Below, piece by piece: positions 1-64,000 of a stretch of 64,000 nt of DNA. Origin of the DNA: an uncultured Methanosarcinales archaeon (GTDB lineage: Archaea > Nanobdellota > Nanobdellia > Woesearchaeales > CAYMBN01). Where the stretch lies: contig CAYMBN010000004.1 in NCBI GenBank assembly GCA_964388715.1, positions 31,391 to 95,390 on the forward strand. Reading direction: 5' to 3'. The notes under the pieces were generated by a model. It saw only the letters and a list, made by a program, of their open reading frames with translations. It had not been told where the DNA came from and made no database searches. The position numbers and the translations under genes are program-made. Positions within the stretch are counted from its first letter, which is position 1; every line of letters starts with the position of its first letter.

Positions 1-426
1 TTTAACACCTTTCCCAAACAATCTCATTTTAGCCAAAATTATTGCAACCTTAGATATAAATTTTCTTTTTAATGACCAACCAACTTTACTTTTTCTAGTT
101 GCAACAACAACATCCACAGATTTAAGCTTTTGATAAACATCGTCAACCTTTTCAGGAGGATGTTGCATATCACCATCAATAACAACAACATATTTTGTTT
201 TAACAATTTTTACTGCATCAATTATACTTGCAGTTAATCCCTTTACCCTTTCCTTAGAACGATCTAAAAAAACAACATTTTTAAACTTTTTAACAACTTC
301 TTGTGTAGCATCTTTTGATCCATCATCAGCAACTATTACTTTTATGTTTTTAGAAAGCCTTTTGATTACTTTGGCAATATTTTTTTCTTCATTAAGTGTT
401 GGAATTATAACTGTTAAATCCTTCAT
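1..426 (-). CDS. Family-2 glycosyltransferase (dolichyl-phosphate sugar transferase-like). This is the N-terminal part; the gene continues past the window start.
   Basis: Not in the ORF track because it is truncated. My minus-strand translation from the ATG at 426 reads MKDLTVIIPTLNEEKNIAKVIKRL..VIVADDGSKDAT..VVVIDGDMQHPP, which gives the GT-A N-terminus with DDGS and DxD motifs. Its ATG overlaps the TGA of the upstream gene (ATGA). Confidence 0.7.
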   Translation of the reverse strand, partial: MKDLTVIIPTLNEEKNIAKVIKRLSKNIKVIVADDGSKDATQEVVKKFKNVVFLDRSKERVKGLTASIIDAVKIVKTKYVVVIDGDMQHPPEKVDDVYQKLKSVDVVVATRKSKVGWSLKRKFISKVAIILAKMRLFGKGVK

Positions 427-899
427 TTAAACTTTACCTTTATAGTATCACCTATTGTCAAAGCATTACTTGATGTTTTTTTATACTCTTTCTTAGTTTC
501 TTCTTCGTATTCATCAATTATCTTAATTCCAAGAAACCTTTCAATTTTTTCTGCAAGTTTTATTGATGGTTTAAAATGTGCAGATTCAATTTTATGTATT
601 ATTGATTCTTTTTCATTTAATTTTTTTGCAAGATCTTTTTGTGTTATTCCCAATTTTTCTCTTTTCTCTTTCACTTGTTTCCAATAATTTTCTACAATCA
701 CTTGGAAAATCTCTTTTTCAGCTAACTTTTTTTCAATAATTATCTTTTTTGACATAGGTTTTTCTCTTCTTAAACCCTTAATTACTTTCCCATGTTTAGT
801 ACAATTTTTACATACGTTTAATTCTGTACCTTCAATAGAAATTTTAAATAGATTTCCTTCATTTCCACACATTTCACATTGTCCCAATTTTTCCACCAA
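423..899 (-). CDS. Archaeal multiprotein bridging factor 1 (aMBF1): zinc ribbon plus Cro/C1-type HTH
   Basis: An N-terminal CEMC..CKNC zinc ribbon is followed by a C-terminal HTH (GITQKDLAKKLNEKESIIHKIE). This domain order is the archaeal MBF1 architecture. Confidence 0.75.
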   Translation of the reverse strand: MVEKLGQCEMCGNEGNLFKISIEGTELNVCKNCTKHGKVIKGLRREKPMSKKIIIEKKLAEKEIFQVIVENYWKQVKEKREKLGITQKDLAKKLNEKESIIHKIESAHFKPSIKLAEKIERFLGIKIIDEYEEETKKEYKKTSSNALTIGDTIKVKFK

Positions 900-901
900 T
901 T

Positions 902-1255
902 TTAATATTTAAGATAACCTTTACTATGAATATAATAACTAATAATTATGGCAGAAACAAATAAAATCAAAATAATTCCTCTATTCATATAATATGAACC
1001 CAACATAAAACCTAGTAAAAATCCTATTATTATAAGAAAATATGGGAACATCCCTTTTCTTCTTTGTGTAAATATTAATCTTCCAGAACCAAATCCTACT
1101 AAAAATGCAACAATACCATTAAATACCTTGTTTTGTATTAATATTGAAATTATAAATCCAATAATTAATACAAGAAAAGCAAATAACTCTGCCCAATTAT
1201 GCATATAAAATGTTCCAACATCCACTTTTGATTTTTTTCCTATCATTATCACCAC
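902..1255 (-). CDS. Hypothetical multi-pass membrane protein
   Basis: 117-aa ORF with 3-4 hydrophobic segments. It is tightly packed in a same-strand gene string and overlaps the upstream gene by 7 nt. Confidence 0.45.
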   Translation of the reverse strand: MVIMIGKKSKVDVGTFYMHNWAELFAFLVLIIGFIISILIQNKVFNGIVAFLVGFGSGRLIFTQRRKGMFPYFLIIIGFLLGFMLGSYYMNRGIILILFVSAIIISYYIHSKGYLKY

Positions 1256-1995
1256 GCCTTTAATTCATAACTCAATAAGTATACTAACCAAATCACACCA
1301 CCAATCAACAATGAAAAGAAAAGTGTAAAAAATAAATTAATGTCAGCAAAAATTACAACAGCTGCACCAATAATTGCTCCATATGTAAAAACGTATGTAA
1401 GACGAGAAGAAAAGAACAGATTAATTCCGTCCATTGGTGGTATTGGCAAATTACTAGTTACAGCATAAACCACATTAATAGCTATTGCCTTTTGTAATAA
1501 CACATTTGCTGGTGCAAAAAAGAACACTGTTTTTAATACTAATGCAAGTAAAATATTGGATAATGGCCCAACAAATGCAACCATCCCATTTGTCCAATAA
1601 TTAAAGCCATACCTAAACTTTCCTAATCTATGTTTATGCATTAATGAACAAACAATTCCGCCTGGAATCAATAACCATACTTTACCTCTGCTAATAAAAG
1701 TAACAATCAATGCAAATACCATCCCATATATCCAAAATTTAAATCTAGCTTTAAAACCAACTGCAAGTCCAACAATCTTTTGTGCAGATACGTGAACTAG
1801 GAAAGCTAATGTAACAAGTAAAATACTACTAACAAAATTCCATAACCAATGTGTAATATTAACTGTTTGAGAACCATCATCATATCCAACAATAAATGCC
1901 ATTATTAATATAGAAATAATTACTACTTTTAATTCATCTTTATCAAAACCATAATACCTCTTTATTTTATCCTTAAGATTATACCATTCAACCAT
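1249..1995 (-). CDS. Site-2-protease (M50)-like polytopic membrane protein with a degenerate metal site
   Basis: It keeps an NLPIPPMDG motif (compare M50 NxxPxxxLDG). The position expected for HExxH reads HVSAQ. There are multiple TM segments. Confidence 0.45.
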   Translation of the reverse strand: MVEWYNLKDKIKRYYGFDKDELKVVIISILIMAFIVGYDDGSQTVNITHWLWNFVSSILLVTLAFLVHVSAQKIVGLAVGFKARFKFWIYGMVFALIVTFISRGKVWLLIPGGIVCSLMHKHRLGKFRYGFNYWTNGMVAFVGPLSNILLALVLKTVFFFAPANVLLQKAIAINVVYAVTSNLPIPPMDGINLFFSSRLTYVFTYGAIIGAAVVIFADINLFFTLFFSLLIGGVIWLVYLLSYELKAW

Positions 1996-2037
1996 ATTCT
2001 TATTAATATACCCTGTTATTTAAATAATTTTCTTTTG

Positions 2038-2232
2038 TCAGCCAGCATAACCTTTGCCTTCACCAAGAAACACATAACCTAAAATAACAAGTATTATAGC
2101 TAGCAAAAAAAAGTCAAAAAAAACCCTTGTTTTCAATGCTTTTTTAACAAGCGAGAAAAATATTAGTATCACAGAAGCTATTATTACATAAGCAATGTAA
2201 TAATGTACTTTATTAATATGTTTTTTTTTCAT
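2038..2232 (-). CDS. Small two-TM membrane protein, function unknown
   Basis: 64-aa ORF with two long hydrophobic stretches. It has its own intergenic spacing. Confidence 0.35.
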   Translation of the reverse strand: MKKKHINKVHYYIAYVIIASVILIFFSLVKKALKTRVFFDFFLLAIILVILGYVFLGEGKGYAG

Positions 2233-2265
2233 TTTTATTTAATATCCATTCAATTTATTTAAACT

Positions 2266-2997
2266 TTATGTTTCAACACTAAAACTATACTCTATCTTAT
2301 ATGAAAATATCTTTTTAACAATTTCTATAATTTCATCTTCATGACCCGCTCCTACAACAGCAAGTATAGATTGATTAGGATACTTTTTCATCAATGCTGA
2401 AATCTTTCTTGCCATATAATAATTTCTTTCTTTAATAAGTACCTTATATATATTTGGATACCTTAATTTTACTTCCTTAATCAATTTTTTAACAATTTTT
2501 TTACTTGGAACTTTTGTAAGATCAAACTTTTCAATACCAAGCCGTTTTAATTCTTCCTTCCTCATAAATATGCTCTTAAAAATATCAACAACAAAATTCC
2601 ATTTTTCTTTCCATGTTAATGCTTTGGAAAACCTTTTTAGTGTAATCTCAATATCTTGATCAATTAATGCTATTTTTATTTTATTTTCTTTAGCCAACTT
2701 GATAGCATTAATCATCTCAGAACCAGGTGAAACACCTACCATTTTCCCTAATTTTTTTTCAACATATGCACCAATAATACTAAATAAATATCCTTTTATT
2801 CCTATTTTAAGAATATCACACATTCTTATCCTTGTTTTTTGATTAGAAGTAAGAGCTCGATACCTTTTCTTATCAAGCTCAATACCAATTATGCCTGGTT
2901 TTTCCTCTAATATAAAAGCCTTAACTTGGTCCACACTCTGTTTAGCAATATGTGATGTTCCAATAATAGTCAGATTTTCATATTTCATACTACTCAA
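2266..2997 (-). CDS. TraB/PrgY/GumN-family protein
   Basis: IIGTSHIAKQS..IGIELD near the N-terminus and AVVGAGHEDEI near the C-terminus are the conserved TraB-family blocks. Confidence 0.7.
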   Translation of the reverse strand: MSSMKYENLTIIGTSHIAKQSVDQVKAFILEEKPGIIGIELDKKRYRALTSNQKTRIRMCDILKIGIKGYLFSIIGAYVEKKLGKMVGVSPGSEMINAIKLAKENKIKIALIDQDIEITLKRFSKALTWKEKWNFVVDIFKSIFMRKEELKRLGIEKFDLTKVPSKKIVKKLIKEVKLRYPNIYKVLIKERNYYMARKISALMKKYPNQSILAVVGAGHEDEIIEIVKKIFSYKIEYSFSVET

Positions 2998-3080
2998 GTA
3001 ATAAATCCACTATAAAAAACTTTTGATTGCAACGAAAAATTTAAATATACATACTATCTTAAAATTGGTAGGTGATATTT

Positions 3081-3350
3081 ATGTTAAAAATGAAGAAAAT
3101 AAACGAAACATTTGATATGAAAGTTTTTACTGACGAAGGAGATTATTTTGGTGATATTGAAGAAGCAATCCTTACATCTAACAAAATCTTTGGATGGAAG
3201 GTTAAAGCAACAAGAAATTCATTCTTAGACAAAGTACTTGGAAGTGCTAAAGGTGTTATTGTACCACACCAGCTTGTCAAATCAATAGGGGATATCTTGA
3301 TAATCTCAAAAGCAGCTGTTCCAAGCTATAGTGGAGAAGAAGCAGCATAA
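3081..3350 (+). CDS. PRC-barrel domain protein
   Basis: The pattern V.TDEGDYFGDIEEA..GWKV...VPHQLVKSIGDILIIS is typical of small archaeal PRC-barrel proteins. I chose the ATG at 3081 because GGTGA lies 5 nt upstream; the track starts at a GTG at 3072. Confidence 0.55.
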   Translation: MLKMKKINETFDMKVFTDEGDYFGDIEEAILTSNKIFGWKVKATRNSFLDKVLGSAKGVIVPHQLVKSIGDILIISKAAVPSYSGEEAA

Positions 3351-3384
3351 GTTTTTTATATATTTGTATTTTTTCTTATTTATT

Positions 3385-4371
3385 ATGAAATTATCTAGAT
3401 TTGATTATGAATTGCCTAGGGAATTGATTGCACAATCATTTGTAAAGAGAGGACAGTCTAGAATGATGGTTTTGAAAGATAATAAGATCTTTCATAAGAG
3501 GTTTTCTGATATTATTAATTATTTTAAGAAAGGGGATGTTTTAGTGTTAAATGAGACTAAAGTTGTTCCAAATAGGCTTTTAGGTAAAAAATCGACTGGA
3601 GGAAAGATTGAAGTTATTTTGGAGTTTGAGAAGAAAGAGATGTGGCAGTGCAGAATTAAGGGGAGTAAGATTAGAAAAGGAGCTGAGCTTGTTTTTGATA
3701 AGGAATTAAAGGCTAGAGTGGTTGAGAAGAGTAAAGATGTGTTTTTTTTGAAATTTAATAAAAAGTTTAATTTAGAAAAAGTGGGAAGATTACCTTTACC
3801 ATTTTATGTTAAATCAAAGTTAGTTAGAGAAGAGAGGTATCAGACTGTTTACTCAAGTAAGAAAGGCAGTTTAGCTGCTCCAACAGCTGGATTACATTTT
3901 TCTAAGCAGATTTTGGATAAGATTAAGAAGAAAGGTGTTAAGATCGCTAAAGTTACTTTGCACATTAATTTTGGCACTTTTCTACCAATAAGAGTTGATG
4001 ATATTAGAAAACACAAAATGCACTATGAATCATTTGAAGTTACCCAAAAAAATGCTGATATAATTAACAACAGAAAAGGAAGATTAATTGTTGTTGGTAC
4101 AACTGTTGTGAGAACATTAGAAAGTTCTTTTAAAAATAACAAAGTAATACCAAATAAAACCCAGACAAACCTTTACATTTATCCAGGTTACAAATTCAAA
4201 AACAAGATTGACATAATGCTCACTAATTTTCACCTTCCCAAATCATCATTACTTTTACTTGTATCTGCCTTTTATGGAAGAACTCCTCTTCTAAAAGCAT
4301 ACAAACAAGCAGTAAAACATAAATATAGATTTTATTCATTTGGAGATTGTATGTTACTTCAAATAAGCTGA
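3385..4371 (+). CDS. queA: S-adenosylmethionine:tRNA ribosyltransferase-isomerase QueA
   Basis: MKLSRFDYELPRELIAQ, AAPTAGLHF and VGTTVVRTLES are hallmark QueA blocks. The track start at 3331 adds a hydrophobic extension overlapping the previous gene, so I prefer the ATG at 3385. Confidence 0.88.
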   Translation: MKLSRFDYELPRELIAQSFVKRGQSRMMVLKDNKIFHKRFSDIINYFKKGDVLVLNETKVVPNRLLGKKSTGGKIEVILEFEKKEMWQCRIKGSKIRKGAELVFDKELKARVVEKSKDVFFLKFNKKFNLEKVGRLPLPFYVKSKLVREERYQTVYSSKKGSLAAPTAGLHFSKQILDKIKKKGVKIAKVTLHINFGTFLPIRVDDIRKHKMHYESFEVTQKNADIINNRKGRLIVVGTTVVRTLESSFKNNKVIPNKTQTNLYIYPGYKFKNKIDIMLTNFHLPKSSLLLLVSAFYGRTPLLKAYKQAVKHKYRFYSFGDCMLLQIS

Positions 4372-4375
4372 ATAC

Positions 4376-4471
4376 CTTACACTTTAGTGTAAGAATGAAG
4401 CTTTTTGAAATGATAAAATCTGAGCTGCCAATACCTCAACCTTTAGGTTGAGGAGAGTCCTCGGATTTTTT
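4376..4471. terminator. Hairpin cluster plus T-run between convergent queA and queH
   Basis: CTTACAC-ttta-GTGTAAG lies at 4376-4393 and CCTCAACC-ttta-GGTTGAGG at 4434-4453. These are followed by GAGG..CCTC and a T6 run at 4466-4471. Confidence 0.35.
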
Positions 4472-5001
4472 CACTTATTAAGTGAAAACCTACATCCACA
4501 GTACTTTTGCCTATATAATCCTAGTTTTTTACTTATTTTAACAGAATTCAAAAAACCTTGATTTTTCTTAAAATCTTCAACTAAAAACTTAACACTATAC
4601 TCTTGTTCCAATTCCTTACCAATTTTATTTACAACCCCTTCATTTTTATGAGGACTAATAGTTAAAGTTGTTGTAAAAGCATCAAAATTATTATCTTTAG
4701 CAAACTTAGCTGTTTTTTTCAACCTTAATTTAAAACATGACTCACACCTCTTACCACCTTCTTCCTCTTCTTCAAAACCTTTTACATAATCAAGAAACTC
4801 CTTTTCATTTTGTTCAGGAACAATTAACTCTAAACCAAACTTATTACAAACAATCTTTGCATTTTCATATCTTTTTTCAAATTCTTTGTATGGGAATAAA
4901 TTAGGATTATAAAAAAATAAACAAATATCATAATCTTTCTTAAGAACATTTATCACATATGTACTACATGGTGCACAACAAGTATGGAGTAATAATTTCA
5001 T
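4471..5001 (-). CDS. queH: Epoxyqueuosine reductase QueH (DUF208)
   Basis: LLHTCCAPCS at the N-terminus, an internal RCESCF, ISPHKN and a C-terminal YRQKYCGC match the DUF208/QueH cysteine pattern. Confidence 0.8.
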   Translation of the reverse strand: MKLLLHTCCAPCSTYVINVLKKDYDICLFFYNPNLFPYKEFEKRYENAKIVCNKFGLELIVPEQNEKEFLDYVKGFEEEEEGGKRCESCFKLRLKKTAKFAKDNNFDAFTTTLTISPHKNEGVVNKIGKELEQEYSVKFLVEDFKKNQGFLNSVKISKKLGLYRQKYCGCRFSLNK

Positions 5002-5474
5002 TTGATCTTACTTAAAATTATTTTTTCATTAGTGGGTTCAACCATTAAAAATAGTGCTTTAAGTCCTTTTTCAATTGATGATTCCTCTGCTATTTTATTG
5101 TGTGTATAAGGAAATACAATCCATTTTTTATCAAGCTCTGAAAATGGATTAATAAAATAAATACTTAACAAAGGATTTTTAATCAACTTTTTCCAATTAC
5201 CAGATACAATCTTAAAATTTACTTTGGAATTAAGAACAATTAAACTAACATGTAATTTATCATTCTTTTCTTTTTCCTTTTTTACCTTATCCATAATTAC
5301 ATCAATACTTTTTATTATGGGTTCAATTATAAACAAATGTTCTTTATGCTCAAAATGTACGAACAATTCACTCTCTTTGACTTCAATATTTTTTAATTTT
5401 CTTGTGAGAATATCTTTATTTTTAATATAGTGAGAAGTCCATTCTTTTAAAAAATCAGTAACTCTATTCACCAT
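4998..5474 (-). CDS. Hypothetical protein translationally coupled to queH
   Basis: 158-aa ORF. Its TGA overlaps the queH ATG (ATGA). I see no recognisable motif. Confidence 0.45.
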   Translation of the reverse strand: MVNRVTDFLKEWTSHYIKNKDILTRKLKNIEVKESELFVHFEHKEHLFIIEPIIKSIDVIMDKVKKEKEKNDKLHVSLIVLNSKVNFKIVSGNWKKLIKNPLLSIYFINPFSELDKKWIVFPYTHNKIAEESSIEKGLKALFLMVEPTNEKIILSKIK

Positions 5475-5518
5475 TTTTTAATTTTATTTACTTTTTTAAG
5501 TTTATATACTTTACGGTA

Positions 5519-5528
5519 AATATTTAAA
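5519..5528 (+). promoter_or_regulatory. Archaeal TATA box for the lhr operon
   Basis: An ATATTTAAA box is centred about 29 nt upstream of the ATG at 5553, with no Shine-Dalgarno sequence. This suggests a leaderless transcript. Confidence 0.4.
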
Positions 5529-5552
5529 CAATAATCAGTTTAAGAGCACAAA

Positions 5553-8126
5553 ATGACTCGACCAACAGAGAAAATTTACAATGATGAAGAGATTTTTAGT
5601 ATTTTACATCCTCTTGTAAAACAATGGTTTAAACAAAAATTTGGCAGTTTTTGTCTTACACAACAATATGGTGTAATGCCTATTCACTCAAGAGAAAATA
5701 TTCTTGTTTCTGCTCCAACTGGTTTTGGAAAAACCTTGACTGCTTTTTTATCTATTCTTAATGAGCTTATTGATTTGTCTGAGAAGAATCTTTTAGAGGA
5801 TAGGATTTATTGTGTATACGTATCTCCTCTTAGAGCTCTAAATAGAGATATAGCAAGAAACCTAATACAACCATTAAAAGAAATAGAAGAAATTGCAGAT
5901 AAAAAACTTAATATCAAAGTCTCAGTAAGAACAGGCGATACAACAGCAAAAGAAAAACAACAAATGCTTAAAAAAAGTCCGCATATTTTAATTACAACCC
6001 CAGAATCCCTTGCAATTCTTTTATCATCAAAAAAATTTGTTGAACACCTTAGGGAAGTTCAATGGTGTATAACTGATGAGATACATGCTTTAGCTGATAA
6101 TAAAAGAGGTGTTCATTTAAGTTTGAGTGTTGAGAGACTTGCCAGACTTTCTTCACACATGGCACGTGTTGGATTAAGTGCAACAATAAGCCCATTAGAT
6201 GAAATAGCTAAATTTTTAGTTGGATCTGATGGTGATTGTAAGATTGTGGATATTAGCTTTGAAAAAAATATGGATCTTAAAGTATTGAGTCCTGTTAAAA
6301 ATTTAATTGACAGTTCACATGAAAAAATGCATACTGAAATGTATCAACTAATTAATTCTCTTGTTCAGGAACATAGGACTACACTAATTTTTACAAATAC
6401 TCGTGCTGCAACAGAACGTGTAGTTGATCACCTTAAGCATAAATTTCCTGGAAAGTATACTGTTGAAAATATTGGTGCACATCATGGTAGTCTTTCAAGA
6501 GATATAAGATTTAATATTGAAAATAGGTTAAAGGAAGGAAAATTAAAAGCAGTTGTTTGTAGTACTTCATTAGAGTTAGGTGTAGATATAGGTTATATTG
6601 ATCTTGTTATATGTTTAGGAAGTCCAAAATCTGTTGCACGTTTTTTACAAAGGGCAGGAAGAGCAGGTCATCAGTTACATGAAAAAGTTAAAGCAAGAAT
6701 AATTGTACTTAACAGAGATGATTTGATTGAATGTTCTGTTTTGTTAAAATTAGCAATTGAGAAAAAGATTGATAAAATTCATATTTCACATAATTGTTTA
6801 GATGTTTTAGCTCAACATATTCATGGAATTGCAATTTCTGAGAAAATACATTTTGATGATTTGTTTAAACTTGTTAAACAAAGTTATTGTTATCATTCAC
6901 TTACTAAAAAAGATTTTCTTGAAGTTGTTAATTATCTTGCGGGAAAATTTGTTTCCTTAGAAGAAAGATATATTTATGCAAAAATATGGTATGATGAAAA
7001 AACAGGTATGATTGGCAGAAAAGGTAAAATGTCACGTGTTATTTATATGACTAATATTGGTACAATACCAGATCAAACACGTGTAAGAGTTCAAGTAGGA
7101 AACCAAGTAATTGGAACAATTGACGAACCTTTTTTAGAACGTTTAAAAAAAGGTGATGTTTTTGTGTTAGGGGGTAGTACTTATGTATTTAGATATGCTA
7201 AAGGAATGATTGCATATGTTAATGCTTCTGCTAACCGTCCACCTACAATACCAAGATGGGTTTCTGAGTCGCTTCCACTTAGTTTTGATCTTGCAGTTGA
7301 AATTGGTAAGTTTAGAGGATTAATGAGTCAATATTTTTGTTTAGGTAAAAGTAAAGAAAAAATTATTGATTTTATTAACTCTTATCTTTATGTTGACACA
7401 AATTCAGCAGAATCCATATATCAATATTTTAATGACCAATTTCAGTATACTGTTATTCCTTCTAATACACTTTTAGTGATTGAAAATTATAATGATGAAA
7501 AAGAACATCATTTGATATTTCATTCTCTTTATGGAAGAAGAGTTAATGATTGTCTCAGTAGAGCTATTGCATATATTATTTCAAGAACCCATCATTTTGA
7601 TGTTGAAATTGGTATTAATGATAATGGTTTTTTTATAAAAACCCCTAAAAATATTAAAATTGATAAAGCACTTAAAGTTTTAAAAACAAGCAAACTTAAA
7701 AATGTACTCAAACTTGCAATTGAATTCACAGAAGTCTTACGTAGACGTTTTAGACATTGTGCAACACGTTCATTTATGATTTTAAGGAATTACAAAGGAA
7801 GAAAAAAGTATGTTGGAAGACAACAAGTAAGTAGTATGATCTTAATGAACGCTGTTAAGAGGATTAGTTTTGATTTTGCTATATTAAAAGAAGCTAGAAG
7901 AGAAGTTTTGGAAGATTTGATGGATATTAAAAATGCTAAACTTATTGTTGACAGAATAAAGGATAAGAAGATTATTATTAAAAAGATTAATACTTCGGTT
8001 CCAAGTCCTTTTGCATTTAACCTTGTTGTTCAAGGTTATTCAGACATAATGAAAATAGAGGATAAAGTAGAGTTTTTGAAAAAGATGCATAAGTATGTAC
8101 AAGTTAAGATTGGATTAAAAAAATGA
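5553..8126 (+). CDS. lhr: Lhr-type (Lhr-Core) DExH-box ATP-dependent helicase
   Basis: It has APTGFGKT (Walker A), TDEIH (DExH), SATI, a helicase C domain with RAGRAGH, and a long C-terminal DEAD-associated region. It is followed by a metallophosphoesterase, as in Lhr-MPE operons. Confidence 0.85.
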   Translation: MTRPTEKIYNDEEIFSILHPLVKQWFKQKFGSFCLTQQYGVMPIHSRENILVSAPTGFGKTLTAFLSILNELIDLSEKNLLEDRIYCVYVSPLRALNRDIARNLIQPLKEIEEIADKKLNIKVSVRTGDTTAKEKQQMLKKSPHILITTPESLAILLSSKKFVEHLREVQWCITDEIHALADNKRGVHLSLSVERLARLSSHMARVGLSATISPLDEIAKFLVGSDGDCKIVDISFEKNMDLKVLSPVKNLIDSSHEKMHTEMYQLINSLVQEHRTTLIFTNTRAATERVVDHLKHKFPGKYTVENIGAHHGSLSRDIRFNIENRLKEGKLKAVVCSTSLELGVDIGYIDLVICLGSPKSVARFLQRAGRAGHQLHEKVKARIIVLNRDDLIECSVLLKLAIEKKIDKIHISHNCLDVLAQHIHGIAISEKIHFDDLFKLVKQSYCYHSLTKKDFLEVVNYLAGKFVSLEERYIYAKIWYDEKTGMIGRKGKMSRVIYMTNIGTIPDQTRVRVQVGNQVIGTIDEPFLERLKKGDVFVLGGSTYVFRYAKGMIAYVNASANRPPTIPRWVSESLPLSFDLAVEIGKFRGLMSQYFCLGKSKEKIIDFINSYLYVDTNSAESIYQYFNDQFQYTVIPSNTLLVIENYNDEKEHHLIFHSLYGRRVNDCLSRAIAYIISRTHHFDVEIGINDNGFFIKTPKNIKIDKALKVLKTSKLKNVLKLAIEFTEVLRRRFRHCATRSFMILRNYKGRKKYVGRQQVSSMILMNAVKRISFDFAILKEARREVLEDLMDIKNAKLIVDRIKDKKIIIKKINTSVPSPFAFNLVVQGYSDIMKIEDKVEFLKKMHKYVQVKIGLKK

Positions 8127-8818
8127 GATTTGTTGACTTAGGAATATATTTTGAAAAATGTTTGGTTTTAGCAGATTTTCATATAGGATATGAAGAAGCT
8201 TTGAATAAACAAGGAATTTTAATGCCAAGATTACAACTTAATGATTTTATAAAAAGATTAGATAAAATTCTCTCAAAAATAAACCAACCAGAAAAAATAA
8301 TTATAAATGGTGACCTAAAACATGAATTTGACACAATCTCTGAACAAGAATGGCGTGATACTCTTAAAATAATTGATTACCTAGACAACAAATGTAATGA
8401 ACTCATCCTCATAAAAGGAAATCATGATACCATCCTTGGGCCTATTGCAAAAAAAAGAAACATCCAAATCCTTGATTATGTTATTATAAAAAATACACTT
8501 ATCCTTCACGGTCATAAACTTAACAAATCAATTGAGAAAATAATTAAAATAAATAAAATAAAAACAATAATCATTGCACATGAACATCCTGCAATAACAC
8601 TCAATAACGGTATTCGGCAAGAAACATTCAAATGCTTTCTAAAAGGAAAATACAAAAGAAAACAATTGATAGTCCTCCCAAGCTTTTATTTCATGACAGA
8701 AGGCACAAACATATTAGAATCAAAACTCTTAAGTCCATTCTTAACAAACATAAAGAACTTTAATGTTTACATCATTGGTGATAAGATTTATGATTTTGGA
8801 AAGATTAAAGATTTCTAA
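8123..8818 (+). CDS. Calcineurin-like metallophosphoesterase (MPE partner of Lhr)
   Basis: DFHIGYE, GDLKHEF, GNHD, HGH and HEHP motifs appear in the canonical order. The start overlaps the lhr stop (ATGA). Confidence 0.8.
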   Translation: MRFVDLGIYFEKCLVLADFHIGYEEALNKQGILMPRLQLNDFIKRLDKILSKINQPEKIIINGDLKHEFDTISEQEWRDTLKIIDYLDNKCNELILIKGNHDTILGPIAKKRNIQILDYVIIKNTLILHGHKLNKSIEKIIKINKIKTIIIAHEHPAITLNNGIRQETFKCFLKGKYKRKQLIVLPSFYFMTEGTNILESKLLSPFLTNIKNFNVYIIGDKIYDFGKIKDF

Positions 8819-9806
8819 GCAATCTGTTTACTCTTTTTAGATATGGTAAAGCATCATCGACATATCCTACTTGTAAAGTTAGTCTTGTGACAGGAGAATA
8901 GGTTTTGATTATTGGTTCTTTTTTATGTTCTTGGATAAAGTTTAATCCTTGTCGTGTTATCTCTTTAAACCATTTTTGGATTGAAAAAGGAAGTGAGAGG
9001 ATGTATTTATTTTCTGCTTGTCTTAGAGAAGATTTGTATTTTTTGTAGAAAAGTGTTTTTTCTAGAATGTTAAGACTTTTGTAGTAATCATTAAGTCTTT
9101 TGATTTTATTTTTGTAATTCTGTCCAAGACTATTTGCTTGGTTTAAGTCTAATATTGTAATATTTAATTCATTAACATCTTCCTTTGGAATATTGATGAA
9201 ACCTCTTGATAAGTCTTCTGCGAAATCTCTTAGATCATAATAAAGTCGCATTGCTTTACCTAATGGGATAAGTGATCTATATGTTGATGGATCTTCTGCG
9301 TATACTTTGAGCATTGCTTTAACTGTACCTACTATGTCAAGCATATGAAAGTGATGTTCGAGTTCTTTCCTCTCAAAGATTTGGTATTTGTTTATTCTTC
9401 TTGCATCAAATATTAAGGAATTAATTATGTTTTCACATTCTTCAGTGATTCTAAATCCTATCTTTTCAGATAAATTTAAAATTTTGAGAAGTAAAATGTC
9501 TAAGTCATCTTTAATTTTGTTAGGATCTTTGAGGAAATCAATTTTAGATTGTAAATACTGTTCAACTGTACTTTTATAATGTTGAGGCAATTCTTCATCA
9601 AGATCTGCAAAATCATCAAATCTTCTCATTGCACAATACATTGCATCAAAGAAGTCACCTCTTTGAATTGCAGTTTTAGTGTCCTTAAATAATGGAGTTT
9701 GACCAACTAATTTGAAAGTTGTAATAATCCACATTAATTCCCTATACTTATGACTTCTTTCATCAAGCATAGAATCATAGATTACATCTGTAAGTTCTTT
9801 TGTCAT
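8805..9806 (-). CDS. Squalene/phytoene-synthase-family (class 1 isoprenoid synthase fold) protein
   Basis: YCAMRRFDDFAD matches the first Asp-rich motif (YxxCRxxDDxxD). DLRDFAEDLSRGFINIPKED matches the second (RDxxEDxxxGRxYxPxE). Confidence 0.5.
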   Translation of the reverse strand: MTKELTDVIYDSMLDERSHKYRELMWIITTFKLVGQTPLFKDTKTAIQRGDFFDAMYCAMRRFDDFADLDEELPQHYKSTVEQYLQSKIDFLKDPNKIKDDLDILLLKILNLSEKIGFRITEECENIINSLIFDARRINKYQIFERKELEHHFHMLDIVGTVKAMLKVYAEDPSTYRSLIPLGKAMRLYYDLRDFAEDLSRGFINIPKEDVNELNITILDLNQANSLGQNYKNKIKRLNDYYKSLNILEKTLFYKKYKSSLRQAENKYILSLPFSIQKWFKEITRQGLNFIQEHKKEPIIKTYSPVTRLTLQVGYVDDALPYLKRVNRLLRNL

Positions 9807-9848
9807 AAGGAATTAAAATGAGAAGTTAAATAAAAATTTATTGAATAT

Positions 9849-10271
9849 TTAAGCGTCGATGTGATTTTCTAATGAAGCCCTAATGTTTTTATTGTCTTCT
9901 CTGTGAGAAGACCCATCAGATTCTTTAAGAAATTGGATAGCATATCTTACAAAACCTTCTAAAACTCTTTCTCTTGTTTGTTGGTATTCTTCTGATGTTA
10001 AATTTTTAAATATTTCTTCTTCTGGATCCCATTCATAACCTCTTCTTTCTAAAGCATAATGTGTTTCGTTATTTATAAGTTCATTGAATCTTTTTCCTTT
10101 ATCATCATTAATACCATATTGACCAAAAGTGTCACAACAAGCTTCAGTATAAATCCTAAAACCAACTGTTTGTACAAATTTAAGTGTAGATAAATCTAAT
10201 CCCTCATGTGGAAGTCGATCATAGATTTCTCCAACCTTTTTTACATCTTCAGGAGAAATACAATAAGCCAT
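9849..10271 (-). CDS. Hypothetical 140-aa protein immediately downstream of PCNA
   Basis: The ORF starts 2 nt after the PCNA stop. It is rich in E/R/Y and has no recognisable motif. Confidence 0.45.
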   Translation of the reverse strand: MAYCISPEDVKKVGEIYDRLPHEGLDLSTLKFVQTVGFRIYTEACCDTFGQYGINDDKGKRFNELINNETHYALERRGYEWDPEEEIFKNLTSEEYQQTRERVLEGFVRYAIQFLKESDGSSHREDNKNIRASLENHIDA

Positions 10272-10273
10272 TT

Positions 10274-11020
10274 TTAATCATTCTCTACTCTCGGTGCTAG
10301 AATAAAACTTAACATTAACTTATCAACAGATTTGAACTCCATCTTCAATGGATAATCTTTGTTGTATTGCATGTTGACTTCTGATGCTAATTTATTACCT
10401 AAAATCATCTTCTTAAGATATTCAATTGAGTATTTTGCTTTAATTTTATCCTTTGATTCAGTTGTTATTATTGTTTCATCATCTTGTTTAATCTCAATCT
10501 TTGCTTTAGAAAGATCGCCTTCAGCCAAAACACTTAATTTACCAGGTTCTGCTACAAATGAAACACTTTCTGCAACAATATCAGCATCTTCAATCGCACT
10601 TGTGAGCACACTTGAATTAGTTTTTAAGCTTACACCAAATTTTAATTCAGGTATCTTTTGTTCCTTTTCCTCAAGTTCAATAATAGGTAAGCTAAAAGTT
10701 CTCACAGAACGTCCTTTTAACTTAATATTAAGCTTATTTTCAGTGCTAACATCAAGAGTTAACATATCATTAGGATTAGCCCTTCTTAACACTTGTTTAA
10801 GATTATTAAGATTTATAGCAATCTCTTGTGCTTTTTTAACATCATATTCAACAAAAGCACTTGAAAGCAATTTAAATATAACCATAGCAACATTTGCAGG
10901 ATCCATAGCAATTAGTTCAATAGATTGTGGAGTTATCTTAAAAGTAGCTTCATTTACAAGCTCTGAGATGATTGAAATACTGTCTTTCAGCAGTTTAGGT
11001 TCTGCAAGCGTAAGTTTCAT
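10274..11020 (-). CDS. pcn: DNA polymerase sliding clamp PCNA
   Basis: 248 aa. The overall pattern (KLLKDSISIISELVNEA.F....IELIAMDPANVAMV, a two-domain repeat, C-terminal LAPRVE) is typical of archaeal PCNA. A GGGGGG Shine-Dalgarno sequence lies 8 nt upstream. Confidence 0.85.
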   Translation of the reverse strand: MKLTLAEPKLLKDSISIISELVNEATFKITPQSIELIAMDPANVAMVIFKLLSSAFVEYDVKKAQEIAINLNNLKQVLRRANPNDMLTLDVSTENKLNIKLKGRSVRTFSLPIIELEEKEQKIPELKFGVSLKTNSSVLTSAIEDADIVAESVSFVAEPGKLSVLAEGDLSKAKIEIKQDDETIITTESKDKIKAKYSIEYLKKMILGNKLASEVNMQYNKDYPLKMEFKSVDKLMLSFILAPRVEND

Positions 11021-11088
11021 ATTATTCCCCCCTATATCCGTTATTATTAGAGTATAGTGAACATATATTTAAAGTTTTTCAATAATAA

Positions 11089-11227
11089 TGCGGGGAAAGG
11101 GTTTCGAACCCTTGTAGGCACTAAGCCAATAGATGACTTACAAATGGTTTCTTCATCGAATTGCAAAGCAACACTCTGCACTCAAATGCCTTGAGTCTAT
11201 CCCGTTTGACCACTCCGGCATCCCCGC
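11089..11227 (-). tRNA. tRNA-Leu(CAA) with a roughly 55-nt intron at the canonical 37/38 position
   Basis: I folded it by hand. The acceptor is GCGGGGA/TCCCCGC, the anticodon stem AUAGA/UCUAU with loop CUCAAG|intron|A, the long variable arm UGGCUUAGUGCCUAC, and the T arm AAGGG-TTCGAAA-CCCTT. The intron 5' part GCAUUUGAG pairs with the anticodon region. No CCA is encoded. Confidence 0.85.
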
Positions 11228-11252
11228 GCTAAATAACAGAGTTTCAACTAGC

Positions 11253-11264
11253 TTTATATATTTT
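11253..11264 (-). promoter_or_regulatory. TATA box for tRNA-Leu
   Basis: The minus strand reads AAATATATAAAG, centred about 31 nt upstream of tRNA position +1 (11227). Confidence 0.45.
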
Positions 11265-11281
11265 ATTATAAAAAAGAAACT

Positions 11282-11331
11282 TTTAGAAATCCTAAGATTT
11301 CTAAATGGTTAGAAATTTTATAAATTTCTAA
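11282..11331. terminator. Two adjacent palindromes sharing TTAGAAAT arms (terminator or operator)
   Basis: TTTAGAAAT-cctaag-ATTTCTAAA lies at 11282-11305 and TTAGAAATTT-tat-AAATTTCTAA at 11309-11331. Both sit directly after the stop of the gene at 11340-11741 (minus strand). Confidence 0.3.
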
Positions 11332-11339
11332 AAAAATAA

Positions 11340-11741
11340 TTAATCCAATCTATCCAATTTTCCTTCAACACTTCTTAATTCTGCTTCTAACTGATCAATC
11401 TCAGTCATATTTTTTTTAACAGGTTCAGCTTCCTTTTCTTCAACCTTCTTTTTTTCAACAATTTTCTCTTTTTCCAACTCAACTCTGATACCAGATTTAG
11501 GTAAAAGATTATTTAATCTTGTTGAAAGAACTTGAATCCTTTTTAGAACTTTCTTTAATTGCTCAACATGTTTGAGTTTTTCCTCACGTAACTCTTTTAA
11601 TCTTTGATATCTTTGAAGCAATTGGATTGAATCACGTGAAGATTCAAGCAGAGCCTTTCTCACTTCAATAGGACTATGGACTCCTACAAAAAATTTTTCT
11701 TTTTTCTCAACTTTCTTCTTCTTAGTTTTTTTCTTAGGCAT
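11340..11741 (-). CDS. Lys-rich coiled-coil protein, third member of a paralogous triad
   Basis: 133 aa with a poly-K N-terminus, then FFVGVHSPIEVRKALLES... and long heptad-like helices. It is same-strand and closely spaced with the two genes upstream. Confidence 0.5.
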   Translation of the reverse strand: MPKKKTKKKKVEKKEKFFVGVHSPIEVRKALLESSRDSIQLLQRYQRLKELREEKLKHVEQLKKVLKRIQVLSTRLNNLLPKSGIRVELEKEKIVEKKKVEEKEAEPVKKNMTEIDQLEAELRSVEGKLDRLD

Positions 11742-11750
11742 TTTTACACC

Positions 11751-11975
11751 TTAAATTTTTGCAGGTTCAAACAATGTTTTGTCAATATATCCTATTTTAT
11801 CTTCAATCTCAGTCAAAGAACTTTCCCAAACATTTAATTCACTATCTTCTTCATTTTTTAGATCATTTATTTTTCCAATAATGTCTCTTGCTTGTTTTAT
11901 TTTTGCTTTGATAAGATTAACAACGTCTAACACACCTTTGTATTCATCAATTTTTACATAAACAGGCATTTCCAT
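11751..11975 (-). CDS. 74-aa protein consisting of one copy of the triad domain
   Basis: PVYVKIDEYKGVLDVVNLIK...ELNVWESSLTEIEDKIGYIDKTLF aligns residue for residue with the C-terminal domain of the next gene. Confidence 0.5.
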   Translation of the reverse strand: MEMPVYVKIDEYKGVLDVVNLIKAKIKQARDIIGKINDLKNEEDSELNVWESSLTEIEDKIGYIDKTLFEPAKI

Positions 11976-11980
11976 TTATA

Positions 11981-12466
11981 TCACCCTCTAAATAAAGTTT
12001 TATCAACAAATATTAATTTTCTTTGAAGATCTTTGTATATCTTCTGCCACATTTCTAATTCTTTATCTTGTGCTTCATTAATGTCTTCTACTCTTGCTAA
12101 TGAAGATGTTGCTTCCTTAATATTTCCTTTTGTAAGCATAAGGTTACTAATAATGCCTCTATAATCCTCAACATCAATAAAAACAGGTTTTCTTTCAACT
12201 GTGTGTAACTCTTCTTTTTCTTCTTTAAATGCTTTCTTTTCAAATTTTTCTACGAATTTAGGAACAGGTCTAATCTCTGGTTTTGGAATCTCAATAGGTT
12301 TTTTTGGTAATTCAACCTTTTTAGCAGAAAAACTAGGCAATTCCTTTTCCACCTTAGCAGCACTTTTTACAGTTGGTGGTGGAGGTGGAATATCTAAGTC
12401 TAAATTAGAAGGAAACGAAAAATCCTCTTTCTTCTTAGTTTTTTTGATGAAATTTAAAAATCCCAT
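11981..12466 (-). CDS. Protein with an N-terminal amphipathic helix, a Pro-rich linker and the C-terminal triad domain
   Basis: MGFLNFIKK... is followed by DIPPPPPT/PKPEIRPVPK and then PVFIDVEDYRGIISNLML...ELEMWQKIYKDLQRKLIFVDKTLF. I chose the ATG at 12466 because GAGGGG lies 6-7 nt upstream; the track starts at a GTG at 12475. Confidence 0.5.
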   Translation of the reverse strand: MGFLNFIKKTKKKEDFSFPSNLDLDIPPPPPTVKSAAKVEKELPSFSAKKVELPKKPIEIPKPEIRPVPKFVEKFEKKAFKEEKEELHTVERKPVFIDVEDYRGIISNLMLTKGNIKEATSSLARVEDINEAQDKELEMWQKIYKDLQRKLIFVDKTLFRG

Positions 12467-12590
12467 TAAATACACCCCTCAATTAGTACATATTATTATT
12501 ATACCCTATTAAAACTTTTCTTATTATTGCTTAATAGTAACTTTTCATATAAAAACATTTTAATATAAATATAACAATATAACTATTATT

Positions 12591-13586
12591 ATGAAAGAGG
12601 CACTCTTTTACAAAAAAATCAACAATAAGATTCAATGTAATCTCTGCCCAAGAAATTGTATAATCACAAAAGGCAAAAAAGGAGTATGTGGTGTTAGAGA
12701 AAACCAAAACAATAAACTTATTTCTCTTGTTTATGCAAAACCGTGCTCAGTAGCTATTGATCCAATTGAAAAAAAACCATTATACCACTTTTTACCAGGT
12801 TCAAAAGCACTTTCAATAGGCACAGTAGGTTGCAATTTAAAATGTTCACATTGCCAAAACTGGCAAATTTCACAAGCAAAGGAAATATTGGGTAACACAC
12901 TTGAACCAGAACAAGTAGTTGAATTAGCTATTCAAAGAAATTGCAAATCCATAGCTTACACATACACAGAACCAACAGTATTTTATGAATATGTTCTTGA
13001 CACAGCTAAGATAGCAAGAAAAAAAGGAATAAAAAACATAATGGTAACAAATGGTTACATTAATCCTGAACCAGCAAAAAAACTTTACAAATATATTGAT
13101 GCAGCAAATGTTGATCTTAAAGCTTTTAATGAAGATTTTTACAAAAATATTTGTAAAGCAGAGTTAAAACCTGTTTTAGAAACAATAAAATTAATTAAAA
13201 AAATGAATGTTTGGTTGGAAATAACTAATTTATTGATTCATGAATTAAATGATTCTCCAGAACAAATAAAAAAAATGTGTGAATGGATAACAAAAAACCT
13301 CGGAAAAGATGTTCCATTACATTTTTCAAGATTTTTTCCTTATTATAAAATGAATAACGTGGATCCTACTCCTAAAGAAACTCTATTAAAGGCAAAAGAA
13401 ATTGCTAAAAAAGCAGGAATTAATCATATTTATTTAGGAAATATTATGTTGGTGGAACAAGGAAATACTTTTTGTTCTAAGTGTGGCAAAGTAATTATTA
13501 AAAGAAATATGTATGATGTTGCTACAAATAATTTAAAAAAAGGAAAATGTGATTGTGGTACAAAAATACCAGGAGTCTGGACATAA
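12591..13586 (+). CDS. AmmeMemoRadiSam-system-type radical SAM enzyme
   Basis: CNLKCSHCQNW is the CxxxCxxC radical-SAM cluster. An N-terminal CNLCPRNC..GVCGVR cysteine block and a C-terminal CSKCG..CDCG block are typical of this subfamily. Confidence 0.75.
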   Translation: MKEALFYKKINNKIQCNLCPRNCIITKGKKGVCGVRENQNNKLISLVYAKPCSVAIDPIEKKPLYHFLPGSKALSIGTVGCNLKCSHCQNWQISQAKEILGNTLEPEQVVELAIQRNCKSIAYTYTEPTVFYEYVLDTAKIARKKGIKNIMVTNGYINPEPAKKLYKYIDAANVDLKAFNEDFYKNICKAELKPVLETIKLIKKMNVWLEITNLLIHELNDSPEQIKKMCEWITKNLGKDVPLHFSRFFPYYKMNNVDPTPKETLLKAKEIAKKAGINHIYLGNIMLVEQGNTFCSKCGKVIIKRNMYDVATNNLKKGKCDCGTKIPGVWT

Positions 13587-13621
13587 GGTTTATATATTAG
13601 GAAGAGGTAGTTAGTGTTGAG

Positions 13622-14353
13622 ATGAAATTATCAGATTTTTTTGTAGGAGTGTTTGGCAATGTAAATCAAGAACTTTACCATGATTATAAAGAATTTATTA
13701 ATGATATTCATACATTTGAAAGAATTATTAACAGACTTTTAGAAAAAAGAAGAGAAAAATTAAACATAATTGAAAACTTTTATGGGATAATAAATAATTT
13801 TGGTAAAATTAATCATGACTTTTTTGTTGAGCAAGGGCATGTTAATCATGAAAATATGAAAAATACTTTTATAGGTGAAGTAAAATTGTTAAGTCACCTA
13901 AATAAAGTTGGTAAAGATTTAATTTATAGATTAAATGATGTAAAACATATCAGTGTTTCCACACAATTCAAAAATGAAATGGAAGATACTAATTTTGAAA
14001 ATCTTGGGATTGAGATTAAAAATTATATAATTAATTTACAACAACAAAAAGAAAAATATTTCAGCATATATCACTTATATGTCAAACTCATAAAAAGTGT
14101 TGGTAAAATATCTACTAAAGAAAATCTCACTCATGATCAAATCCATACAAGAGATATTCTTGGGAAAATAGTTGAGATTAATAAACAGATTGAATTATTT
14201 AAAGAAGCAGTTGGTGATAAGGAAAAAGAGTCTGAATTAAGTACTCTTGAAAGAATTGAAGATATTATTAAAAAAATAGTTGCTTTTGAAACTCTATTTA
14301 GAGAAAAGATAATCCAAATAAAAAAAGATGGCGCAGAATCATTAACTGCTTAG
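13622..14353 (+). CDS. Hypothetical, mostly helical protein
   Basis: 243-aa ORF with a TTTATATA box about 33 nt upstream. No recognisable motif. Confidence 0.45.
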   Translation: MKLSDFFVGVFGNVNQELYHDYKEFINDIHTFERIINRLLEKRREKLNIIENFYGIINNFGKINHDFFVEQGHVNHENMKNTFIGEVKLLSHLNKVGKDLIYRLNDVKHISVSTQFKNEMEDTNFENLGIEIKNYIINLQQQKEKYFSIYHLYVKLIKSVGKISTKENLTHDQIHTRDILGKIVEINKQIELFKEAVGDKEKESELSTLERIEDIIKKIVAFETLFREKIIQIKKDGAESLTA

Positions 14354-14359
14354 AATTAT

Positions 14360-15016
14360 TTATTGGCTTGTTTTAACATTTTGATATCTTTGTGTTCTTT
14401 CTATGTTTTCCATTTCAGAATAAAAATCATCATTAGGTAACACAGATAATTTTTCAAGTTTATCAACTCTTCTTGATTTAATTTGTTTACTATTTGTTAA
14501 TTGTGCAAGATAATTATCAAAATTATACTCTTGGTTTAATATACCAATTATTTCCATATCTCTTTTATCAAGAGCTTCAACAAGAACATCAATCTTCAAA
14601 GCAGGTGTCGCACGAACATCCCATGCTAAAAAAGTAGCAAATCTTTTTACTTCTTCAAGTGAGTTTAATTTATTTAATACTTTATTATATAATGGTTTTA
14701 ACTCTGCTTCTTCCCTATCAACTAATTCATTATAAAACCTAACCAGGTTTCTGTTTTGATCCTTATTTAATCTTGCATCAAGACTTTTGATCCTTCTTAC
14801 AGAAACAGGCTCATCACCATCAATCTTATCTAATTGTATTTGATCATAAATAGATAATTTAAACCACTCAGAACCATTATTCCTAATAAGCCCACTTTTC
14901 TCTCTACTTGAATACATTTGATGATCATGAAAACACAAATATTTAGAATTCTCTTCAATAATTTGATTTATCTGCTTTTGTTCTCCTTTCTTTCTTAACC
15001 TTACAACTTGCCCCAT
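14360..15016 (-). CDS. Hypothetical protein
   Basis: The track starts at a TTG at 15022. I prefer the ATG at 15016, which lies exactly 30 nt from a TTTATAAA box. Confidence 0.45.
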   Translation of the reverse strand: MGQVVRLRKKGEQKQINQIIEENSKYLCFHDHQMYSSREKSGLIRNNGSEWFKLSIYDQIQLDKIDGDEPVSVRRIKSLDARLNKDQNRNLVRFYNELVDREEAELKPLYNKVLNKLNSLEEVKRFATFLAWDVRATPALKIDVLVEALDKRDMEIIGILNQEYNFDNYLAQLTNSKQIKSRRVDKLEKLSVLPNDDFYSEMENIERTQRYQNVKTSQ

Positions 15017-15042
15017 TCTCAATACACAATAACTTGATTCTA

Positions 15043-15050
15043 TTTATAAA
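15043..15050. promoter_or_regulatory. Palindromic TATA box TTTATAAA
   Basis: It is centred 30 nt upstream of the minus-strand ATG at 15016. The box reads the same on both strands. Confidence 0.4.
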
Positions 15051-15128
15051 TGTTTTGGTTTTTACCACTCACCAATAGTTATACAACAAGAATAAAATAT
15101 TAATATCTGGAATTATTTCCTTTATTTA

Positions 15129-18086
15129 ATGAAGTGGGGGATATTAGTTTTTATTATAATAGTGGGTTCTTGTTATGCAACTGAAATTGAATTAAATGAA
15201 ATAATGTATAATCCTCCTGGAAGAGACAATGATAAAGAATGGTTTGAAATTTATAACCCAGATAATGAGTTCCTTAATTTTGAAGAGATGGGATTTGCAT
15301 TTGGAGATGATAAAAGTATTGATTTAATTCTTGATTGTTCTGGTTGGTATGGTGGAACTAATGCAACTTATGTTATAATAGCACCACTATCTTCTCATTT
15401 ATATGAAGATAAAAATATATCTGAAGATCAAATATTTAATCCTTCAGATATTGATGATCCTGTTGATTGTTATAGTATTGGTAATGGATTAAAAAACAGT
15501 CAAGATTATATAGAACTTTGGCTTGGAGAAGATCCTATTGATTTTTTTGATTATAATAATTCAATTGGTGCGAATGGTGATGGTAATAGTATACAATACA
15601 TTAATGAATCATGGGTTACTGCACCCCCAACACCTGGAAGAAAAAACTCTCTTGAAGAAAAACTTCCTGAAACAGAAGATATCGATTTATCTATTAATTT
15701 AAATGAATTTATTAACAAAAATATTGAACATACTAATTTATTTAAAATAAAAATAAATAATAAAGAAAACTGTTCTTTAAAAGATGATGTAACAGTTAAA
15801 TATTCTGTAACTAGTGAATGGTTTGATTATGATTTTTTAGAATGGATAACTGACGAATATATATTTGATGAGTTTACAAAGGAAGTGGGTTGCAGTGCCT
15901 CCAGTAATACTGGATCAATTACACTGGATGAAGCAGGGCAATATCAATTGTGTGGAGAAATAATTGACAGTACAATTGAGGACTTAAATAGCAAAAATGA
16001 TAAAGAATGTGCAAATTTTGAAATAGTAGATACATCAACAATTCCTTGTAACATAAGCCTTAACATAAACACAACAAATAATGCTTATGAGTATGATAAT
16101 AAAATAAAATATTCTTTTTTGTTAACAAACAAGACCTTTTTGAATGATAATAATATTCCTTATAAAATTGAATATTGGGCGGAAGATTTAGAAGGAAATA
16201 TCATTAAAAAAAAGTATAATACCACAAATACAAAACAGAAATCATACAAACCAAGAATAAGTGAAATAGAGTCAATAATAAAATTAAAGTCAAAATTAGG
16301 ATACATTGCATGTAATGATACAAACCTTAGTGATAATGAAGCAGAAGTATCAATTATTTACACATGTGAACCATTAGATGATGGCCTAAAATTGGAAGTG
16401 TGCATGGATGGTAATTGCGATTCAACATCCATAACACAATTAGCATCATACAATAAATTATTTAAGATAACTAATTTAGGCTATGTTCCTTGTTTTAAAC
16501 AATCAATTAATTTAACAATTCAGTACAACATTACTGATACAAATGGAACACTTATCAAGCAAGACTCTTTTGAATTAACAGACCTTAATCATTATAAATC
16601 TTCAAAAACAGGAGAATGGATGTCTGAAGAAACAGGTAATTACACTATTTGTGGACAAATAATTAATTCAACAATAAATCAAACAGCTTTTGCTTGTAAA
16701 AACATTACAGTAACTCCAAATCCATTTTCCATATTGAGCTTACCTACAACAACTAGTTTTGGTTCTTTTGATTTTATTACGTTACATTTTAATCCAGCAT
16801 ATTATGAACATAATAAAACAAGATTTATTATTTATGGTACAAATAAAAAGATAATCTCTGATTTAACAGGAGAAAAAATAAAAAGTTATTCCAAATGTCA
16901 AGGTGAAACTTCTATGGAACTTAACACTTCAACAAACCAAAGTTATTTTTTACGTATTCCTTTCTTCTTATATCCTAATTGTGATAATAAATATTCCAAT
17001 GGAGATCATAAACTGTCATTAAGAGTATGTTCACCAAAAACAAATCAAATTGATTTTGAAAAATTTTTTGATTATACTTTTGAATTATCTATTTTAGGAA
17101 AAAGTAGTGGGTTATGTCCACTTCCTGTGATTACAACCGCCAAAACAAAAGCTCCTTCAAGCAATTTAATCCAATTCATGGAAAGAACAAAAAAAGATCA
17201 TGAGGAAAGCTTCACTTATGATAATACTAAATTTAAAATAATATTTCCAGAAGAAATAAAAACAAGTGAGAAATTTTTCATTCCTATTTTCATAAATAAC
17301 ACAGATGGGACAAACAAAAAATTTGAAATTTGGTCATACATTTACAAAGGAAGAACAAGTTTAATGGAAAAAACAGCTAATAAACAAATAATTACTTTAA
17401 AATCTGGAGAATCAAAAAATGTCAAACTCGAAAATAAAATCATTCAAGAGAATGTAAAACAAGATGATTATAAATCTATGGTTAAAATAAACTCTGAGAC
17501 AATGAAAAGTGTTAAATCCAAATCAAAAGAAGTAAATTTAATAACAAAACAAATACAACAACAAACAAAAACAACAATGAATTCAGAAATAATCAGTTTT
17601 CACACAAGAAATAAAAAACCAAAAGATGAAATTATACTTATTACTTCTATTCAAAATAATGCAGAAAAAGAACAAAAATTAAGCCTTATACTTGAATCCT
17701 TTGTTGAACATATAGAAGAAAATATTACTATTGACCCAAAATCAAAAGAACAATTTAAGTTTGAAGTTAAATTATTTTCAGGAAAAAATGTATTTTTTCT
17801 CAAATTAAAACAAAATAAAGAACTTATTGATCATAAAGAATTAATACTTTTCTCAAACAATGAAGAAATAAAAACTTATAATGAAAATGAAATGCAATAT
17901 CTTGATTTTATAGAATCATTACAACAAGAAATAACGGGAACAGCTATTTATGATGTTAGTAAACAATCACAACCAAAAGAACAAATAGTCTACAAATCCA
18001 AATCCCAGCGCATAAAAGAAAACATCATCTACTTCTTAGTATTTGCTTTGACGCTCTTATTAATAATCTTCATCTTCAAAATCTAA
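15129..18086 (+). CDS. Secreted, C-terminally anchored surface protein with an N-terminal lamin-tail domain and CARDB-like modules
   Basis: There is a signal peptide (MKWGILVFIIIVGSCYA) and an LTD signature (ELNEIMYNPPGRDNDKEWFEIYNP). Repeated modules read G.Y.(L/I)CG(E/Q)II(D/N)STI....C.N(F/I).(I/V). The C-terminus is a TM helix (IIYFLVFALTLLLIIFIF). Confidence 0.7.
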   Translation: MKWGILVFIIIVGSCYATEIELNEIMYNPPGRDNDKEWFEIYNPDNEFLNFEEMGFAFGDDKSIDLILDCSGWYGGTNATYVIIAPLSSHLYEDKNISEDQIFNPSDIDDPVDCYSIGNGLKNSQDYIELWLGEDPIDFFDYNNSIGANGDGNSIQYINESWVTAPPTPGRKNSLEEKLPETEDIDLSINLNEFINKNIEHTNLFKIKINNKENCSLKDDVTVKYSVTSEWFDYDFLEWITDEYIFDEFTKEVGCSASSNTGSITLDEAGQYQLCGEIIDSTIEDLNSKNDKECANFEIVDTSTIPCNISLNINTTNNAYEYDNKIKYSFLLTNKTFLNDNNIPYKIEYWAEDLEGNIIKKKYNTTNTKQKSYKPRISEIESIIKLKSKLGYIACNDTNLSDNEAEVSIIYTCEPLDDGLKLEVCMDGNCDSTSITQLASYNKLFKITNLGYVPCFKQSINLTIQYNITDTNGTLIKQDSFELTDLNHYKSSKTGEWMSEETGNYTICGQIINSTINQTAFACKNITVTPNPFSILSLPTTTSFGSFDFITLHFNPAYYEHNKTRFIIYGTNKKIISDLTGEKIKSYSKCQGETSMELNTSTNQSYFLRIPFFLYPNCDNKYSNGDHKLSLRVCSPKTNQIDFEKFFDYTFELSILGKSSGLCPLPVITTAKTKAPSSNLIQFMERTKKDHEESFTYDNTKFKIIFPEEIKTSEKFFIPIFINNTDGTNKKFEIWSYIYKGRTSLMEKTANKQIITLKSGESKNVKLENKIIQENVKQDDYKSMVKINSETMKSVKSKSKEVNLITKQIQQQTKTTMNSEIISFHTRNKKPKDEIILITSIQNNAEKEQKLSLILESFVEHIEENITIDPKSKEQFKFEVKLFSGKNVFFLKLKQNKELIDHKELILFSNNEEIKTYNENEMQYLDFIESLQQEITGTAIYDVSKQSQPKEQIVYKSKSQRIKENIIYFLVFALTLLLIIFIFKI

Positions 18087-18098
18087 ACTTTCAATAAA

Positions 18099-18109
18099 CT
18101 TTATATATA
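18099..18109 (+). promoter_or_regulatory. TATA box
   Basis: CTTTATATATA lies about 30 nt upstream of the ATG at 18131. Confidence 0.4.
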
Positions 18110-18130
18110 CAACCATATATACTATATAGT

Positions 18131-19021
18131 ATGAATGTCCGCAACATTCAAAAGACAGGTAATATGTTCTATGTTTACCTACCTACTTCTTGGTGTAAAG
18201 AACATAAAATTAACAGTAAATCCAAAGTTTCAGTTGAAACAAATAATGATGGGTCATTAACAGTAAGTTCTACAATAACAAAACAAGGTAAAAAAGAACT
18301 TAATTTACATATTTCTAACAAAGATATCAATATTATCAACAAACTTATTGTTGCCTGTTACATAAACCCTATAAATTCATTTAGGATAACACTTGATAAA
18401 GAAATTGATATAAGCACTATTCTTAACCAAAAAAAACTTATTTCTGGCTTAGAATTTGTTGAATACGATAAAAACAAGATTCTTTGTGAAAGCTCAATCC
18501 TAGTAACAAGACCAGGAGCACTTCTCAGAACAATGATAACAAAAATTAAAAACCTTTTACTGGTAAAAATGAAACATTATAATCCAGAACTAATTGAAAG
18601 ATACAAAGAAGAAATCAGAAGAAATCACTTTTTGATTGACAAAAGTGCTATCACTTTTTTAACATATAATGAAAAAAGCACTCTTAAACATAGTGATTTA
18701 TATTACATTGCTACAATCTCACACATTCTTGATAGAATGACCAGCCACATAATCCACCTCAAACAACATAAATCTCCTTTTATTAATCAGATATACAAAA
18801 TCATGTATTTATTAAAAGATATTTTTGAAAATATAACAAAGGAAGATATAAACAAGCTCTTAAATTACAAAGCAGCAATTCGCTTTGCGCAAGAAATATC
18901 ATCTATAAAGATAAAAAAAGTTAACAATCTTGAATCATACAGTGAAAGAAGAATAACGCGTTATCTTAACAATATATCAGAAAACATTATCAACTGGTCA
19001 ATAACAAACCAAGTTGAGTAA
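18131..19021 (+). CDS. AbrB/SpoVT-type DNA-binding domain protein with a PhoU-like helical C-terminal region
   Basis: The N-terminus IQKTGNMFYVYLPTSWCKEHKI..SKVSVETNNDGSLTV fits the swapped-hairpin AbrB fold. The long helical remainder resembles archaeal PhoU-like regulators, but that part of the assignment is weak. Confidence 0.4.
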   Translation: MNVRNIQKTGNMFYVYLPTSWCKEHKINSKSKVSVETNNDGSLTVSSTITKQGKKELNLHISNKDINIINKLIVACYINPINSFRITLDKEIDISTILNQKKLISGLEFVEYDKNKILCESSILVTRPGALLRTMITKIKNLLLVKMKHYNPELIERYKEEIRRNHFLIDKSAITFLTYNEKSTLKHSDLYYIATISHILDRMTSHIIHLKQHKSPFINQIYKIMYLLKDIFENITKEDINKLLNYKAAIRFAQEISSIKIKKVNNLESYSERRITRYLNNISENIINWSITNQVE

Positions 19022-19181
19022 ATAGATTCTATATAACATATAGCTCAGGTTTAATACCATTAACAACTTAACTTATTCTGGGATGTGGGGTTATATTAAA
19101 ACCAGGCTTATTATAAGAAAAGATATTGTTAGAAAGAATACTCAAACCACCCTACAAGATTTTACCAAGAGGGGTGAAAAT

Positions 19182-19319
19182 ATGATAAAACCAAGATTTC
19201 CTTCTGAGGATTTTGAATATGACATATACAATGAAGACTATAGAGAAGAAATGTTTGATGACGATGCTATTTCTGCAGAAGAAATGGCCTTCATGAAAGG
19301 CTATGAAGAAGCTGGATAG
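19182..19319 (+). CDS. Small (45-aa) highly acidic protein
   Basis: MIKPRFPSEDFEYDIYNEDYREEMFDDDAISAEEMAFMKGYEEAG is preceded by GAGGGGTGA, which ends about 4 nt before the ATG. The longer track ORF (19083) lacks a start signal. Confidence 0.35.
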   Translation: MIKPRFPSEDFEYDIYNEDYREEMFDDDAISAEEMAFMKGYEEAG

Positions 19320-19357
19320 GCAAAACATTTTTAAACCTCCAATTTCTTCTTTAATTC

Positions 19358-19921
19358 ATGGCACAGAAAAACGTACATGCAAGAGTCGTAATCGAAGTAA
19401 TGGGAAAACCAAAAGAACACGTAGAACAATCACTAGCAGCTTACATGGATAAGATAAAGAATGATAAAGAATTAGAAGTAATCAAATTCAAAGTATATGA
19501 AGCAAAACCACAAGATGACATGTTTAGCACATTCGCAGAAATTGAATTTAAAGTAGAAAAAATGCAGAATTTAGTAGCATTCTGCCTTGATTACATGCCT
19601 TCTTCAATTGAAATAATTGAACCTAAAGAATTTGCACTTAACCAATCAGAAATTACAGATTTTTTCAATGATCTACAAGGAAAACTTCACAATATTGACA
19701 TGACTGTTAAAAACCTCAGATTTGAAAGTGAAGCACTCAAAAGAACAGTAAACAACCTTATCAGAAATATTATATTTAGAACACTTCAAGCACAAAAAGC
19801 AACATTACAACAAATCTCAGCAACAGCAGGAATTCCTGAAGAAACAATGAAAAACTATCTTGAAAATCTAACCAAAGCAGATAAAATTAAAAAAGATGGT
19901 GAATTTTACTTAATAAAATGA
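19358..19921 (+). CDS. Hypothetical protein with a C-terminal winged-helix-like segment, coupled to scpB
   Basis: 187 aa. The C-terminus reads ATLQQISATAGIPEETMKNYLENLTKADKIKKDGEFYLI. Its stop overlaps the scpB ATG (ATGA). Confidence 0.45.
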   Translation: MAQKNVHARVVIEVMGKPKEHVEQSLAAYMDKIKNDKELEVIKFKVYEAKPQDDMFSTFAEIEFKVEKMQNLVAFCLDYMPSSIEIIEPKEFALNQSEITDFFNDLQGKLHNIDMTVKNLRFESEALKRTVNNLIRNIIFRTLQAQKATLQQISATAGIPEETMKNYLENLTKADKIKKDGEFYLIK

Positions 19922-20874
19922 TTGCTCCTGAAAAACTGGAAGAACATAAAAAAAAAGTAGAAGCAATTCTTTTTTCTATTGGCAAAGAAGTAACTCTTGA
20001 AGACCTAAAAAGATTAACAAAAATAAGATTTTTTGAAGATTTAAACCAGACACTAAAAGCATTGCAAGAACAATATAAACAAAAACCTGGGTCACTTCAA
20101 TTAACAGAAGATGATGGCAAATGGAAACTCACTGTCAAAGATGATTATATTCCTTTAATCAAAAACATTGTCACAGATACTGACTTAAACAAAGGTATAA
20201 TGGAAACACTTGGAGTTATTGCATGGAAATATCCGATATTACAAGCAGACGTTATTAAAATTAGAACAAACAAAGCTTATGATCATTTAAGAGAACTAGA
20301 AAAACGTGGTTTTATTGCGCGTGACAAACATGGTAGAACAAAAACAATACGTTTAACAGGAAAATTCTTTGATTACTTTGATCTTCCACATGATCAGAAA
20401 AAAGCTCATGAAGAATTCATGAAAATGATTGGAGCAAAAAAACAACAGCAATTAGAAGAAAAAGAAAAAAGCATTGATGATGGTGAAAAAATTATCCAAG
20501 AAGGAGAAATTAAAAAACAACAAGTTGTAGAAGAACAAAGAAAAAGAAAAGAACAAGAAAAAAAGCTTCAATCAGGAGACCTATCTGATATTGAATTATT
20601 AGATGAAGAAGGACATGAAGTACAACTTAAAGAATATGAAGAAGTTAAAACAGAAATTGTTGATAACAACCCTGAAGTTGATTTAATTGATGAAACAACT
20701 GACCAACCAAAAAAACTAGAAGTTTATGAAGAGAAAGAAGAACCAGAAAAAGTTGAACAAGAAACTAAAGAAGAAAAACCAGAGGAAACTAATGAAGAAA
20801 AAAAAGAAGTTGAACAACCAGAAGAAACAGAACAATCCGCTGAAAAACCAGAACAAAATGATACTTCTTCTTAA
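19918..20874 (+). CDS. scpB: Segregation and condensation protein B (ScpB) with an acidic low-complexity tail
   Basis: EAILFSIGKEVTLEDL.. and METLGVIAWKYPILQADVIKIRTNKAYDHLRELEKRGFI give the tandem winged-helix ScpB pattern. The last 130 aa or so are an E/K/P-rich tail. Confidence 0.78.
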   Translation: MIAPEKLEEHKKKVEAILFSIGKEVTLEDLKRLTKIRFFEDLNQTLKALQEQYKQKPGSLQLTEDDGKWKLTVKDDYIPLIKNIVTDTDLNKGIMETLGVIAWKYPILQADVIKIRTNKAYDHLRELEKRGFIARDKHGRTKTIRLTGKFFDYFDLPHDQKKAHEEFMKMIGAKKQQQLEEKEKSIDDGEKIIQEGEIKKQQVVEEQRKRKEQEKKLQSGDLSDIELLDEEGHEVQLKEYEEVKTEIVDNNPEVDLIDETTDQPKKLEVYEEKEEPEKVEQETKEEKPEETNEEKKEVEQPEETEQSAEKPEQNDTSS

Positions 20875-20995
20875 ATGTCCTAAATGTAAACATAATATGA
20901 AATATGAATCAAGAGACAACATTCTAACAAAAAAGAGAAAAAAATGTGTTTATTGCAATCATTCTTTCAAAGTCAGAGAAAACATTACATCATAG
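20858..20995 (+). CDS. Possible 45-aa zinc-ribbon protein
   Basis: MILLLKCPKCKHNMKY...KKCVYCNHSF has CPxC...CxxC. The upstream part of the track ORF (20726) is just the poly-Lys reading of the scpB tail in another frame. Confidence 0.3.
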   Translation: MILLLKCPKCKHNMKYESRDNILTKKRKKCVYCNHSFKVRENITS

Positions 20996-21956
20996 TTCTA
21001 TACTTAATATTAATTAATCCCCACTGAATAAATATAATTATCAACGATAAAAGCAATAAAATAAAAGAAAGATCATACTGCATTTTCTGTTGAGTTGAAC
21101 TTGCTATTTCTTTAAAAGCAGAGGATAATTTTTCAAAATTATCAGCTTTAAAATAATTCCCACTTGTTTCATCTGCCATATAAGCAAGTGCTTCTTCATC
21201 AAGTTTCAATGTCACATTAAACCCAGCAAACAATCCTCCTTCCTCAGTTCCTACACCAATGCTATCAATCCTAATATTTTTACTTTTAACATTATCAACA
21301 GCATCTTTTACAGAAGTACCAACATTTGCCTGTCCATCAGTAAGAAGAACAATAACTTTACTTTTATCCTCATTAACAAAAAGATTAGATGAAGTTACAA
21401 TTGCTCCACCAATATTAGTCCCACCAAGTTCACCAATATCTAACAAATCAACAACTTCCCTTAACCTTGAATTATCACTTATCAATTCTTGCTCAACAAC
21501 TGGTGACCCAGAAAAAGAAACAATACCAATATTAACCTTTCCTGAAACAGAATCCAAAAATACATTTGCTGCTTTTTTTGCAGCTTCAAGCCGATTTGGT
21601 TCAAAATCATCTGTAATCATTGAACTTGATACATCAATTGCAAGCACATAATCAAAATCACTTGTTTCTCCAATATATTCAATTGATGTTCCTGCAACAG
21701 AAAAAATCAAAAAAGTTATCACAAGTAATCTAATAAATAAAACACCCAAATTCTTATTAAAAAACTTTCCAGAATATGGTTGAGCCAACATTCTTCCTTT
21801 GGAAACCCTTCTTATTGCCTCAAAATTAGCAAACTTTAAAGCACTACCTTTCACATATTTTAAAGTAAAAAAATGTGCAATTATAAACACAGGTAAACTT
21901 AACAAAAACCAAAGATACATTGGTTTACCAAAAATTAATCCTAATATTTGAACCAT
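20985..21956 (-). CDS. Membrane-anchored von Willebrand factor A (BatA-like) protein
   Basis: It has N-terminal TM helices, a DVSSSM MIDAS motif, LLTDGQAN and a C-terminal TM. The ATG at 21956 lies 1 nt after the DUF58 stop; the track start at 21983 is the alternative. Confidence 0.75.
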   Translation of the reverse strand: MVQILGLIFGKPMYLWFLLSLPVFIIAHFFTLKYVKGSALKFANFEAIRRVSKGRMLAQPYSGKFFNKNLGVLFIRLLVITFLIFSVAGTSIEYIGETSDFDYVLAIDVSSSMITDDFEPNRLEAAKKAANVFLDSVSGKVNIGIVSFSGSPVVEQELISDNSRLREVVDLLDIGELGGTNIGGAIVTSSNLFVNEDKSKVIVLLTDGQANVGTSVKDAVDNVKSKNIRIDSIGVGTEEGGLFAGFNVTLKLDEEALAYMADETSGNYFKADNFEKLSSAFKEIASSTQQKMQYDLSFILLLLSLIIIFIQWGLINIKYRTMM

Positions 21957-21957
21957 T

Positions 21958-22848
21958 TTATCTCCATTTTTTAGCTCTCTCAACCAAATAATTAATAAAA
22001 ATCTTTACAAAAGGCTGATTTGTTGTAAGATTAATAAAATCACATTTAGTATCTTTAAACATCTTATGTATACTTCTTTCTTGTTTTTTAACTATCTTTG
22101 CATAATCTTCTTTTATTAAATTTGGTTCTATTACTTCTTGCTTTCCAGTGATTGGATCCTGAACAACTATTTGACCAACTACTGAAGGAAGTGTTTTATC
22201 TCTTGGATCTCTTACCATTATACCTGTTATATCTAACTTTTTTGACGCAATCCTAAGATCCTTTTCAAAATTAGGTCTTAGTCCAATAAAATCTGATATA
22301 ATAAATAATATAGCACCATCACTTAAATTTTTTGTGGCATATTCAAGCGCATTATTATAATCTTTATCTCCACCATAAAAAGCAGGGTTAAGAATTTTTC
22401 TCGAAAGAGAATAAAACTGTTTTTCTCCTGCTTTTGGCAAATCAGAAAAAATAACTTTATCACTAAAAAATGCAAATCCAACTTTATCTTCTGCATGAAG
22501 CATAGCATAAGTTAAAGCTGCAGTCATCTCAGCCACATACTCTGTTTTTAATTTTTTAGTCGAACCAAAAATCATTGTTGAACTTACATCAATTAGAAAA
22601 AAAATATTTAACTTTCTTTCTTCAATAAACTTTTTAACTAAAAGATTATTTGAGCGTAATGATGCTTTCCAATCAATAATAGATGCATCATCTTCAGGAG
22701 TATAACTTTTATAAGAATCAAATTCAAGACCTTTTCCTTTAAACGTATTCCTGTACTTCCTAATTAATCTAGAATTCATTAAAGTCTTCACAGCTACTTC
22801 TAACTGTTTAACCTCCATAGAAAATTGTGAACTAAATCTTCTTTTCAT
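21958..22848 (-). CDS. DUF58-family protein (MoxR-associated, VWA-like)
   Basis: FKGKGLEFDSYKSYTPEDDASIIDWKAS is the DUF58 signature. It sits between the MoxR and VWA genes. Confidence 0.8.
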   Translation of the reverse strand: MKRRFSSQFSMEVKQLEVAVKTLMNSRLIRKYRNTFKGKGLEFDSYKSYTPEDDASIIDWKASLRSNNLLVKKFIEERKLNIFFLIDVSSTMIFGSTKKLKTEYVAEMTAALTYAMLHAEDKVGFAFFSDKVIFSDLPKAGEKQFYSLSRKILNPAFYGGDKDYNNALEYATKNLSDGAILFIISDFIGLRPNFEKDLRIASKKLDITGIMVRDPRDKTLPSVVGQIVVQDPITGKQEVIEPNLIKEDYAKIVKKQERSIHKMFKDTKCDFINLTTNQPFVKIFINYLVERAKKWR

Positions 22849-22850
22849 TT

Positions 22851-23897
22851 TTATGGTACAGGTACCTTTTTAAGAATTTCATCAATCACTTGATTTGTTG
22901 TAATTCCCTCTGCCTGCGCCTCATAATTTAAACGAATCCTATGTCTTAAAACATCATGCGCAATATTTTTTACATGTTGTGGTTTAACATATGAATCACC
23001 ACATAACAATGCTTCTGCTTTGGCAGCAATAAAAAGATAAATCGATGCTCTTGGCGAACCACCAAGCTCTATATATTTACCAAATTTAAGATTGTATTTG
23101 TCAGGATTCCTTGTTGCATTTACAATTCTTACAATATATTTTTCAACATTTTCATTAAGAAATATTTTTTTAACTAATTTTTGAATCTGTACTATTTTAC
23201 TTGCTGACATTACAGGCTTTAGATTAAAATCTTCTAATTTATGGATAGAAATATTTTTCTTAAGAATTTCTCTTTCTTCTTCAATATCAGGATAATCTAA
23301 AAGAAGATTAAACAAAAACCTATCAACCTGTGCTTCTGGTAAAGGATATGTTCCAGAACTTTCAATTGTATTTTGTGTAGCCATAACAAAAAAAGGTTGA
23401 TCCAACTTATACGTCTTCTTACTAATTGTAGCCTGATGTTCACCCATTGCTTCAAGTAAAGCAGACTGTGTTTTTGGTGGTGCACGATTTATTTCATCTG
23501 CAATAACAAAATTTGCAAAAATAGGCCCTTTAACAGTTGTAAACCCTTTTCTTTGATCATAAGTTGTTATTCCAACAATATCTGTTGGCAAAAGATCCAC
23601 TGTAAATTGAATCCTGTTAAATTTACATCCTGTTGACTCTGCTAAAGATCTTATCATAAGTGTTTTTGCAACACCAGGTACACCTTCAACAAGAACATGT
23701 CCATTTGCAACAATAGCTCTAAGCAACCCCTTTAAGATCTTTCCTTGTCCAACAACAATCTTAGAAACCTCTTCTTTTACTTTAGCTAAATCCTTTTGAT
23801 ACAATAACACCTTTTTCTTAAGTTCTGACTGCTTTTTATTAATAATCCTCTTCTTTTTCCTCTTTCCCCTCTTTTTTTTCTTTTTTCTATAGACCAT
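22851..23897 (-). CDS. MoxR-family AAA+ ATPase
   Basis: It has VLVEGVPGVAKT (Walker A), ADEINRAPPKTQSALLEAM (Walker B/sensor) and LPEAQVDRF. The N-terminus has an added poly-Lys/Arg extension. Confidence 0.9.
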   Translation of the reverse strand: MVYRKKKKKRGKRKKKRIINKKQSELKKKVLLYQKDLAKVKEEVSKIVVGQGKILKGLLRAIVANGHVLVEGVPGVAKTLMIRSLAESTGCKFNRIQFTVDLLPTDIVGITTYDQRKGFTTVKGPIFANFVIADEINRAPPKTQSALLEAMGEHQATISKKTYKLDQPFFVMATQNTIESSGTYPLPEAQVDRFLFNLLLDYPDIEEEREILKKNISIHKLEDFNLKPVMSASKIVQIQKLVKKIFLNENVEKYIVRIVNATRNPDKYNLKFGKYIELGGSPRASIYLFIAAKAEALLCGDSYVKPQHVKNIAHDVLRHRIRLNYEAQAEGITTNQVIDEILKKVPVP

Positions 23898-24017
23898 TTT
23901 CTACTATTTTTACTATATAAACACATTCTTTTTAATTACTTTGCTTACCACTTTCAAATGAAAACCTTATCTTTTCACAAAGATTTATATATCTGTAAAT
24001 ACAATTTTTTACCTAAC

Positions 24018-24383
24018 ATGGCTCTTTTTAGAAAAGGTTCAAAAGAAAGTAAGGAATTAAAAACACATAAAGAAAAAATCAGAGACTTTACATTAAGAAA
24101 ACTTTCTTCAATCTACAAAAGATTAAGAAGCAAAAAAGCAAAAGTTGAATTCAAGGCATTACTTAGAGAATTCTTTGCAGCATACTTTCACATAAAATAC
24201 GAATTCACCTATAATGAGCTCAAGCAAGAGCTTGAAAAAAAGAAAATCAAACATGAAATAAGAATTGACCTTGATTTACTTATTGATTCTATTGCAAAGC
24301 TCGAATACAGCAAAGACAATGCTTCTATCAAAGAGTTCCAAAATCTCTGTAAACAAGCAATAAAAATATTCAAACAACTATAA
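24018..24383 (+). CDS. Hypothetical Lys-rich helical protein
   Basis: The ATG at 24018 lies about 34 nt downstream of a TTTATATA box (23984-23991). The track start at 23958 has no such signal. Confidence 0.4.
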   Translation: MALFRKGSKESKELKTHKEKIRDFTLRKLSSIYKRLRSKKAKVEFKALLREFFAAYFHIKYEFTYNELKQELEKKKIKHEIRIDLDLLIDSIAKLEYSKDNASIKEFQNLCKQAIKIFKQL

Positions 24384-24464
24384 TTTCATTAAATACTTCT
24401 TCAGACTTTTCTCTTCTAAAAAGATTCATCGATGAAGATTTCCACAAATACATCAAAAAATACT

Positions 24465-24500
24465 CCAATAACCTCTCCAATAACTTCTTTAATAACCTCT
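24465..24500. repeat. Three tandem 12-bp repeats upstream of the wHTH/giant-protein operon
   Basis: CCAATAACCTCT / CCAATAACTTCT / TTAATAACCTCT end 45 nt upstream of the TTTAAATA box at 24545-24552. Confidence 0.6.
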
Positions 24501-24576
24501 TCAAAGCATATATTCAAGCATTTATAAACACCTTTACCGATACATTTAAATATAAGTTAAGGAATAATATATACTA

Positions 24577-24828
24577 ATGTACGATAACTTGACAAAAATA
24601 GTGTTGAAATTCATCAATTCTCAAGACATACCTCTCGAAACAAGAGAGATTATTGATCATGCAAAATCAAGATCAAAAACAACTACAAGGACAAAAGTTC
24701 TCCATAGGCTTAATCTTCTAAGAGGTGATGGCCTTATCAAAGGTAGATTCCTAAGCGCAGGCAAAGGTATCTGGATCTGGTGGAAATTAAATGCATTTAA
24801 AGGTAAAAAAAGAGGTAAGAATGTATAA
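24577..24828 (+). CDS. Small winged-helix DNA-binding protein
   Basis: 83 aa. ETREIIDHAKS....TRTKVLHRLNLLRGDGLIKG....GKGIWIWWK gives a helix-turn-helix plus wing pattern. A TTTAAATA box lies 32 nt upstream. The 3' end overlaps the start of the giant gene by 8 nt. Confidence 0.5.
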   Translation: MYDNLTKIVLKFINSQDIPLETREIIDHAKSRSKTTTRTKVLHRLNLLRGDGLIKGRFLSAGKGIWIWWKLNAFKGKKRGKNV

Positions 24829-27800
24829 AAAAATAAAAATACTCTTGATTTTTGTATTTTTGTTTATTTTAAACATTCTCATTGCAAATGCAGCCCCTAA
24901 TAGCATTGAAAACTGTAGCTCCTTAAGTGATCCAGGTGTAACATATCAACTTATTTCTTCAATTGATGGTTTTGGTACAACCTGTATGAACATTACAGCT
25001 GCAAATGTTGTACTAGACTGTTTATACAATAGAATTGATGGAATACAATCAGGCACAATGTATGGTATTCATATCAATGCAACCAATGTTACTGTTAAAA
25101 ACTGTAACATAACAGACTTTTATGATGGAATTTATATCAGCAACAGCGCAGACAATGCAACAATAAAAAACAATAACTTTTCAAGCAATTATAGAGGTGG
25201 AATTTATTTCAATAACGGTGAAAGTAATTTTGACAATAACAACATAACAGGAAACACATTCAATGGCACAGAATGGACTAGTGGTGATGAAATATTCCTT
25301 AAAGGAGGCAATAACACTATCAGCCACAATACCTTTTATAGCACTGTGATGACCAGTAATATTGATCTTGTTTCATCAGCAGACAATATAATAGACAATA
25401 ACACATTCATTGATTGTGGTACATATTGTATTAGCCTAGATCAAGGTTCAAACAGAACAGATATAACAAACAATTTCATCAACAGCTCAAAAACAGCAGG
25501 AATTTACTTAGCATCAGCTGGCTTTAACTTAATTCACAACAACACTATAACCAATCATGGTACAAGTAATACTGTATCTACTGCAAGTGGCGGAATAACA
25601 ACAGTCTCTTCAGGAAACAATGTAAAAATGTGTAACATCACAAACAACACATTTAGTGGAAACAAGCCTTGGGCAATTGTGTTTGATGACCCACAAGATG
25701 GAAACAACAAATTATCAGGTAACAGATTCCTTAGTAAAGGTATAAGGGATGATAACAAAGCCTTTGATAATGATTACTGTCCAACAGAATTTGGTTTTGG
25801 TAATTATTATAACATAAACAATTCTTATTATAGCACAGGAGACTTTAACGCTTATTTTATCAGACCATCAACAGACTGTGGTCCAACACCAAATGCAACA
25901 GTAATTAGTGTAAACAACACAGACATTGATGCATGGTCATTTGGAGGAACAGTAGCACAATATGATAGTTTAATAGAAGGACTAGGAAATGCAAAAACAA
26001 ATCATTTAGTAAATCTTTCAAATGCTTTAACTTTTATTTATGCACCAATTCATGATAAACCAGCACTAGTAATCTACTCACCTAATGTAACCTTGGATTG
26101 TAATGATGCAAACATAACAGGTCCTGATAATAATAATGGTGAAGGCATTTACTTCATGCAAAACAATATCACAGTAAGAAACTGCAGTCTCCAAGACTTT
26201 GATCATGGCATTTATGTTGATTATTTAGCAAACAACTCTTTAATCCGCGGCAACACTTTCCTAAGTAATTATGAAAATGGAATTTATTTTGACACACAAT
26301 ACACAACCTACTATGACCATAACATCACTTTCAACCTATTCAATGGCACAGAATGGACAAGTGGTGAAGACATTCACATCCGCGGTGGCAACCACACAAT
26401 CTCTTACAACAACTTCAGCAGTGTTACTGTTACCCAAAACCTTGAACTTGTAACAGCAAGCTCAGCAGTTTTATACAACAACACCTTTTTAGATTGTGGT
26501 ACATATTGTTTAAATCTTGATGCCAACTCACACAGAGTAAGAGTTACAGACAGTTTATTCAACAGCTCAAAAATCTATGGTCTTTATTTAGGTGGTTCAG
26601 ACAACCACACAATCATTAATAATAACTTTACCAATAATGGTGCAAGTGATACTGTAAGCCATGTACAAGGTGGCATTGGAACTATAGCTAGTGGTGCTGG
26701 TGTAAAAGATAGCAATATTACAAACAACACTTTTATTGGAAGTAGACCTTGGGCAATTGTGTTTGATGATACTGATGATGAAAACAATCAAATCTCAGGA
26801 AACTTATTCCTCAGCAAAGGTATAAGAGATGATGACAAAGCATTCAACAATGATTATTGTCCAGACAAACCAGGTTATGGTAATTATTATGATTTAAACA
26901 ATTCCTACCAAGCTGCAACAGACTTCAGAACTTATTATTTCAGACCAAGTACAGACTGTGGTCCAACTCCAAATGCAACAGTTATCACTGTCAACTCAAC
27001 TGTAACAGACAACTGGACCTTTGGTGGCACAATAGCAACCTATGATTCTCTCACAGAAGGTTTAGGTAATGCAAAAACCTATCACACTGTTAATGTTACT
27101 CTTGACTCAGGTCCATTCATTTATGATGCCGCAAGTACAAAACCTACAATAGTAATCTACTCCCCAAACATCACTTTAGATTGTGGTGGTACAAACCTAA
27201 GCGGTCCTAATGATAATAATGGTGATGGCATTTACTTTATGCAAAATAATATCACAATAAGAAATTGTAGTCTCCAAGATTTTGACCATGCTATTTGGGT
27301 TGACTATTTAGCAAACAACTCTTTAATCCGCGGCAACACTTTCCTAAGTAATTATGAAAATGGAATTTATTTTGACACACAATACACAACCTACTATGAC
27401 CATAACATCACTTTCAACCTATTCAATGGCACAGAATGGTCAAGTGGCGAAGACATTCACATCCGTGGTGGTAACCACACAATCTCTTACAACAACTTTA
27501 GCAGTGTTACTGTTACCTCAAACATTGAATTTATAACAGCAACACATGCTGTTGTGAGTAATAACAGATTTAAAGATTGTGGAACATACTGTATAAATCT
27601 AAACGGTGCTTCTGATTATGGAAAAATCTTGAACAACAGAATAAACAGCTCAAAATCATATGGTCTTTATTTATTATCAGACTCAGACTACCATTTAATC
27701 AGAGGAAACAATTTTACAAACCATTCTGCAACTAATGGAGCAGGTATTGGATCACAAAGCTCTGGCTCAGGAACTCAATATGACAATATAACTGAAAACC

Positions 27801-30800
27801 TTTTCCAAGATAATTACTGGCACATTAGACTTGACGACAACAATGATGACTTTAACAATATCTGGAAAAACAATTTCATGAACAATGTTTCAACTAATGT
27901 TGAAGATGATGGTGCAGGAAACTTTTACAATCTATCAAACATAGGAAATTACTGGGCAATATATGATTCAGCAGGTGAAGGATGTAATGATGCAAACAAT
28001 AATGGAAGATGTGACTCAGCATTCACAGCAGATGATGCAGGTAATGCAGTTGACAATTTCCCATTTACAACACAAGATGGTTGGTACCTACCAGTTTTCA
28101 ACACAGTAGAATGCTTTAACACAACTGCTTGGACACCTTGTGCAAACATAAAATTCAATAATACAATTGAAGCAGTAAGAGTAAATTGTACTTCTGTTGA
28201 TGCAACAGTTAACAATGCAACATTCGAACTAGTAAATAACCCAGACTCTTCTACTAAATATAACACTGCTTTCGCAAACTTATCAAGTGCAGACTACTGG
28301 ATATTCAATAGCACAAATCTATTAATCCAAGACTCAGGTGTTTGGAACTGGACAATAATATGTAACACAACAATTGGAAGTTATAGTTCAAACTATACAA
28401 CATGGACAGTTCCTTGGGGCACTCTTAGTGTAACATGGATAAGTCCAACTGGGAATTCAACAGTCTCACCTAACATGACTTCCGATTTTCAAGTCAATGT
28501 TAGTTGTATCGATGGTGAATGTGGTGACATTAATCTAACATTAGATCCAGAACAAGCCAATCCCAAACCAATCATTTTAGATGCTTATGTAAAACCAACA
28601 AAAGTTAAAGTAGGAGATAAAATGCAAGTATTTGTACATGTTCAAGATAATCTTGGTATTGAAAGTGTAATAGCGGAAATGCCTTACGAAAATGGAAAGG
28701 ATATCATAAAGCTTTCATTAACCAATGGAACTATTTATGATGGCCTTTGGGAACAAACCTGGAAAGTACATAACACAAAACCAATAAATTACACAACTTT
28801 AATAACAATTACTAACAATGATAATCAAAAAATTTATACTGAAATTGTATGGGAAGATCCTACTATTACAAATGGAGATTTTGAAACAGGTAATTTAACA
28901 GGTTGGTCAACAGGTGGAAATCAAAATTGGACAACCAATACTACATTTGTACAAGAAGGGTCATATTCAGCACAAGCAGGTAAAATTTCAACAAACCAGA
29001 TAACTTGGATTAATCAATCTGTCACATTGACAGTTAATGGAACATTAACCTTTTTTTGGAAAGTAAGTTCTGAAACTAATTATGACTTCTTATTATTTTG
29101 TAATAATACTCCTGCTTGTACAAGAACATCTGGCTTTCAAGATAGAATTTCTGGTTCAGTAGATTGGACAATGCAATCATACAATCTTTCAAATGGTACT
29201 CATATTTTACATTGGGCTTATGCTAAAGATGGCAGTGGGAACACTGCTAATGATACTGGTTTTGTAGATAACATTACAATAACATTAAGTAACACTGGAC
29301 CTTCTGTTAATTCGGTTTCAACTTCTCCATCACCTTTTAGTAATGGATATAATGTAACTTGTAAAGCTAATGTTACAGATCCAGATAGTGATACAATACA
29401 GTATGTTAACTTTACAATTTATGATTCAAATGGAGGTATGTATGTTAACAATGTTAATGGAACCTCAAATGGAGATCTTTGGAACTCAAGTTATTTTGTG
29501 CCAAATGCTACAGGTATTATAACATGTAACTTAACTGCATATGATGGAATAACAACCACAACTAATTCAACAACATTTTATTCAGGTAATAAGACTGGTG
29601 CGATTTCAACAACTATTGGTGCAATACCTTTTTACACAACATCATCTAATCCACAAACATGTCAAAATTTAAAAAGTGGAAATAGTTGTAATAAAACATG
29701 GACTGTCAATGCAACAGGAAAAGTAAGCTCAACATGGGAATTTTATGCAATTGCAGATGCAGTCAATTATTCTAATGTAATCAGTGTAGAAGGTAGTAAA
29801 ATTAATATAACAATAACAGACCTTTCAGAACCAACAATAATAATTGATAATCCAGTCAACAACACAAACCTAACAGCAGGTACAACATGGTCATGGATGA
29901 ATATCACAACAAACGAACCTTCAATCTGTCAATTCAATAAAACAAATGACTTTACTTTTGGTATTAATGGAACATACTTTAGTTCAAATGATAACATAAG
30001 CCATTTCTTTAATTACTCAAGTTTATCAAGCGGTCCATTTTACACTACTTATTATAGATGTAATGACACTTCAGGAAACACAAACACCTTACCAGCAGCA
30101 CACACATTTGGAGTTCATCCAACAGATATAACCTCTCCTACTGTTACATTATTAAGACCATTAGATGCTTCAACACTAAGAAGCAACTTAGTACAATTTA
30201 ATTTCACTCCATTTGATTTCCATCTTGACTCATGTGTTTTATGGACAAACACAACAGGAATATGGAAGAAAAACACAACAGTATCAAGTCCAACAAACAA
30301 TTCTAATAATTCCGTCAGTTTAAACATCACAGATGGTTATTATCTTTGGAATGTAGTATGTAATGACACTTCTAATAACAATGGTACAGCAAGTAATTAT
30401 TCATTCACCTTTGAAGCATTACACTTAAACATTTCAATATCACTAAACCAAACATCAGTCTCACCAAATGCAAGTGTTTTAGTAAGTGGTTATTTAAATC
30501 TAAGTGATGGCACAAATATTAGCAATCATCCTGTTGATGTTTACTTGAATGGCACAAAATTAACAACAAACAATTCATATTTAGGAGATGGAAGTGATGG
30601 TTCAATAATAATTGATAGTGCAAACACAGTAGTTAACAATTACACCCATATAACAACAAACGAAACAGCTGGAAGCATACAAATAACAGTAAGTAGTAGT
30701 AGTCAATTTTCAGTTGGTGATGAAATCTTAGTAATCCAAATGCAAGATAAGAGTTGTGGCACATCTGCAGGTACATATGAATTTACTAATATAAGTGTAA

Positions 30801-33800
30801 TAGATGGAAATAATATTAACATAACAAGTCCATTACAAAATACTTATTGTACAGGTGCATATGAAGTAGTAAGAAAATCAACTGTTTCACAAATAGTAAA
30901 AGTACCCCATTATACTGATGTTATTGTTAACTCTGGCGCTTCTCTAAGAGCCGGTGCTTGGGCAGGTTATTCAGGAGGTATTTTAGTATTCAGAGCTCTA
31001 GGAACTGTTAATGTTTTAGGAAGTATTAATGCAAACTCAAGAGGTTTTAGAGGTGGAAGAAGAGGAGAAAGTGGTCAGGACGCTTACCAAGGTGAATCTT
31101 ATAGAGGAAAAGGTGATGATTCTCAATCTGCTGCTGCTAACTTAGGTGGTGGTGGTGATGCAAATGCTGACATTGGATGTGCTGCAGGTGGTGGTGGTGC
31201 TGGTTATGCTACTTCAGGTACTGCTGGTGGTAACTGTAATGCTGGAGCAGGTGGTTCAGGTGGTGCAACCTACGGCAATGTTAACTTATCAGTTATACTT
31301 TTAGGTTCAGGCGGCGGTGGCGGTGAATATGATTCAGATACCACTGTTAAAGGTGGTGCAGGTGGAGCAGGAGGAGGAATTGTCATGCTCTTTGCTAACA
31401 ATATCACTGCTACAAATACAAGTTCAATAACAAGTAAAGGTACAGATGGTGTAACTACAAACAGAGCAGGTGGTGGTGGTGGTTCAGGCGGTTCAATTTA
31501 CTTAGCTGCTAGATACATGGCACTTTCAAATTCAACAAACGCTTCAGGTGGTGCAGGTGGTGGAACTTCTCCTAGTGGAGGTAACGCAGGCCATGGAAGA
31601 ATAAGATTAGATTATATTGGTTTAACAGGTTCATCTTTCCCAGGTTCAGGATATAATGGAACATTTAACTCAACCTTTACAACAAATGATATTGGTTATT
31701 ATAATTATACAATCACAGCACCAGCTGTCACAGGAACATATGAAGTTAAAGTAAATACAACTTATACAAATTATACAGCAGCATTAAACACAACACTCAC
31801 AGTTTCTTCAGGAGATGAAATTAAACCAACAATAAACTTCACATATCCAACAACCAACACAGGAAACTACAGTCAAACCTGGATAGCACTAAACATAACA
31901 GCAGCAGATGATAACTTTAGCATGGTAGTTGGATTCTTATATAACACTACTGCATTAGTAAATGCAACAAATATAACATCAACAACATTATACTTTAATG
32001 TCACAAGCTTACCACAAGGAACTTATTACATTAATGCAACAGCAAACGATACATCCAACAACACAAACTCAACAGAAACAAGAACAATAGTTCTTGATAC
32101 CACTAATCCACTAGTTACAATTACAAAGAATGATACTTTAGTTGAATATGGTTCTGAATCAATTAATGTTAGCTGGACTGTAACAGATAGTACTGCATTA
32201 GCAACAGTTTTATTCAACATAACATACCCAAATAATAGCATGATATTCAATTCAACATCAAGCACAGGATTTGTCAATTTAAATACAAGCAATCTAACAG
32301 CAACAGGAAGATATAATATTAGTGTTTGGGGTAATGACACAACTAATCAATTAAATGTTACAACAGATTCATTTACAGTTAATGATACAATTGCACCAAC
32401 AATAAACTTCACAACTGTTACAACAACAACTGGAAATTATAGTCAAACATGGATTACAGCCAACATAACAGCATCAGATTATGCTCTAGGAACATTAAAT
32501 ATAACCTTATACAACTCAACAGCTTTAGTTAATTCAACAAGCTTAACTTCCTCTCCTCTTTACATAAACTTCACAAACCTAGCAGACACTTCTTATTACC
32601 TCAACGCAACTGTAAATGATACAAGTGGAAACCTAAACTCAACAGAAACAAGGAACATTTCATTAGATAATACAATCCCATTTGTACTCATTGCTAAAAA
32701 CGACTCAATGGTTGAATTTGGCGTTGATGTAATCAATATTAGTTGGACATCAAGTGATGCAATAGCACTCAATTCAACTTTATTTAATATTACAAACATT
32801 AGCAATTCAATTATATACAGTTCAACATCAGCCTCAGGATTAATCAACTTATCTTTAAGCAATCTTACTATAGAAGGAATTTATGTTGTTAATTTATGGT
32901 CAATTGATACAGTTGGTCAAACAAACTTCACAAACACTTCTTTCACAGTTAATGATACATCTGCTCCAGTTGTAACCTTAGTTGCACCAACAAATAACTC
33001 TGGTGACAATGATGGAAACCTATCATTTGTTTACAATGTAACTGATGGCTCTGCTGTAAACAACTGTACTTTATCAATCAATAATGTATCAAACCAAACA
33101 AATAACACAATTACAAAAAATTCAAACCAAACTTTCACATTAAACAATTTACCAATTGCACAATACAATTGGACCATTAATTGTACAGATACACTCAACA
33201 ACACAGGTACAAGTCAAGTAAATAAATTTGTAGTAGTTGAAACAATTAACTTCACAGGAAATACAACAAATCTAAACCAAGTGAACATATCAAACATAAC
33301 TAATCTTATCGTCGACAAACCAAATTATGGTATGATTAATATTACTGAAAGCGTTGACTTAAGTAATGGAACAAACATAACCCAACACGTTAACATAAGC
33401 CACAACAGAATTGAAATAAACACAACAGCATTACCACAATTAAACAAGTCAGCAACATTATATTTACGTAATCTTTCATTTGCAAATCCAAGAATCTTAA
33501 AAGATGATGTTGCTTGTTCATCTACAATTTGTACTGTAATAAGTTACTCTTCAACAACAGGAATATTAGCATTCAATGTAACACAATTCTCAGCTTACTC
33601 TGCTGAAGATTATTGTGGTAATAGTAATTGTGAAGCAACAGAATCATGTTCAACATGTTCAGCTGATTGCGGCTCTTGTACAACCACCACACCAACTCTT
33701 CTCACAGCAGGTAGTGGAGGTTTCTGGGTAAAAGACAAAAAAGAATGTGATGTTGATTCAGATTGTGAACCAGGATTTTACTGCTGGGAAAACAAATGTG

Positions 33801-34468
33801 CTATCTTATTTGACATAAAGATCACTAAGTTCTACACAAAACTTGAACCAGGAAAAATGCTAAACTTTACTTATCTAATAAAAGGCATGGGCCATGTTAA
33901 AGGTGATGTTATAGTAAGCTACTGGCTTGAAAAAGATGATGAAATAGTATCCTCTGGCCAAGATACAATTTATTTAGGAAAATATGAACAAAAAAATCAA
34001 ACATCAGAAATAGTAATACCATCAAATATTAATGAAGGCACTTATTCCTTACATGTTGGTGTTGATTACTTAGGTTATAAAGCAGAATCACAAAGATTAA
34101 TTGAAATAGTTGAAGGCAAAGTAACAATAATAGAACAACCATCACCACCTCCTAAACCGCATAGATTATTTTTCCCAATACTTCAAGACCCAATCAAATT
34201 AACAGCACTTTTAATCTTACTCACTGCTTTATTTACCTTTAATGAATTTATCCACGCAGTTATCTACAAGAACAAAAAAACAAAAAGGAAAGGAAAAAAG
34301 AAAAAAAACAGAAAAAAGAAACCAAGAAAAACTAAAAAGAAGCACAAGAGAAAAATCAAAAAACACACAAAAAAACATAAAATTCAGAAACATAAAAAAA
34401 AGAAAACAAAGCATCATAAGAAAAAAAAGAACACAAAAAAACACAAAAAGAAACACAGAAAAAAGTAA
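24821..34468 (+). CDS. Giant (about 3,215-aa) secreted, C-terminally anchored surface protein. Domains: 3 right-handed beta-helix (PbH1/NosD-like) modules, a jelly-roll/CBM-like domain, Ig-like repeats, a Gly-rich solenoid, a Cys knot, a TM helix and a poly-K/H tail.
   Basis: The signal peptide is MYKKIKILLIFVFLFILNILIANA. Repeated N.I..N.F motifs and NCxIxDF.xGIY are characteristic of parallel beta-helix. GDFETGNLTGWS..WKVSSE..FVDNITI is a CBM/jelly-roll-like block. The C-terminus has CGNSNCEATESCSTCSADCGSC, then the TM LTALLILLTALFTF, then about 65 aa of K/H/R. Confidence 0.85.
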   Translation: MYKKIKILLIFVFLFILNILIANAAPNSIENCSSLSDPGVTYQLISSIDGFGTTCMNITAANVVLDCLYNRIDGIQSGTMYGIHINATNVTVKNCNITDFYDGIYISNSADNATIKNNNFSSNYRGGIYFNNGESNFDNNNITGNTFNGTEWTSGDEIFLKGGNNTISHNTFYSTVMTSNIDLVSSADNIIDNNTFIDCGTYCISLDQGSNRTDITNNFINSSKTAGIYLASAGFNLIHNNTITNHGTSNTVSTASGGITTVSSGNNVKMCNITNNTFSGNKPWAIVFDDPQDGNNKLSGNRFLSKGIRDDNKAFDNDYCPTEFGFGNYYNINNSYYSTGDFNAYFIRPSTDCGPTPNATVISVNNTDIDAWSFGGTVAQYDSLIEGLGNAKTNHLVNLSNALTFIYAPIHDKPALVIYSPNVTLDCNDANITGPDNNNGEGIYFMQNNITVRNCSLQDFDHGIYVDYLANNSLIRGNTFLSNYENGIYFDTQYTTYYDHNITFNLFNGTEWTSGEDIHIRGGNHTISYNNFSSVTVTQNLELVTASSAVLYNNTFLDCGTYCLNLDANSHRVRVTDSLFNSSKIYGLYLGGSDNHTIINNNFTNNGASDTVSHVQGGIGTIASGAGVKDSNITNNTFIGSRPWAIVFDDTDDENNQISGNLFLSKGIRDDDKAFNNDYCPDKPGYGNYYDLNNSYQAATDFRTYYFRPSTDCGPTPNATVITVNSTVTDNWTFGGTIATYDSLTEGLGNAKTYHTVNVTLDSGPFIYDAASTKPTIVIYSPNITLDCGGTNLSGPNDNNGDGIYFMQNNITIRNCSLQDFDHAIWVDYLANNSLIRGNTFLSNYENGIYFDTQYTTYYDHNITFNLFNGTEWSSGEDIHIRGGNHTISYNNFSSVTVTSNIEFITATHAVVSNNRFKDCGTYCINLNGASDYGKILNNRINSSKSYGLYLLSDSDYHLIRGNNFTNHSATNGAGIGSQSSGSGTQYDNITENLFQDNYWHIRLDDNNDDFNNIWKNNFMNNVSTNVEDDGAGNFYNLSNIGNYWAIYDSAGEGCNDANNNGRCDSAFTADDAGNAVDNFPFTTQDGWYLPVFNTVECFNTTAWTPCANIKFNNTIEAVRVNCTSVDATVNNATFELVNNPDSSTKYNTAFANLSSADYWIFNSTNLLIQDSGVWNWTIICNTTIGSYSSNYTTWTVPWGTLSVTWISPTGNSTVSPNMTSDFQVNVSCIDGECGDINLTLDPEQANPKPIILDAYVKPTKVKVGDKMQVFVHVQDNLGIESVIAEMPYENGKDIIKLSLTNGTIYDGLWEQTWKVHNTKPINYTTLITITNNDNQKIYTEIVWEDPTITNGDFETGNLTGWSTGGNQNWTTNTTFVQEGSYSAQAGKISTNQITWINQSVTLTVNGTLTFFWKVSSETNYDFLLFCNNTPACTRTSGFQDRISGSVDWTMQSYNLSNGTHILHWAYAKDGSGNTANDTGFVDNITITLSNTGPSVNSVSTSPSPFSNGYNVTCKANVTDPDSDTIQYVNFTIYDSNGGMYVNNVNGTSNGDLWNSSYFVPNATGIITCNLTAYDGITTTTNSTTFYSGNKTGAISTTIGAIPFYTTSSNPQTCQNLKSGNSCNKTWTVNATGKVSSTWEFYAIADAVNYSNVISVEGSKINITITDLSEPTIIIDNPVNNTNLTAGTTWSWMNITTNEPSICQFNKTNDFTFGINGTYFSSNDNISHFFNYSSLSSGPFYTTYYRCNDTSGNTNTLPAAHTFGVHPTDITSPTVTLLRPLDASTLRSNLVQFNFTPFDFHLDSCVLWTNTTGIWKKNTTVSSPTNNSNNSVSLNITDGYYLWNVVCNDTSNNNGTASNYSFTFEALHLNISISLNQTSVSPNASVLVSGYLNLSDGTNISNHPVDVYLNGTKLTTNNSYLGDGSDGSIIIDSANTVVNNYTHITTNETAGSIQITVSSSSQFSVGDEILVIQMQDKSCGTSAGTYEFTNISVIDGNNINITSPLQNTYCTGAYEVVRKSTVSQIVKVPHYTDVIVNSGASLRAGAWAGYSGGILVFRALGTVNVLGSINANSRGFRGGRRGESGQDAYQGESYRGKGDDSQSAAANLGGGGDANADIGCAAGGGGAGYATSGTAGGNCNAGAGGSGGATYGNVNLSVILLGSGGGGGEYDSDTTVKGGAGGAGGGIVMLFANNITATNTSSITSKGTDGVTTNRAGGGGGSGGSIYLAARYMALSNSTNASGGAGGGTSPSGGNAGHGRIRLDYIGLTGSSFPGSGYNGTFNSTFTTNDIGYYNYTITAPAVTGTYEVKVNTTYTNYTAALNTTLTVSSGDEIKPTINFTYPTTNTGNYSQTWIALNITAADDNFSMVVGFLYNTTALVNATNITSTTLYFNVTSLPQGTYYINATANDTSNNTNSTETRTIVLDTTNPLVTITKNDTLVEYGSESINVSWTVTDSTALATVLFNITYPNNSMIFNSTSSTGFVNLNTSNLTATGRYNISVWGNDTTNQLNVTTDSFTVNDTIAPTINFTTVTTTTGNYSQTWITANITASDYALGTLNITLYNSTALVNSTSLTSSPLYINFTNLADTSYYLNATVNDTSGNLNSTETRNISLDNTIPFVLIAKNDSMVEFGVDVINISWTSSDAIALNSTLFNITNISNSIIYSSTSASGLINLSLSNLTIEGIYVVNLWSIDTVGQTNFTNTSFTVNDTSAPVVTLVAPTNNSGDNDGNLSFVYNVTDGSAVNNCTLSINNVSNQTNNTITKNSNQTFTLNNLPIAQYNWTINCTDTLNNTGTSQVNKFVVVETINFTGNTTNLNQVNISNITNLIVDKPNYGMINITESVDLSNGTNITQHVNISHNRIEINTTALPQLNKSATLYLRNLSFANPRILKDDVACSSTICTVISYSSTTGILAFNVTQFSAYSAEDYCGNSNCEATESCSTCSADCGSCTTTTPTLLTAGSGGFWVKDKKECDVDSDCEPGFYCWENKCAILFDIKITKFYTKLEPGKMLNFTYLIKGMGHVKGDVIVSYWLEKDDEIVSSGQDTIYLGKYEQKNQTSEIVIPSNINEGTYSLHVGVDYLGYKAESQRLIEIVEGKVTIIEQPSPPPKPHRLFFPILQDPIKLTALLILLTALFTFNEFIHAVIYKNKKTKRKGKKKKNRKKKPRKTKKKHKRKIKKHTKKHKIQKHKKKKTKHHKKKKNTKKHKKKHRKK
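25005..28100 (+). repeat. Three tandem coding modules of about 1,080-1,083 bp (360-361 aa beta-helix units); the third is partial
   Basis: TTCAATGGCACAGAATGG recurs at 25259, 26339 and 27422. The segments 26222-26356 and 27305-27439 are identical over 135 nt. Confidence 0.85.
31826..32965 (+). repeat. Tandem 570-bp (190-aa) coding duplication encoding paired Ig-like domains
   Basis: CCAACAATAAACTTCACA occurs at 31826 and 32396. The protein blocks PTINFT..TGNYSQTWI..NITA.D and VNDT.AP repeat with a 190-aa period. Confidence 0.8.
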
Positions 34469-34536
34469 ACCAAATCCTTCAAACCATTAAATTCAACCTT
34501 CACAGCCCTTCTAAAGACATTTTACAATCCAAACAT

Positions 34537-34544
34537 TTATAAAC
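34537..34544 (+). promoter_or_regulatory. TATA box for gyrA
   Basis: TTTATAAA lies 29 nt upstream of the ATG at 34566. Confidence 0.45.
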
Positions 34545-34565
34545 TACTGACCATTCTTTTCTGGT

Positions 34566-37022
34566 ATGGAAACACAACCTTCTAGCGACGATAAGCAAGA
34601 AAAACAAGAGAAGATTGTAGAGAACGAAATAGAAGAAGAAATGAAATCTTCTTACTTAGATTACGCTATGAGCGTTATTGTTGGAAGAGCTTTACCAGAT
34701 GTAAGAGACGGACTAAAACCTGTCCATAGACGTATTCTTTTTGCAATGAACGAAATGAGTATGTTCCATAATAAACCATTCAAGAAATCAGCTCGTATTG
34801 TTGGTGATGTACTTGCAAAATATCATCCACATGGTGATTCAGCAGTGTATGATACCATGGTAAGGATGGCACAAGGGTTCTCTTTACGTTACCCTTTAAT
34901 AGATGGTCAAGGTAATTGGGGTAGTATTGATGGTGACTCAGCAGCAGCATATCGTTATACAGAAGCACGTTTATCAAAAATATCAGAGGAGCTTCTCATA
35001 GACCTTGATAAAAATACAGTTAATTTTACACCTAATTTTGATGCAAGTTTAAAAGAACCTACTGTTTTACCAGCAAAACTTCCAAACTTATTAATCAATG
35101 GTTCTTCAGGAATTGCAGTTGGAATGGCAACAAACATTCCACCACACAACTTAAATGAAGTGATTAGTGCAACAATTGCACAAATAGATAATCCTGAAAT
35201 TACAATACAAGAACTTATGCAACATATCAAAGGTCCTGATTTTCCAACAGCAGGAATTATTTCAGGAATCAATGGCATAAAAAATGCATACAAAACAGGA
35301 AGAGGCAAAATAACAGTAAAAGCAAAAACAAACATTGAAGAAACAAAAAAGAAAAATAAAATTATTATCACAGAAATTCCTTACATGGTAAACAAATCCT
35401 TACTTATACAACAAATAGCTTCTTTAGTAAGAAACAAAGTAATTAAAGGAATTAGTAATTTAAGAGATGAAAGTGACAGAGAAGGTATGAGAGTTGTAAT
35501 TGAACTTAAACAAGATGCTAACACAGATGTTATTCTTAACCAATTATACAAACACACTAAGATGAAAGTTACTTTTGGTGTTATTATGTTAGCGTTAGTT
35601 AATAATGAACCAAAAATAATGTCACTTAAAGTTATAATCCAACATTACATTGATCATAGAAAAGTTGTTGTTAGAAGACGTACCCAATTTGAACTTGACA
35701 AAGCATTAAAACGTGCACATATTTTAGAAGGTTTAATAATTGCATTAAACAATATTGATGACGCAATAAAATTAATCAAACAAAGTAAAGAAGTAAAAAT
35801 TGCACGTAACTCTTTAATGGAAAAATATTCTCTTTCAGAAATACAAGCACAAGCAATCCTTGAAATGCGGTTACAAAAATTAACTTCACTTGAACAAGAA
35901 AAAATAATAACAGAACATTCTGAGTTACTAAAATTAATACAAGAATTAAAAACTATTTTAGCTGATGAACAAAAAATATTAAACATAATCAAAGCAGAAC
36001 TTTCAGAGCTTAAAGAAAAATATGGTGATGAAAGAAGAACACAAATCATAGAAAGAGAAGAACAAAATATTGAAGTAGAAGATCTTATTGAAGAACAAGA
36101 AATGGTTATAACAGTTTCACATCAAGGATATATCAAAAGAATTCCAATTGATACTTACAGAAAACAACGTAGAGGTGGAAAAGGCATTATTGCAGCAACA
36201 ACAAAAGATGAAGATTTTGTTGAACATCTTTTCACAGCATCAACACATTCTTACTTATTACTTTTCACAAATAAAGGAGATATCCATTGGTTAAAAGTTT
36301 TCAATATCCCAGAAGCAGGTAGACATTCAAAAGGAAAACCAATTGTAAACCTTATTGTGCTTGATAAAGATGAAAAAGTAACTGCAATGGTACCTGTACG
36401 TGAATTTGATGATCAACATTATCTTTTAATGGCAACCAAGAAAGGTATTGTAAAAAAAACAGCATTATCAGAATTCTCAAACCCAAGAAAAGGAGGAATT
36501 CGTGCAATAACTTTAAGCAGTGAAGATCATTTAATTGATGTTGTATTAACAGATGGTACTGCACAAATAATTCTTGCAACTCAAAATGGTATGGCTGTCC
36601 GTTTCAGAGAACAAGATGCACGGGCAATTGGCAGAAGTGGAAAAGGTGTAAAAGGAATTTCTCTAAAAAAAGAAGATGAAGTTATTGCAATGGTTGTTGC
36701 ACACGACGAAGAAAGTCTTTTAAGTGTAACTGAAAATGGTTTTGGAAAACGATCTCTTGTAAAAGATTATAGATTAATAACACGTGGTGGTGTTGGTGTT
36801 ATTAACATAAAAACAAATGAAAGAAATGGTAAAGTTGTTTCAATATTATCTGTAACAGACCACGATGAAATAATGTTAATGAGCCAAAATGGAATTGCAA
36901 TAAGAATGCCAACAAAAGACATTTCTGTAATTGGAAGAAACACTTTAGGCGTTAGAGTGATGAAGCTAACAGGTAGTGATAAACTAGTTGCAGCAGCAAA
37001 TATAATTAATGAAGAAGGTTAA
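34566..37022 (+). CDS. gyrA: DNA gyrase subunit A
   Basis: It has [26 protein letters not shown], the active-site [10 protein letters not shown], and the GyrA box QRRGGKG in the C-terminal beta-pinwheel. Confidence 0.95.
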
Positions 37023-37023
37023 G

Positions 37024-38133
37024 ATGAAAGCCTTAGCTATTTCTCACAAAGGTTTTGAAAAAGAATGTTCTGATGAAATCAAAGAATTAATTAAAACAAA
37101 AACCTCTATAAAACCACAAGCTATTATTTTCACAATAAAAAATCTTAATGAACTCTGTAAAGTATGCTATCAATCACAATCCTCAACAAGGATCTTACTT
37201 TTATTAGATTCCTTCACTTTCAAAACAATAAATAACATAAAAAAACAAATAAAACAACAAGTGGAAAAACAAAGTCTAAAAGACTGGCTCAAAAAAAGAA
37301 CTTTTGTTGTAAGATGCTTAAGGTTAGGAGAACACAAATTTAGTTCACATGATCTAGAAGCAGAAATTGGCGAAATAATCTTTGAAAAATATAAAAACAA
37401 AGTTAACTTAGAAAATCCAGACATAACATTTTATATTTTCATAAACAACAACCAATGTTATTTTGGAATTGATTTCTGTGGTTTTGACTTAAGCAAAAGA
37501 GATTATAAAATATTTAACCACCCAACATCTCTTAATGGTGCATTCGCATTTTGCATGTTAAGATACGCTAATCACAAACCAAAAGATATCTTACTTGATC
37601 CTTTTTGTGGTTGTGGAACAATTCCAATTGAAGCCACTCTTTACGCAGCCAAAAAAAGTTCAAACTTTTTCAGAAAAGATAAACTTGCTTTTAACAAATT
37701 ACATAAATACTCTTTCAAAGACAAAGAAAACAAAAAGAAATTTAGTATAGTTGGTTCAGACCAATCACTTAGTTGTCTTAAAGCTTCACAAAAAAATGCA
37801 CAAATAGCAGATATACACAAATCACTTAAATTTACAAGAATAGACATTGAATGGCTTGACACAAAATTCAAAAAAGCAGAAATAGACCTAATAATCACCC
37901 ACCCACCATACATTTCCAGAACAAAAACAAAAAAAGACATTGAAAAACTCTACAATGAATTCTTTTACCAAGTTGAATACATCCTAAACAACAAAGGAAG
38001 AATCATTCTACTCACCAAAGACATTAACCTAATCCAACAATCAGCAGAAAAAAACAAATTCAAACTAACAGACAGCAAGGAAGTATGGCATGGGAAAGAA
38101 AGGTTTGAGATTGTTAAATTAGAAAAAGTTTAA
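37024..38133 (+). CDS. THUMP-domain RNA methyltransferase (UPF0020 / Trm14-like tRNA guanine-N2 methyltransferase)
   Basis: An N-terminal THUMP-like region is followed by DPFCGCGTIPIEA (SAM motif I) and IITHPPY (motif IV, the (D/N)PPY type). The ATG at 37024 lies 1 nt after the gyrA stop. Confidence 0.72.
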   Translation: MKALAISHKGFEKECSDEIKELIKTKTSIKPQAIIFTIKNLNELCKVCYQSQSSTRILLLLDSFTFKTINNIKKQIKQQVEKQSLKDWLKKRTFVVRCLRLGEHKFSSHDLEAEIGEIIFEKYKNKVNLENPDITFYIFINNNQCYFGIDFCGFDLSKRDYKIFNHPTSLNGAFAFCMLRYANHKPKDILLDPFCGCGTIPIEATLYAAKKSSNFFRKDKLAFNKLHKYSFKDKENKKKFSIVGSDQSLSCLKASQKNAQIADIHKSLKFTRIDIEWLDTKFKKAEIDLIITHPPYISRTKTKKDIEKLYNEFFYQVEYILNNKGRIILLTKDINLIQQSAEKNKFKLTDSKEVWHGKERFEIVKLEKV

Positions 38134-38136
38134 ATA
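38129..38136 (+). promoter_or_regulatory. TATA box overlapping the preceding stop codon
   Basis: TTTAAATA lies 30 nt upstream of the ATG at 38159. Confidence 0.45.
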
Positions 38137-38158
38137 TTGTTGAATTCTTTTCATTTTT

Positions 38159-38791
38159 ATGGGAGATTGGGAATTTATTTTCAAAAAACATGGTAAAGTC
38201 TTTTCACAACCGCAAGAAGATATGCAAAAAGTAATTAAATTACTAAAAAAAGAAAAAGCTAAAAGAATTCTTGATCTTGGATGCGGTTCTGGTAGACATA
38301 CAATAATGTTAGCTAGAGCTGGTTTTGATGTTTATGCAACTGATGTTTCAAAACAGGGATTAAAAATGACTAAAAAATGGCTTAAAGAACTAAATCTAAA
38401 AGCAAAGTTAAAAAATATTTGCTGTTTTAGAAAATTTCCTTTTAAAAATAATTTTTTTGATGCTATAATTTCAACCCAGGTTATTCACCATAATTATTAT
38501 AATAAAATTAAATTATGTATTTCTGAAATTGAAAGAGTTTTAAGGCCTGGAGGAATTGCTTTTGTAACTGTTTCTGCTAGCAAATACAAAAGAAGGGCAA
38601 CTAAATTCAAAGTAACTGCCCCAAGGACATATGTCCCTTTAGATGGCCAAGAAAAAGGATTACCTCATTTTATTTATACAAAGGCTTTGTTTAAGAAAGA
38701 TTTTAAGAATTTTAAAATTTTAGATGTACATATGGATAAAGGTAGACACTATTGTTTATTAGGTAAGTTGAAAAATCACCAAAACCTTTAA
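38159..38791 (+). CDS. Class I SAM-dependent methyltransferase
   Basis: It has RILDLGCGSGRH (motif I) and DAIISTQVIHH. The size and layout fit the Methyltransf_11/25 type. Confidence 0.7.
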   Translation: MGDWEFIFKKHGKVFSQPQEDMQKVIKLLKKEKAKRILDLGCGSGRHTIMLARAGFDVYATDVSKQGLKMTKKWLKELNLKAKLKNICCFRKFPFKNNFFDAIISTQVIHHNYYNKIKLCISEIERVLRPGGIAFVTVSASKYKRRATKFKVTAPRTYVPLDGQEKGLPHFIYTKALFKKDFKNFKILDVHMDKGRHYCLLGKLKNHQNL

Positions 38792-38794
38792 AAA
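38786..38794 (+). promoter_or_regulatory. TATA box for RNase P RNA
   Basis: CTTTAAAAA lies about 30 nt upstream of the first P1 nucleotide (38819). It overlaps the stop codon of the methyltransferase gene. Confidence 0.4.
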
Positions 38795-38818
38795 CCCCCC
38801 GCTCATTCTACGTCTTAA

Positions 38819-39130
38819 AGTAGGGAAATGCCTAACCAACGGTGTTCAATACACTGAGGAAAGTCTGCCCACTACAAAAAGGCTACCTTTCCTAAAAAAA
38901 GGATCCAGAAATGGATGGCAACTGCTCAGAAACGAGACCACCTTTAAAATGAGATGATGCAGTGAAGCATCTGGTAACAGATGTTAGCTAACCTGTTGAT
39001 GTCTTTAAAGGAACGGATGAAACGGCAAGTCCTTAGCCAGTGCAAGTCAATTATTGGCGCTAAGTAGAATGTTAGGAAAGACTATCTGTCTAACAGAGTC
39101 TTACAAAAGGCAGCTTACAATTTCCCTACT
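38819..39130 (+). ncRNA. rnpB: RNase P RNA (about 312 nt)
   Basis: GAGGAAAGTCTGCCCAC matches CR-I (GAGGAAAGUCCGGGC). ACAGAGTCTTACAAAAGGCAGCTTACA matches CR-V (ACAGAA...GGCUUA). AGTAGGGAAAT (38819-38829) pairs perfectly with ATTTCCCTACT (39120-39130) as helix P1. A T8 run follows, and the region is locally GC-richer. Confidence 0.78.
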
Positions 39131-39683
39131 TCTTTTTTTTAACAGAAACTTTATTCTTTGTTATAATAGAATTAGGAATATGAATTATTTCCTTTTTTCT
39201 GGTTTGAATATGTGTTTCAATCAAACTAATCTTAATAACTTTACCTTTTACATCTTGAACCTTAATAACATCACCCAATTTAATCATTTCTCTCTTGTAA
39301 ATGCTTAAACCAGCAATCAAATTAGGAATATAATCCTTCACACTCAAAATAACAGAAACAAGTACAATAATCACAATTGCCCAAGCAATCATATTAAATG
39401 CAGCTATATCCAATCCAAGCTGTTTTAGTGCTGTTATAAAAGTAAAAAAATATATCAACCAAGAAACAATTTTCCCAATATTTTTCTCAACAGGCTTTTT
39501 CATACCAGCCTTTTTCAACAAAACGTTTAACTCAATCTCTTTTAACAGTTTTTCAACAAGTTTTCCAACAATTTTCCCAATAGCAAACCCAATAAGTAAT
39601 ATTACAACCGCAGCAATTATGTTAATAAGATACCTATTAATAAACCCATCAACAACACTAATTCCAGTTATTGTTTTATTCAT
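39126..39683 (-). CDS. Small MscS-family mechanosensitive channel-like protein
   Basis: Three TM segments are followed by IKLGDVIKVQDVKGKVIKISLIETHIQTRKKEIIHIPNSIITKNKV, which matches the MscS beta-domain pattern (GD.I.v....G.V..I.l..T.i......i.iPNs). Confidence 0.65.
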   Translation of the reverse strand: MNKTITGISVVDGFINRYLINIIAAVVILLIGFAIGKIVGKLVEKLLKEIELNVLLKKAGMKKPVEKNIGKIVSWLIYFFTFITALKQLGLDIAAFNMIAWAIVIIVLVSVILSVKDYIPNLIAGLSIYKREMIKLGDVIKVQDVKGKVIKISLIETHIQTRKKEIIHIPNSIITKNKVSVKKKK

Positions 39684-39838
39684 ATTTGAATTATTTTTTT
39701 TAAATTATATAAACTTAACTAAAAACCTATTTTCAGTCGAAAAACACAGAAACCTTTAAATACATCTTCCCCTTAAACTATTTAAATATTACTATCAGAG
39801 GGTTAAAATTATTATCCCTAAAAAACGAGGTGGGTTTA

Positions 39839-42800
39839 ATGAGTAGAGTTCTAAATAGATTAATAAATTTAATTTTAATTATGAGTTTGTTCATAATAAT
39901 TATCAACACTGTTTCTGCAGAAAATTGTTGGGAATATGACGCTACTGACAAAGACACTTGTGAAGCTGCAGACACTGATAATGATGGTAGTGCTGACGAC
40001 TGTTCATGGGATTCATGGGGTTATTATTGTATGGAAAAAGGTTGCTGGGATCATTGGACCCAAGATAGTTGTAGTACAGCAAACGCCTCTGGTTGTTTCT
40101 GGCAAACAGAAGCAAACATGGGCTGGGATGACACAACAGGTTGGTGTGAAGAAAGCGCTGATTGTTGGAATTATAATACAGACAATGGTTGTGCTAATGT
40201 AACTGGTTGTCAATGGAAATCCTCCTCATGTCAAGGCCCTTCTGAATGTTCTGATTATAATGATGAAACAAATTGTCATAATTCTGGTTATGGTTGTTGG
40301 TGGGATTATGGTGATTATTGTTATAACCCGGGTTGTTGGGATTATAAAGCAAAAACAAACTGCGAAACAAACAGTTGTTCTTGGGTATCAAATAGCTATT
40401 GCTCTGAAGCAGGTAACAACTGTTGGAATTATGGTAATCAAACAAGTTGTATTGCTGTAGATGGTTGTTCCTGGGAAACATATGGAGATAATGCTGATGA
40501 AGGTTGGTGTTATAAAAAAGGTTGCTGGGAATATAGTACAAATACTACTTGTTTAGCAGACCCAAGCGGCAATTGCGGTTGGGATACTACTTATACTTAT
40601 TGTTATGAAAAAGGTTGCCACCATTATGGGACCAATGATTCAACAACAGGTTGTGTAGCAAACCCTGATGAAGTTATTGGTGGCTGTCAATGGACTCAAA
40701 ATGGATTATGTAAAGAACCAACTTGTTCTGATTATTCTGATAATACAACTTGTACAACAAAAGTAGGTTGCTTCTGGTCAGGTACTGATAATACAACAGG
40801 AACTTGTAAATGGGAAGGTTGTTGGACTTATAATTCTGATTCTACTTGTAGTAACACAACAGGTTGTCAATGGAAACTTGCTTCATGTAATGGTGATTCA
40901 GGTTGTTCAGATTATACTTCATATTCAACTTGTACAGACGCTACTGAATCATGTTGGTGGTCATGGGGTAATTATTGTACTTCTCTTAATTGTTGGAGTT
41001 CACAATTTAGTAATAATCAAACAGCTTGTGAAACAAACACCCAAGCTCAAGGTTTAGATTGTAAATGGGATTCTTACTGGGGAGAATGCTGGGAAAAATG
41101 GTGTGGTGAATATTCCACAGAAAATGCTTGTAATACAAGCATTTCAGGAGATTGTAAATGGATTGATGGCTGGTGTCAAGAAGAAAATTGTTGGGGTTAT
41201 TCAGATACTGCCACCTGCGCAAGTAAGGGTTGTTCTTGGGATGCTGATTATGGATATTGTGAACAATCTGCTGCAGCAAGCTGTTATGACTTAAATGAAT
41301 CATTATGTGGAAGTGCTGCTTATAATAATTCATGTAGATGGGATCAATGGGGTAGTTATTGTACAGAAAAAGGTTGTTGGGACCTTGGAGATAATGTTAG
41401 TTGTACAAACGCAAACCTTTCAATTGAATGTGCTTGGACAGAAACATCAGAAGGATGGTGTGAAGATTCAGGAACACAATGCTGGGATCATTATTTACAA
41501 ACAGATTGTGAAGCAAATAATTGTACATGGGATTCATGGGGTAGTTATTGTATGACACCTGGTTGTTGGGATCACTGGACAGAACCAACATGTGGAAATG
41601 ATTCTGATTGTCAATGGAAAACATCTTCAAACTCTGGCTGGGACTGGGGCTGGTGTGAAAAAAGATCTTGCTGGAATTGGGATAACACAAATGCAAGTGC
41701 ATGTGTAAACACAAGCTTTAGTGAATACAGTCTTAATTGTTCATGGGATGCAGGTGATGCTGGTGAAGGTTGGTGTTATGGTCCATGGCAAAATAAATGT
41801 TGGTACAATGATTCATACATGGGTGGAAATGAATCAGCTTGTGTAACAAACAACATTAGTGGGGTAAATTGTTCATGGAAAGCAGTAACAGGATGGTGTT
41901 ATGAATCAAGAAAAACCTTTAGTGATTTTAATACAGAAGGTGAATGTCTAAAAAGTGGTTGGGGTAAATGGAATGGTACAGAATGTATTACCTCAGGTGA
42001 AACAATGCAAAATTCAGGTTGTTGGATATTTGATGGAAGAGCAGCAGAATGTGTAGCTGTAAGAGGTTGTACTTACAATTCAACAAGCAGAGAATGTGAA
42101 GGACTAGCAACAGAAGGAATACAATGTAATAATATTACAAAATTAGTAGTGAATAATGAAACAAATCAATCACTTTGTGATGTAATTCCAATGTTATCCA
42201 CTTGTTGTGTATGGGAAGCTGGCCAGTGTCAACTTACTTATGATACAACTTGTTGGGATCAAATGGCAGAAGCACCAGTAGGAGCAACAAACTGTATGGA
42301 TTATAATGCAATTGATAGTCCAACTTTATGTAATCAAATAACAGGAGCTCCTTGGTACATGCCATGTAACTGGAATAATGTAAGTGGACAATGTGAATTC
42401 AATGATGATATGGCCACAGACCTTGATAATATTAAAACAAAAAGAGAATGTGAATCAATAGGTGGTACATGGAAAACAGAAAATGTTTGTGGTACTGATA
42501 ATTGTGCATTTGTAAAACAATGGTGTGAAATGGAATCCGGCAGTTCTACATATGGTTGTGATGCATCTTGTTGGGCTTGTAATAGTTCAGAAGCATGTAG
42601 AGCATCTAAAAAAGATTATTGTCAATGGACAACAGACGGAAACATCTCACAAGGTGGGTTCTGTGATATTCCAGACACATTAGAAATACATGGAGATTGT
42701 GACAAATTTTGTGGGTCATGTGAACATTATTCAGGAGGAGATTCTACTCCTGAAAAAGCATGTAAAGCAAGTGCAGCACAATGTAAATGGGACAATGCAA

Positions 42801-45800
42801 CAGAAAACTGTGTTCAGAAAAAAAGTAAAGGATGTTCTGATGATTGTTTCTACTGTTTTGACAAAGAAGGTTGTAGTTTAAATGGTGGTGGTGCACAAGG
42901 AACATGTAAATGGGATGACTTTGATGGCATGTGTAAACCAACAGAATTTGATAGAGAAATCTGTTTTGATGGAGAAGATAATGATAACAATGATTTAATA
43001 GATTGTGAAGATCCAACATGTATGTTTGATCCATTCTGTGGTGGAAGTGAAATGGATGACTGTTGGAATTATTTAGATAATGCAAGTTGTGCTCAAAACA
43101 ATTGTTCTTGGTTCCAAGATCCTTGGACAAATACCAACAGATGTGGTGTAAAAGGTGAAAATTGTTGGATATATGAAACAAACAGTACAGGTTGTATAGG
43201 AGATATTAATTGCCAATGGTATAGTGACACACATTGTGCAATAAACCACACAAAATCAGACACTTGTTTCAAAAAAACAACTCAAACAGGTTGTGAAGCT
43301 GTTAGTTCTTGTAAATGGGAATCAAACTCATATAGTCCACAAGGAGGATGGTGTGATTTTGCTCCATTTGAATGTGGATGGAATCAAACATTACAACAAA
43401 GTAAAGGAAATTGTGAAAGTAATTCTTTATGTGCATGGGTGACAGATCCATTTAGTGGTACTGGTTGGTGTGAAACAAAATGTTTTGCAAGAAACAGTAG
43501 TGGTGGTCAAATTTACAAAACCCAGGCCACTTGTAATGCTGCTATTGCAGGAGGAATATGTGAATGGTCAACAGGTTGGTGTGAACCAAATAGCACAAGA
43601 ATAGGAGCAGTTTCTGGTGAAGATTGTGCATTCTATGATAATAATATTACACAATGTAATAATCAACCAGGGTGTGCATGGTTTGAACAAGCAATGATGG
43701 GTTCTGATTTTGAACATGGCATGGGTGGAGGTTTCTTTGGCTCACAATGTGACGAAAAAATGTCAATAAATTGTTGGGACTTTAGAAACCAATCAGCATG
43801 TAATGGCTCATTAAGAAATGGTTCAGCTAATGCAACAGGAGATGGAGATGCTTGTAGATGGGTTACAGAAGGAACTTGGTCATGGTGTGAACCATTAGGA
43901 ATGCATTGTGGTCCAATGCACGCACCTATTAATTCAACTACAGATCAACCACAATTAAATAATGCAACATGTGCAGGAGATCAATATTGTACTCTTGCTG
44001 AATATGAAGTAGGTAGAGTTGGTTGTATATCAAAGTGTCATAATACAACTTTAGACGAAACAACTTGTGGCCAAGTTGCAAATGGAAACTATTGTGTCTG
44101 GGGAGGTTCAGGCGCAGGAGGAGGAGCCGGCGGTGGCGGCGGTGACTTAACAATGGGTGGCTGGTGTGATCCAGTTGGTTCTCAAAAAATATTCAAAGAT
44201 ATGGAAGGAGGAGCACCTCATATGCTTGCCAATGATGTATGTGGTTCAGGCACAGCAGATAATGCTACTAAAGAATGGGTTGACATTTGTGGTTTAGGCA
44301 TTAAAGAAATGAATGAAGACTATGGAATGGGTATGGGACTACAAGCAATGACTCTTGCAGCTGCCTGTAATGGTGAAACATTATGGGATGAAACAACAGG
44401 ATCAGGAAGAAAAACAACAAAAGGATTCTGGTATCTTGACACAGATGGTGTTGAAACAGGAGGATGTTCATCTGATGATGGTGCTAATACTGGATTTGAA
44501 TTCAAATTCATAGCAAAATGGGAATGGTCAGATAGTGGATTAAAAGAAAAATTAACAGCAAAAAGATGTTTAAGTGGAAACTGGACAGCAGCTAACATCC
44601 GTCTAGATACTCATACAAAGAAAATGTGTCAAGAACTTCAAGGAATGCTTATTACAGTTAAAAAAGCAGACTTAACAAATCTTCCAGCATTGTTTAAGCC
44701 AGAAAGTTCAATGAGAATATATGCAGCTTCAGCTGGAGAAAACAACACAGCACAATTACCTTCAGATACTGTTGGTCCTGGTTATTACAAATCAGGAACA
44801 GTTGACTTTAAAACAGAAGATTGTGCAGCAATTGGAAAAGTTGACAAAGATACTGATGGATTCTATGCTTATGAAGATCCAGATTGTAAACAAATGTATC
44901 TTGATGAAGATAAAGGATTCAAATCAATTGAAGACTGTAAAACAGCACATGATGATGATATGAATGGGTTAACTAATTGTGCAGACCCTGCATGTAAAGA
45001 CGAACCAGTTTGTGGAGGATCTTTAGCACCAAATTCAAGTGATCATACAACACCAGAAATTAAAACACCAGATGTAAATGAACTTAAAACAAAAGCAGTT
45101 ATAGACTTTAAGACAGATGAACGTGCAAATGGAACTCTATTATTTTACAAAACAGATAGTTCATGTAGCTTGCTCAATGCAACTATCAGAGATAGGGGTT
45201 TATGGGCAGGAAATACTTCAAACAATTACACAAAGTACAACTTCAACAAAAAAATACCTATTAACAACTTAACAGCTAACCAAGACGCACTTAACTATTC
45301 ATTAAGTAATGGCACAACCTACTTTTACAAACTAAAAGTATGTGACATTTCAAGCAATTGTGCTCAATCTGGTTGTTTAAACTTCACAACAAAAGCAACA
45401 GCACAAACAAAAACAATGAAATTTACTGACCCTGATGCAAACCAAGCATGGACAATTGATGTAAACGCAACAGGAGATTATTCTGCACAAGGTGGTGGTT
45501 GTGGAACATCAAGTAATAATAGTGGTAGCTTAGGAAGTTTAATTGACCCTGAAGTAAATACACAGATTAATTTACAACAAACACAATCTGGTTCAGGTGG
45601 AAATATCACCGTAGGCATAGGCGGTATTGACACTTCAGCATCAAAGTCAATAGCAAACCTTGACATGGATGTTGGTACAGCTACTGGTCATGAATCAGGA
45701 TCAACAGAAAATTATGTTTGGATCAATGAAAGTGGTTGGGGTGGAGATCAAGGACTTCATACACAAGGTGCACCTGATAATGTCACTATTATTATGCCAG

Positions 45801-46732
45801 GAAGCGATACATATCTTTACGATTGTGAACAAATAGGCAGCAATGGTGCAGTTACAAATTGTACAGATATAACTGATTATGCAACAAGAAGTTATAATGA
45901 AACAACAGCAATGACAACATGGACAATTCCAAATCCAACAGCTGACTTGTGGTCTTACATTGTACCACAAACACCTTCAACAGCAACACCAGATACTTCT
46001 TCATCCTCTGGAGGAGGAGGCGGAGGCGGTGGCGGTGCCGCTGTTACAACAGAAGCAATTGAAGGAGAAAGTGAATCCAGAACATGGGACAAACTAAAAG
46101 CTGGTCAAGACGTATTGTTAGTATTAAGCAAAGATGCAATCCCAGTAAAAGAAATCAAAATAAAAGTTAAGAATGCAGCAACTAATGCTGAACTAAGAGT
46201 TGCAGAACTAACACAAGCACCAACAACAGATGAAACATTAACTACAGTGTACAAATATCTAAAAATGACATTTAGTAATGTAGCAGACTCTGATCTTGAA
46301 TCAGCAGAAGTTACATTTAAAGTAACAAAATCTTGGTTAAATGAACAAGGATTCACCAGAGATGATGTTGTACTAAAGAGATACAAAGATGGTAAATGGA
46401 CAGAACTTGCAACAGAAGTAGTTTCACAAGATACAGCTAAAATAACATTTAAATCAACAACACCTGGCTTCAGTTATTTTGCAGTTGGAATCAAGAAAAC
46501 AGCAGAAGAAGCTAAAAAAGCAGCAGCAGAAACAGGGGAAGAAGTTGTTGAAGAAGAACAAGTAGCAGAAGAAGTATCAGAACAAGAAGAAGTAACAGAA
46601 GAAAAGGAAACCAAGAAACTTAACTTACAACAAACAATTATCTGGATTGTGGTAATACTTGTTGTTTTAATAGCTGTTCTATTAATTATAGAACATAAAT
46701 ACAAAAACCAGAAAATCAAAAAGAAAAAATAA
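39839..46732 (+). CDS. Giant (about 2,297-aa) secreted, C-terminally anchored protein. It is dominated by a Cys/Trp-rich mini-repeat array, followed by an FN3-like domain and a PGF-pre-PGF-like domain.
   Basis: A GAGGTG Shine-Dalgarno sequence lies upstream of the ATG at 39839, and the signal peptide is ...IIIINTVSA|ENC. There are dozens of units such as CSWDSWGYYCMEKGCWDHWTQDSC. The C-terminal block ...VTKSWLNEQGFTRDDVVLKRYKDGKWTELAT...TTPGFSYFAVG is followed by an acidic linker, the TM IIWIVVILVVLIAVLLII and KKKK. Confidence 0.85.
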   Translation: MSRVLNRLINLILIMSLFIIIINTVSAENCWEYDATDKDTCEAADTDNDGSADDCSWDSWGYYCMEKGCWDHWTQDSCSTANASGCFWQTEANMGWDDTTGWCEESADCWNYNTDNGCANVTGCQWKSSSCQGPSECSDYNDETNCHNSGYGCWWDYGDYCYNPGCWDYKAKTNCETNSCSWVSNSYCSEAGNNCWNYGNQTSCIAVDGCSWETYGDNADEGWCYKKGCWEYSTNTTCLADPSGNCGWDTTYTYCYEKGCHHYGTNDSTTGCVANPDEVIGGCQWTQNGLCKEPTCSDYSDNTTCTTKVGCFWSGTDNTTGTCKWEGCWTYNSDSTCSNTTGCQWKLASCNGDSGCSDYTSYSTCTDATESCWWSWGNYCTSLNCWSSQFSNNQTACETNTQAQGLDCKWDSYWGECWEKWCGEYSTENACNTSISGDCKWIDGWCQEENCWGYSDTATCASKGCSWDADYGYCEQSAAASCYDLNESLCGSAAYNNSCRWDQWGSYCTEKGCWDLGDNVSCTNANLSIECAWTETSEGWCEDSGTQCWDHYLQTDCEANNCTWDSWGSYCMTPGCWDHWTEPTCGNDSDCQWKTSSNSGWDWGWCEKRSCWNWDNTNASACVNTSFSEYSLNCSWDAGDAGEGWCYGPWQNKCWYNDSYMGGNESACVTNNISGVNCSWKAVTGWCYESRKTFSDFNTEGECLKSGWGKWNGTECITSGETMQNSGCWIFDGRAAECVAVRGCTYNSTSRECEGLATEGIQCNNITKLVVNNETNQSLCDVIPMLSTCCVWEAGQCQLTYDTTCWDQMAEAPVGATNCMDYNAIDSPTLCNQITGAPWYMPCNWNNVSGQCEFNDDMATDLDNIKTKRECESIGGTWKTENVCGTDNCAFVKQWCEMESGSSTYGCDASCWACNSSEACRASKKDYCQWTTDGNISQGGFCDIPDTLEIHGDCDKFCGSCEHYSGGDSTPEKACKASAAQCKWDNATENCVQKKSKGCSDDCFYCFDKEGCSLNGGGAQGTCKWDDFDGMCKPTEFDREICFDGEDNDNNDLIDCEDPTCMFDPFCGGSEMDDCWNYLDNASCAQNNCSWFQDPWTNTNRCGVKGENCWIYETNSTGCIGDINCQWYSDTHCAINHTKSDTCFKKTTQTGCEAVSSCKWESNSYSPQGGWCDFAPFECGWNQTLQQSKGNCESNSLCAWVTDPFSGTGWCETKCFARNSSGGQIYKTQATCNAAIAGGICEWSTGWCEPNSTRIGAVSGEDCAFYDNNITQCNNQPGCAWFEQAMMGSDFEHGMGGGFFGSQCDEKMSINCWDFRNQSACNGSLRNGSANATGDGDACRWVTEGTWSWCEPLGMHCGPMHAPINSTTDQPQLNNATCAGDQYCTLAEYEVGRVGCISKCHNTTLDETTCGQVANGNYCVWGGSGAGGGAGGGGGDLTMGGWCDPVGSQKIFKDMEGGAPHMLANDVCGSGTADNATKEWVDICGLGIKEMNEDYGMGMGLQAMTLAAACNGETLWDETTGSGRKTTKGFWYLDTDGVETGGCSSDDGANTGFEFKFIAKWEWSDSGLKEKLTAKRCLSGNWTAANIRLDTHTKKMCQELQGMLITVKKADLTNLPALFKPESSMRIYAASAGENNTAQLPSDTVGPGYYKSGTVDFKTEDCAAIGKVDKDTDGFYAYEDPDCKQMYLDEDKGFKSIEDCKTAHDDDMNGLTNCADPACKDEPVCGGSLAPNSSDHTTPEIKTPDVNELKTKAVIDFKTDERANGTLLFYKTDSSCSLLNATIRDRGLWAGNTSNNYTKYNFNKKIPINNLTANQDALNYSLSNGTTYFYKLKVCDISSNCAQSGCLNFTTKATAQTKTMKFTDPDANQAWTIDVNATGDYSAQGGGCGTSSNNSGSLGSLIDPEVNTQINLQQTQSGSGGNITVGIGGIDTSASKSIANLDMDVGTATGHESGSTENYVWINESGWGGDQGLHTQGAPDNVTIIMPGSDTYLYDCEQIGSNGAVTNCTDITDYATRSYNETTAMTTWTIPNPTADLWSYIVPQTPSTATPDTSSSSGGGGGGGGGAAVTTEAIEGESESRTWDKLKAGQDVLLVLSKDAIPVKEIKIKVKNAATNAELRVAELTQAPTTDETLTTVYKYLKMTFSNVADSDLESAEVTFKVTKSWLNEQGFTRDDVVLKRYKDGKWTELATEVVSQDTAKITFKSTTPGFSYFAVGIKKTAEEAKKAAAETGEEVVEEEQVAEEVSEQEEVTEEKETKKLNLQQTIIWIVVILVVLIAVLLIIEHKYKNQKIKKKK

Positions 46733-46770
46733 CTTAAAAAATATTTTTTTATTTTTTTTTTAAAGTAAGC

Positions 46771-46778
46771 TTTATAAA
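46771..46778 (+). promoter_or_regulatory. TATA box for the DRG gene
   Basis: TTTATAAA lies 31 nt upstream of the ATG at 46802. Confidence 0.45.
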
Positions 46779-46801
46779 TTAAACTGTAATCTTAAACAAT
46801 A

Positions 46802-47902
46802 ATGTCCACTAAAACAATAGAACAAATAAAAGAACTTGAAAAAGAACTTTCAACTACAAAGTATAACAAAAAAACACAACATCATATTGGTTTAATTAAA
46901 GCTAAAATAGCGAGATTAAAAGAAAAAGAGATTTCTCGTTCTAAATCTGGTCCAAAACAAGAAGGTTATTCAGTTAGAAAAACAGGAGATGGCACAGTTA
47001 TCCTTGTTGGTTTTCCTTCTGTTGGTAAATCCACTTTATTAAATGCATTAACAGATGCAAAATCAGAAATAGGCCATTATGATTTTACAACCCTCACCGT
47101 AGTTCCAGGATTAATGAAATATAATCACGCAAAAATCCAAATACTTGATGTTCCAGGTGTTGTAAGAGGTGCCGCCTCAGGAAGAGGGCGTGGAAAAGAA
47201 GTTTTATCTGTCATGCGAAGTGCAGACTTAGCTGTTGTCATTGTAGATGTTTTCCATCCTGGACATTGTAAAGTCTTATTAAAAGAAATTTATGATTCTG
47301 GCTTAAGGTTAAATAAAAAAAGACCTATTGTTAAAATCACAAAAACATTCAAAGGAGGCATTACAGTAGGTTCAACAGTAAAATTAAAAACATTAAAAAA
47401 ACAAACAATCAAAGATGTAATGAAAGAGTTCAAGATTGTTAATGCAGATATTATTATAAGAGAAAAGATTAACATTGATCAATTAATTGATGTAATTGAA
47501 GATAACAAAATATACATCCCAGCGATAACAGTTGTGAGTAAAATTGATATGGCCTCTGAAAAACAATTAAAAAAAGTTAAAAAACTTATTAAACCAGATA
47601 TCCTTATCTCTGCAGAAGAAAATATCAACATTAACGAGCTAAAAAAACTTATTTTTGATAAATTAAAGATAATAAGAGTTTATTGTAAACAAGTCAGAAA
47701 AAAAGCAGATTTAAAAGTACCTCTGATCCTTTTCAAAGGAGCAACATTAAATGACATGTGTCTAAAACTCCACAGAGACTTTGCAGACAAATTCAAGTTT
47801 GCTCGTTTATGGGGTAAATCAGCTAAATTTCCAGGACAAAAAATAGTAAAACTAAAACACGTTTTAAAAGACAAAGACATAGTAGAATTACATATAAGCT
47901 AA
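46802..47902 (+). CDS. Developmentally regulated GTP-binding protein (DRG/Rbg-type Obg-family GTPase with a TGS domain)
   Basis: It has GFPSVGKSTLLNALT (G1), DVPG (G3), SKID (G4) and a C-terminal TGS-like region (GATLNDMCLKLHRDF...IVELH). Confidence 0.85.
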   Translation: MSTKTIEQIKELEKELSTTKYNKKTQHHIGLIKAKIARLKEKEISRSKSGPKQEGYSVRKTGDGTVILVGFPSVGKSTLLNALTDAKSEIGHYDFTTLTVVPGLMKYNHAKIQILDVPGVVRGAASGRGRGKEVLSVMRSADLAVVIVDVFHPGHCKVLLKEIYDSGLRLNKKRPIVKITKTFKGGITVGSTVKLKTLKKQTIKDVMKEFKIVNADIIIREKINIDQLIDVIEDNKIYIPAITVVSKIDMASEKQLKKVKKLIKPDILISAEENININELKKLIFDKLKIIRVYCKQVRKKADLKVPLILFKGATLNDMCLKLHRDFADKFKFARLWGKSAKFPGQKIVKLKHVLKDKDIVELHIS

Positions 47903-48262
47903 TTATTTTTTCTTCTTCCTTTTAGGCTTATCTTTTGGAATCTTTTTGCCAATAAGTTTGTAAAAGAAATTTCTCACTTTTTTCAGACTAGTCATAAAAG
48001 CTATTCTTATTAAAACAAGTATTTCTAAATAATCCTTCCATGTTGACGTAAAATTAAACAATTTTTGTAGTGTGGATAAATTAACTGGAGCAGTTAAAAC
48101 AACCTCTCCTTCTGGAGTTATAATCTCTTTTGGTTCAGGATTACCAAAATTAGTAAAAGCATATAATCCAATCATTACAATTAATGCAATTAATATAGAA
48201 TAAATCCATTTCTTATGATCTTTAAACTCTTTTTTAACCCATGAATCCTTTTTTCCTACCAT
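47903..48262 (-). CDS. Single-pass membrane protein with a Lys-rich C-terminus
   Basis: 119 aa with the TM WIYSILIALIVMIGLYAF and the tail KDKPKRKKKK. Its stop codon abuts the DRG stop codon. Confidence 0.4.
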   Translation of the reverse strand: MVGKKDSWVKKEFKDHKKWIYSILIALIVMIGLYAFTNFGNPEPKEIITPEGEVVLTAPVNLSTLQKLFNFTSTWKDYLEILVLIRIAFMTSLKKVRNFFYKLIGKKIPKDKPKRKKKK

Positions 48263-48359
48263 AACCCTATAATATATGTATTAGTATTTAAACTTTATTC
48301 TCTGCTATTCCAAAAACTTTATATATTCTGTATTTAAATTAGGCTATAGGTGAATAATT

Positions 48360-48611
48360 ATGGCAAAAAAATCAACAGATGTTTCAAAAGATGAACAAGT
48401 GGGTTTTCATAAAGGTGCACTAGCAACGCTTGCAAAAGAAAGAGAAGAAATGGCTAAAATTCTTAATATAGTTGAACAACTTATGCAAATGCATATTAAA
48501 GCACTAAAAGAATTAGGAGTTGACTTAGTAGCAGCTGCTAAACAAGTAGCTAAATCAAAAGGAAAATCAGCCAAGAAAAAAGCAAAACCTATTGAAGATC
48601 TCTTAAAGTGA
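48360..48611 (+). CDS. Small helical protein of unknown function
   Basis: 83 aa. GGTGA lies 7 nt upstream of the ATG, and a TATA box lies further upstream. Confidence 0.4.
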   Translation: MAKKSTDVSKDEQVGFHKGALATLAKEREEMAKILNIVEQLMQMHIKALKELGVDLVAAAKQVAKSKGKSAKKKAKPIEDLLK

Positions 48612-49054
48612 GAAAGAAACTCAGAAAAAAAGAAATAAAAGGATTAAATAATAAACTAAAACAACAGTTTGCCAAAGAATTCTTTAATAAAAAAGAAGAT
48701 ATTATTATTGAGGATAATATAATCAAAAAAGACAACAAACCAATGTTTTTCTACTACAAAGACAAACTTATCCCTTCCCTTAAACTAATAATACAAGACA
48801 ACTTCCTAAAAAAAGTGGTTATTGACATGCCTGCTATTCCTTTTATAATAAAAGGAGCAGACATAATGCGCCCAGGTATCAAGGAATTAGATGAATTTGA
48901 AAAAAACGAAATCATTGTTATTGTTGATGAAACACATCAAAAACCTTTAGCAATAGGAATTTCTATGTTCTCAAGTTCTGAAATCAAAGAAATGGACAAA
49001 GGTAAAGTAATTAAAAACATCCATTATGTTGGAGACGTCACTTGGAACCAGTAG
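48608..49054 (+). CDS. PUA-domain RNA-binding protein (MCT-1/Tma20-like)
   Basis: The C-terminal part IKGADIMRPGI...VIVDETHQKPLAIGISMFSSSEI....KGKVIKNIHYVGD is a typical PUA domain. The GTG start overlaps the preceding stop. Confidence 0.6.
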   Translation: MRKKLRKKEIKGLNNKLKQQFAKEFFNKKEDIIIEDNIIKKDNKPMFFYYKDKLIPSLKLIIQDNFLKKVVIDMPAIPFIIKGADIMRPGIKELDEFEKNEIIVIVDETHQKPLAIGISMFSSSEIKEMDKGKVIKNIHYVGDVTWNQ

Positions 49055-49136
49055 TAACAAATAAACCAAAACATTTAAATAGTAGTGTGGTGTTATGTAT
49101 ATTAGTAGCTAGAAAAGTAAGATAATCATAGAAATA

Positions 49137-49144
49137 TTTAAATA
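49137..49144 (+). promoter_or_regulatory. TATA box at the left edge of the island
   Basis: TTTAAATA lies 32 nt upstream of an ATG at 49169 (a 25-codon sORF) and about 165 nt upstream of the first long island ORF. Confidence 0.35.
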
Positions 49145-49308
49145 TAAGTTACGTTTAAACACTTAAAGATGGCACAAAACCATAGAAAATGGAGTCTGTA
49201 TTTCTTTAATCTAGATATTGTGCCTGTTATTAAAACAATGTTCTAATGCCTCAGCACAACAAAAAAACGCAATAAATGCGGTGTGTGTTGCTGGAGGCCA
49301 CGGTTAAA

Positions 49309-50688
49309 ATGAACAAAGATAGCTCTATGGCTGCGGAATGTGTAATGGTTACTTCACCTATTGAAGAACAAATATTCTTAGATACTGTAATAAGAAAAAC
49401 CTTTAATGCTAATGGATTTTACAGAAGGAAAAACAAAATAGCTGCTTCTGGATATTTATCTACTATATTAACTTGTTTAAAATCACAGAATTTACTACCT
49501 ACAGAAACTTCAAAAGAAATATTAGCACATCCTGAAGTTAGATCCTTAATTAACTCTAAAATAATTGAAAGTGATTATTTATCCTATTCTGTTAGAAATG
49601 AAGCTCAAGGAGTAAGATTAGCTGAATTAGTTCTAAATGGTAACTTTGGACATTATAATTGGGAAATAAAGGATATAGAAGAAAGATTTAATGGTTCTGT
49701 TCTTGTTAATCACGTTAAAGAGTATACTCCAACTGTAGAAGGTTTGCCAATAAAAACAGTTCAAGTAGGATTAAAAGGCATTGAACCAAGTCTAAAAGCT
49801 AAGTACAGAAGGTTAGATACTGATGGTTCAGTTGGAGATGCAACAAGATTAAAAGTTGTTACTGAAAATAAAAATGATCTTCTTGAAGTAATCTCACAAT
49901 TTATTTATGATGTAGTTCCAAGATCAGAATTTGAAGTTGTAGAACCAATAGTTAATAATGTTTTAAAGTGGGATGTTGAATCTTATGAGGATTTACCGAA
50001 TGATGTAACCCAAGATTCATTAGAACTACCAGGATATCAATGTAAAAATAAAGTTAAGAAAAGTCAATTCGAAGCAGTCACAGTGCACTTAAGAGGAGAA
50101 GGTAAATATGATACCATGGAAGTACAATTTGTAACAGGAGCAATGGATAAAAGAAACAATTCTCCTGATCCAAATGAACCAGCTTCACATATAAATTACT
50201 TAAAAAGAAGAAATCAATTTGTCAAAACACATCACCCAAAAGGTCCTGAAGTCATTACAACATATGAATTACTAAATGAAAAAGGAAAACCAGGTAAAGG
50301 ACAGGTAACTCTTGATGTTGAGTGTGTTGCACCATGTCAAGCATGCTATTTAGGCTCAAAATTAAAATTAGATTTCAGTGAATATGATATCCAAACAAGA
50401 GAGCAAAAAGATTATAATGAAAAATTTAAACCTACCTCACCTTTAAGTCACAGAGAACAATACATCTTTGAAATTAATGATAAATATAGACACAGTGTCT
50501 TAATGAAACTTGAAGGAGTATTAGATGATTATCGGAATGAATTAAAAGATAAAAATATGAGAATTGCAAAAGAATGCAGTTTAATTACAGAAGAACAATT
50601 AGAACAAAGCCTAAGAAAAAGTTCAGTATATCTCCCAGGTATTGAATTTATACCAAAGCCAACTAATCAAGAAATAATTTCACATTAA
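49309..50688 (+). CDS. Divergent RelA/SpoT-like (RSH synthetase-fold) nucleotidyltransferase candidate
   Basis: Ordered motifs align to small alarmone synthetases. VGLKGIEPSLKAKYRR matches GRVKxxxSIxEKxxRK. GDATRLKVVT matches DIAGLRI. PGYQ matches GYRS. MEVQFVTGAM matches VEIQIRTxxM. SHINYLK matches EHxxxYK. I chose the ATG at 49309 because GGAGG lies 11 nt upstream; the track start is 49276. Confidence 0.4.
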   Translation: MNKDSSMAAECVMVTSPIEEQIFLDTVIRKTFNANGFYRRKNKIAASGYLSTILTCLKSQNLLPTETSKEILAHPEVRSLINSKIIESDYLSYSVRNEAQGVRLAELVLNGNFGHYNWEIKDIEERFNGSVLVNHVKEYTPTVEGLPIKTVQVGLKGIEPSLKAKYRRLDTDGSVGDATRLKVVTENKNDLLEVISQFIYDVVPRSEFEVVEPIVNNVLKWDVESYEDLPNDVTQDSLELPGYQCKNKVKKSQFEAVTVHLRGEGKYDTMEVQFVTGAMDKRNNSPDPNEPASHINYLKRRNQFVKTHHPKGPEVITTYELLNEKGKPGKGQVTLDVECVAPCQACYLGSKLKLDFSEYDIQTREQKDYNEKFKPTSPLSHREQYIFEINDKYRHSVLMKLEGVLDDYRNELKDKNMRIAKECSLITEEQLEQSLRKSSVYLPGIEFIPKPTNQEIISH

Positions 50689-50707
50689 TTTTTTCAAAAT
50701 CAATAAA

Positions 50708-50791
50708 ATGACACAAACCACCCCTCAAAAATTAGTAAAGATTCTGAGTTTGTTAGTGTTAATTATTGTTTTTTACCTTATGTTGTTTTGA
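50708..50791 (+). CDS. Possible 27-aa hydrophobic peptide
   Basis: MTQTTPQKLVKILSLLVLIIVFYLMLF sits in the 166-nt gap between island genes 1 and 2. I see no clear ribosome-binding site. Confidence 0.15.
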   Translation: MTQTTPQKLVKILSLLVLIIVFYLMLF

Positions 50792-50854
50792 TGCCTTGCA
50801 CACAATTCTTTTCTGCAAGACCAAAAACAGGTGTTTAAAGATACGAGGATAAAA

Positions 50855-51529
50855 ATGCAACCAGAACTTATAACTAACCCAAAAAAGTACGCTAAGGATG
50901 TTATGTATAGAGCAATGAGTAGTGCTTCTGGTAGAGGATATAATCCTTCTGTAGTTGGTTACTTATCTGATAATATGTTTACTGTTAATTTAGGAGAAGA
51001 TTCTGTTGATTTTGTAAATAATGGTATAGGGATGTTGTATGCAAAAACTAGAGCTAGTGGTGTAATAGACAGAAGGGGTGTAAGATTAACATTACAAGCT
51101 CTTTTGGAAGAATCAAGAAGCCTAGGTATTGAAAAATCATCTGATTTAGGGAATTTGATAATGCTTTTAGCATCGCTTTCTAATCCTGTTGGAAAGGATG
51201 GTATAAGTAGAAGGGATTTTTATGATGGTTGTGGTGGAGAATTGTATAGATTAGCTTCAAATTATCAAAAGAAAGGTATGCTTAGACCTGCAGATGATCC
51301 AAAGAAACCTATCTTTGTTGAGTTATGTAGATGGTTTCCTAACTATAGAGAACTGTTAACTTGTGCTATTGGTGAATGTGTTTCAGATGCTGATGGTGTG
51401 ATGAATGAATTATTATTTGGTGGAGAACTTCCTAGTTGGTTGAAGAAAATGTTAGTTGGTGATTCAAATCCTATTCCAATAATAAATATAACAAATGTAG
51501 GAGGTGATAAAATACCTATAATCAACTAG
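50855..51529 (+). CDS. Orphan 224-aa island protein, function unknown
   Basis: GAGGA lies 5 nt upstream of the ATG at 50855. The G/R/V-richer composition is unlike the flanking K/I/N-rich host proteins. No motif recognised. Confidence 0.55.
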   Translation: MQPELITNPKKYAKDVMYRAMSSASGRGYNPSVVGYLSDNMFTVNLGEDSVDFVNNGIGMLYAKTRASGVIDRRGVRLTLQALLEESRSLGIEKSSDLGNLIMLLASLSNPVGKDGISRRDFYDGCGGELYRLASNYQKKGMLRPADDPKKPIFVELCRWFPNYRELLTCAIGECVSDADGVMNELLFGGELPSWLKKMLVGDSNPIPIINITNVGGDKIPIIN

Positions 51530-51542
51530 GTAGAAGCTTAAA

Positions 51543-53279
51543 ATGAGATCAATGGTTTACTATGTAGGTCAACAGAAAGATGGTACATATTGTGTTCAAG
51601 TTGAGGAAAAAGGAATAGGAAAAAAAGGTTTTAAAAGATTTTTAAGTCCTATACAGTTGTTAGCAGAACTTCAGAGGAATAATAAGGAGATTATTGCTGT
51701 TAGGTCTGCGAGTCAATCATTAGGAGGAAAAAATGAAGATATTAATGCATTTATTGAAAGGTTGTCTGTTAATTTGAGAGCAGAAGATAGTTTATATCTT
51801 ACTTTAGAAGAAAGGTTAAAATATGCTGAAGAATATTCAGAACAGTCTGGCGCATTACTTTATCTGTTGTATGGAAGAGAAAGTTCAGATGGTAGTTTTG
51901 CAGTAGAGATGATAGATTTGTGTTCTAATAGAGAGGATACTCTTGCATTAGTTCTTCCTTACAAAGAATTATATGATTTAATTAAAAAATATAGTGATAA
52001 AGTTATAGGAGTTGGAGCAAAGAGTGAATATGTACGTGTTGCAGAAGGTAAACTTAATAAGTTGTTAGAAGGTAGGCAAAAACATTTGTGTGTTAATGAG
52101 TTTGAACAAACTTGTGGAAACAGATCAAAAGCTTACAAAATTATTCATGCTGTTGATGGAAAATATAAACTAGAAATTGATGATTTATTGTCGGCAGCAG
52201 AAGTAATAACAATGGTTGTTACTCGTGATGAACTTTATGAAAAAGTTGAAAGAAATCATCAGGAGATTTTAAGAGTATGTATGCCAAAGGATTCATTTAC
52301 TAATGAATTAAATGATTTGGTTAGTGAACTTAATGCCTATGTTAAAGAAAGAGAAGTAGTAAAAACTGTTATTCCTCAACATACCTCTGGAAAAAAGTCA
52401 AAATCTTATAGGGTTGCTTATTTAAATAATGAGATGTATATTTTAGTGATAGAAGATTTATTGTCACCAGATGGACCAATAAAAAGGATTGTTACTCGTG
52501 ATGAGCTTTTTAAGGAGGTTAAGAAGAATACTAAAGAAATTATTGGTGTTGATGCTTATGGTGAAGGATGTGATGGTGAACTTAAGCAATTAGTACATGA
52601 ATTAAATAGTATTCCCAATCCAGTTCCAGCAAAAGAGAGAGAAAACTTAAATGTTGATTTATGGGGTGTAAATAAAAAGAAAGGTGTTCAGTATTGTGAA
52701 ACTGTACATGGAGATATAATTGTCAGGACAAAAAAGTATGGAGTTGTTGAATATGAATATGTGAGTCCTAAAAAGTTAGATTTAATATGTGAAGAAGCAA
52801 AAAGGTTAGGAAAAAAGATTTCAGCTAACTCTGCTTTAAGATGTGGACCACTTCCAAATGATTTTTTAGAGAATTATAAAAGAAAAGTGGTTTATACAAT
52901 CTTAAGAGGAGATGCACCCGGTTTATATAATATAGAAATAAAAGATATTTTTAATCCTAATAGAAAGTTTAAGCTTTTAAAAGAAAATGAGCCAGTTAAA
53001 GCACAATCTAGATTCCAAACAATTCAGAGAGTAGATGGTTCAATTACTTTGGAAGAAGTTAATGAAAAAGCAAAAGATCCGGGCTTAGCAAATTATTTTG
53101 AAAATGTAAGATATGAAACTTTAGAAATGTCAGTAAGAAGTTATTCCTGTGATTTAATTGGTGTTGTTGCAAAGGAGCATAATAAGTGTGAAAATATGAA
53201 AAGAACTGCATCAAGATTAAATAGGTTAATTCCAACTCCCTTACAAAATGAAGGACGTGTGGAGGGAAGTTCTCTTTAG
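51543..53279 (+). CDS. 578-aa protein built from about 5-7 tandem copies of a roughly 91-92-aa module, function unknown
   Basis: Modules start near aa 5, 104, 196, 288 and 380. Each has Y.v....DG.Y.l.i.D, then V(T/L).(D/K)EL(Y/F)..V.K....I.GV, then a helix (L..LV.ELN). GTTACTCGTGATGA recurs at 52218 and 52491, an offset of 273 nt. Confidence 0.6.
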   Translation: MRSMVYYVGQQKDGTYCVQVEEKGIGKKGFKRFLSPIQLLAELQRNNKEIIAVRSASQSLGGKNEDINAFIERLSVNLRAEDSLYLTLEERLKYAEEYSEQSGALLYLLYGRESSDGSFAVEMIDLCSNREDTLALVLPYKELYDLIKKYSDKVIGVGAKSEYVRVAEGKLNKLLEGRQKHLCVNEFEQTCGNRSKAYKIIHAVDGKYKLEIDDLLSAAEVITMVVTRDELYEKVERNHQEILRVCMPKDSFTNELNDLVSELNAYVKEREVVKTVIPQHTSGKKSKSYRVAYLNNEMYILVIEDLLSPDGPIKRIVTRDELFKEVKKNTKEIIGVDAYGEGCDGELKQLVHELNSIPNPVPAKERENLNVDLWGVNKKKGVQYCETVHGDIIVRTKKYGVVEYEYVSPKKLDLICEEAKRLGKKISANSALRCGPLPNDFLENYKRKVVYTILRGDAPGLYNIEIKDIFNPNRKFKLLKENEPVKAQSRFQTIQRVDGSITLEEVNEKAKDPGLANYFENVRYETLEMSVRSYSCDLIGVVAKEHNKCENMKRTASRLNRLIPTPLQNEGRVEGSSL

Positions 53280-53396
53280 AATACCGCTAAAAACTTTGGT
53301 GTATAAACTGCCAATGGCTGATAGAGAAAGATTATATAATCTTAAAGTAGATGATTGAGGAAGTATTAGGAAACCTGACAAACATCCTAGCGTTAT

Positions 53397-53846
53397 TTAC
53401 CCAATCCTCCGAACCTTAGGAACATAATTAAATATTCTTCCTTCTTTGTATTTACCGCAACCAAAACAATCTTCCTTATGTTTAACAATCACAAACCCAC
53501 TTAACTCATCACTGCAATCAATATCTTCTCCTTTTAACCATTTCTTTAAACCTTTTTCATCAACCTCAAGAACATTCTTCTTAGCATTAACTAATTGACT
53601 TCCTTCAATACTTAATCTAAGCTCACTTTTGATTTCACCAAAATACAATCCAAGAGAATTCACTCTTAATCTAGAAAAATCAATATCAAAAACATCTTTA
53701 TCAACCAAGTATAACTTACTTTTGTCAGATTTTAACCACACAAAATCTTGTTTAACACAACCATTCCACTGCTTTTTAATCATGTTAAGTATTTCTTTTG
53801 CTTGCTTCTTATTCAAAATAGTAAGATTTTGCATTAAACTCCCCAT
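53397..53846 (-). CDS. Nip7-like pre-PUA/PUA RNA-binding protein
   Basis: About 145-149 aa. The N-terminal half is a helical/beta region, and the C-terminal GFVIVKHKEDCFGCGKYKEGRIFNYVPK resembles a PUA-type beta barrel. An alternative ATG at 53834 overlaps the aIF5B stop. Confidence 0.4.
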   Translation of the reverse strand: MGSLMQNLTILNKKQAKEILNMIKKQWNGCVKQDFVWLKSDKSKLYLVDKDVFDIDFSRLRVNSLGLYFGEIKSELRLSIEGSQLVNAKKNVLEVDEKGLKKWLKGEDIDCSDELSGFVIVKHKEDCFGCGKYKEGRIFNYVPKVRRIG

Positions 53847-55582
53847 AAAACATTTTCTTTACGTTTAATCTCAGCAATCTCTTTAAGAATTTCAATATCT
53901 TCTTTTGTTAAATGTTTTTTAACTTCTTTCAATTTTCTGAACTCTTGTTCAGAAATAGCACTATATAATATATCACCTTCATTGATCTGCCTTCCAACAG
54001 TAACCTTACTCAGAGAAGCTGCAACTCTTTTCTCCTTTTCAGCTTTATTAACATTCTTTTTTTCCTCTTGCATACTTAAAACATTTGTTATCTCTTTCCC
54101 ATCCTTTTTCATTAAACCAATTCCAGTTTTCAAAATTCCACCGATAACTTCAACACCAACAATAGCAGGATTATTTTGTCTAAAAACATACCCTTTTAAC
54201 AATTCAACTTTACACGGCATTGTTAGTTCATCAAGTGCACCAGCTTCTTGCCTAATCTTTTCTTCTTTAACCCATGCTTCAAAGTCTTCAATCAGTTTGT
54301 AGATAACTTTATTTACAATAATCTTAACCTTACTACTCTTAACCTTAGAATCATCAACAACATTAAAACCCAATATAACACTTTTCAAAATATCTTCATT
54401 ACTTTCAGCATCAGATATATCTTTTTTAGTTATATTGCCAACTTGCGCTTTCCTTACCATAATATCTTTATCCTTAAGTAACTTAACCAATGCTTCTAAA
54501 CTACCTAATGTATCTGCTTTAATTATAATACCATCTTTATCAATTTCAATCAAAGCTTCCTTCACCTCTTTTTGAATCTCTTTTTTAACTTTCTCAACCT
54601 CACTTTGTTTACAAGAAACAATTGGCATCCCTGCAATAACTTTATCAAGTTCAGGTGCACTTATCTTAACACCAACTGCAGCAAAAACCTGTTTAACAGA
54701 CTTAAACTTAGTTTTTTTATCACGCATCTCTTTTAATGGTGCAGGTTCAAGCAAAGCTCTAACCTTAGTAACAATTGGTTTATCAACAGAACCAATTACA
54801 ATTGTATCATTTTGTTTCAATGTTCCATTATAAATTATTACATCAATTGTAGTACCAAGCCCTTTCTCCTCTTTAACTTCCAAAACACTTCCTTTTGCAT
54901 TTCCTTTTACATCACATTTAAGACATTCTTCCAAAAACTTTTGTGCAAGACCAGATATAACCATTAACAATTCAGGAATACCTTCTCCTGTCTTTGCACT
55001 GCAAGGAACAATTGCAATTTGTTTTGTAAAATCATCAATTCTATCAAACCTTTCAGAATTAAAATCAAGCTCACTTAATTTTCCAACAATCTCATACATC
55101 TTTTTTTCAACTGTTTCAACAACATTCTGTGTTTGTTTTTGAATATTATTTAACACAAACTTTTCTTTTGACTTCCAACCAGGTAAAAGATCAACTTTAT
55201 TTGCAGCAATTATAAACGGTGTCTTAGAAATCTTTAATATTTTAATTGATTCAAGTGTTTGCGGCTTAAAACCTTCATTAATATCAATAACAAGAATAGC
55301 AATATCAGCTAAATTTCCACCTCTTTTCCTTAAACTTGTAAATGCTTCGTGACCAGGTGTATCAATAAATAATAAACCAGGAATAGTCAACTTAGTTTTC
55401 TTAATCAAATCTCCACATATCTTTTGTATTGTTTTAATCGGAACAATTGACGCACCAACATGTTGTGTTATCATACCTGGTTCAGTATTAATTATAGTGC
55501 TGCCTCTAATCTTATCAAGTATACTTGACTTTCCATGGTCTACATGACCTACAACAGTACATATTGGACTTCTAATTGCCAT
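53834..55582 (-). CDS. infB: Translation initiation factor aIF5B (IF2P)
   Basis: It has RSPICTVVGHVDHGKSSILDKIRG (G1), DTPGHEAF (G3) and NKVD (G4). The four-domain length of 582 aa has no N-terminal extension, as expected for archaeal aIF5B. Confidence 0.92.
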   Translation of the reverse strand: MAIRSPICTVVGHVDHGKSSILDKIRGSTIINTEPGMITQHVGASIVPIKTIQKICGDLIKKTKLTIPGLLFIDTPGHEAFTSLRKRGGNLADIAILVIDINEGFKPQTLESIKILKISKTPFIIAANKVDLLPGWKSKEKFVLNNIQKQTQNVVETVEKKMYEIVGKLSELDFNSERFDRIDDFTKQIAIVPCSAKTGEGIPELLMVISGLAQKFLEECLKCDVKGNAKGSVLEVKEEKGLGTTIDVIIYNGTLKQNDTIVIGSVDKPIVTKVRALLEPAPLKEMRDKKTKFKSVKQVFAAVGVKISAPELDKVIAGMPIVSCKQSEVEKVKKEIQKEVKEALIEIDKDGIIIKADTLGSLEALVKLLKDKDIMVRKAQVGNITKKDISDAESNEDILKSVILGFNVVDDSKVKSSKVKIIVNKVIYKLIEDFEAWVKEEKIRQEAGALDELTMPCKVELLKGYVFRQNNPAIVGVEVIGGILKTGIGLMKKDGKEITNVLSMQEEKKNVNKAEKEKRVAASLSKVTVGRQINEGDILYSAISEQEFRKLKEVKKHLTKEDIEILKEIAEIKRKENVLWGV

Positions 55583-55657
55583 TTTAAAGATTAAAACAAG
55601 ACTTTCTTTTTAAAATTTCCTATAAATATATAAATCCTCTATTATTCCTTCTTTCTC

Positions 55658-56113
55658 ATGAAATACCTTCATAACATAAAAATAACAGTCTTTGTAAAAC
55701 CAGATGAAGACTTAGAATTAATCAAAACCACTTTAATAAACCTAATCCCTTTCAACCTTGAAAAAGAAAAAATCCAACTAAAGGAATCCACTGCAACAAG
55801 CTTTGAACAAAGAAAAATCATAGTCCTTAACATATCTCTCGCCAAAACAAGACACACAAATTCATTCCTAAAATTCTTATTAAACAAACTCTCTGGTGAA
55901 CAAAAACAACTCTTACTAAAACAAGCACTCTCTCGTTTAGATAATGAACAAAAATTCTTTATCCGCTTAGACAAAAATTATCTCCTAAACAACAAATTCA
56001 AAATAACAGACTCTGGTGACTGCTTTCACATAAAAATGGGCATTGCATCTTTCCCAAGTACAAAGCAAAACTCACTTAAGATCATCAAAGAATTATTAAC
56101 TACTTTCAAGTAA
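55658..56113 (+). CDS. DUF54/COG1931-type RNA-binding protein (exosome-associated family)
   Basis: IKITVFVKPDEDLELIKTTLINLIP... and the later LDNEQKFFIRLDKNYL match the conserved pattern of this archaeal family (..hpTED..kV...l.nl.p / ld..g.fyiRlDKq). Confidence 0.45.
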   Translation: MKYLHNIKITVFVKPDEDLELIKTTLINLIPFNLEKEKIQLKESTATSFEQRKIIVLNISLAKTRHTNSFLKFLLNKLSGEQKQLLLKQALSRLDNEQKFFIRLDKNYLLNNKFKITDSGDCFHIKMGIASFPSTKQNSLKIIKELLTTFK

Positions 56114-56128
56114 CAATAAACCAAAAGA

Positions 56129-56136
56129 TTTATAAA
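56129..56136 (+). promoter_or_regulatory. TATA box
   Basis: TTTATAAA lies 31 nt upstream of the ATG at 56160. Confidence 0.45.
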
Positions 56137-56159
56137 GAGTAAATTTCTTTTATTCTATT

Positions 56160-56633
56160 ATGCCAGATGAACAACCACAACCAAGCACACCTGGAAAATC
56201 TTTAGTAGACAGAGTATGTGATGGATTTACTAATGTATGGAATGGTTTCTCTGATTTTGTTAACATTACTTATGAAGGTTTTACATCTTCAATTGATTAT
56301 TGCTCAGCTGTTTATGGACATTTTGTAAACAAGGAATTAGATAATTTAGGTTATGAATCTGCTAAAAACATTCAAGCAAGAGATAATGCTTGGTACAATG
56401 TAATAGGAAGCACTCTTGGTGTTGCAACAGGCTTCTCAACAATGCTATATATGGGAGCTGCTCTTGCAGGACCAATTGGATTTGTATTAGCACCCTTATT
56501 AATTCCACTTGGATTTGCAGGTGGTCAATATGCATACAAAAAATACTGCACAGCTCCACCCAAAGAAGAAAAAAAAGAATTATCAAAAGAAGAGCAATTA
56601 CAACAGATGATTCAACAAGCTCAAGGAGCATAA
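56160..56633 (+). CDS. Hypothetical membrane protein
   Basis: 157 aa with two Gly/Ala-rich TM segments (VIGSTLGVATGFSTMLYMGAALAGPIGFVLAPLLIPLGFAGG). Confidence 0.45.
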   Translation: MPDEQPQPSTPGKSLVDRVCDGFTNVWNGFSDFVNITYEGFTSSIDYCSAVYGHFVNKELDNLGYESAKNIQARDNAWYNVIGSTLGVATGFSTMLYMGAALAGPIGFVLAPLLIPLGFAGGQYAYKKYCTAPPKEEKKELSKEEQLQQMIQQAQGA

Positions 56634-56666
56634 AAACATAAATATAATAACTTATTTCTCTTGTTT

Positions 56667-57314
56667 ATGCAAATCAAAATAGCACCTTCAATATTATCAG
56701 CAGACTTCTCAAACCTAGCACAACAAATAAAATTAATAGAAAACCAAGCAGACATGATTCACATAGATGTAATGGATGGTCACTTTGTTCCACAGATCAC
56801 ATATGGACAATTAATAGTAAAAACAATGAAAAAAATAACTTCTCTTCCACTTGATGTACACTTAATGATATCAAATCCAGAAAAATACATTGATTCATTT
56901 GCAAAAGCAGGTGCAGACATAATAACAATCCACCAAGAAACAACAGATCAGCTACCACAACTAATCCAACAAATAAAAAAACACAATATCAAAGCATCTG
57001 TTGCACTTAACCCAGCAACACCTTTATCAACAATAGAACCTCTTCTCAATAGTCTTGACATGGTTTTACTTATGACAGTTAACCCTGGCTTTGCAGGCCA
57101 ATCATTTATCTCATCAGTCCTTGACAAAATAAAAAAATTAAGACAACTTAAACCTAATCTTGACATACAAGTAGATGGTGGAATATCGCTAGAAACAATC
57201 AAAGAACCAGTTAATGCAGGCGCAAACATATTAGTAGCAGGCTCTGCAATCTTCTCTACAGAAGATCCAAAACAAGCAATCACTGATTTAAAAGCAAAAG
57301 TTTTAAATAAATAA
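56667..57314 (+). CDS. rpe: Ribulose-phosphate 3-epimerase
   Basis: It has IAPSILSADF, IHIDVMDGHFVP, VNPGFAGQ.F and VDGGI. I chose the ATG at 56667; the track begins at a TTG at 56661. Confidence 0.9.
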   Translation: MQIKIAPSILSADFSNLAQQIKLIENQADMIHIDVMDGHFVPQITYGQLIVKTMKKITSLPLDVHLMISNPEKYIDSFAKAGADIITIHQETTDQLPQLIQQIKKHNIKASVALNPATPLSTIEPLLNSLDMVLLMTVNPGFAGQSFISSVLDKIKKLRQLKPNLDIQVDGGISLETIKEPVNAGANILVAGSAIFSTEDPKQAITDLKAKVLNK

Positions 57315-57332
57315 AAAAACCTTACCAACATA

Positions 57333-58451
57333 ATGAAAAAAGAGTTCATAGTTAATCCATGGCAAGTAAAAGGAGACATAGATTACAACAAGCTTTCTAA
57401 AGAATTTGGAATTCAACCTTTAGATAAATTACCTAAAGTATTCAATGAAAATGTTCTTTTTAGAAGAAAAATAGTTTTTGCACATAGAGATTTTCAACAA
57501 ATTCTAGAAGCAAAAAAAGATAAGAAACCTTTTGTTATGATGACAGGTTTAATGCCAAGTGGTAAATTTCACATAGGACATATGCTACTTGCACAACAAA
57601 TGATTTTTTATCAAAAATTAGGAGCCAAACTTTACATTGCTGTTGCAGATATAGAATCTTATAATGCAAGAGGACAAAGTTTAGAAGAAAGTAAAAAAAT
57701 AGCAATAGAGGAATATATTACTAATTACATTGCTCTTGGTTTAAAACCAAAAAATTGTGTAATTTACTTCCAAAGTGACCGTTCTAATAATACTAAAAAA
57801 TCAAACACTTATTACAAATTACAAAACCTATTTGCAAAACATGTTACTTTCAATGAATTCAAAGCAATATATGGGAATATAACTCCTGGAAAAATGATTT
57901 CTGCTTTACTTCAAGCAGCAGACATATTCCACCCTCAATTAAAAGAATTTGAAGGACCTGTACCTGTTTTTGTACCTGTAGGAGTTGATCAAGATCCACA
58001 TTTAAGATTAGCAAGAGATTTAGGCAAAAGACTAAAAAAATATAACTTCAAAAGATTAAGCTCAACTTATCATAAGTTTATGCCAGGACTTAATGGTGGA
58101 AAAATGTCATCTTCTGAACCTAATTCATACATTGCTTTAACAGATACTCCAAAGGAAGCAGAAAAAAAGATTAAAAAATATGCATTTTCAGGAGGAAGAG
58201 CAACATTAAAAGAACACAGGAAAAAAGGAGGAAACCCAGATATTGATGTTTCTTATCAGTATTTACACAACTTCTTTGAACCAGATGACAAAAAACTAAA
58301 AAAGATTTACAATGATTATAAAAGTGGAAAACTATTAACAGGAGAACTAAAAAACATTCTAATTGAAAAACTAAAGAAATTCCTAACTACTCACCAAAAA
58401 AATAGAGAGAAAGCTAAAAAACAACTGGATAAATTTTTACTTAAAGATTAA
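57333..58451 (+). CDS. trpS: Tryptophan--tRNA ligase (archaeal/eukaryotic type)
   Basis: The N-terminus reads NPWQVKGDIDYNKLSKEFG. GLMPSGKFHIGH is the HIGH motif and KMSSS is the KMSKS variant typical of TrpRS. Confidence 0.85.
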   Translation: MKKEFIVNPWQVKGDIDYNKLSKEFGIQPLDKLPKVFNENVLFRRKIVFAHRDFQQILEAKKDKKPFVMMTGLMPSGKFHIGHMLLAQQMIFYQKLGAKLYIAVADIESYNARGQSLEESKKIAIEEYITNYIALGLKPKNCVIYFQSDRSNNTKKSNTYYKLQNLFAKHVTFNEFKAIYGNITPGKMISALLQAADIFHPQLKEFEGPVPVFVPVGVDQDPHLRLARDLGKRLKKYNFKRLSSTYHKFMPGLNGGKMSSSEPNSYIALTDTPKEAEKKIKKYAFSGGRATLKEHRKKGGNPDIDVSYQYLHNFFEPDDKKLKKIYNDYKSGKLLTGELKNILIEKLKKFLTTHQKNREKAKKQLDKFLLKD

Positions 58452-58509
58452 ATTTTTAGAAATATTTAAATATATTAAAAACCATTTTTAATTAAAAGAG
58501 GTGATTTAG

Positions 58510-58749
58510 ATGGCAAGACCATTACCAGTTTCATTTTTATTAGTAGGCATTTTTGGAACATTAATATTTGGACTTTGGACTTATTCTGGTAGAGTTTCAA
58601 AAACATGGGGAATAACAATGGTTATATTCTGTTTAGTGTTATTTATAGCATCATTAGTTTCATTAGAACCAGAGGAACTACCAAAAAGAAAAACTAAAAG
58701 GAAATCAGTTAAACCTAGAAAGAAACCAAAAAAGAAAAAAAGGAAATAA
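58510..58749 (+). CDS. Small two-TM protein with a poly-basic tail
   Basis: 79 aa. The hydrophobic N-terminal two thirds are followed by PKRKTKRKSVKPRKKPKKKKRK. AGAGGTGA lies 5 nt upstream. Confidence 0.4.
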   Translation: MARPLPVSFLLVGIFGTLIFGLWTYSGRVSKTWGITMVIFCLVLFIASLVSLEPEELPKRKTKRKSVKPRKKPKKKKRK

Positions 58750-59046
58750 TTATTTTTTCTTATCAAATTTTTCTTTTGCTTTTTCTTCTTTCCAATAAAC
58801 AATATGTGAAGCTCTCTTCTCAAACAATGCAATAGCAACAGTGATCATATCAGTCTGATAAGTTTTCAAATTCTTACTTTCAATAATATGTTTTGCATCT
58901 TCAATACACTGTTTCATCAACTTAACATTCTCAGACCGAGCATTATCCTCCTGTTCCTTAACCTCCCCATCTGTCAGAAACACTTCTTCCCATTTAGGAT
59001 AATTACTTCCTTTTATTGTCCTCGGAAACGACTTTGAAAATCCCAT
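58750..59046 (-). CDS. Hypothetical 98-aa protein downstream of the HerA-like ATPase
   Basis: Same strand, 55 nt after the ATPase stop. No motif recognised. Confidence 0.4.
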   Translation of the reverse strand: MGFSKSFPRTIKGSNYPKWEEVFLTDGEVKEQEDNARSENVKLMKQCIEDAKHIIESKNLKTYQTDMITVAIALFEKRASHIVYWKEEKAKEKFDKKK

Positions 59047-59101
59047 TTTAGAAGGAATAATTGATTATATTTTAAAAATTTTGTTGGGATAAAGTATTCA
59101 C

Positions 59102-60412
59102 TTACTCAAACAACTTCTTCTCTTTCTTTATTGCAGTAGGTGCTTCTCCTCCATGCCATGTAAACCTCGGCCTTACCTGCACAGGATATATTTTTTCATT
59201 CTCATCATCCATAATTAATGCAGCACCTTTTGTCCTAGGTAGTTCATTTAACTCTTGATCAAGTGCCTGCCTCATATAACTTTGAGTTAATTTACCTAAC
59301 GCATCTGTATCAACTTTTGCAGTTATTCTGTGAGAAATAATTATGTCTGACTGAGTCATAACATCAGTATTAATTTTACCAGGTTGTTGTGATGCCAAAA
59401 CCAATGAAATACCGGGTTCACGTCCTTCCCTAAGTATAGTCACAAGTGCATCAGTTGCAGCAGTCTTTTCATTATGTGGCAAAAATTCATGTGCCTCATC
59501 AACAACCAACCATGTCTGTGGCACTTTTTTTTTCTCATCACTTTCCTCTGTTAAGTAATGTGTAGCTTCTTTTATTATAGAAAATTCCTCATTCTTCCTT
59601 GCAACCATCCTTTCAATAAACAACTTTTTAGAAACAATACCAATAACAAGCGCTTTTATAAGCCATCCATCAGGTAAAACAGAATAACAACTTAAATCTA
59701 ACACACTTACTGTTCCTGCCGTAGCTAAATCTTTAATCTCAGTACCTTTCTCACTAAACACTCCCCAACTGTTTGTATTGATAAAATGGTTTATTACTAT
59801 ATTCTTTGAATCTTGACTGAAATCAATTTGTTCTTTTATTGTACCTATTATATCATCAATAGAATATTCTTTATCTTTTAACAAGTTAACAATCCTTTCA
59901 ATCAAAACACCTTCTTGAGAATTCAAAACTATTCCAAATGTTAAACACCAATCAACAGCATCAAGTTCATGCGGTCTTATTGAAAAAGGAAAATCAGTTG
60001 GAATCCCTTTATCCTTATTTTCTTTAAAATAACCAAAAGGAGTAAATATCCTAACATTAATTTCCTTTCCATGTAAATCCCACTGTTTTAACAACATCTC
60101 ATCCTTATGATTAGGATATTTCATTGTCCAATAAATCCCCATTGTATCAAATATTAAAACAGACAAATTCTGCCTTATCTCAACAGGCAAAGAAACAATA
60201 CCTTCTGCAATAATACCTAAAGTATAAGATTTACCAGCACCTCTTTTACCACACACAAATACAACATGACTTCTTGTAACATCCATTAGAATAGGGGTAG
60301 AAAGTGATGTAACTTGTCCCATTTTAACATAATGCTTTGCTAAAAGAATAGTACCTTTTGCACCAAACAAATCTCTATCTTTCTTACTCCTACCTATAAT
60401 AATATCATACAT
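59102..60412 (-). CDS. HerA/DUF87-type (COG0433) P-loop ATPase
   Basis: It has VFVCGKRGAGKSYTLG (Walker A) and WLVVDEAHEFLP (Walker B), with an N-terminal barrel-like region. The ATG at 60412 is about 30 nt from a TTTATAC box; the track start is 60421. Confidence 0.7.
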   Translation of the reverse strand: MYDIIIGRSKKDRDLFGAKGTILLAKHYVKMGQVTSLSTPILMDVTRSHVVFVCGKRGAGKSYTLGIIAEGIVSLPVEIRQNLSVLIFDTMGIYWTMKYPNHKDEMLLKQWDLHGKEINVRIFTPFGYFKENKDKGIPTDFPFSIRPHELDAVDWCLTFGIVLNSQEGVLIERIVNLLKDKEYSIDDIIGTIKEQIDFSQDSKNIVINHFINTNSWGVFSEKGTEIKDLATAGTVSVLDLSCYSVLPDGWLIKALVIGIVSKKLFIERMVARKNEEFSIIKEATHYLTEESDEKKKVPQTWLVVDEAHEFLPHNEKTAATDALVTILREGREPGISLVLASQQPGKINTDVMTQSDIIISHRITAKVDTDALGKLTQSYMRQALDQELNELPRTKGAALIMDDENEKIYPVQVRPRFTWHGGEAPTAIKKEKKLFE

Positions 60413-60529
60413 ATGGGGCAATAAGACAAGGAGAGTATAAATCTTTTTGGAACCATTTTATAGTAAGAAAAAATCGAAATATTTATTAAAGAGTAATTCC
60501 TACCCCATTTAAACACAGGGGGTGTTTGA

Positions 60530-61858
60530 ATGGTTACTAAAAAAAACAAAGAATTAAAACCAAGATATGGTAGAATTATTGGATTAATTATACTTATCTT
60601 ACTAGTTGCTGCTTACTTTTACATTGACTGGGATAAAGTTATCAAAATTAAAGATGACTCAACACCAGGTCCAGCTGTTGTAACAGATACATCAGGTATA
60701 GAACTTATTTCAAAAACCATTGTTGCTGAAGTTAATGATAAAGAAATTCTTATAGAAGACTTAAATAGAGAATACAATGCATTACCAGAACAATATAAAT
60801 TAATTATCAAAAAATCAGAAATTCTTGAACAAATGATCAACCAAGAATTATTATTACAAGAAGCACAAAAAATAGGTGTTGCTGTAACTGATGAAGAAAT
60901 TATTGATATAATCAACCAGGCAATTGAAGAAAGCAAACTTTCTAAGGAAGAATTTGACCAAGAACTTGAAAAGCAAGGATTAACAATGGAAATATTAACA
61001 AAAATATACCAAGATCAGTTAATAATTACCAGATACGTAAATAAAACAATATCATCTTCACTAGAAGTATCTGATAATGAAGTTAAAGAATATTACAATA
61101 ATAATGAGGGAAACTTTAAAGCACAATCAGGCCAAATCAGAGCACGACACATACTGCTTGATTCACTTGAAGATGCTCAAGAAATAATCACAGAACTTAA
61201 CCAAGGAGCTGACTTTGCAGAATTAGCAGAAGAAAAATCAATTGGTCCAAGTGCTAGCTTTGGTGGTGACCTAGGCTTTTTTACTAGGGAGGAAATGATT
61301 CCTGAATTTAGTAATGCTGCATTTAACCTTGAAGTTAATAAAATCTCTGAACCAATTGAAACACAATTTGGTTTTCATATTATAAAAAGAGAGTCTAACA
61401 TAATTACTTTAGAGGAAGCAGGTAATAACATCAAAGAAATTTTATTATTAAGCAAACAAAAAAATGCACTTGATATACTCTTGACACAATTAAGATCCAA
61501 TGCAGATGTTAAAGTACATTTCAAAGAAGAAACTAAGTCTATTCCAAAAAAGACTAATTCATTAATTCAATTTGAAGAAAGATGTATTGACAAATATAAC
61601 ATTGCTGGCAACACAGTTATTTATTATACAGCAGATTGGTGCACTTACTGCACAAACATGAACAGTGAAGTTGATAAACTAATTGCAGAAGGAGCAAACA
61701 TTCTAACAGTTAATATGGGCGAAGAACCAGAATTTTTCAACGAATGTTTTAATAACAGAGCAAAAGAAATACCTCAAGTAATTTGTGCTAATAGCAATGC
61801 TCTTTTAGCAGGAGAATTAACAGAAAAAGAATTAAGATACTTTATTGGTAGGTGTTAA
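60530..61858 (+). CDS. Membrane-anchored PrsA/SurA-like parvulin peptidyl-prolyl isomerase fused to a C-terminal thioredoxin-like CxxC domain
   Basis: The N-terminal TM is IIGLIILILLVAAYFYI. A SurA-like helical region follows. The parvulin core is ARHILL...GGDLGFF....FGFHIIK. The C-terminus reads VIYYTADWCTYCTNM. Confidence 0.7.
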   Translation: MVTKKNKELKPRYGRIIGLIILILLVAAYFYIDWDKVIKIKDDSTPGPAVVTDTSGIELISKTIVAEVNDKEILIEDLNREYNALPEQYKLIIKKSEILEQMINQELLLQEAQKIGVAVTDEEIIDIINQAIEESKLSKEEFDQELEKQGLTMEILTKIYQDQLIITRYVNKTISSSLEVSDNEVKEYYNNNEGNFKAQSGQIRARHILLDSLEDAQEIITELNQGADFAELAEEKSIGPSASFGGDLGFFTREEMIPEFSNAAFNLEVNKISEPIETQFGFHIIKRESNIITLEEAGNNIKEILLLSKQKNALDILLTQLRSNADVKVHFKEETKSIPKKTNSLIQFEERCIDKYNIAGNTVIYYTADWCTYCTNMNSEVDKLIAEGANILTVNMGEEPEFFNECFNNRAKEIPQVICANSNALLAGELTEKELRYFIGRC

Positions 61859-62421
61859 TTTCTTTTTTTCTTTTTACTTTTCTTACATGTATCAATTATC
61901 TTTACTTTATGTCTTCTTTCCAAAGCCTCATTCAAACAAATATCAAATATTTCACACTCAATATTCTCCTCAACTTTTACCTTAGAATACTTTCTTTTCT
62001 TTAATCTTTTCTCAAGCTTTTTCAAATCAGAACACTTTGTTATAATACATAAATCAACATATTTTTTGGGTAAATAATGTGACAGATGAGAGTCTATGAT
62101 CATTCCTTTTTTAATTCCTAATTTTTTACTCACAATCTTAATATTTTTTTTATTCAACTTTAATTTCTTACTCTTAATCCTTCTCAATACTTTATCAAAA
62201 TTTCTTTTTTTATAATCACTTACCTCATCAATTAAAATTTTACTTAACTTTTTATTATCAACAATTTTACATTTCCTTTTCTTATCAAATTTTTTACCTA
62301 ACTTATGTTTTTTAATAACCTTGTTAACATCAACATACTCAAACTTTTTTTCTTTAGAAATCTTTTTTGCTAAGGTGGTTTTACCACTGCAAACACTTCC
62401 ACTAACAATTATAATCTTCAT
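61855..62421 (-). CDS. P-loop kinase, adenylate kinase isoenzyme 6 / Fap7-like
   Basis: MKIIIVSGSVCSGKTTLAKKISK is a Walker A at the extreme N-terminus, and the size is small. A very Lys-rich insertion makes the assignment tentative. Confidence 0.45.
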   Translation of the reverse strand: MKIIIVSGSVCSGKTTLAKKISKEKKFEYVDVNKVIKKHKLGKKFDKKRKCKIVDNKKLSKILIDEVSDYKKRNFDKVLRRIKSKKLKLNKKNIKIVSKKLGIKKGMIIDSHLSHYLPKKYVDLCIITKCSDLKKLEKRLKKRKYSKVKVEENIECEIFDICLNEALERRHKVKIIDTCKKSKKKKRN

Positions 62422-64000
62422 TTATTCAATTTTTTATTTATCTCTTCTAACTTTTCAATACTTTCTTTTAATTCTCCTTTATCTGTTGATTTAGAATACA
62501 ATTCAAAAGCCTTATTATATTCATTCAAAGCTTTTTTCTTTTTATTTTTTTCAAGAGCATGTTCAGCCTTTTGAATAAACTTTTCAATTTTTTTTATTGC
62601 TTTTTTACTACTCTTTTTATTTTGTTGTTCCCTTTTCATAGCTTTTCTATACCTTGAATGCAATAATTTTTGTACAAAATGTTTCTTTGTTAATTTTAAA
62701 TATATCATTGTAAAAATAAATACTGCAACTATTATTCCTAACAAAATATAAACATCAAACATAAGATTCTTAAGTGGTTCATTAAAAATAATTATTTGTT
62801 TCATTAACTTTTTAGCTATAACAAATGGGTTATACATCAAAATATTAAGAAGATGCCTTGGAACGCTTTCTAAAGGTAAAATCATATCTGATACAAATAA
62901 AAGTATTGTTGCAGTTGAAACAGCAGCAATAATTCCAGTTTCTTCTGATCTAAAAATGTAACCTATAATCATTCCCAAAAAAGTGAACATACTTATGATA
63001 ATCAGCAATACAATACAGATATTAAGTAATGAAGGAATGATTTTTGCACTGAAAAAATAAGCTGAAATTCCAAGCATAATTACCACTTGGAACAAAATTA
63101 TAACCAATGTAGTAAAGAAAGTTGCAAAAATAAAACTCAAATCTCCAGTTGGTGTTGTAAAATTTCTAAAATAAGCAGGAGAATGTTTTTCCATCATAAC
63201 TAAAGTGGTTGCTAACAAAATACTTATAAACATTATTACCAATACTAATAAACTTGGAAATAAGTAATTGAGATGTGTTTCTTCTGAAGTAATTGGTTCA
63301 ATTCTAGTTGTAATTGGATTAACAATTTTCTCAGCACTTGTAATTTTCACAGCACCAATATTTTCATTTATTTTATCTAAAGACTCTTTAATTTTTTCTA
63401 TATTTTCAAGATTACTGGTAATTACTTTTGTAGTAATTTCTTTTTTCTTTTTAGTAATATCATCTCTTGTTGTTTCAGCTTGCTTTAACTTTTCAGAAAC
63501 ACTATTCAAATTGGTTTCAATCGCAGCTAATGATGTATTAATAAAAGTCCAATTTTTTAATTGATAATCTGTTTCATTTTCAAGTCCTTCAATTGCATTA
63601 TCAATCTTATTAAAATATGTTTGTAAACCAGAACCATTGTTAGACCTTTCTATTCTTGCTACAGCATCCCTAGTCCTGTTAATGAATTTACTTATATTCC
63701 TATTTAATTGTTTAATTTGTGTTTCACTACTTAATCGCATTGTAGTAATATTAAATTCATCAATACCGATTTTTAGATCAAGCTTATCCAAACTTTCATA
63801 AATCTTATTTATCTCCTTATTCAAATTCTCTTCTCCTGTTTTAATATCTACCACAATAGGTTTATCATTACTTACTTCAACTCTGGTTTCCTTTAATTTA
63901 TTTAATATAACACCTGTTAAATCCATACTTAACTGATCAGAAGTTTCACTCAATTTATTTGATAATGTATCAATGATCATCCAAACAAGATTAATTTTTG
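62418..64000 (-). CDS. YhgE/Pip-like ABC-2-type membrane protein. The N-terminus probably lies beyond the window end.
   Basis: A long extracytoplasmic coiled-coil region is followed by about 5 TM helices (ABC-2 permease-like) and a basic helical tail. The reading frame stays open upstream of the ATG at 63980 to the window edge. Confidence 0.5.
   Translation of the reverse strand, partial: KINLVWMIIDTLSNKLSETSDQLSMDLTGVILNKLKETRVEVSNDKPIVVDIKTGEENLNKEINKIYESLDKLDLKIGIDEFNITTMRLSSETQIKQLNRNISKFINRTRDAVARIERSNNGSGLQTYFNKIDNAIEGLENETDYQLKNWTFINTSLAAIETNLNSVSEKLKQAETTRDDITKKKKEITTKVITSNLENIEKIKESLDKINENIGAVKITSAEKIVNPITTRIEPITSEETHLNYLFPSLLVLVIMFISILLATTLVMMEKHSPAYFRNFTTPTGDLSFIFATFFTTLVIILFQVVIMLGISAYFFSAKIIPSLLNICIVLLIIISMFTFLGMIIGYIFRSEETGIIAAVSTATILLFVSDMILPLESVPRHLLNILMYNPFVIAKKLMKQIIIFNEPLKNLMFDVYILLGIIVAVFIFTMIYLKLTKKHFVQKLLHSRYRKAMKREQQNKKSSKKAIKKIEKFIQKAEHALEKNKKKKALNEYNKAFELYSKSTDKGELKESIEKLEEINKKLNK

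What the first reader, a model, noticed from the sequence alone, without database searches (positions are those of the whole stretch)
39839..44170. About 1,440-aa array of an unrecognised Cys/Trp-rich mini-repeat
Behind a signal peptide the protein is an almost uninterrupted series of roughly 25-35-aa units. Examples are CSWDSWGYYCMEKGCWDHWTQDSC, CWWDYGDYCYNPGCWDYKAKTNC, CRWDQWGSYCTEKGCWDLGDNVSC and CTWDSWGSYCMTPGCWDHWTEPTC. An approximate consensus is C-x-W-x(3-9)-[YW]-C-x(3,4)-G-C-W-x-[YHL]-x(4-6)-C. My hand count, which is approximate, gives about 177 Cys in the protein and about 158 in this region, with Trp similarly enriched. The units are diverged at the DNA level, so this is an old, maintained array rather than an assembly artefact. 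It does not match any Cys-repeat family I know (EGF, VSP CxxC, TSP, furin-like). Such a disulfide-dense extracellular rod would be remarkable for an anaerobe-like reduced archaeon.
Basis: partly seen in the sequence, partly recalled or inferred. Interest (0 to 1): 0.7.

Follow-up and report, generated by a model that had tools for sequence, protein, structure and literature searches.

The report
Disulfide-stapled repeat stalk, DPANN surface protein
A 2,300-residue, membrane-anchored surface protein of a tiny DPANN archaeon carries 20 tandem four-cysteine mini-domains, each held by two disulfide bonds; they are distant relatives of the coat-antigen repeat of the ciliate Paramecium, and the protein belongs to an undescribed family found in at least 226 archaeal species.

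Summary
ORF 39830-46732 encodes 2,300 aa with exactly 177 Cys (158 in the flagged region) and 106 Trp, against about 1% Cys in the other ORFs of the window.

The true unit is about 30 aa with 4 Cys, family consensus CWNYDNQTSCENGSGCTWKSDGGWCEEKG. Twenty units run in perfect tandem over aa 33-705. About nine degenerate copies and other Cys modules fill aa 706-1447.

Cysteines are lost only in pairs: C1+C3 in 8 of 220 parsed units, with no genuine single loss. Cys1665 and Cys1686 co-occur perfectly. This indicates real disulfides, C1-C3 and C2-C4. AlphaFold models each unit as a short helix plus a beta-hairpin.

The repeat is not wholly unrecognised. It is a distant relative of Pfam PF01508 (Paramecium surface antigen domain). 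PF01508 matches 49 of 78 real six-unit windows and 0 of 78 Cys-fixed shuffles, and the archaeal profile finds a genuine Paramecium antigen at E=1.8e-39. The fold looks PSI-like. The query itself scores below the Pfam cutoff.

The protein has a signal peptide, beta-sandwich domains, a PGF-pre-PGF domain and a C-terminal membrane anchor. Its family spans Woese-, Pace-, Nano-, Aenigmat- and Altiarchaeota. It most likely forms a rigid, glycosylated stalk or coat on the cell surface. I rate it a new variant of a known kind.

The parts
39830..46732 (+). Whole gene: 2,300-aa (about 248 kDa mature, pI 4.3) Cys/Trp-rich surface protein
   Evidence: ORF; composition; 58 homologs; pI and mass. The alternative ATG start at 39839 gives a better signal-peptide n-region.
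39830..39919 (+). N-terminal signal peptide (MGLMSRVLNRLINLILIMSLFIIIINTVSA | ENCW)
   Evidence: Read from the sequence: basic n-region, hydrophobic core and a V-S-A cleavage motif. No predictor was run.
39926..41944 (+). Strict tandem array of 20 four-Cys units (aa 33-705): C-W-x-Y-x(4-9)-C-x(4-13)-C-x-W-x(3-15)-C-x(3-5)
   Evidence: 80 Cys fall in 20 groups of four. All 20 units match the unit HMM at i-E 4.6e-12 to 7.5e-7. AF2 on units 3-8 gives pLDDT 77, with a helix plus beta-hairpin per unit. 23 N-x-S/T sequons. Units are orthologous by position with relatives.
41945..43060 (+). Family-conserved, non-array Cys-rich core (aa 706-1077), including the PWYMPC motif
   Evidence: Nearly all Cys are invariant across 36-57 homologs. 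AF2 shows helix plus hairpin modules at pLDDT 55-85. No Pfam hit.
42557..42934 (+). Three 6-Cys modules with C-x(2-3)-C-x2-C ... C-x-W ... C (aa 910-1035)
   Evidence: Read from the sequence. In the AF2 model each has a helix or helices followed by a hairpin (model residues 205-332). The Cys pattern sits closer to canonical PSI than the 4-Cys unit does; this is inference.
42956..43045 (+). Acidic double-disulfide repeat-like motif 1 (EICFDGEDNDNNDLIDCEDPTCMFDPFCGG)
   Evidence: NCBIfam NF033662 scores 25.4 bits over 2 stretches, below the 41-bit cutoff. The motif is invariant in the family and served as a search pattern.
43061..43900 (+). About 7 degenerate copies of the 4-Cys unit (aa 1078-1357)
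   Evidence: The family-trained unit HMM hits them at 11.7-24.1 bits. The query-only HMM hits are weak.
43901..44170 (+). Last Cys-rich stretch plus Gly-rich linker (aa 1358-1447); end of the flagged region
   Evidence: 8 Cys. Low pLDDT in the AF2 model across the linker (residues 720-755).
44171..46009 (+). Conserved Cys-poor beta-rich domains (aa 1448-2060), including an FN3-like domain and acidic disulfide repeat 2 (44930-45013)
   Evidence: AF2 pLDDT is 75-93 for aa 1465-1855. Foldseek gives generic tandem beta-sandwich, FN3 and adhesin matches at E 2.6e-5 to 1e-3. Cys1665 and Cys1686 co-occur perfectly. NF033662 best stretch is aa 1701-1728.
46088..46486 (+). PGF-pre-PGF domain (aa 2087-2219)
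   Evidence: NCBIfam TIGR04213, E=3.6e-26, 92 bits against a 28-bit cutoff.
46634..46690 (+). C-terminal transmembrane anchor (TIIWIVVILVVLIAVLLII), followed by a basic tail ending KKKK and preceded by an acidic linker
   Evidence: Read from the sequence. No predictor was run.

Best explanation
The region encodes the outer, N-terminal part of a membrane-anchored cell-surface glycoprotein that is conserved across DPANN archaea.

After Sec export and signal-peptide cleavage, the protein stays tethered by its C-terminal transmembrane helix. Moving outwards from the membrane, it has an acidic linker, a PGF-pre-PGF domain, beta-sandwich domains and a conserved Cys-rich core. At the far end sit 20 tandem mini-domains of about 30 residues.

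Each mini-domain is a short helix packed against a beta-hairpin and stapled by two disulfides, C1-C3 and C2-C4. Conserved Trp and Tyr residues next to the cysteines form a tiny hydrophobic core. An N-x-S/T sequon often lies on the first loop.

Strung together, the units should form a stiff, protease-resistant, glycan-covered stalk or coat layer that projects tens of nanometres from a very small cell. I think it is a structural envelope or coat component that also forms the contact surface towards the host or the environment.

In evolutionary terms, the unit is a simplified member of the module class that includes the Paramecium surface-antigen repeat (PF01508) and has a PSI-like fold.

Shown: the repeat anatomy, Cys pairing by covariation, conservation, and the distant PF01508 link. 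Moderately supported: the helix-hairpin fold. Inferred: the rod shape, glycosylation, and the coat or contact function.
For: Anatomy:
- 20 in-register 4-Cys units.
- Family consensus built from 1,179 units in 58 proteins: C10 100%, C16 99%, W18 94%, C25 97%. 83% of units have exactly 4 Cys.

Disulfides:
- Of 220 strictly parsed units, 212 are canonical and 8 lack exactly C1 and C3 (Ala/Pro and Phe/Tyr instead). There are no genuine single-Cys losses (the one regex hit is a GCWW parsing artefact) and no C2+C4 losses. One C1+C3 loss is the P0007 unit orthologous to query unit aa 169-197, which keeps both Cys.
- Cys1665 and Cys1686 are both present in 32 sequences, both absent in 22, and never present alone.
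- 88 of 95 Cys in aa 706-1905 are at least 80% conserved at 33-63% overall identity.

Fold:
- AF2 pLDDT is 77, with a helix plus hairpin in each unit. The same pattern recurs through aa 730-1400 in the second model.
- Top Foldseek PDB hits are almost all plexin or semaphorin PSI domains, though with E of 0.4 or higher.

Relation to PF01508.

Surface location:
- Signal peptide and C-terminal TM helix, read from the sequence.
- PGF-pre-PGF domain at 92 bits.
- 66 sequons against 30 +/- 4.7 expected; pI 4.3.
- Beta-sandwich, FN3 and adhesin-like structural matches.

Structural rather than variable role:
- Relatives in at least 226 GTDB species genomes across several DPANN phyla and Altiarchaeales.
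- Housekeeping neighbours: GyrA, a THUMP methyltransferase, RNase P RNA, MscS, a DRG GTPase.
- Exactly 20 units in each of the four closest full-length relatives compared, with 15-19 of 20 units matching best at the same position.
Against: - No experimental data on localisation, glycosylation or redox state.
- pTM is only 0.48-0.55, so the relative orientation of units, and therefore the rod shape, is not established. I had no model coordinates, so I could not check S-S geometry.
- The PSI resemblance is below significance in both sequence (8.5-12.3 bits against a 23.1 cutoff) and structure (Foldseek E at least 0.37).
- The PF01508 link is weak for the query itself (at most 15.7 bits), and hhalign gives only 27% probability.
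- Many DPANN archaea live in anoxic water, and no disulfide-forming enzyme was identified in the window. How the disulfides form and survive is unexplained.
- Unit number ranges from about 0 to 36 across deep clades, so the array is dispensable for whatever the conserved core does.
- A coat role and an adhesin role cannot be separated with sequence data.
Confidence: 0.7

Rival explanations
1. It is mainly a host-attachment adhesin. The distal repeat array binds a ligand on the host cell of an episymbiotic DPANN archaeon, and the protein is not a general envelope or coat component.
For: DPANN archaea are typically host-dependent and carry giant surface proteins proposed to mediate host contact (PMC10266531). 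The C-terminal domains resemble bacterial adhesins and carbohydrate-binding modules: Bap, SiiE, Sas6. The array is at the membrane-distal end, and its length differs between deep clades. Eukaryotic PSI domains occur in receptors.
Against: The family is very widely conserved, with a fixed architecture and housekeeping neighbours. Units are orthologous by position, with no sign of the rapid diversification expected at a host-recognition surface. No recognisable lectin or enzyme domain. This rival overlaps with the main explanation and does not exclude it.
Confidence: 0.25
2. The resemblance to PF01508 and PSI is convergent. Small four-Cys repeats with an aromatic next to a Cys arose independently, so the archaeal unit is a new fold family of its own.
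For: The query scores below the Pfam cutoffs. hhalign probability is only 27%. Foldseek has no hit at E<=1e-3. The PDB sequence-profile search finds nothing at E<=10. Protist units score only about 8 bits each and lack W2 and the aromatic before C4. Cys-rich repeats are prone to spurious cumulative scores.
Against: The shuffle that keeps Cys positions removes the PF01508 signal completely, 0 of 78 against 49 of 78. The match therefore depends on non-Cys residues in register. The similarity is reciprocal: the archaeal profile finds a genuine Paramecium antigen at E=1.8e-39, and the Cys and Trp columns align in register. Two independent methods, Pfam and Foldseek, both point to PSI-type modules.
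Confidence: 0.25
3. The cysteines bind metals or stay as free thiols, in the manner of a metallothionein, zinc-ribbon or Fe-S scaffold suited to a reduced habitat, rather than forming disulfides.
For: Relatives come from oxygen-poor waters and groundwater (record titles). There are four Cys per unit. The window contains no Dsb-type enzyme among the ORFs I scanned (only 8 ORFs were scanned).
Against: Cys are lost strictly in pairs, C1+C3 and 1665+1686, and are replaced by hydrophobic residues while the other pair stays. This is the signature of disulfides, not of a four-ligand metal site. The 4-Cys unit has no CxxC knuckles. The protein is exported (signal peptide, TM anchor). Its closest relatives are extracellular disulfide-rich proteins.
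Confidence: 0.05
4. The ORF is an assembly or annotation artefact, or a pseudogene, and not a real protein.
For: None found, beyond the unusual composition and a local rise in GC.
Against: There is an intact 6.9-kb ORF, and the same protein is present in the public collection on 2 contigs (P0001). 58 intact homologs at 25-58% identity keep the same architecture. Cys columns are invariant. Relatives occur in at least 226 genomes.
Confidence: 0.01

Closest known systems
Paramecium surface antigen domain (Pfam PF01508, Paramecium_SA), the 8-Cys period of ciliate immobilisation antigens
   Same: Both are giant (over 2,000 aa), very Cys-rich extracellular proteins tethered at the C-terminus and built almost entirely from short periodic Cys repeats. 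One archaeal unit aligns to half of the 62-position profile and two units to the whole profile. PF01508 is the only Pfam family that recurrently matches the archaeal repeat, and the match disappears when the non-Cys residues are shuffled. The archaeal profile recovers a genuine Paramecium antigen. The motifs C-x-W-D and C...C align in register.
   Different: The archaeal period is 4 Cys in about 30 aa with strongly conserved W2, Y4, W18 and an aromatic at 24. In Paramecium every second half-period lacks the Trp. The query scores below the Pfam gathering cutoff. The anchor is a TM helix after a PGF-pre-PGF domain, not GPI. The gene is conserved with units orthologous by position, whereas the Paramecium antigens form a multigene family with mutually exclusive expression and variable central repeats (PMC4235209). 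The host is an archaeon.
PSI (plexin-semaphorin-integrin) domain, Pfam PF01437
   Same: Both are small disulfide-rich extracellular modules with a short helix followed by a beta-hairpin that carries a C-x-W motif. The top Foldseek PDB hits for the archaeal model are PSI domains of plexins and semaphorins. PSI gives weak Pfam hits. UniRef names the Paramecium relative a PSI domain-containing protein. From my memory of the Met PSI structure, the inferred C1-C3 and C2-C4 pairing corresponds to PSI disulfides 1-4 and 3-6; I did not test this here.
   Different: PSI has about 50 residues and 8 Cys (4 disulfides), including C-x2-C and C-G-W-C. The archaeal unit has about 30 residues and 4 Cys. All scores are below significance: 8.5-12.3 bits against a 23.1 cutoff, and Foldseek E at least 0.37. 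PSI domains normally occur singly or a few per protein, not as 20 or more tandem copies.
Giant Cys-rich repeat proteins of Euglenozoa (Diplonema papillatum KAJ9442392.1 and KAJ9463393.1, Rhynchopus, Namystynia, Bodo saltans CUG90296.1, Apiculatamorpha)
   Same: These are the best-scoring non-archaeal hits of the repeat profile, at E down to 7.7e-211. They share the skeleton C-x2-Y-x5-C-x5-C-x-W-[DN]...C, hold 7-13% Cys, and are 4,000-7,000 aa long.
   Different: Per-unit scores are only about 8 bits, against 15-28 for archaeal units. They lack W2 and the aromatic before C4 and have a conserved Asp at position 13. They are eukaryotic and uncharacterised, and share no similarity with the DPANN core domains.
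Archaeal surface (S-layer type) glycoproteins carrying the PGF-pre-PGF domain (NCBIfam TIGR04213)
   Same: Signal peptide, acidic and sequon-rich ectodomain, a PGF-pre-PGF domain near the C-terminus, and a C-terminal membrane anchor.
   Different: Archaeal S-layer proteins are generally Cys-poor (my own knowledge). No lattice-forming ability has been shown for this protein. It has no PGF-CTERM sorting signal after the domain, only a plain TM helix and a basic tail (sequence).
SPEARE-type giant surface proteins of Nanohaloarchaeota
   Same: Both are giant, Sec-exported, membrane-anchored surface proteins of DPANN archaea thought to face the host (PMC10266531).
   Different: Those are 8,000-9,400 aa, built from Ig/FN3 domains plus a VirB4-like ATPase, specific to their lineage and not Cys-rich. 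They share no homology with this family.

Membership tests
Pfam PF01508 Paramecium_SA | Score at or above the Pfam gathering cutoff (21.2 bits) | tested here: not met
   The full-length query gives no hit. Its nine 4-unit windows give 12.2-15.7 bits in 4 of 9. At about the gathering level (E<=4.6e-4), 9 of 78 family windows pass, none of them from the query.
Pfam PF01508 Paramecium_SA | Similarity that goes beyond Cys composition and spacing, and holds in both directions | tested here: met
   49 of 78 real windows match against 0 of 78 Cys-fixed shuffled windows. The archaeal profile hits Paramecium sonneborni CAD8096596.1 at E=1.8e-39; that protein scores 898.7 bits on PF01508. hhalign is weak: E=6.8e-4, probability 27%.
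Pfam PF01508 Paramecium_SA | Eight-Cys period throughout a large surface protein | tested here: inconclusive
   The period here is 4 Cys in about 30 aa. Two units span the 62-position profile, but successive units are equivalent rather than alternating.
Pfam PF01437 PSI domain | Score at or above the gathering cutoff (23.1 bits) | tested here: not met
   8.5-12.3 bits, E 0.23-3.5. Only 2 of 78 windows match at E<=10.
Pfam PF01437 PSI domain | About 50 residues with 8 Cys forming 4 disulfides, including C-x2-C and C-x-W-C | tested here: not met
   The unit has 4 Cys in about 30 aa, with no C-x2-C and no C-x-W-C. The three 6-Cys modules at aa 910-1035 do have C-x2-C and C-x-W (sequence).
Pfam PF01437 PSI domain | Helix plus beta-hairpin fold that superposes on solved PSI domains | tested here: inconclusive
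   The AF2 units are helix plus hairpin. Most top Foldseek PDB hits are PSI domains, but with E 0.37-7, about 40 aligned residues and rmsd 3-5 A.
NCBIfam TIGR04213 PGF-pre-PGF domain proteins | Domain score above the curated cutoff (28 bits) | tested here: met
   92 bits, E=3.6e-26, aa 2087-2219.
NCBIfam NF033662 acidic double-disulfide repeat proteins | Score above the curated cutoff (41 bits) | tested here: not met
   25.4 bits over 2 stretches. The motifs at aa 1043-1072 and 1701-1728 look alike and are conserved in the family.
Archaeal S-layer / surface-coat protein | Exported, membrane-tethered, glycosylated ectodomain | tested here: inconclusive
   Signal peptide, TM anchor and a 2.2-fold sequon excess are all read from sequence. 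No predictor and no experiment.
Archaeal S-layer / surface-coat protein | Abundant protein that forms a regular lattice or continuous coat | not testable with these tools
   This needs proteomics or cryo-ET. The only indirect support is the wide conservation.
DPANN Cys-rich PGF-pre-PGF giant protein family (defined here) | Full-length homology, including the conserved core motifs (PWYMPCxW, EICFDGxDND) | tested here: met
   58 homologs at E from 0 to 3e-73, most aligning over a third or more of the query length (30-99%). More than 80 invariant columns. At least 226 genomes.

The most novel reading that the evidence does not exclude
This family is the conserved main surface-coat (S-layer-equivalent) protein of DPANN archaea. 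Its disulfide-stapled unit is truly homologous to the PSI / Paramecium-antigen module of eukaryotes. That would mean this class of extracellular Cys module is either ancient and archaeal in origin, or was exchanged between episymbiotic archaea and protists. It would also mean that organisms living largely without oxygen and without a known Dsb system build an envelope held together by about 85 disulfides per protein, which implies an undescribed extracellular thiol-oxidation route.
Probability: 0.2. Interest if true: 0.8.

Novelty: new variant of a known kind. Interest (0 to 1): 0.6.

Why it matters
DPANN archaea make up a large share of archaeal diversity, and almost nothing is known about their envelopes or how they touch their hosts. 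This work defines a large, conserved, currently unannotated surface-protein family present in at least 226 species genomes, and gives its repeat a consensus and a covariation-supported disulfide map.

It also connects the repeat to the Paramecium coat-antigen / PSI class of eukaryotic extracellular modules, with related giants in diplonemids and kinetoplastids. This raises a concrete question about the origin or transfer of these modules across domains.

It poses a testable biochemical problem as well: how does a reduced-genome archaeon from oxygen-poor water form and maintain dozens of extracellular disulfides? On the practical side, the unit HMM could annotate about 1,000 protein clusters that Pfam now leaves blank. 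HMMER's bias correction hides the match in full-length sequences.

Tried and rejected
- Pfam on the full protein and on four large segments gave nothing significant. The RIFIN, DUF6548 and MASE10 hits are low-complexity noise over the acidic/TM tail.
- A PDB sequence-profile search with the 6-unit alignment gave 0 hits at E<=10.
- Foldseek of the repeat model against the viral BFVD library gave nothing at E<=1e-3, only single-unit local matches to giant-virus orphan proteins.
- Foldseek of the 1,200-aa model gave only generic beta-sandwich hits.
- My first covariation test used local HMM alignments and was uninformative, because truncated alignments dropped incomplete units. I replaced it with anchored regex parsing.
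- The search for related loci with the repeat alignment failed because no stretch was conserved enough. It worked with the core alignment.
- Synteny: a relative on a 346-kb contig has different neighbours (an S8 peptidase and a beta-helix protein). There is no conserved operon to lean on.
- Literature: searches on DPANN or Woesearchaeota with cysteine-rich, S-layer, disulfide or PGF-pre-PGF found no description of this family. The Altiarchaeum hami papers never mention cysteine, so I did not equate the hamus protein with this family. SPEARE proteins are unrelated.
- I considered EGF, TNFR, furin-like, Giardia VSP and metallothionein-like repeats and rejected them. None appears among the Pfam hits, and the unit lacks their Cys spacings.

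Full report
**1. The observation**

The window has a 6.9-kb ORF at 39830-46732 (+) that encodes 2,300 aa. The hand counts are exact: 177 Cys (7.7%) and 106 Trp (4.6%) overall, and 158 Cys and 90 Trp in aa 4-1447. The other ORFs of at least 200 aa in the window have 0-4.5% Cys, mostly below 2%.

All four quoted peptides are present. CxW occurs 35 times against 9.7 +/- 2.8 in shuffles, and CW 23 times against 10.0 +/- 2.8. Units share on average 37% protein identity and 58% DNA identity, and Tandem Repeats Finder sees no DNA array. The array is therefore old and is not an assembly artefact. Archaeal RNase P RNA lies just upstream at 38820-39129, so the host is an archaeon.

**2. Anatomy of the repeat**

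Counting cysteines from the first one after the signal peptide, the first 80 fall into 20 consecutive groups of four with no exception, over aa 33-705 (window 39926-41944). Units are 28-49 aa long. An HMM built from them matches all 20 at i-E 4.6e-12 to 7.5e-7.

I iterated the HMM over 58 homologs and collected 1,179 units. The consensus is CWNYDNQTSCENGSGCTWKSDGGWCEEKG. Conservation by position is C1 88%, W2 67%, Y4 49%, C10 100%, C16 99%, W18 94%, an aromatic at 24, and C25 97%. 83% of units have exactly four Cys, and 41% carry an N-x-S/T sequon between C1 and C2.

Beyond aa 705 the sequence is still Cys-rich but mixed:
- a family-conserved core at aa 706-1077, with three 6-Cys C-x(2-3)-C-x2-C...C-x-W...C modules and an acidic double-disulfide-like motif;
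- about seven degenerate units at aa 1078-1357;
- a last Cys stretch and a Gly linker up to aa 1447.

**3. The cysteines are disulfide pairs**

I parsed the 58 homologs with regular expressions anchored on the Trp and Tyr positions. This gave 212 canonical units and 8 units that lack exactly C1 and C3, replaced by Ala/Pro and Phe/Tyr. No unit has genuinely lost a single Cys (the one regex hit is a GCWW parsing artefact), and none has lost C2 and C4. From the different positions and proteins involved, I judge these to be at least four independent events. One is the P0007 unit orthologous to query unit aa 169-197, which has both Cys.

In the C-terminal domain, Cys1665 and Cys1686 are both present in 32 sequences, both absent in 22 and never alone. 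Across aa 706-1905, 88 of 95 Cys are at least 80% conserved in proteins only 33-63% identical, while most other residues vary. This pattern indicates structural disulfides, C1-C3 and by elimination C2-C4. It argues against a four-ligand metal site.

**4. Fold**

I ran AlphaFold2 on units 3-8, using an alignment of 78 in-register six-unit windows from the family. It gave mean pLDDT 77 and pTM 0.48. Every unit is a short helix ending at C2, followed by a beta-hairpin that carries C3-x-W and the aromatic-C4.

A second model covers aa 706-1905 (pLDDT 69). It repeats the helix-hairpin pattern through the Cys-rich part and predicts beta-rich domains at pLDDT 75-93 for aa 1465-1855.

Foldseek against the PDB found nothing significant for the repeat model. 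Even so, the top hits are almost all PSI domains of plexins and semaphorins (E 0.37-7, about 40 residues, 20-24% identity). The larger model gives only generic tandem beta-sandwich, FN3 and adhesin matches at E 2.6e-5 to 1e-3. The viral structure library gave nothing.

**5. Is it a known family?**

Pfam and NCBIfam on the full protein recognise only the C-terminal PGF-pre-PGF domain (TIGR04213, 92 bits) and a sub-threshold acidic double-disulfide repeat. Full-length relatives also get no Pfam hit, and a PDB sequence-profile search finds nothing.

Short windows scanned one by one behave differently. PF01508, the Paramecium surface antigen domain, matches 49 of 78 family windows with a best E of 1.3e-7. 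At about the gathering level, 9 of 78 match, and PF01508 is the only family to do so.

As a control, I kept every Cys in place and shuffled all other residues. That gave 0 of 78 matches, so the signal is not just Cys spacing. In the query itself, 4 of 9 windows hit PF01508 at 12.2-15.7 bits, below the 21.2 cutoff. One unit aligns to half the profile and two units to the whole profile.

The similarity holds in both directions. An exhaustive search of 1.84 billion representative proteins with the archaeal repeat profile found 1,019 clusters at E<=1e-3 and 94 at E<=1e-30. One is Paramecium sonneborni CAD8096596.1 at E=1.8e-39. It is a genuine surface antigen, scoring 898.7 bits on PF01508 with 33 copies, and UniRef names it a PSI domain-containing protein. 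A direct hhalign comparison is weak, at E=6.8e-4 and 27% probability, but the Cys and Trp columns align in register.

PF01508 models the eight-Cys periods of the giant GPI-anchored coat antigens of Paramecium (PMC4235209). I conclude that the archaeal unit is a distant, simplified relative of that module class with a PSI-like fold. It is not a formal Pfam member at current thresholds. Convergence remains possible, and I give it about 25%.

**6. Distribution**

A homolog search with the full protein found 58 related proteins of 1,450-3,040 aa, each with 4.7-9.7% Cys. Where sources name them, they are PGF-pre-PGF domain-containing or hypothetical proteins of Woesearchaeota, Aenigmatarchaeota, Nanoarchaeia or DPANN.

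A scan of GTDB species genomes with two conserved core motifs found relatives in at least 226 genomes. These include Woese-, Pace-, Nano- and Aenigmatarchaeota, a MAG labelled Nanohalarchaeota, and Altiarchaeales IMC4. MAGs labelled uncultured Methanosarcinales also carry it; I suspect these labels are wrong. The closest relatives, at 59-60% identity, are Saanich Inlet MAGs.

Outside archaea, the best repeat-profile hits are 4,000-7,000-aa proteins of diplonemids and kinetoplastids. Their units share the C-x2-Y-x5-C-x5-C-x-W-[DN]...C skeleton but score only about 8 bits each.

**7. Stability of the array**

Each of the four closest full-length relatives compared (P0002-P0005, 55-58% identical) also has exactly 20 units, and 15-19 of the query's 20 units score best against the unit at the same position. 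Deeper clades have about 0 to 36 units. The array is therefore fixed architecture within a lineage and is not a fast-shuffling antigenic repeat.

The gene's neighbours are housekeeping genes: GyrA, a THUMP methyltransferase, another methyltransferase, RNase P RNA, MscS and a DRG GTPase. A relative has different neighbours, so synteny adds nothing.

**8. Mechanism**

- **Shown by sequence:** an N-terminal signal peptide, a C-terminal TM helix with a basic tail behind an acidic linker, an acidic ectodomain (pI 4.3), and 66 sequons against 30 +/- 4.7 expected.
- **Shown by covariation:** two disulfides per unit.
- **Moderately supported:** the helix-hairpin fold.
- **Inferred:** the 20 units form a stiff, glycosylated, protease-resistant stalk or fringe at the membrane-distal end. 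The protein would be a structural coat component and the contact surface of the cell.

A pure host-adhesin role is the main functional rival, and sequence alone cannot exclude it. I found no description of this family in the searchable literature. SPEARE-type DPANN giants are unrelated.

**9. Verdict**

The repeat is real, ancient and disulfide-based, and sits in an archaeal surface protein. It is not entirely without relatives.

I rate it a new variant of a known kind: an archaeal four-Cys version of the Paramecium-antigen / PSI-like module, in a pan-DPANN protein family that current databases leave unannotated. The unresolved points are how extracellular disulfides form in organisms from oxygen-poor habitats, and whether the cross-domain similarity reflects common descent, transfer or convergence.

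Noticed in passing
window 24791-34468 (+): A second giant ORF of 3,225 aa with a signal-peptide-like N-terminus, right-handed beta-helix and NosD repeats (Pfam Beta_helix E=3.4e-31, NosD E=2e-15) and a strongly basic His/Lys tail. It is not Cys-rich (1.7%). It is probably another surface or adhesin-type protein. A relative's locus (L001) also has a beta-helix/NosD protein near its copy of the Cys-rich gene.
   Followed up: partly
window 38820-39129 (+): Archaeal RNase P RNA (Rfam RF00373, 154 bits) lies directly upstream of the gene. Its 3' end abuts or slightly overlaps the 3' end of the MscS-like gene on the minus strand (39126-39683).
   Followed up: partly
window 40001-46000: GC content rises to 37-38% against about 30% in the flanks, and GC skew is strongly positive (+0.27 to +0.31) across the gene. 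The likely cause is its amino-acid make-up (TGT, TGG, GGN and GAN codons). Cys codons are 165 TGT to 12 TGC.
   Followed up: partly
window 40163-40522 and 40820-41161 (units 3-4 and 10-11): Units 3-4 (CWNYNTDNGC...CQGPSE / CSDYNDETNC...) resemble units 10-11 (CWTYNSDSTC...CNGDSG / CSDYTSYSTC...) more than they resemble other units. Cross-matches between these positions also appear in comparisons with relatives. This suggests an ancient duplication of a block about seven units long.
   Followed up: no
window 42956-43045 and 44930-45013: Two copies of an acidic Asp-rich four-Cys motif (C-x-D-G-x-D-N-D-x(5)-D-C-x-D-x2-C-x(5)-C-G-G) that resembles calcium-binding motifs. NCBIfam acid_disulf_rpt scores below its cutoff. 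The motif is invariant across the family.
   Followed up: partly
window 15129-18086 (+): A 985-aa secreted-looking protein with a C-terminal hydrophobic anchor and no Pfam hit at E<=1e-3. The N-terminal motif (NEIMYNPPG.DN..EWFEIYN) looks to me like a lamin-tail-type domain.
   Followed up: no
L009 (MCBF01000001.1, Candidatus Altiarchaeales IMC4), match 2001-5534: The Altiarchaeales SM1-type genome encodes a homolog of the conserved core, 33% identical over about 1,160 residues. Altiarchaeum is known for hami appendages and a double membrane. I did not examine how this protein relates to those structures.
   Followed up: no
L005, L019, L020, L024, L026-L028 and others: Many TPA-assembled MAGs labelled uncultured Methanosarcinales archaeon carry this DPANN-type gene, some on 0.6-0.8 Mb contigs. 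The taxonomic labels of these records are probably wrong.
   Followed up: no
Foldseek BFVD hits A0A2H4UUR4 (Bodo saltans virus), W5SA33 (Pithovirus), A0A6N1NK45 (Tupanvirus): Single-unit local structural matches of 27-33 residues, rmsd 1.5-1.8 A and 27-37% identity to orphan proteins of giant viruses, one of which infects Bodo saltans. The Bodo genome also encodes giant proteins with the related repeat. None of these matches is statistically significant.
   Followed up: no
Pfam behaviour on P0009, P0010, P0072, P0096 and the query (against 45): HMMER's composition and bias correction removes every PF01508 hit when whole proteins are scanned, yet the same sequences hit when cut into windows of about 190 aa. 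Standard annotation pipelines will therefore systematically miss this repeat.
   Followed up: yes

Follow-up and report, generated by a model that had tools for sequence, protein, structure and literature searches.

A divergent RelA/SpoT homologue and two lineage-restricted orphan genes in the PUA-Nip7 slot of a woesearchaeal genome

Within the analyzed stretch of 64,000 nucleotides (the window), three genes were distinguished between a PUA-domain gene and a convergent Nip7-like gene. The first of them (g1) is homologous to RSH (RelA/SpoT homologue) proteins and is syntenic with PUA and Nip7 in related Woesearchaeota. We consider it probable that g1 was inherited vertically and belongs, as a fast-evolving member, to the RSH superfamily, residing in the PUA-Nip7 slot and carrying a core of the small alarmone synthetase (SAS) type. 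The other two genes (g2 and g3) are a closely spaced pair of lineage-restricted orphans with host-like composition. The locus and its borders are composed of the following elements:

48608..49054, + strand: PUA-domain (MCT-1/Tma20-like) gene, 148 aa, left border (Pfam PUA, 3.3e-20)
49309..50688, + strand: g1, 459 aa, divergent RelA/SpoT homologue, small-alarmone-synthetase-like
50689..50854, + strand: g1-g2 spacer, 166 nt (sequence inspection)
50855..51529, + strand: g2, 224 aa, orphan
51543..53279, + strand: g3, 578 aa, tandem-repeat protein
53397..53846, - strand: Nip7-like PUA gene, convergent, right border (Pfam Methyltranf_PUA, 3.9e-13)
53834..55582: aIF5B, beyond the Nip7-like gene and overlapping it

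The first-pass annotation had described three co-directional genes of 459, 224 and 578 aa, all of which are present, and had put a PUA gene on one side of them and Nip7-like/aIF5B genes, in convergent orientation, on the other, with which the Pfam matches agree. The long non-coding leader that it placed 5' of g1 is 221 nt long if the first in-frame ATG is taken as its end, and 254 nt long up to the homology-backed start. Alternative upstream starts were found for g1 (49276, giving 470 aa, vs. 49309 and 459 aa) and g2 (50831, giving 232 aa, vs. 50855 and 224 aa); start codon 49309 was set by a common N-terminus, MNKD.SMA (MNKDSSMA... in g1). Inspection of the spacer revealed a T-run immediately 3' of the g1 stop codon, which is a possible archaeal terminator. 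Given this T-run and the 166-nt spacing, g1 and g2 constitute no obvious bicistron; the g2 stop and the g3 start are separated by 13 nt. The spacer contains the motif TTTTGATGCCTTGCACAC, whose similarity to a g1 leader motif is below significance (local-alignment shuffles, p ~0.02-0.2), and the covariance model of the leader (see below) has no match in the spacer.

The DNA composition of the three genes is normal and host-like. They had been presented as a GC-richer island (35-37 vs. 22-28% G+C), but the actual 60-nt lines average 31.2% in the region and 30.4% in the flanks, and the supposed compositional distinctness disappears in the sliding-window G+C, GC3 and codon usage, all of which are ordinary. 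The G+C content of the three-gene region is 31.07%, vs. 30.71% for the whole window (60th percentile among windows of the same size), the GC3 of g1-g3 (0.15-0.18) matches that of the neighbors, and the synonymous-codon divergence from the remaining window (0.073, 0.141, and 0.104, respectively) is typical or low given the gene lengths. As for the reported amino-acid bias, the lower K/I/N content holds against the immediate flanks (K+I+N fraction of 0.20-0.22 vs. 0.26-0.39 in the adjoining proteins), with K/I/N equally scarce in some further genes of the window, whereas the G+R+V+C values, claimed to be higher, overlap those of the flanks. Shine-Dalgarno starts, ascribed to all three genes, were recognized for g1 (GGAGG at -16..-12) and g2 (GAGGA at -12..-8), but g3 has merely a weak AGGT; the TATA-like box near -30, said to be common elsewhere, is present in several neighbors (Drg, the RNA_binding gene and a 157-aa gene). 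Searches around the region for insertion marks (tRNAs, flanking repeats, integrase) found none.

An exhaustive phmmer search with g1 identified three full-length relatives, P0004 (E 3.5e-19), P0005 (2e-18) and P0007 (1.5e-11), sharing 22-26% identity with g1 over the full length (alignment A1). They match Pfam RelA_SpoT (PF04607) with 42.3, 38, and 30.6 bits, respectively, all above the gathering threshold of 27 bits. Since g1 alone stays under all thresholds in Pfam, NCBIfam and PDB searches, its family assignment is transitive. No PDB chain was retrieved with the family profile (A1), and hhalign of the g1 family with E. coli RelA/SpoT (E 0.0015) placed the D-x-x-x-x-K/R, Y/F-Q/E-x-x-H, E-x-Q and H-x-x-Y motifs in collinear order (E. 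coli counterparts: FDVRAVRIV, GYQSIH, VEIQIRT and AAHWKYK). The RSH-like nucleotidyltransferase signature noticed earlier in g1 is thus upheld by the Pfam matches of its relatives and by this collinearity. In the protein (pI 5.9; single-sequence AF2 model uninformative, pLDDT 34), the NTase domain lies centrally, between a helical N-terminal region and a C-terminal region that is variable. The core limits were transferred via A1 from the PF04607 match of P0004 (132-272):

49768..50205, + strand: g1 RelA_SpoT-like synthetase core, residues 154-299, mapped from P0004
residues 154-168: core motif GLKGIEPSLKAKYRR
residues 176-184: core motif GDATRLKVV, with Asp177
residues 254-261: core motif FEAVTVHL
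residues 270-276: core motif MEVQFVT, with Glu271 and Gln273
residues 292-301: core motif ASHINYLKRR

Several core residues deviate from the RSH pattern. In the ATP-binding motif RxK, g1 has Gly154 where the three relatives retain the first Arg, Thr258 stands in place of the GYxSxH His and Phe in place of its Tyr, and the Arg of ExQ[IL]RT is missing throughout the family. Hence, g1 may differ in activity or substrate, or may have become inactive. The Gly, Thr and Phe replacements, together with the failure of g1 to reach profile thresholds that its relatives pass, would suit a catalytically dead pseudo-enzyme, i.e., a nucleotide-binding or ribosome-associated regulator keeping the RSH fold. 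We judge this very unlikely: Asp177 (metal-binding), Glu271/Gln273, Lys156, Ser161, Lys165 and His294...Tyr297 are invariant in the family and all kept in g1, and Phe can still stack on an acceptor base. As a resident RSH-superfamily member, g1 would hold its SAS-like pyrophosphokinase core between lineage-specific N- and C-terminal regions, and would most likely move pyrophosphate from ATP onto a purine nucleotide, at its 3'-OH, or possibly onto an RNA/tRNA end, family membership being the sole guide to both activity and substrate. The product would be an alarmone-type signal linked to the surrounding translation genes.

The PUA-Nip7 slot was compared among relatives reaching at most about 65% aIF5B identity. 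In L065 and L068, the PUA gene (148 aa) is followed by a RelA_SpoT-like gene (405 and 410 aa, respectively) and a facing Nip7 gene, while L067 and L069 carry a RelA_SpoT-like gene and then a convergent Nip7. L006 contains a 277-aa ORF with the same leader hairpin upstream and the same N-terminal peptide, probably a diverged third g1-like gene in the same slot as in L065 and L068. Identity between these genomes is 64% for aIF5B, 45-51% for PUA and only 25% for g1. The view of g1 as a foreign insert, or as part of an inserted island, was rejected, because its orthologues hold the same slot in L065 and L068. Direct adjacency of PUA and Nip7, envisaged for relatives without the insert, occurs in none of the 12 related loci having both genes (ten from a genome scan, plus L065 and L068), and the gap spans 1.3 to 4.2 kb across the ten genome-scan loci.

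An RSH-kin-like gene lies in the slot or just beyond Nip7 in 10 of 16 related Woesearchaeota lineages, as a synthetase-like gene alone, an HD-hydrolase-like gene followed by a synthetase-like one, or HD-containing proteins. The HD families filling the slot in other lineages bear HDxxED and DRLHN motifs, and five of the top PDB matches of their profile, including both leading ones (5xnx, E 0.0014), are RSH-type proteins; hhalign of these families with RelA/SpoT gave E 6e-4. The slot genes of L017 and L016 match HD_4 (26.2 bits) and the profile of these HD families (2e-19), respectively. Slot families B, L008, L011 and L013 showed no statistical link to g1, and unrelated cargo occupies the slot in L014 (RNA ligase and PIN) and L010 (aaRS-like and methyltransferase genes); hotspot gene turnover, not in-place divergence, could thus account for some of the pattern.

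The g1 leader contains two elements:

49132..49148, + strand: TATA-like A/T-rich box, candidate g1 promoter (sequence inspection, alignment)
49241..49298, + strand: conserved leader element, with 5' flank UUCUAAU (49241-49247) and hairpin (49248-49298)

The box aligns with 'AACCTATATA' boxes in the L065, L067 and L068 leaders, and as a promoter it would yield a ~150-nt 5' UTR. The hairpin is in register across five orthologous leaders and shows covariation: 97.4% of the alignment cells are paired, with compensatory changes at 3 pairs, compared with 28-60% paired in slid controls; 9 of 500 shuffles do as well. Its covariance model found nothing beyond the five leaders in 395 kb, and the element has no family match in Rfam. 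The conserved hairpin ends at the ribosome-binding site, and here includes the site itself (GGAGG sits within its 3' arm); g1 expression is probably controlled post-transcriptionally through this putative regulatory hairpin.

The two downstream genes were detected only in this one near-clonal population. The orphan status proposed for g2 stands, with no match in Pfam, NCBIfam, PADLOC or PHROGs, and only itself recovered from a search of 5.8 billion proteins; its only PDB match, to the repeated linker motif of CpcN, is weak (E 9e-4 to 0.01). The protein has zero histidines and a pI of 6.4. The tandem-repeat nature of g3 was likewise borne out, repeats 3 and 4 sharing 41% identity (E 1e-16) and the repeat profile finding 7 domain matches. 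It consists of 6.5 copies of a ~80-aa beta-beta-beta-alpha-beta-alpha domain:

51543-51776, 51840-52091, 52116-52358, 52389-52628, 52674-52892 and 53004-53246, + strand: g3 full repeats
52878-52988, + strand: g3 half repeat

The AF2 model of repeat 4, with the repeats serving as the alignment, reached pLDDT 89 and pTM 0.77, and Foldseek with the repeat gave no confident structural relative. The predicted string of small alpha/beta domains does not look enzymatic and points to g3 as a scaffold or as a binding protein with multivalent contacts. A functional tie of g1 with g2 and g3 is putative. The two might instead be cargo of a variable hotspot, functionally independent of the RSH gene and originating from an old insertion, de novo genes or viruses. 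The lineage-dependent slot content and gap length, the terminator-like T-run, the occurrence of g1 orthologues without g2 and g3, and the lack of homologues of both genes are consistent with this, but it appears unlikely, given their entirely host-like composition and codon usage, the missing insertion marks, IMG/VR viral contigs holding nothing related, and their location near g1 on the same strand.

The first-pass annotation had likened the trio, as a toxic NTase beside possible neutralizing or sensing partners, to toxSAS toxin-antitoxin and CapRel-type defense modules. In a module of this kind, g1 would be a pyrophosphokinase that arrests growth, either by synthesis of (pp)pApp or by pyrophosphorylation of tRNA CCA ends, with g2 and/or the multi-domain g3 as its neutralizer or as invader sensor. 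Such a module would fit an RSH-type synthetase with extra domains that diverges far faster than its neighbors, orphan partners (many immunity and antitoxin proteins are such), and the HD-hydrolase and synthetase-like pairs of other lineages, which recall toxSAS with SAH antitoxins. The idea of conflict remains tenable in a weaker form, as the slot is lineage-variable and HD, PIN and RNA-ligase genes occur in it too, with a Fic gene in the neighboring Nip7-aIF5B gap of L068. The module itself is distinctly unlikely: the g1 orthologues of L065 and L068 stand alone, which weakens it, g2/g3 beside a g1 relative were never found outside one population, PADLOC gave no match, g1 is acidic, and the spacer and T-run part g1 from g2. 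Its stable position among translation genes, across lineages of ~60-65% aIF5B identity, is also unlike that of mobile toxin-antitoxin or defense cargo.

Among known systems, the g3 repeat shares its topology with RNase-H-like and ASKHA N-subdomain folds (type III pantothenate kinase, YeaZ/TsaB, the Tex YqgF domain and RuvC-like domains), at query-normalized TM of 0.5-0.6, all E >= 0.027 and 8-17% identity, but its repeats are devoid of a conserved acidic catalytic set, and the 6.5-copy array has no match in the libraries of the tools used. RSH-family genes as such are common ground with earlier surveys: 41.7% of the Woesearchaeota genomes in one survey had annotated RelA/SpoT genes (PMC8407392), and archaeal RSHs were described as sporadic (Atkinson et al., 2011; PMC3153485). 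Those genes were detected by standard annotation and read as bacterial transfers, whereas the g1 family escapes standard profiles and is bound to one conserved PUA-Nip7 locus and a leader hairpin, neither being mentioned in the consulted passages of the two papers. With toxSAS and CapRel (FaRel, FaRel2, PhRel, CapRel; PMC7229694, PMC11782079), g1 has in common the RSH synthetase domain with accessory regions and rapid sequence divergence, and its sister lineages the adjoining HD-type hydrolase gene, as in SAH-antitoxin pairs. The locus, in which toxicity of g1 is hypothetical, differs in having solitary g1 orthologues instead of a conserved two-gene unit, syntenic stability where those modules are mobile and patchily distributed, no PADLOC model matched, and g2 and g3 without likeness to known antitoxin families. 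The SAS of the RelP/RelQ type (PF04607) share with g1 a homologous synthetase core (transitively, via P0004, P0005 and P0007) and the lack of an HD domain within the protein. In comparison with SAS, g1 itself is not detected by Pfam, the ExQ[IL]RT Arg is gone family-wide (in g1, the Arg of RxK and the His of GYxSxH are gone as well), and the g1 family (400-460 aa), with ~150-aa N-terminal and ~150-aa C-terminal regions added, is archaeal and chromosomally fixed amid translation genes.

The region comprises three co-directional genes (g1, g2 and g3), located between a gene for a PUA-domain (MCT-1-like) protein and a convergent gene for a Nip7-like protein. The space between these two flanking genes is referred to as the slot. 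The layout, in window coordinates, is as follows:

48608-49054, PUA-domain gene, upstream neighbour of g1
49276 or 49309 to 50688, g1, same strand as g2 and g3 (ORF call)
50855-51529, g2, 224 aa, co-directional with g1 and g3
51543-53279, g3, 578 aa, co-directional with g1 and g2
downstream of g3, convergent Nip7-like PUA gene, then aIF5B

The g1 start at 49309 (MNKDSSMA...) agrees in alignment with the N-termini of g1 relatives. Genes g2 and g3 are separated by 13 nt and g1 and g2 by 166 nt, with a T-run immediately 3' of the g1 stop codon. The window is archaeal, with a G+C content of 30.7%, and its aIF5B shares 59-65% identity with aIF5Bs of Woesearchaeota (e.g. GW2011_AR15). Near-unchanged copies of the g1-g3 DNA were found in several metagenome assemblies; the three differences in total over all copies indicate one near-clonal population and are too few for a selection test. 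Five related MAGs (L006, L008, L013, L017 and L019), GTDB representatives titled "uncultured Methanosarcinales archaeon", show Woesearchaeota-type synteny (aIF5B-Nip7...PUA-83aa) and aIF5Bs 59-65% identical to that of the window, and their Methanosarcinales titles are probably mislabelled. Among the small genes nearby, the 83-aa gene (48360-48611, plus strand), located just upstream of the PUA gene with a 4-nt overlap, is the most conserved, at 56-75% identity between Woesearchaeota, and belongs to no Pfam family. An archaeal RNase P RNA is encoded at 38820-39129 (plus strand; Rfam RF00373, 154 bits, E 1e-43).

The first-pass annotation described g1-g3 as a compositionally distinct, GC-rich island with its own amino acid usage. 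The nucleotide composition does not bear this out: the G+C content of the region is 31.07%, compared with 30.71% for the window (60th percentile of windows of the same size), the mean of 60-nt lines is 31.2% within it and 30.4% in the flanking DNA, and GC3 of the three genes (0.15-0.18) is like that of their neighbours. Their synonymous divergence from the rest of the window (0.073, 0.141 and 0.104 for g1, g2 and g3, respectively) lies within the range of 0.04-0.35 seen among the window's 46 long ORFs, which served as a reference. Two further observations proved partly correct: (i) the proteins are poorer in K+I+N (0.20-0.22 vs. 0.26-0.39 in the immediate flanks), and their G+R+V+C content overlaps that of the flanks; and (ii) of the Shine-Dalgarno starts claimed for all three genes, those of g1 (GGAGG) and g2 (GAGGA) are present at suitable distances. 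TATA-like boxes near -30 precede Drg, an RNA_binding gene and a 157-aa gene. The compositionally unusual stretches of the window are two giant ORFs, not the g1-g3 region. These span 39830-46732 (2300 aa) and 24791-34468 (about 3226 aa); the 2300-aa product contains 7.7% Cys and a C-terminal transmembrane segment, and its gene has a G+C content of 37%, visibly above the window average.

Signs of mobility were also sought. No tRNA gene was detected in the 64-kb window (ARAGORN in bacterial mode, which intron-containing or split archaeal tRNAs could escape), direct repeats around g1-g3 were short and at chance level, integrase-like Pfam matches were absent from the three genes and their flanks, and IMG/VR viral contigs contained no relative of the g1 family, g2 or g3. 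An empty site, with the PUA gene directly adjoining Nip7, was found neither in 10 genome-scan loci nor in the related loci L065 and L068 (relatives with up to about 65% aIF5B identity).

The product of g1 is not recognised in Pfam, NCBIfam, PADLOC, PHROGs or PDB sequence searches; it gives no match to the RelA_SpoT profile PF04607 even at E up to 10, and a word-indexed search of 5.8 billion proteins returned only g1 itself. Four non-self matches came from phmmer, run index-free against 1.84 billion representatives. Three of them, P0004, P0005 and P0007 (E 3.5e-19, 2e-18 and 1.5e-11, respectively), are proteins of 405-423 aa that can be aligned with g1 over the entire length (22-26% identity) and score 42.3, 38 and 30.6 bits against PF04607, all above the gathering threshold of 27. 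Membership of g1 in RelA_SpoT is therefore transitive, via these relatives, rather than by its own profile match, and the domain projects through the alignment onto residues 154-299. The fourth match, P0006 (2059 aa), was rejected as spurious: this eukaryote-like repeat protein with BED zinc fingers pairs its repeated "LPGYKAKCNNCGK" with "LPGYQCKNK" in g1.

An hhalign comparison of the g1 family with RelA/SpoT of E. coli (E 0.0015; RelA residues 269-358) placed four motif pairs in collinear order.

Motif pairs of the g1 family and E. coli RelA/SpoT (hhalign)
GDATRLKVV in the g1 family, FDVRAVRIV in RelA/SpoT
SQFEAVTVHL in the g1 family, NGYQSIHTVV in RelA/SpoT
MEVQFVT in the g1 family, VEIQIRT in RelA/SpoT
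ASHINYL in the g1 family, AAHWKYK in RelA/SpoT

The RSH (RelA/SpoT homologue) synthetase motifs compared were RxKxxxSxxxK, the Mg-binding Asp (DxxGxR), GYxSxH, ExQ[IL]RT and HxxYK; in RSH enzymes, their Asp and Glu serve in catalysis and bind the metal. Gene g1 retains Asp177, Glu271, Gln273, Lys156, Ser161, Lys165 and His294...Tyr297, all invariant across its family. It departs from its own relatives at three sites (Gly154 for the Arg of RxK, Phe254 for the Tyr and Thr258 for the His of GYxSxH), and the Arg of ExQ[IL]RT is missing throughout the family. A single-sequence AF2 model of g1 was unusable (pLDDT 34), PDB sequence searches with g1, P0004 and the g1-family profile gave nothing useful, and a metagenome scan with the family recovered only the contig of P0007 itself. 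The RSH-like signature first read in g1 is thus upheld by relatives that pass the PF04607 gathering score and by motifs collinear with RelA/SpoT, and on these two lines the assignment of g1 to the RSH superfamily is well supported at the sequence level.

Upstream of g1 and of its relatives lies a conserved leader element:

window 49241-49298, upstream of g1, UUCUAAU followed by a hairpin
L065 approximately 841-889, upstream of the g1 orthologue
L067 approximately 106-164, upstream of the g1 orthologue
L068 approximately 3591-3645, upstream of the g1 orthologue
L006 15989-16054, minus strand, upstream of a 277-aa ORF

All five leaders contain UUCUAAU, then a hairpin that opens with GCC, closes with GGC and ends three nt before an SD-like AAGGU(A/G)A. 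Each of them folds alone into the hairpin in the identical register, and RNAalifold predicts eight consensus pairs, three of which show compensatory changes, altered on both sides (e.g. GCCUUG/CAAGGC, GCCGCA/UGCGGC and GCCUUAAC/GUUGGGGC). In the five leaders 97.4% of cells are paired, a value reached by 9 of 500 shuffles, and sliding the partner by 1-3 columns lowers pairing to 28-60%. A covariance model built from these sequences found no further match in 395 kb (window plus related loci). The support for a cis-regulatory RNA is consistent and, with five sequences only, modest. The 3' arm of the window hairpin (49290-49298) includes the GGAGG earlier taken as the Shine-Dalgarno sequence, and we infer that the hairpin controls translation of g1. 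As the element has no match in Rfam, it may represent a new small cis-regulatory RNA motif. A similar arrangement, TTTTGATGCCTTGCACAC with a small hairpin (50789-50835), occurs ahead of g2, 66 nt from its start, at the same distance as the g1 motif; as a second copy it was rejected, since shuffling gave no significance and the covariance model no match.

The position of g1 is shared by its relatives. In L065, a PUA gene (148 aa) is followed by a 259-nt spacer, a RelA_SpoT-like gene (405 aa), a convergent Nip7-like gene and, further on, aIF5B; this order recurs in L068, where the protein has 410 aa, and in L067 and L069 a RelA_SpoT-like gene precedes convergent Nip7. The first-pass view of g1 as an insert is contradicted by these orthologues in the same PUA-to-Nip7 position (L065 and L068) and by the 10 genome-scan loci with both flanks, in which PUA and Nip7 lie 1.3-4.2 kb apart, with 1-3 ORFs in PUA orientation between them. 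Identity between the window and the genomes of the g1 relatives is 64% for aIF5B, 45-51% for PUA, 44-47% for Nip7 and only 25% for g1, so that a conserved position is combined with fast sequence evolution.

In other lineages the slot, or the place just past Nip7, holds HD-hydrolase-like genes (locus coordinates, minus strand):

L009 5584-8291, with a second gene bearing synthetase-like motifs
L015 13221-16072, with a second gene bearing synthetase-like motifs
L019 12827-15575, with a second gene bearing synthetase-like motifs
L017 12199-14025, Pfam HD_4 just below threshold
L016 2844-4484, HD-profile match

The first slot genes of L009, L015 and L019 form families with HDxxED and K-x-x-D-R-L-H/D-N motifs. 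Five of the eight PDB matches of their joint profile, including the best two, are of RSH type; 5xnx (the Rel protein of M. tuberculosis, E 0.0014), 3nqw (Mesh1) and one small alarmone hydrolase belong to these five. Comparison with RelA/SpoT gave E 6e-4 (hhalign). The L016 ORF beside Nip7 matches the HD profile at 2e-19, and the 608-aa protein of L017 scores 26.2 bits against Pfam HD_4, just below the gathering score of 27.2. These HD genes are very divergent, and Pfam sees just that of L017, slightly under threshold. In the second slot genes (family B), RxKxxxSxxxK, DxxGxTIV and EIQ motifs were seen by eye. As the statistics reach just E 0.016-0.077 against the g1 family (0.15 against RelA/SpoT), we only infer a synthetase nature for family B, whose profile gave nothing useful in a PDB sequence search. 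The 277-aa ORF of L006, which shares the g1 N-terminal peptide and leader element, is probably a diverged or truncated g1 orthologue. Altogether, 10 of 16 related lineages examined gave some indication of RSH-type genes, either in the slot or directly beyond Nip7. The evidence ranges from Pfam level (L065, L067 and L068) and HD profile (L009, L015, L016, L017 and L019) to motifs noted by eye (family B) and a shared leader plus N-terminal peptide only (L006). The slot ORFs of L008, L011 and L013 could be placed in no family.

Gene turnover also takes place in the slot, and other genes were found in or beside it:

L014 12230-13659, slot with an RNA ligase and a PIN-domain gene
L010 12248-15550, slot with an 827-aa class-I aaRS-like ORF and a methyltransferase
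L068 5432-7426, Fic-domain gene and 315-aa ORF between Nip7 and aIF5B
L065 2614-3594, 326-aa ORF between Nip7 and aIF5B

The content of this neighbourhood varies, and it is a possible hotspot for genes of conflict type or of RNA repair.

Neither g2 nor g3 matched anything in Pfam, NCBIfam, PADLOC or PHROGs, and the word-indexed search of 5.8 billion proteins returned each of them only as itself; on this word-indexed search, their orphan status, proposed earlier for g2, is provisional. The g2 protein contains no histidine. Its residues 16-56 (window 50900-51022) weakly resemble the phycobilisome linker CpcN (PDB 8imn, E 9e-4 to 0.01), through five sub-threshold matches to one short motif, "GY..IDSYL.S.EY...FGED.VPF", that recurs in five linker domains. 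This likeness was set aside as uninformative; it probably reflects chance or a short helical motif common to both.

The tandem-repeat nature of g3 was confirmed: a unit of about 80 aa occurs six times in full and once as a half repeat, with seven profile matches, and repeats 3 and 4 share 41% identity (E 1e-16). With the g3 repeats serving as each other's alignment, AF2 predicted repeat 4 as beta-beta-beta-alpha-beta-alpha (pLDDT 89, pTM 0.77). Foldseek matches were only weak, with E no better than 0.027 in PDB and 0.006 in BFVD, and pointed to RNase-H-like/ASKHA-type subdomains (CoaX, YeaZ/TsaB, Tex YqgF, RuvC-like) and to small uncharacterised phage proteins; a HicB-like identity, the initial guess, found no support in either match list. 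PDB sequence searches with g3 and its repeat profile gave nothing useful. Conservation in the repeat falls on hydrophobic core positions and a DG turn, and an acidic catalytic set is absent; g3 is read as a putative non-enzymatic scaffold or binding protein of several domains. No significant link was found between g2 or g3 and the slot ORFs of L006 (91 and 473 aa), L008, L010, L011 and L013 by BLASTP, hmmsearch or hhalign, the best E of about 0.01 among 78 comparisons being not significant.

By analogy, g1-g3 could be a toxin-antitoxin or defence module of toxSAS/CapRel type, as first proposed. Such a module would agree with the rapid divergence of g1, with the HD and synthetase-like gene pairs of sister lineages and with the PIN, Fic and RNA ligase domains, all of conflict type, in or beside the slot. 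However, in toxSAS systems the SAS gene is accompanied by an adjacent cognate antitoxin gene conserved across genomes, and the g1 orthologues of L065 and L068 have no partner, being flanked only by PUA (about 260-280 nt upstream) and convergent Nip7. In addition, g2 and g3 were found in this one population only, the synteny is stable, the g1 product is acidic (pI 5.9), and none of the three genes matches a PADLOC-DB v2 family (E up to 1). On the best-supported reading of the sequences, g1 is resident in Woesearchaeota, a fast-evolving, synthetase-like gene of the RSH family that carries a structured leader of its own; g2 and g3 are additions restricted to this lineage, and their composition resembles that of the host.

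Signalling of the (p)ppGpp type is regarded as essentially bacterial. The fixed RSH-family gene and its conserved leader suggest that DPANN archaea retain such an enzyme and regulate it: it occupies a fixed place among translation genes in several Woesearchaeota lineages and is too diverged for standard profiles. As for known RSH genes, a genome survey gives RelA/SpoT annotations for 41.7% of Woesearchaeota genomes (PMC8407392), and in the classic RSH census archaeal members are only sporadic (PMC3153485); the present results suggest that surveys undercount archaeal RSH genes. Genes g1, P0004 and P0007 provide concrete constructs for asking whether archaea make alarmones or pyrophosphorylate RNA, and the g3 repeat, a confidently predicted small domain without recognisable relatives, is a candidate partner of the putative g1 enzyme.

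It is conceivable, though we consider it improbable, that the slot is a dedicated archaeal alarmone locus in Woesearchaeota, in which a very divergent RSH synthetase, gated in translation by the leader hairpin, is wired to translation factors (the MCT-1-like PUA protein, Nip7, aIF5B and Drg), with g2 and the seven-domain g3 scaffold, which would bind or sense for the enzyme, as a new pair of partners recruited in this lineage. If so, the circuit would resemble a stringent response or abortive infection and would have a composition so far undescribed.

Follow-up and report, generated by a model that had tools for sequence, protein, structure and literature searches.

Signalling by (p)ppGpp is regarded as essentially bacterial. 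The locus described here bears on whether any archaea use RelA/SpoT homologue (RSH) chemistry and, if they do, whether it acts on an alarmone or on an RNA end; an archaeal RSH family that is confined to one clade, syntenic, equipped with its own extensions and remodelled at its acceptor site would offer a handle on both questions. The locus lies in a 64-kb stretch of archaeal DNA of approximately 30% GC, referred to throughout as the window, and the original prediction, made by eye, was that one of its genes encodes a divergent RSH synthetase domain in an archaeal orphan protein.

The RSH-like gene occupies positions 49309..50688 of the plus strand, on which all features given with coordinates below are located, and comprises 459 codons plus a stop according to the ORF list, a public gene call and the relative P0005. 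The longest mechanical ORF frame covers 49276..50688 (+), and an alternative public gene call begins at 49327. With the start at 49309, the N-terminus MNKDSSMAAE aligns with the N-terminus of P0005 (MNKDTSMALE), the window protein is identical to P0006, a 459-aa product of public gene calling, and GGAGG is found 11 nt upstream; on these comparisons, 49309 is a better start codon than 49276. An intact ORF thus covers the coordinates of the original prediction, and the peptides quoted there were all found at the positions given. The gene was recovered in several metagenomes with one SNP in all, a synonymous one, and a single synonymous SNP among near-identical copies leaves a test of selection without power. 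An ORF of 459 codons that recurs across metagenomes in DNA of approximately 30% GC is a genuine gene.

Taken alone, the window protein gave no matches in Pfam, NCBIfam, PADLOC, PHROGs or the PDB (phmmer), nothing meaningful in a tblastn search against phages, and no match to PF04607 at E<=1; comparison of the single sequence with an RSH profile of 5 sequences by hhalign yielded 0.24% probability (P=0.25). With no significant profile match, the protein is not placed in PF04607 RelA_SpoT by its own sequence. An exhaustive HMMER scan that covered 1.8 billion representative proteins returned the true relatives P0002 (E 3.6e-19), P0003 (E 2.1e-18) and P0005 (E 1.6e-11), and these are the only 3 distinct relatives among about 15 billion proteins, giving a family of about four known members; the term orphan was nearly correct. 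One further candidate, P0004 (2059 aa, with BED-type zinc-finger-like repeats), aligned only with residues 239-284 ('LELPGYQCKNK') in 10 repeated stretches and was discarded as a spurious, repeat-driven match. A metagenome scan for further relatives returned only an already known contig, a viral scan returned no copies of the family, and no close bacterial counterpart was returned by the searches run.

The three relatives connect the window protein to known RSHs. An HMM of P0002, P0003 and P0005 matched the window protein collinearly over residues 81-428 with 114 bits (E 3.6e-37), and the relatives themselves matched PF04607 over positions 2-110 of 113 with 42.3, 38.0 and 30.6 bits, respectively, above the gathering score of 27. 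The family domain profile compared with a RelP/RelQ-like/RelA profile of only 5 sequences gave an hhalign probability of 81.5% (E 1.2e-5), with Syn1-Syn4 paired with their counterparts, and the full-length family profile gave 63.8%; neither value is decisive by itself. In the PDB, matches of the family domain profile at E<=10 were exclusively to RelA and RelSeq and were sub-threshold; the full-length family profile and the P0002 domain each had 0 PDB matches, and the relatives had no match in NCBIfam. The RSH relationship holds because of the chain from the window protein to its three relatives and from these to PF04607, and this transitive membership in SYNTH/PF04607 through homologous intermediates supports the window gene as a very distant RelA/SpoT homologue. 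The divergent synthetase domain of the original prediction was borne out in this way; the resemblance seen by eye was not significant for the window protein alone and became significant only through the three intermediates. In word-indexed searches, the single sequence returned only itself, alignment A1 returned only P0001 and P0002, and the domain alignment A2 returned nothing, missing the family members themselves. By way of three intermediates, a protein that neither Pfam nor word-indexed searching reveals could still be placed.

The RelA/SpoT-type synthetase (SYNTH, PF04607-like) core, assigned from hhalign and from alignment to the PF04607-matching stretches of the three relatives, comprises aa 148-299 (49750..50205), and all five ordered motifs, Syn1-Syn5, were found within it. 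Syn1 (GLKGIEPSLKAKYRR, 49768..49812), Syn2 (GDATRLKVVT, 49834..49863) and Syn4 (MEVQFVTGAMDKRN, beginning MEVQFVTGAM, 50116..50157) were located by family and profile alignment, and Syn5 (ASHINYLK, 50182..50205; compare AAHWKYK of E. coli RelA) by family alignment. These four agree with the blocks proposed by eye, as family and profile-profile alignment showed, but the third block proposed, PGYQ (50029-50040), does not represent Syn3. It sits inside a region (49864..50064; 19-column gap in the alignment with RelP) made up of a helix and, on the acceptor (G-loop) side, an insertion that is variable and specific to the family, the insertion before Syn3 measuring 35-55 aa across the family. The true Syn3 is QFEAVTVHL (50065..50091), which aligns with YQAVHINI of the relatives, with GYRSLH of RelP and, in general, with GY(R/Q)S(L/I)H.

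Residues invariant in all four proteins are K, S, K and R of Syn1 (Lys156, Ser161, Lys165 and Arg167 of the window protein), the Mg2+-binding Asp of Syn2 (Asp177), Glu and Gln of Syn4 (Glu271 and Gln273), and His and Tyr of Syn5 (His294 and Tyr297), the roles of which are known from characterised enzymes (PMC11782079). The catalytic residues expected from the original prediction, Asp177 and Glu271, are present; however, the window protein has replaced the Syn1 Arg by Gly154, the Syn2 Gly by Arg180, the Syn3 Tyr by Phe254 and the Syn3 His by Thr258, each of which is kept by all three relatives. Gly154 stands at the site of FaRel2 R64, an Arg crucial for stacking the adenine, for binding phosphate and for contacts to the ribose and the alpha,beta phosphates, and Phe254 stands at the site of the acceptor-stacking Tyr, where Tyr→Phe is the field's usual catalytically impairing substitution (PMC11782079). 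Other departures are shared by the whole family: Lys182 and its equivalents take the place of the second adenine-stacking Arg in 4/4 members, the DY..PK..G acceptor motif is absent, and the Arg of EIQIRT is missing in 4/4 members, the window protein having Val275 at that site, as originally noted. In total, 47 columns are family-invariant, and they are spread over the N-terminal, core and C-terminal regions.

A chance pattern of motifs in an AT-rich, Lys/Glu-rich orphan unrelated to RSHs would account for the lack of Pfam, PDB and hhalign support for the window protein alone and for PGYQ, one of the five original blocks, which was indeed a chance match. This explanation is highly improbable, since it is already contradicted by the strong and collinear transitive chain; the family-invariant residues also fall on RSH catalytic positions, and the near-matches in the PDB are all RSH enzymes.

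The residue pattern instead points, by analogy with bacterial enzymes, to a particular kind of RSH. The gene probably belongs, as a very divergent member, to a small archaeal RSH family restricted to one clade, and its product is expected to be a pyrophosphokinase that is attenuated or retargeted, not a standard (p)ppGpp synthetase. The architecture is SAS-like (small alarmone synthetase-like), with a SYNTH core of predicted NTase fold between two family-specific extensions of approximately 150 aa. By homology, the Syn1 helix with its basic residues would hold Mg-ATP together with the Asp of Syn2 and the Glu/Gln of Syn4, and a purine nucleoside moiety, stacked on the aromatic residue of Syn3, would receive the beta,gamma-pyrophosphate at its 3'-OH. 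On the acceptor side, the whole family is remodelled by the 35-55 aa insertion and the loss of DY..PK..G and of the Syn4 Arg, so that GDP or GTP need not be the acceptor. Attenuation or retargeting would be expected of the window protein because the ligands of the donor phosphates and the metal are kept while four relative-conserved residues are replaced. The protein may thus be viewed as a natural experiment in which the ATP and Mg2+ ligands are retained alongside Tyr→Phe and Arg→Gly, substitutions with which RSHs are deliberately crippled in experiments.

The same residues bear on two other accounts of function. It is somewhat unlikely that the protein is a catalytically dead pseudoenzyme in this organism, kept for a structural or nucleotide-binding (sensor) role. 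The four substitutions at essential donor-stacking and acceptor sites kept by the relatives would suit such a role, as would the intact ORF and the 47 invariant columns across all three regions, which argue for ongoing selection on the fold and not for decay; however, the invariance of the Mg2+ Asp, the Syn4 Glu/Gln and the whole triphosphate-binding helix would be unexpected if catalysis or ATP binding were dispensable, and Phe254 could still stack a base. Such stacking, with Arg180 perhaps partly standing in for the Syn1 Arg, is a counterpoint to the favoured reading as well, and would mean that the window protein could be fully active. A fully functional SAS whose product, (p)ppGpp or (pp)pApp, serves this archaeal lineage as the second messenger of a stringent-response-like signal is nevertheless unlikely. 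The SYNTH domain with its metal and triphosphate ligands intact, the full R/G/Y/H set of the relatives, the basic residues ahead of the aromatic residue of Syn3, which nucleotide-using SASs also have, and a chromosomal, vertically inherited gene in a translation-related neighbourhood are all consistent with it, as is the report that RelA/SpoT-annotated genes are common in DPANN MAGs (19-69% of MAGs in several DPANN phyla; PMC8407392). Against it, Tyr→Phe, Arg→Gly, Gly→Arg and His→Thr affect invariant and functionally essential sites of characterised enzymes (PMC11782079; Kurata et al.), the family lacks the EIQIRT Arg and DY..PK..G and carries a large acceptor-side insertion, no alarmone hydrolase (HD) gene was found among the 45 ORFs scanned in the 64-kb window, a small sample, and (p)ppGpp has gone undetected in the archaea tested to date (PMC10249747). 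The rarity of RSHs in archaea, asserted in the original prediction, is true of cultured archaea but, given the DPANN figures (PMC8407392), not of archaea overall.

The extensions on either side of the core, claimed at first sight of the sequence, are real and family-conserved, with lengths of approximately 147 aa and 160 aa. In alignment A1, the helical N-terminal extension (aa 1-147, 49309..49749) contains the conserved blocks Y(L/I)xY(A/S)xR(D/N)E (49576-49602) and (V/I)LNG(E/N) (49627-49644), and no known domain was found in it with Pfam or the PDB. In the C-terminal extension (aa 300-459, 50206..50685), the strand block EVITTYEL (50248-50271) is conserved and a long helix is predicted at the C-terminal end; this extension, too, holds no known domain and matched no PDB chain by sequence, 7ZTB included, and no YXXY motif is conserved in the C-terminal region (alignment A1, by eye). 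The cysteine cluster CVAPCQAC (50323-50346), pointed out earlier as a feature, is present in the window protein and not conserved in the family alignment, and is lineage-specific noise; a zinc finger at this site was rejected because the cysteines are missing from every relative. Neither the window protein nor the relatives matched HD, TGS or ACT domains in Pfam, and the family is not of the long RSH type. AlphaFold2 models were of low confidence (pLDDT 34.6 from the single sequence and 48.8 from 4 sequences), and the best Foldseek match of these models in the PDB (E 0.22, no RSH listed) was noise; the predicted order of strands and helices is compatible with an NTase-type alpha/beta fold.

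Upstream of the gene, a 5' leader hairpin was found at 49248..49298, with hairpins at the same position and compensatory stem changes in all relatives. Its 3' arm includes the GGAGG that precedes the start codon, a conserved block (TCTAATGCC, 49242-50) lies immediately 5' of it, and it had no match in Rfam; the TYTAAYGCC block is not a dispersed repeat within the 64-kb window. A TATA-like A/T box (aatatttaaatataag, 49132..49148) aligns with AAC(C/A)TATATA(C/T)T of the relatives and is a putative archaeal promoter, which would imply a long leader of approximately 130-150 nt.

The surroundings of the gene were compared among the relatives. The window, L003, L004, L005 and L008 share one gene order, PUA protein → RSH-like → variable slot ← NIP7-like ← aIF5B; L008, the one MAG returned by the GTDB genome scan, encodes the same protein as L005. 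L008 is the sole GTDB species-representative genome with a relative and is labelled 'uncultured Methanosarcinales archaeon'; this label fits poorly with the GC content of approximately 29-31% and the gene content. The genes downstream of the RSH-like gene differ in each relative, and the 232-aa and 578-aa downstream orphans occur in the window lineage only; a TA or operon partnership with these orphans was rejected because they are missing from the relatives. There were no PADLOC or PHROG matches at the locus, which is not a defence island, and neither a toxSAS-type bi- or tricistronic antitoxin nor a fused pZFD/YXXY antitoxin was found in the window or the relatives. The RSH-like gene evolves fastest in its neighbourhood (24-25% identity, compared to 64% for aIF5B). 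The gene is passed on vertically at a fixed chromosomal site and is not a mobile or defence element.

These observations make it distinctly unlikely that the protein is a toxSAS/CapRel-like single-chain effector with the C-terminal extension as in-cis inhibitor and sensor. A SYNTH domain followed by a C-terminal extension of approximately 150 aa does resemble fused CapRel, toxSASs use N-terminal helical extensions for tRNA binding (PMC11782079), tRNA-using and nucleotide-using SASs cannot be told apart by any sequence signature (Kurata et al.), and the adjoining slot varies, being occupied in L005 by a Fic/DOC-domain gene; an inhibitor or sensor role of the extension would also explain why the gene evolves much faster than its neighbours. 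However, outside the SYNTH core there is no similarity to CapRel or any PDB chain, the YXXY motif and any PADLOC, phage, viral or defence-island association are lacking, the position is fixed in four related genomes, unlike that of mobile TA or defence genes, and the window copy carries the Tyr→Phe change that detoxifies toxSASs. The rapid evolution of the gene would suit a role in conflict or defence, and in this respect runs counter to the favoured reading of an attenuated or retargeted pyrophosphokinase.

The favoured reading may be extended, although the extension is doubtful, to a vertically inherited, archaea-specific RSH subfamily that is no recent bacterial import, is tied to its translation-factor neighbourhood (PUA/eIF2D-like, NIP7-like, aIF5B, DRG), is controlled through the structured leader and, instead of GDP or GTP, pyrophosphorylates an acceptor such as an RNA 3' end or an adenine nucleotide. 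Were this true, low-GC and probably DPANN-like archaea would have their own stringent-response-like control of translation.

Jimmy et al. are said to have recognised 30 named SAS subfamilies in 2020. The window family shares with SASs and RelA the order of Syn1-Syn5, the Lys of RxK, the S..K..R triphosphate helix, the Mg2+ Asp, the Glu/Gln of ExQ and the H..Y of Syn5, and, as in SASs, HD, TGS and ACT domains are lacking. From Syn3 to Syn5, the relatives (YQAVH...AEIQV.T...ASHLKY) most resemble RelA (GYQSIH...VEIQIRT...AAHWKY). In contrast to these enzymes, the family is archaeal, chromosomal and syntenic, adds N- and C-terminal extensions without known homologues and the pre-Syn3 insertion, has Lys for the second adenine-stacking Arg, and has neither the QIRT Arg nor DY..PK..G, to which the window protein alone, itself below Pfam detection, adds its Arg→Gly, Gly→Arg, Tyr→Phe and His→Thr changes. 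With the toxSASs FaRel2, PhRel2, CapRel-SJ46 and Tas1/FaRel it has the SYNTH catalytic core, fast evolution and an acceptor specificity that cannot be read from sequence in common, and with FaRel2 and CapRel also extra N-terminal helices and a C-terminal extension; it differs from the toxSASs in having no conserved adjacent antitoxin and no sequence-detectable pZFD/YXXY C-terminal domain, and in lacking a PADLOC match and any phage or defence-island context, and the window copy naturally bears the substitution used to detoxify such toxins. Among archaea, which are otherwise without long RSHs, the divRel SAS of Methanosarcina acetivorans and archaeal SAHs were noted earlier (Atkinson 2011), and these, the RelA/SpoT-annotated genes of DPANN MAGs (PMC8407392) and the window family are alike single-domain members of the RSH superfamily. 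Sporadic import has been the usual view of RSH genes in archaea (PMC3153485), and the earlier archaeal cases were interpreted as occasional transfers from bacteria; the window family differs in being syntenic in four related low-GC archaeal genomes.

The original prediction, read from the DNA by eye, was that the 459-aa product of the gene at 49309..50688 (+ strand) carries a divergent RelA/SpoT-homologue (RSH) signature. Searches with this protein alone gave no RelA_SpoT match in Pfam at E<=1 and nothing in NCBIfam, PADLOC, PHROGs or, by phmmer, the PDB; when the lone sequence was compared with a small RSH profile, hhalign aligned the Syn4 stretch only (P=0.25), and 5.8 billion protein clusters, searched by word index, yielded no match other than the protein itself. 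Judged from its own sequence, the RSH resemblance of the window protein is not more than chance. However, when 1.84 billion representatives were scanned exhaustively with HMMER, three proteins emerged as true relatives: P0002 (405 aa, E 3.6e-19), P0003 (423 aa, E 2.1e-18) and P0005 (410 aa, E 1.6e-11). The signature was recovered through these; P0004, a repeat protein from the same scan, was rejected as a spurious match. An HMM of the relatives alone matched the window protein collinearly over residues 81-428 (114 bits, E 3.6e-37), and each relative exceeded the PF04607 gathering score of 27 (42.3, 38.0 and 30.6 bits, respectively; profile positions 2-110/113). The domain profile of the family (the relatives plus the window protein) aligned motif to motif (81.5% probability, E 1.2e-5) with RSH reference alignment A3, in which RelP and RelQ-like sequences extracted from PDB alignments are combined with E. 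coli RelA, obtained from the genome record; the full-length profile reached 63.8% probability against the RSH profile. In a search of 177,635 PDB sequences at E<=10, the domain profile found no proteins other than RelA (E 0.4-0.6) and RelSeq (E 8.5); these matches covered Syn3-Syn5. Taken together, the matches through the relatives and the profile alignments indicate, by transitive homology, that the window protein is very probably a homologue of the RSH synthetase (SYNTH) domain, and the core of the original prediction is supported with its details corrected.

Four of the five ordered blocks first proposed were retained, namely Syn1 (GLKGIEPSLKAKYRR, 49768-49812), Syn2 (GDATRLKVVT, 49834-49863), Syn4 (MEVQFVT..., from 50116) and Syn5 (ASHINYLK, 50182-50205). 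The third, placed at PGYQ (50029-50040), falls inside the variable insertion that, with a helix, separates Syn2 from Syn3; Syn3 is instead QFEAVTVHL (50065-50091), in which FEAVTVHL corresponds to YQAVH(I/M)N(I/V) of the relatives. The long N- and C-terminal extensions (aa 1-147 and 300-459) are indeed present, are conserved in the family and match nothing known, but none of the three relatives has an equivalent of the CVAPCQAC cluster. AlphaFold2 gave a pLDDT of 34.6 from one sequence and of 48.8 (pTM 0.37) from the four-sequence alignment, and a Foldseek search of the PDB with the low-confidence model returned nothing below E 0.2 and listed no RSH. The elements predicted in that model, a strand (Syn1), short helix, strand (Syn2), helix, two strands (Syn3, Syn4) and helix (Syn5), would be compatible in order with the RSH core, and carry little weight at such confidence.

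The gene lies within a long ORF (49276..50688, + strand), and three observations speak for the start at 49309: the N-terminus MNKDSSMAAE resembles MNKDTSMALE of P0005, GGAGG lies 11 nt upstream, and P0006, a public gene call of 459 aa, is identical. All peptides quoted in the original prediction lie where it had placed them, and the gene recurs in several metagenome assemblies with one synonymous SNP as the sole difference. The gap of ~270 nt that separates the PUA gene from the RSH-like gene is kept in all relatives and carries a conserved block, T(C/T)TAA(T/C)GCC, followed by a hairpin at the same position in each (window 49242-49298; relatives' loci L003 ~845-875, L005 ~3590-3625 and L004 ~120-160). 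Compensatory changes occur in its basal stem (GCCUC/GAGGC, GCCGCA/UGCGGC, GCCUUG/CAAGGC and GCCUUAAC.../...GUUGGGGC). Downstream of the hairpin come a Shine-Dalgarno-like AGGUAAU and then the start codon; the 3' arm of the window hairpin includes GGAGG. Folding z-scores were -1.6 to -3.4 and no Rfam match was found for the hairpin, which might be a leader element acting on translation or stability.

In the window, the RSH-like gene is preceded by a PUA-domain gene (48608-49054, →) and followed by genes for two orphans of 232 aa (50831-51529, →) and 578 aa (51543-53279, →), 13 nt apart, then by NIP7-like PUA protein (53397-53846, ←) and aIF5B (53834-55582, ←) genes. The orphans have no counterparts in the related loci and no Pfam, NCBIfam, PADLOC or PHROG match; the larger consists of ~100-aa tandem repeats (195-295 versus 295-395: 43% identity, pairwise E 5e-13; other segments weaker). 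The order in the relatives is PUA → RSH-like ← NIP7-like ... ← aIF5B, and the RSH-like/NIP7-like genes are separated from aIF5B by a slot whose content varies from locus to locus. The two orphans are the variable content in the window, L003 holds a 326-aa orphan (2614-3594) with a homologue in L004 (1958-2770), and L005 holds a 315-aa orphan and a Fic/DOC-domain protein (5432-6457; PF02661, 29.9 bits versus a gathering score of 24) unrelated to the 326-aa family. This slot may be a small accessory-gene hotspot next to aIF5B. Identities between the window and L003/L005, and between L003 and L005, are 64% and 76% for aIF5B, 45-51% and 60% for the PUA protein, 44-47% and 65% for the NIP7-like protein, and 24-25% and 37% for the RSH-like protein; in each comparison, the gene for the latter thus evolves faster than every other syntenic gene. 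Because the related loci show no conserved partner gene beside it, and neither viral copies nor a defence-model match were found for the family, a vertically inherited, clade-specific gene fits better than a mobile toxin-antitoxin module.

The window DNA is archaeal, with an archaeal RNase P RNA (38820-39129, 154 bits) and genes for PCNA, aIF5B and a DRG-type GTPase. The surroundings are translation-related throughout (DRG, PUA/eIF2D-like, NIP7-like, aIF5B and a class I Trp/Tyr-type aminoacyl-tRNA synthetase). The DRG-family GTPase (46802-47902, +), 1.4 kb upstream of the RSH-like gene, has a C-terminal TGS domain, the type with which long RSHs sense the ribosome and tRNA; since DRG belongs to the usual archaeal gene set, its proximity is probably a coincidence. 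Bacterial-type QueA (3331-4371, +; PF02547, E 1e-114) and epoxyqueuosine reductase QueH (4471-5001, -; PF02677, E 6e-67) are also encoded, and since archaea usually make archaeosine, this suggests acquired tRNA-queuosine modification. Giant ORFs occupy 24791-34468 (+, 3225 aa) and 39830-46732 (+, 2300 aa), the latter in a stretch that is richer in GC (0.37-0.38) than the rest of the window and has, by comparison, a strongly positive GC skew. The low GC (~30%), giant ORFs and queuosine genes give a DPANN-like look. Only one GTDB species-representative genome holds a relative, a MAG labelled 'uncultured Methanosarcinales archaeon' (L008, CAYZMD010000042.1; 29% GC, same locus as L005), and this doubtful-looking label could hide a DPANN-like lineage.

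In the FaRel2:APCPP structure, the donor adenine is stacked between R64 (Syn1) and R95 (Syn2), the base is also coordinated by G93 and Q147, and its amino group is recognised by E145. The triphosphate is bound by R64, K66, S70, K74 and R77 and Mg2+ by D90, and the acceptor stacks on Y128 of the G-loop (PMC11782079). The window protein (459-aa numbering) keeps K66, S70, K74, R77, D90, E145 and Q147 as K156, S161, K165, R167, D177, E271 and Q273, including the catalytic Asp and Glu (D177, E271) recognised at the outset. Replaced are R64 (G154), G93 (R180), R95 (K182), Y128 (F254), the His of GYxxxH (T258) and, as first noticed, the Arg of QIRT (V275). All three relatives keep the R64, G93 and Y128 equivalents and the His, and resemble the window protein in having Lys in place of R95 and no QIRT Arg; an insertion of 35-55 aa on the acceptor side is present family-wide. 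Selection thus appears to act on the donor (Mg-ATP) site of all four proteins, and remodelling of the acceptor side is apparent across the family, while the window copy seems to have further lost residues essential in characterised enzymes. Activity is lost with D90G or Y128A (Kurata et al.), and Tyr→Phe is a 'well-established' catalytically impairing substitution (PMC11782079). The protein may be a fully active alarmone synthetase, in line with its retained donor residues and at odds with F254, or a dead pseudoenzyme, in line with its replacements and at odds with the selection suggested for the donor site. It may also be a CapRel-like RNA-targeting effector; no sequence signature separates tRNA-modifying from nucleotide-modifying small alarmone synthetases (SASs) (Kurata et al.), and the missing defence-model match speaks against this reading. 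The better-supported reading, reasonably likely from the residue pattern, is a Mg-ATP-dependent pyrophosphokinase that resembles SASs but has an acceptor site departing from the canonical one; in this organism it is probably attenuated or retargeted.

Atkinson et al. (2011) encountered archaeal RSHs only sporadically, for example a few SAHs and the divRel SAS of Methanosarcina acetivorans, and ascribed them to bacterial transfer; (p)ppGpp was undetected in the archaea tested, according to a 2023 review (PMC10249747), and RelA/SpoT-annotated genes of predicted bacterial origin are reported for several DPANN phyla, in 19-69% of their MAGs (PMC8407392). The kind of domain is therefore already known, and its presence in archaea is on record; what seems new is a small syntenic family with its own extensions and remodelled acceptor side, together with the apparently 'crippled' natural residue set of the window copy. 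The family shares the Syn1-Syn5 order with RelP, RelQ-like proteins and RelA but lacks the DY..PK..G stretch and the QIRT Arg, and where FaRel2 has R64, G93, R95 and Y128, the window protein has G154, R180, K182 and F254.
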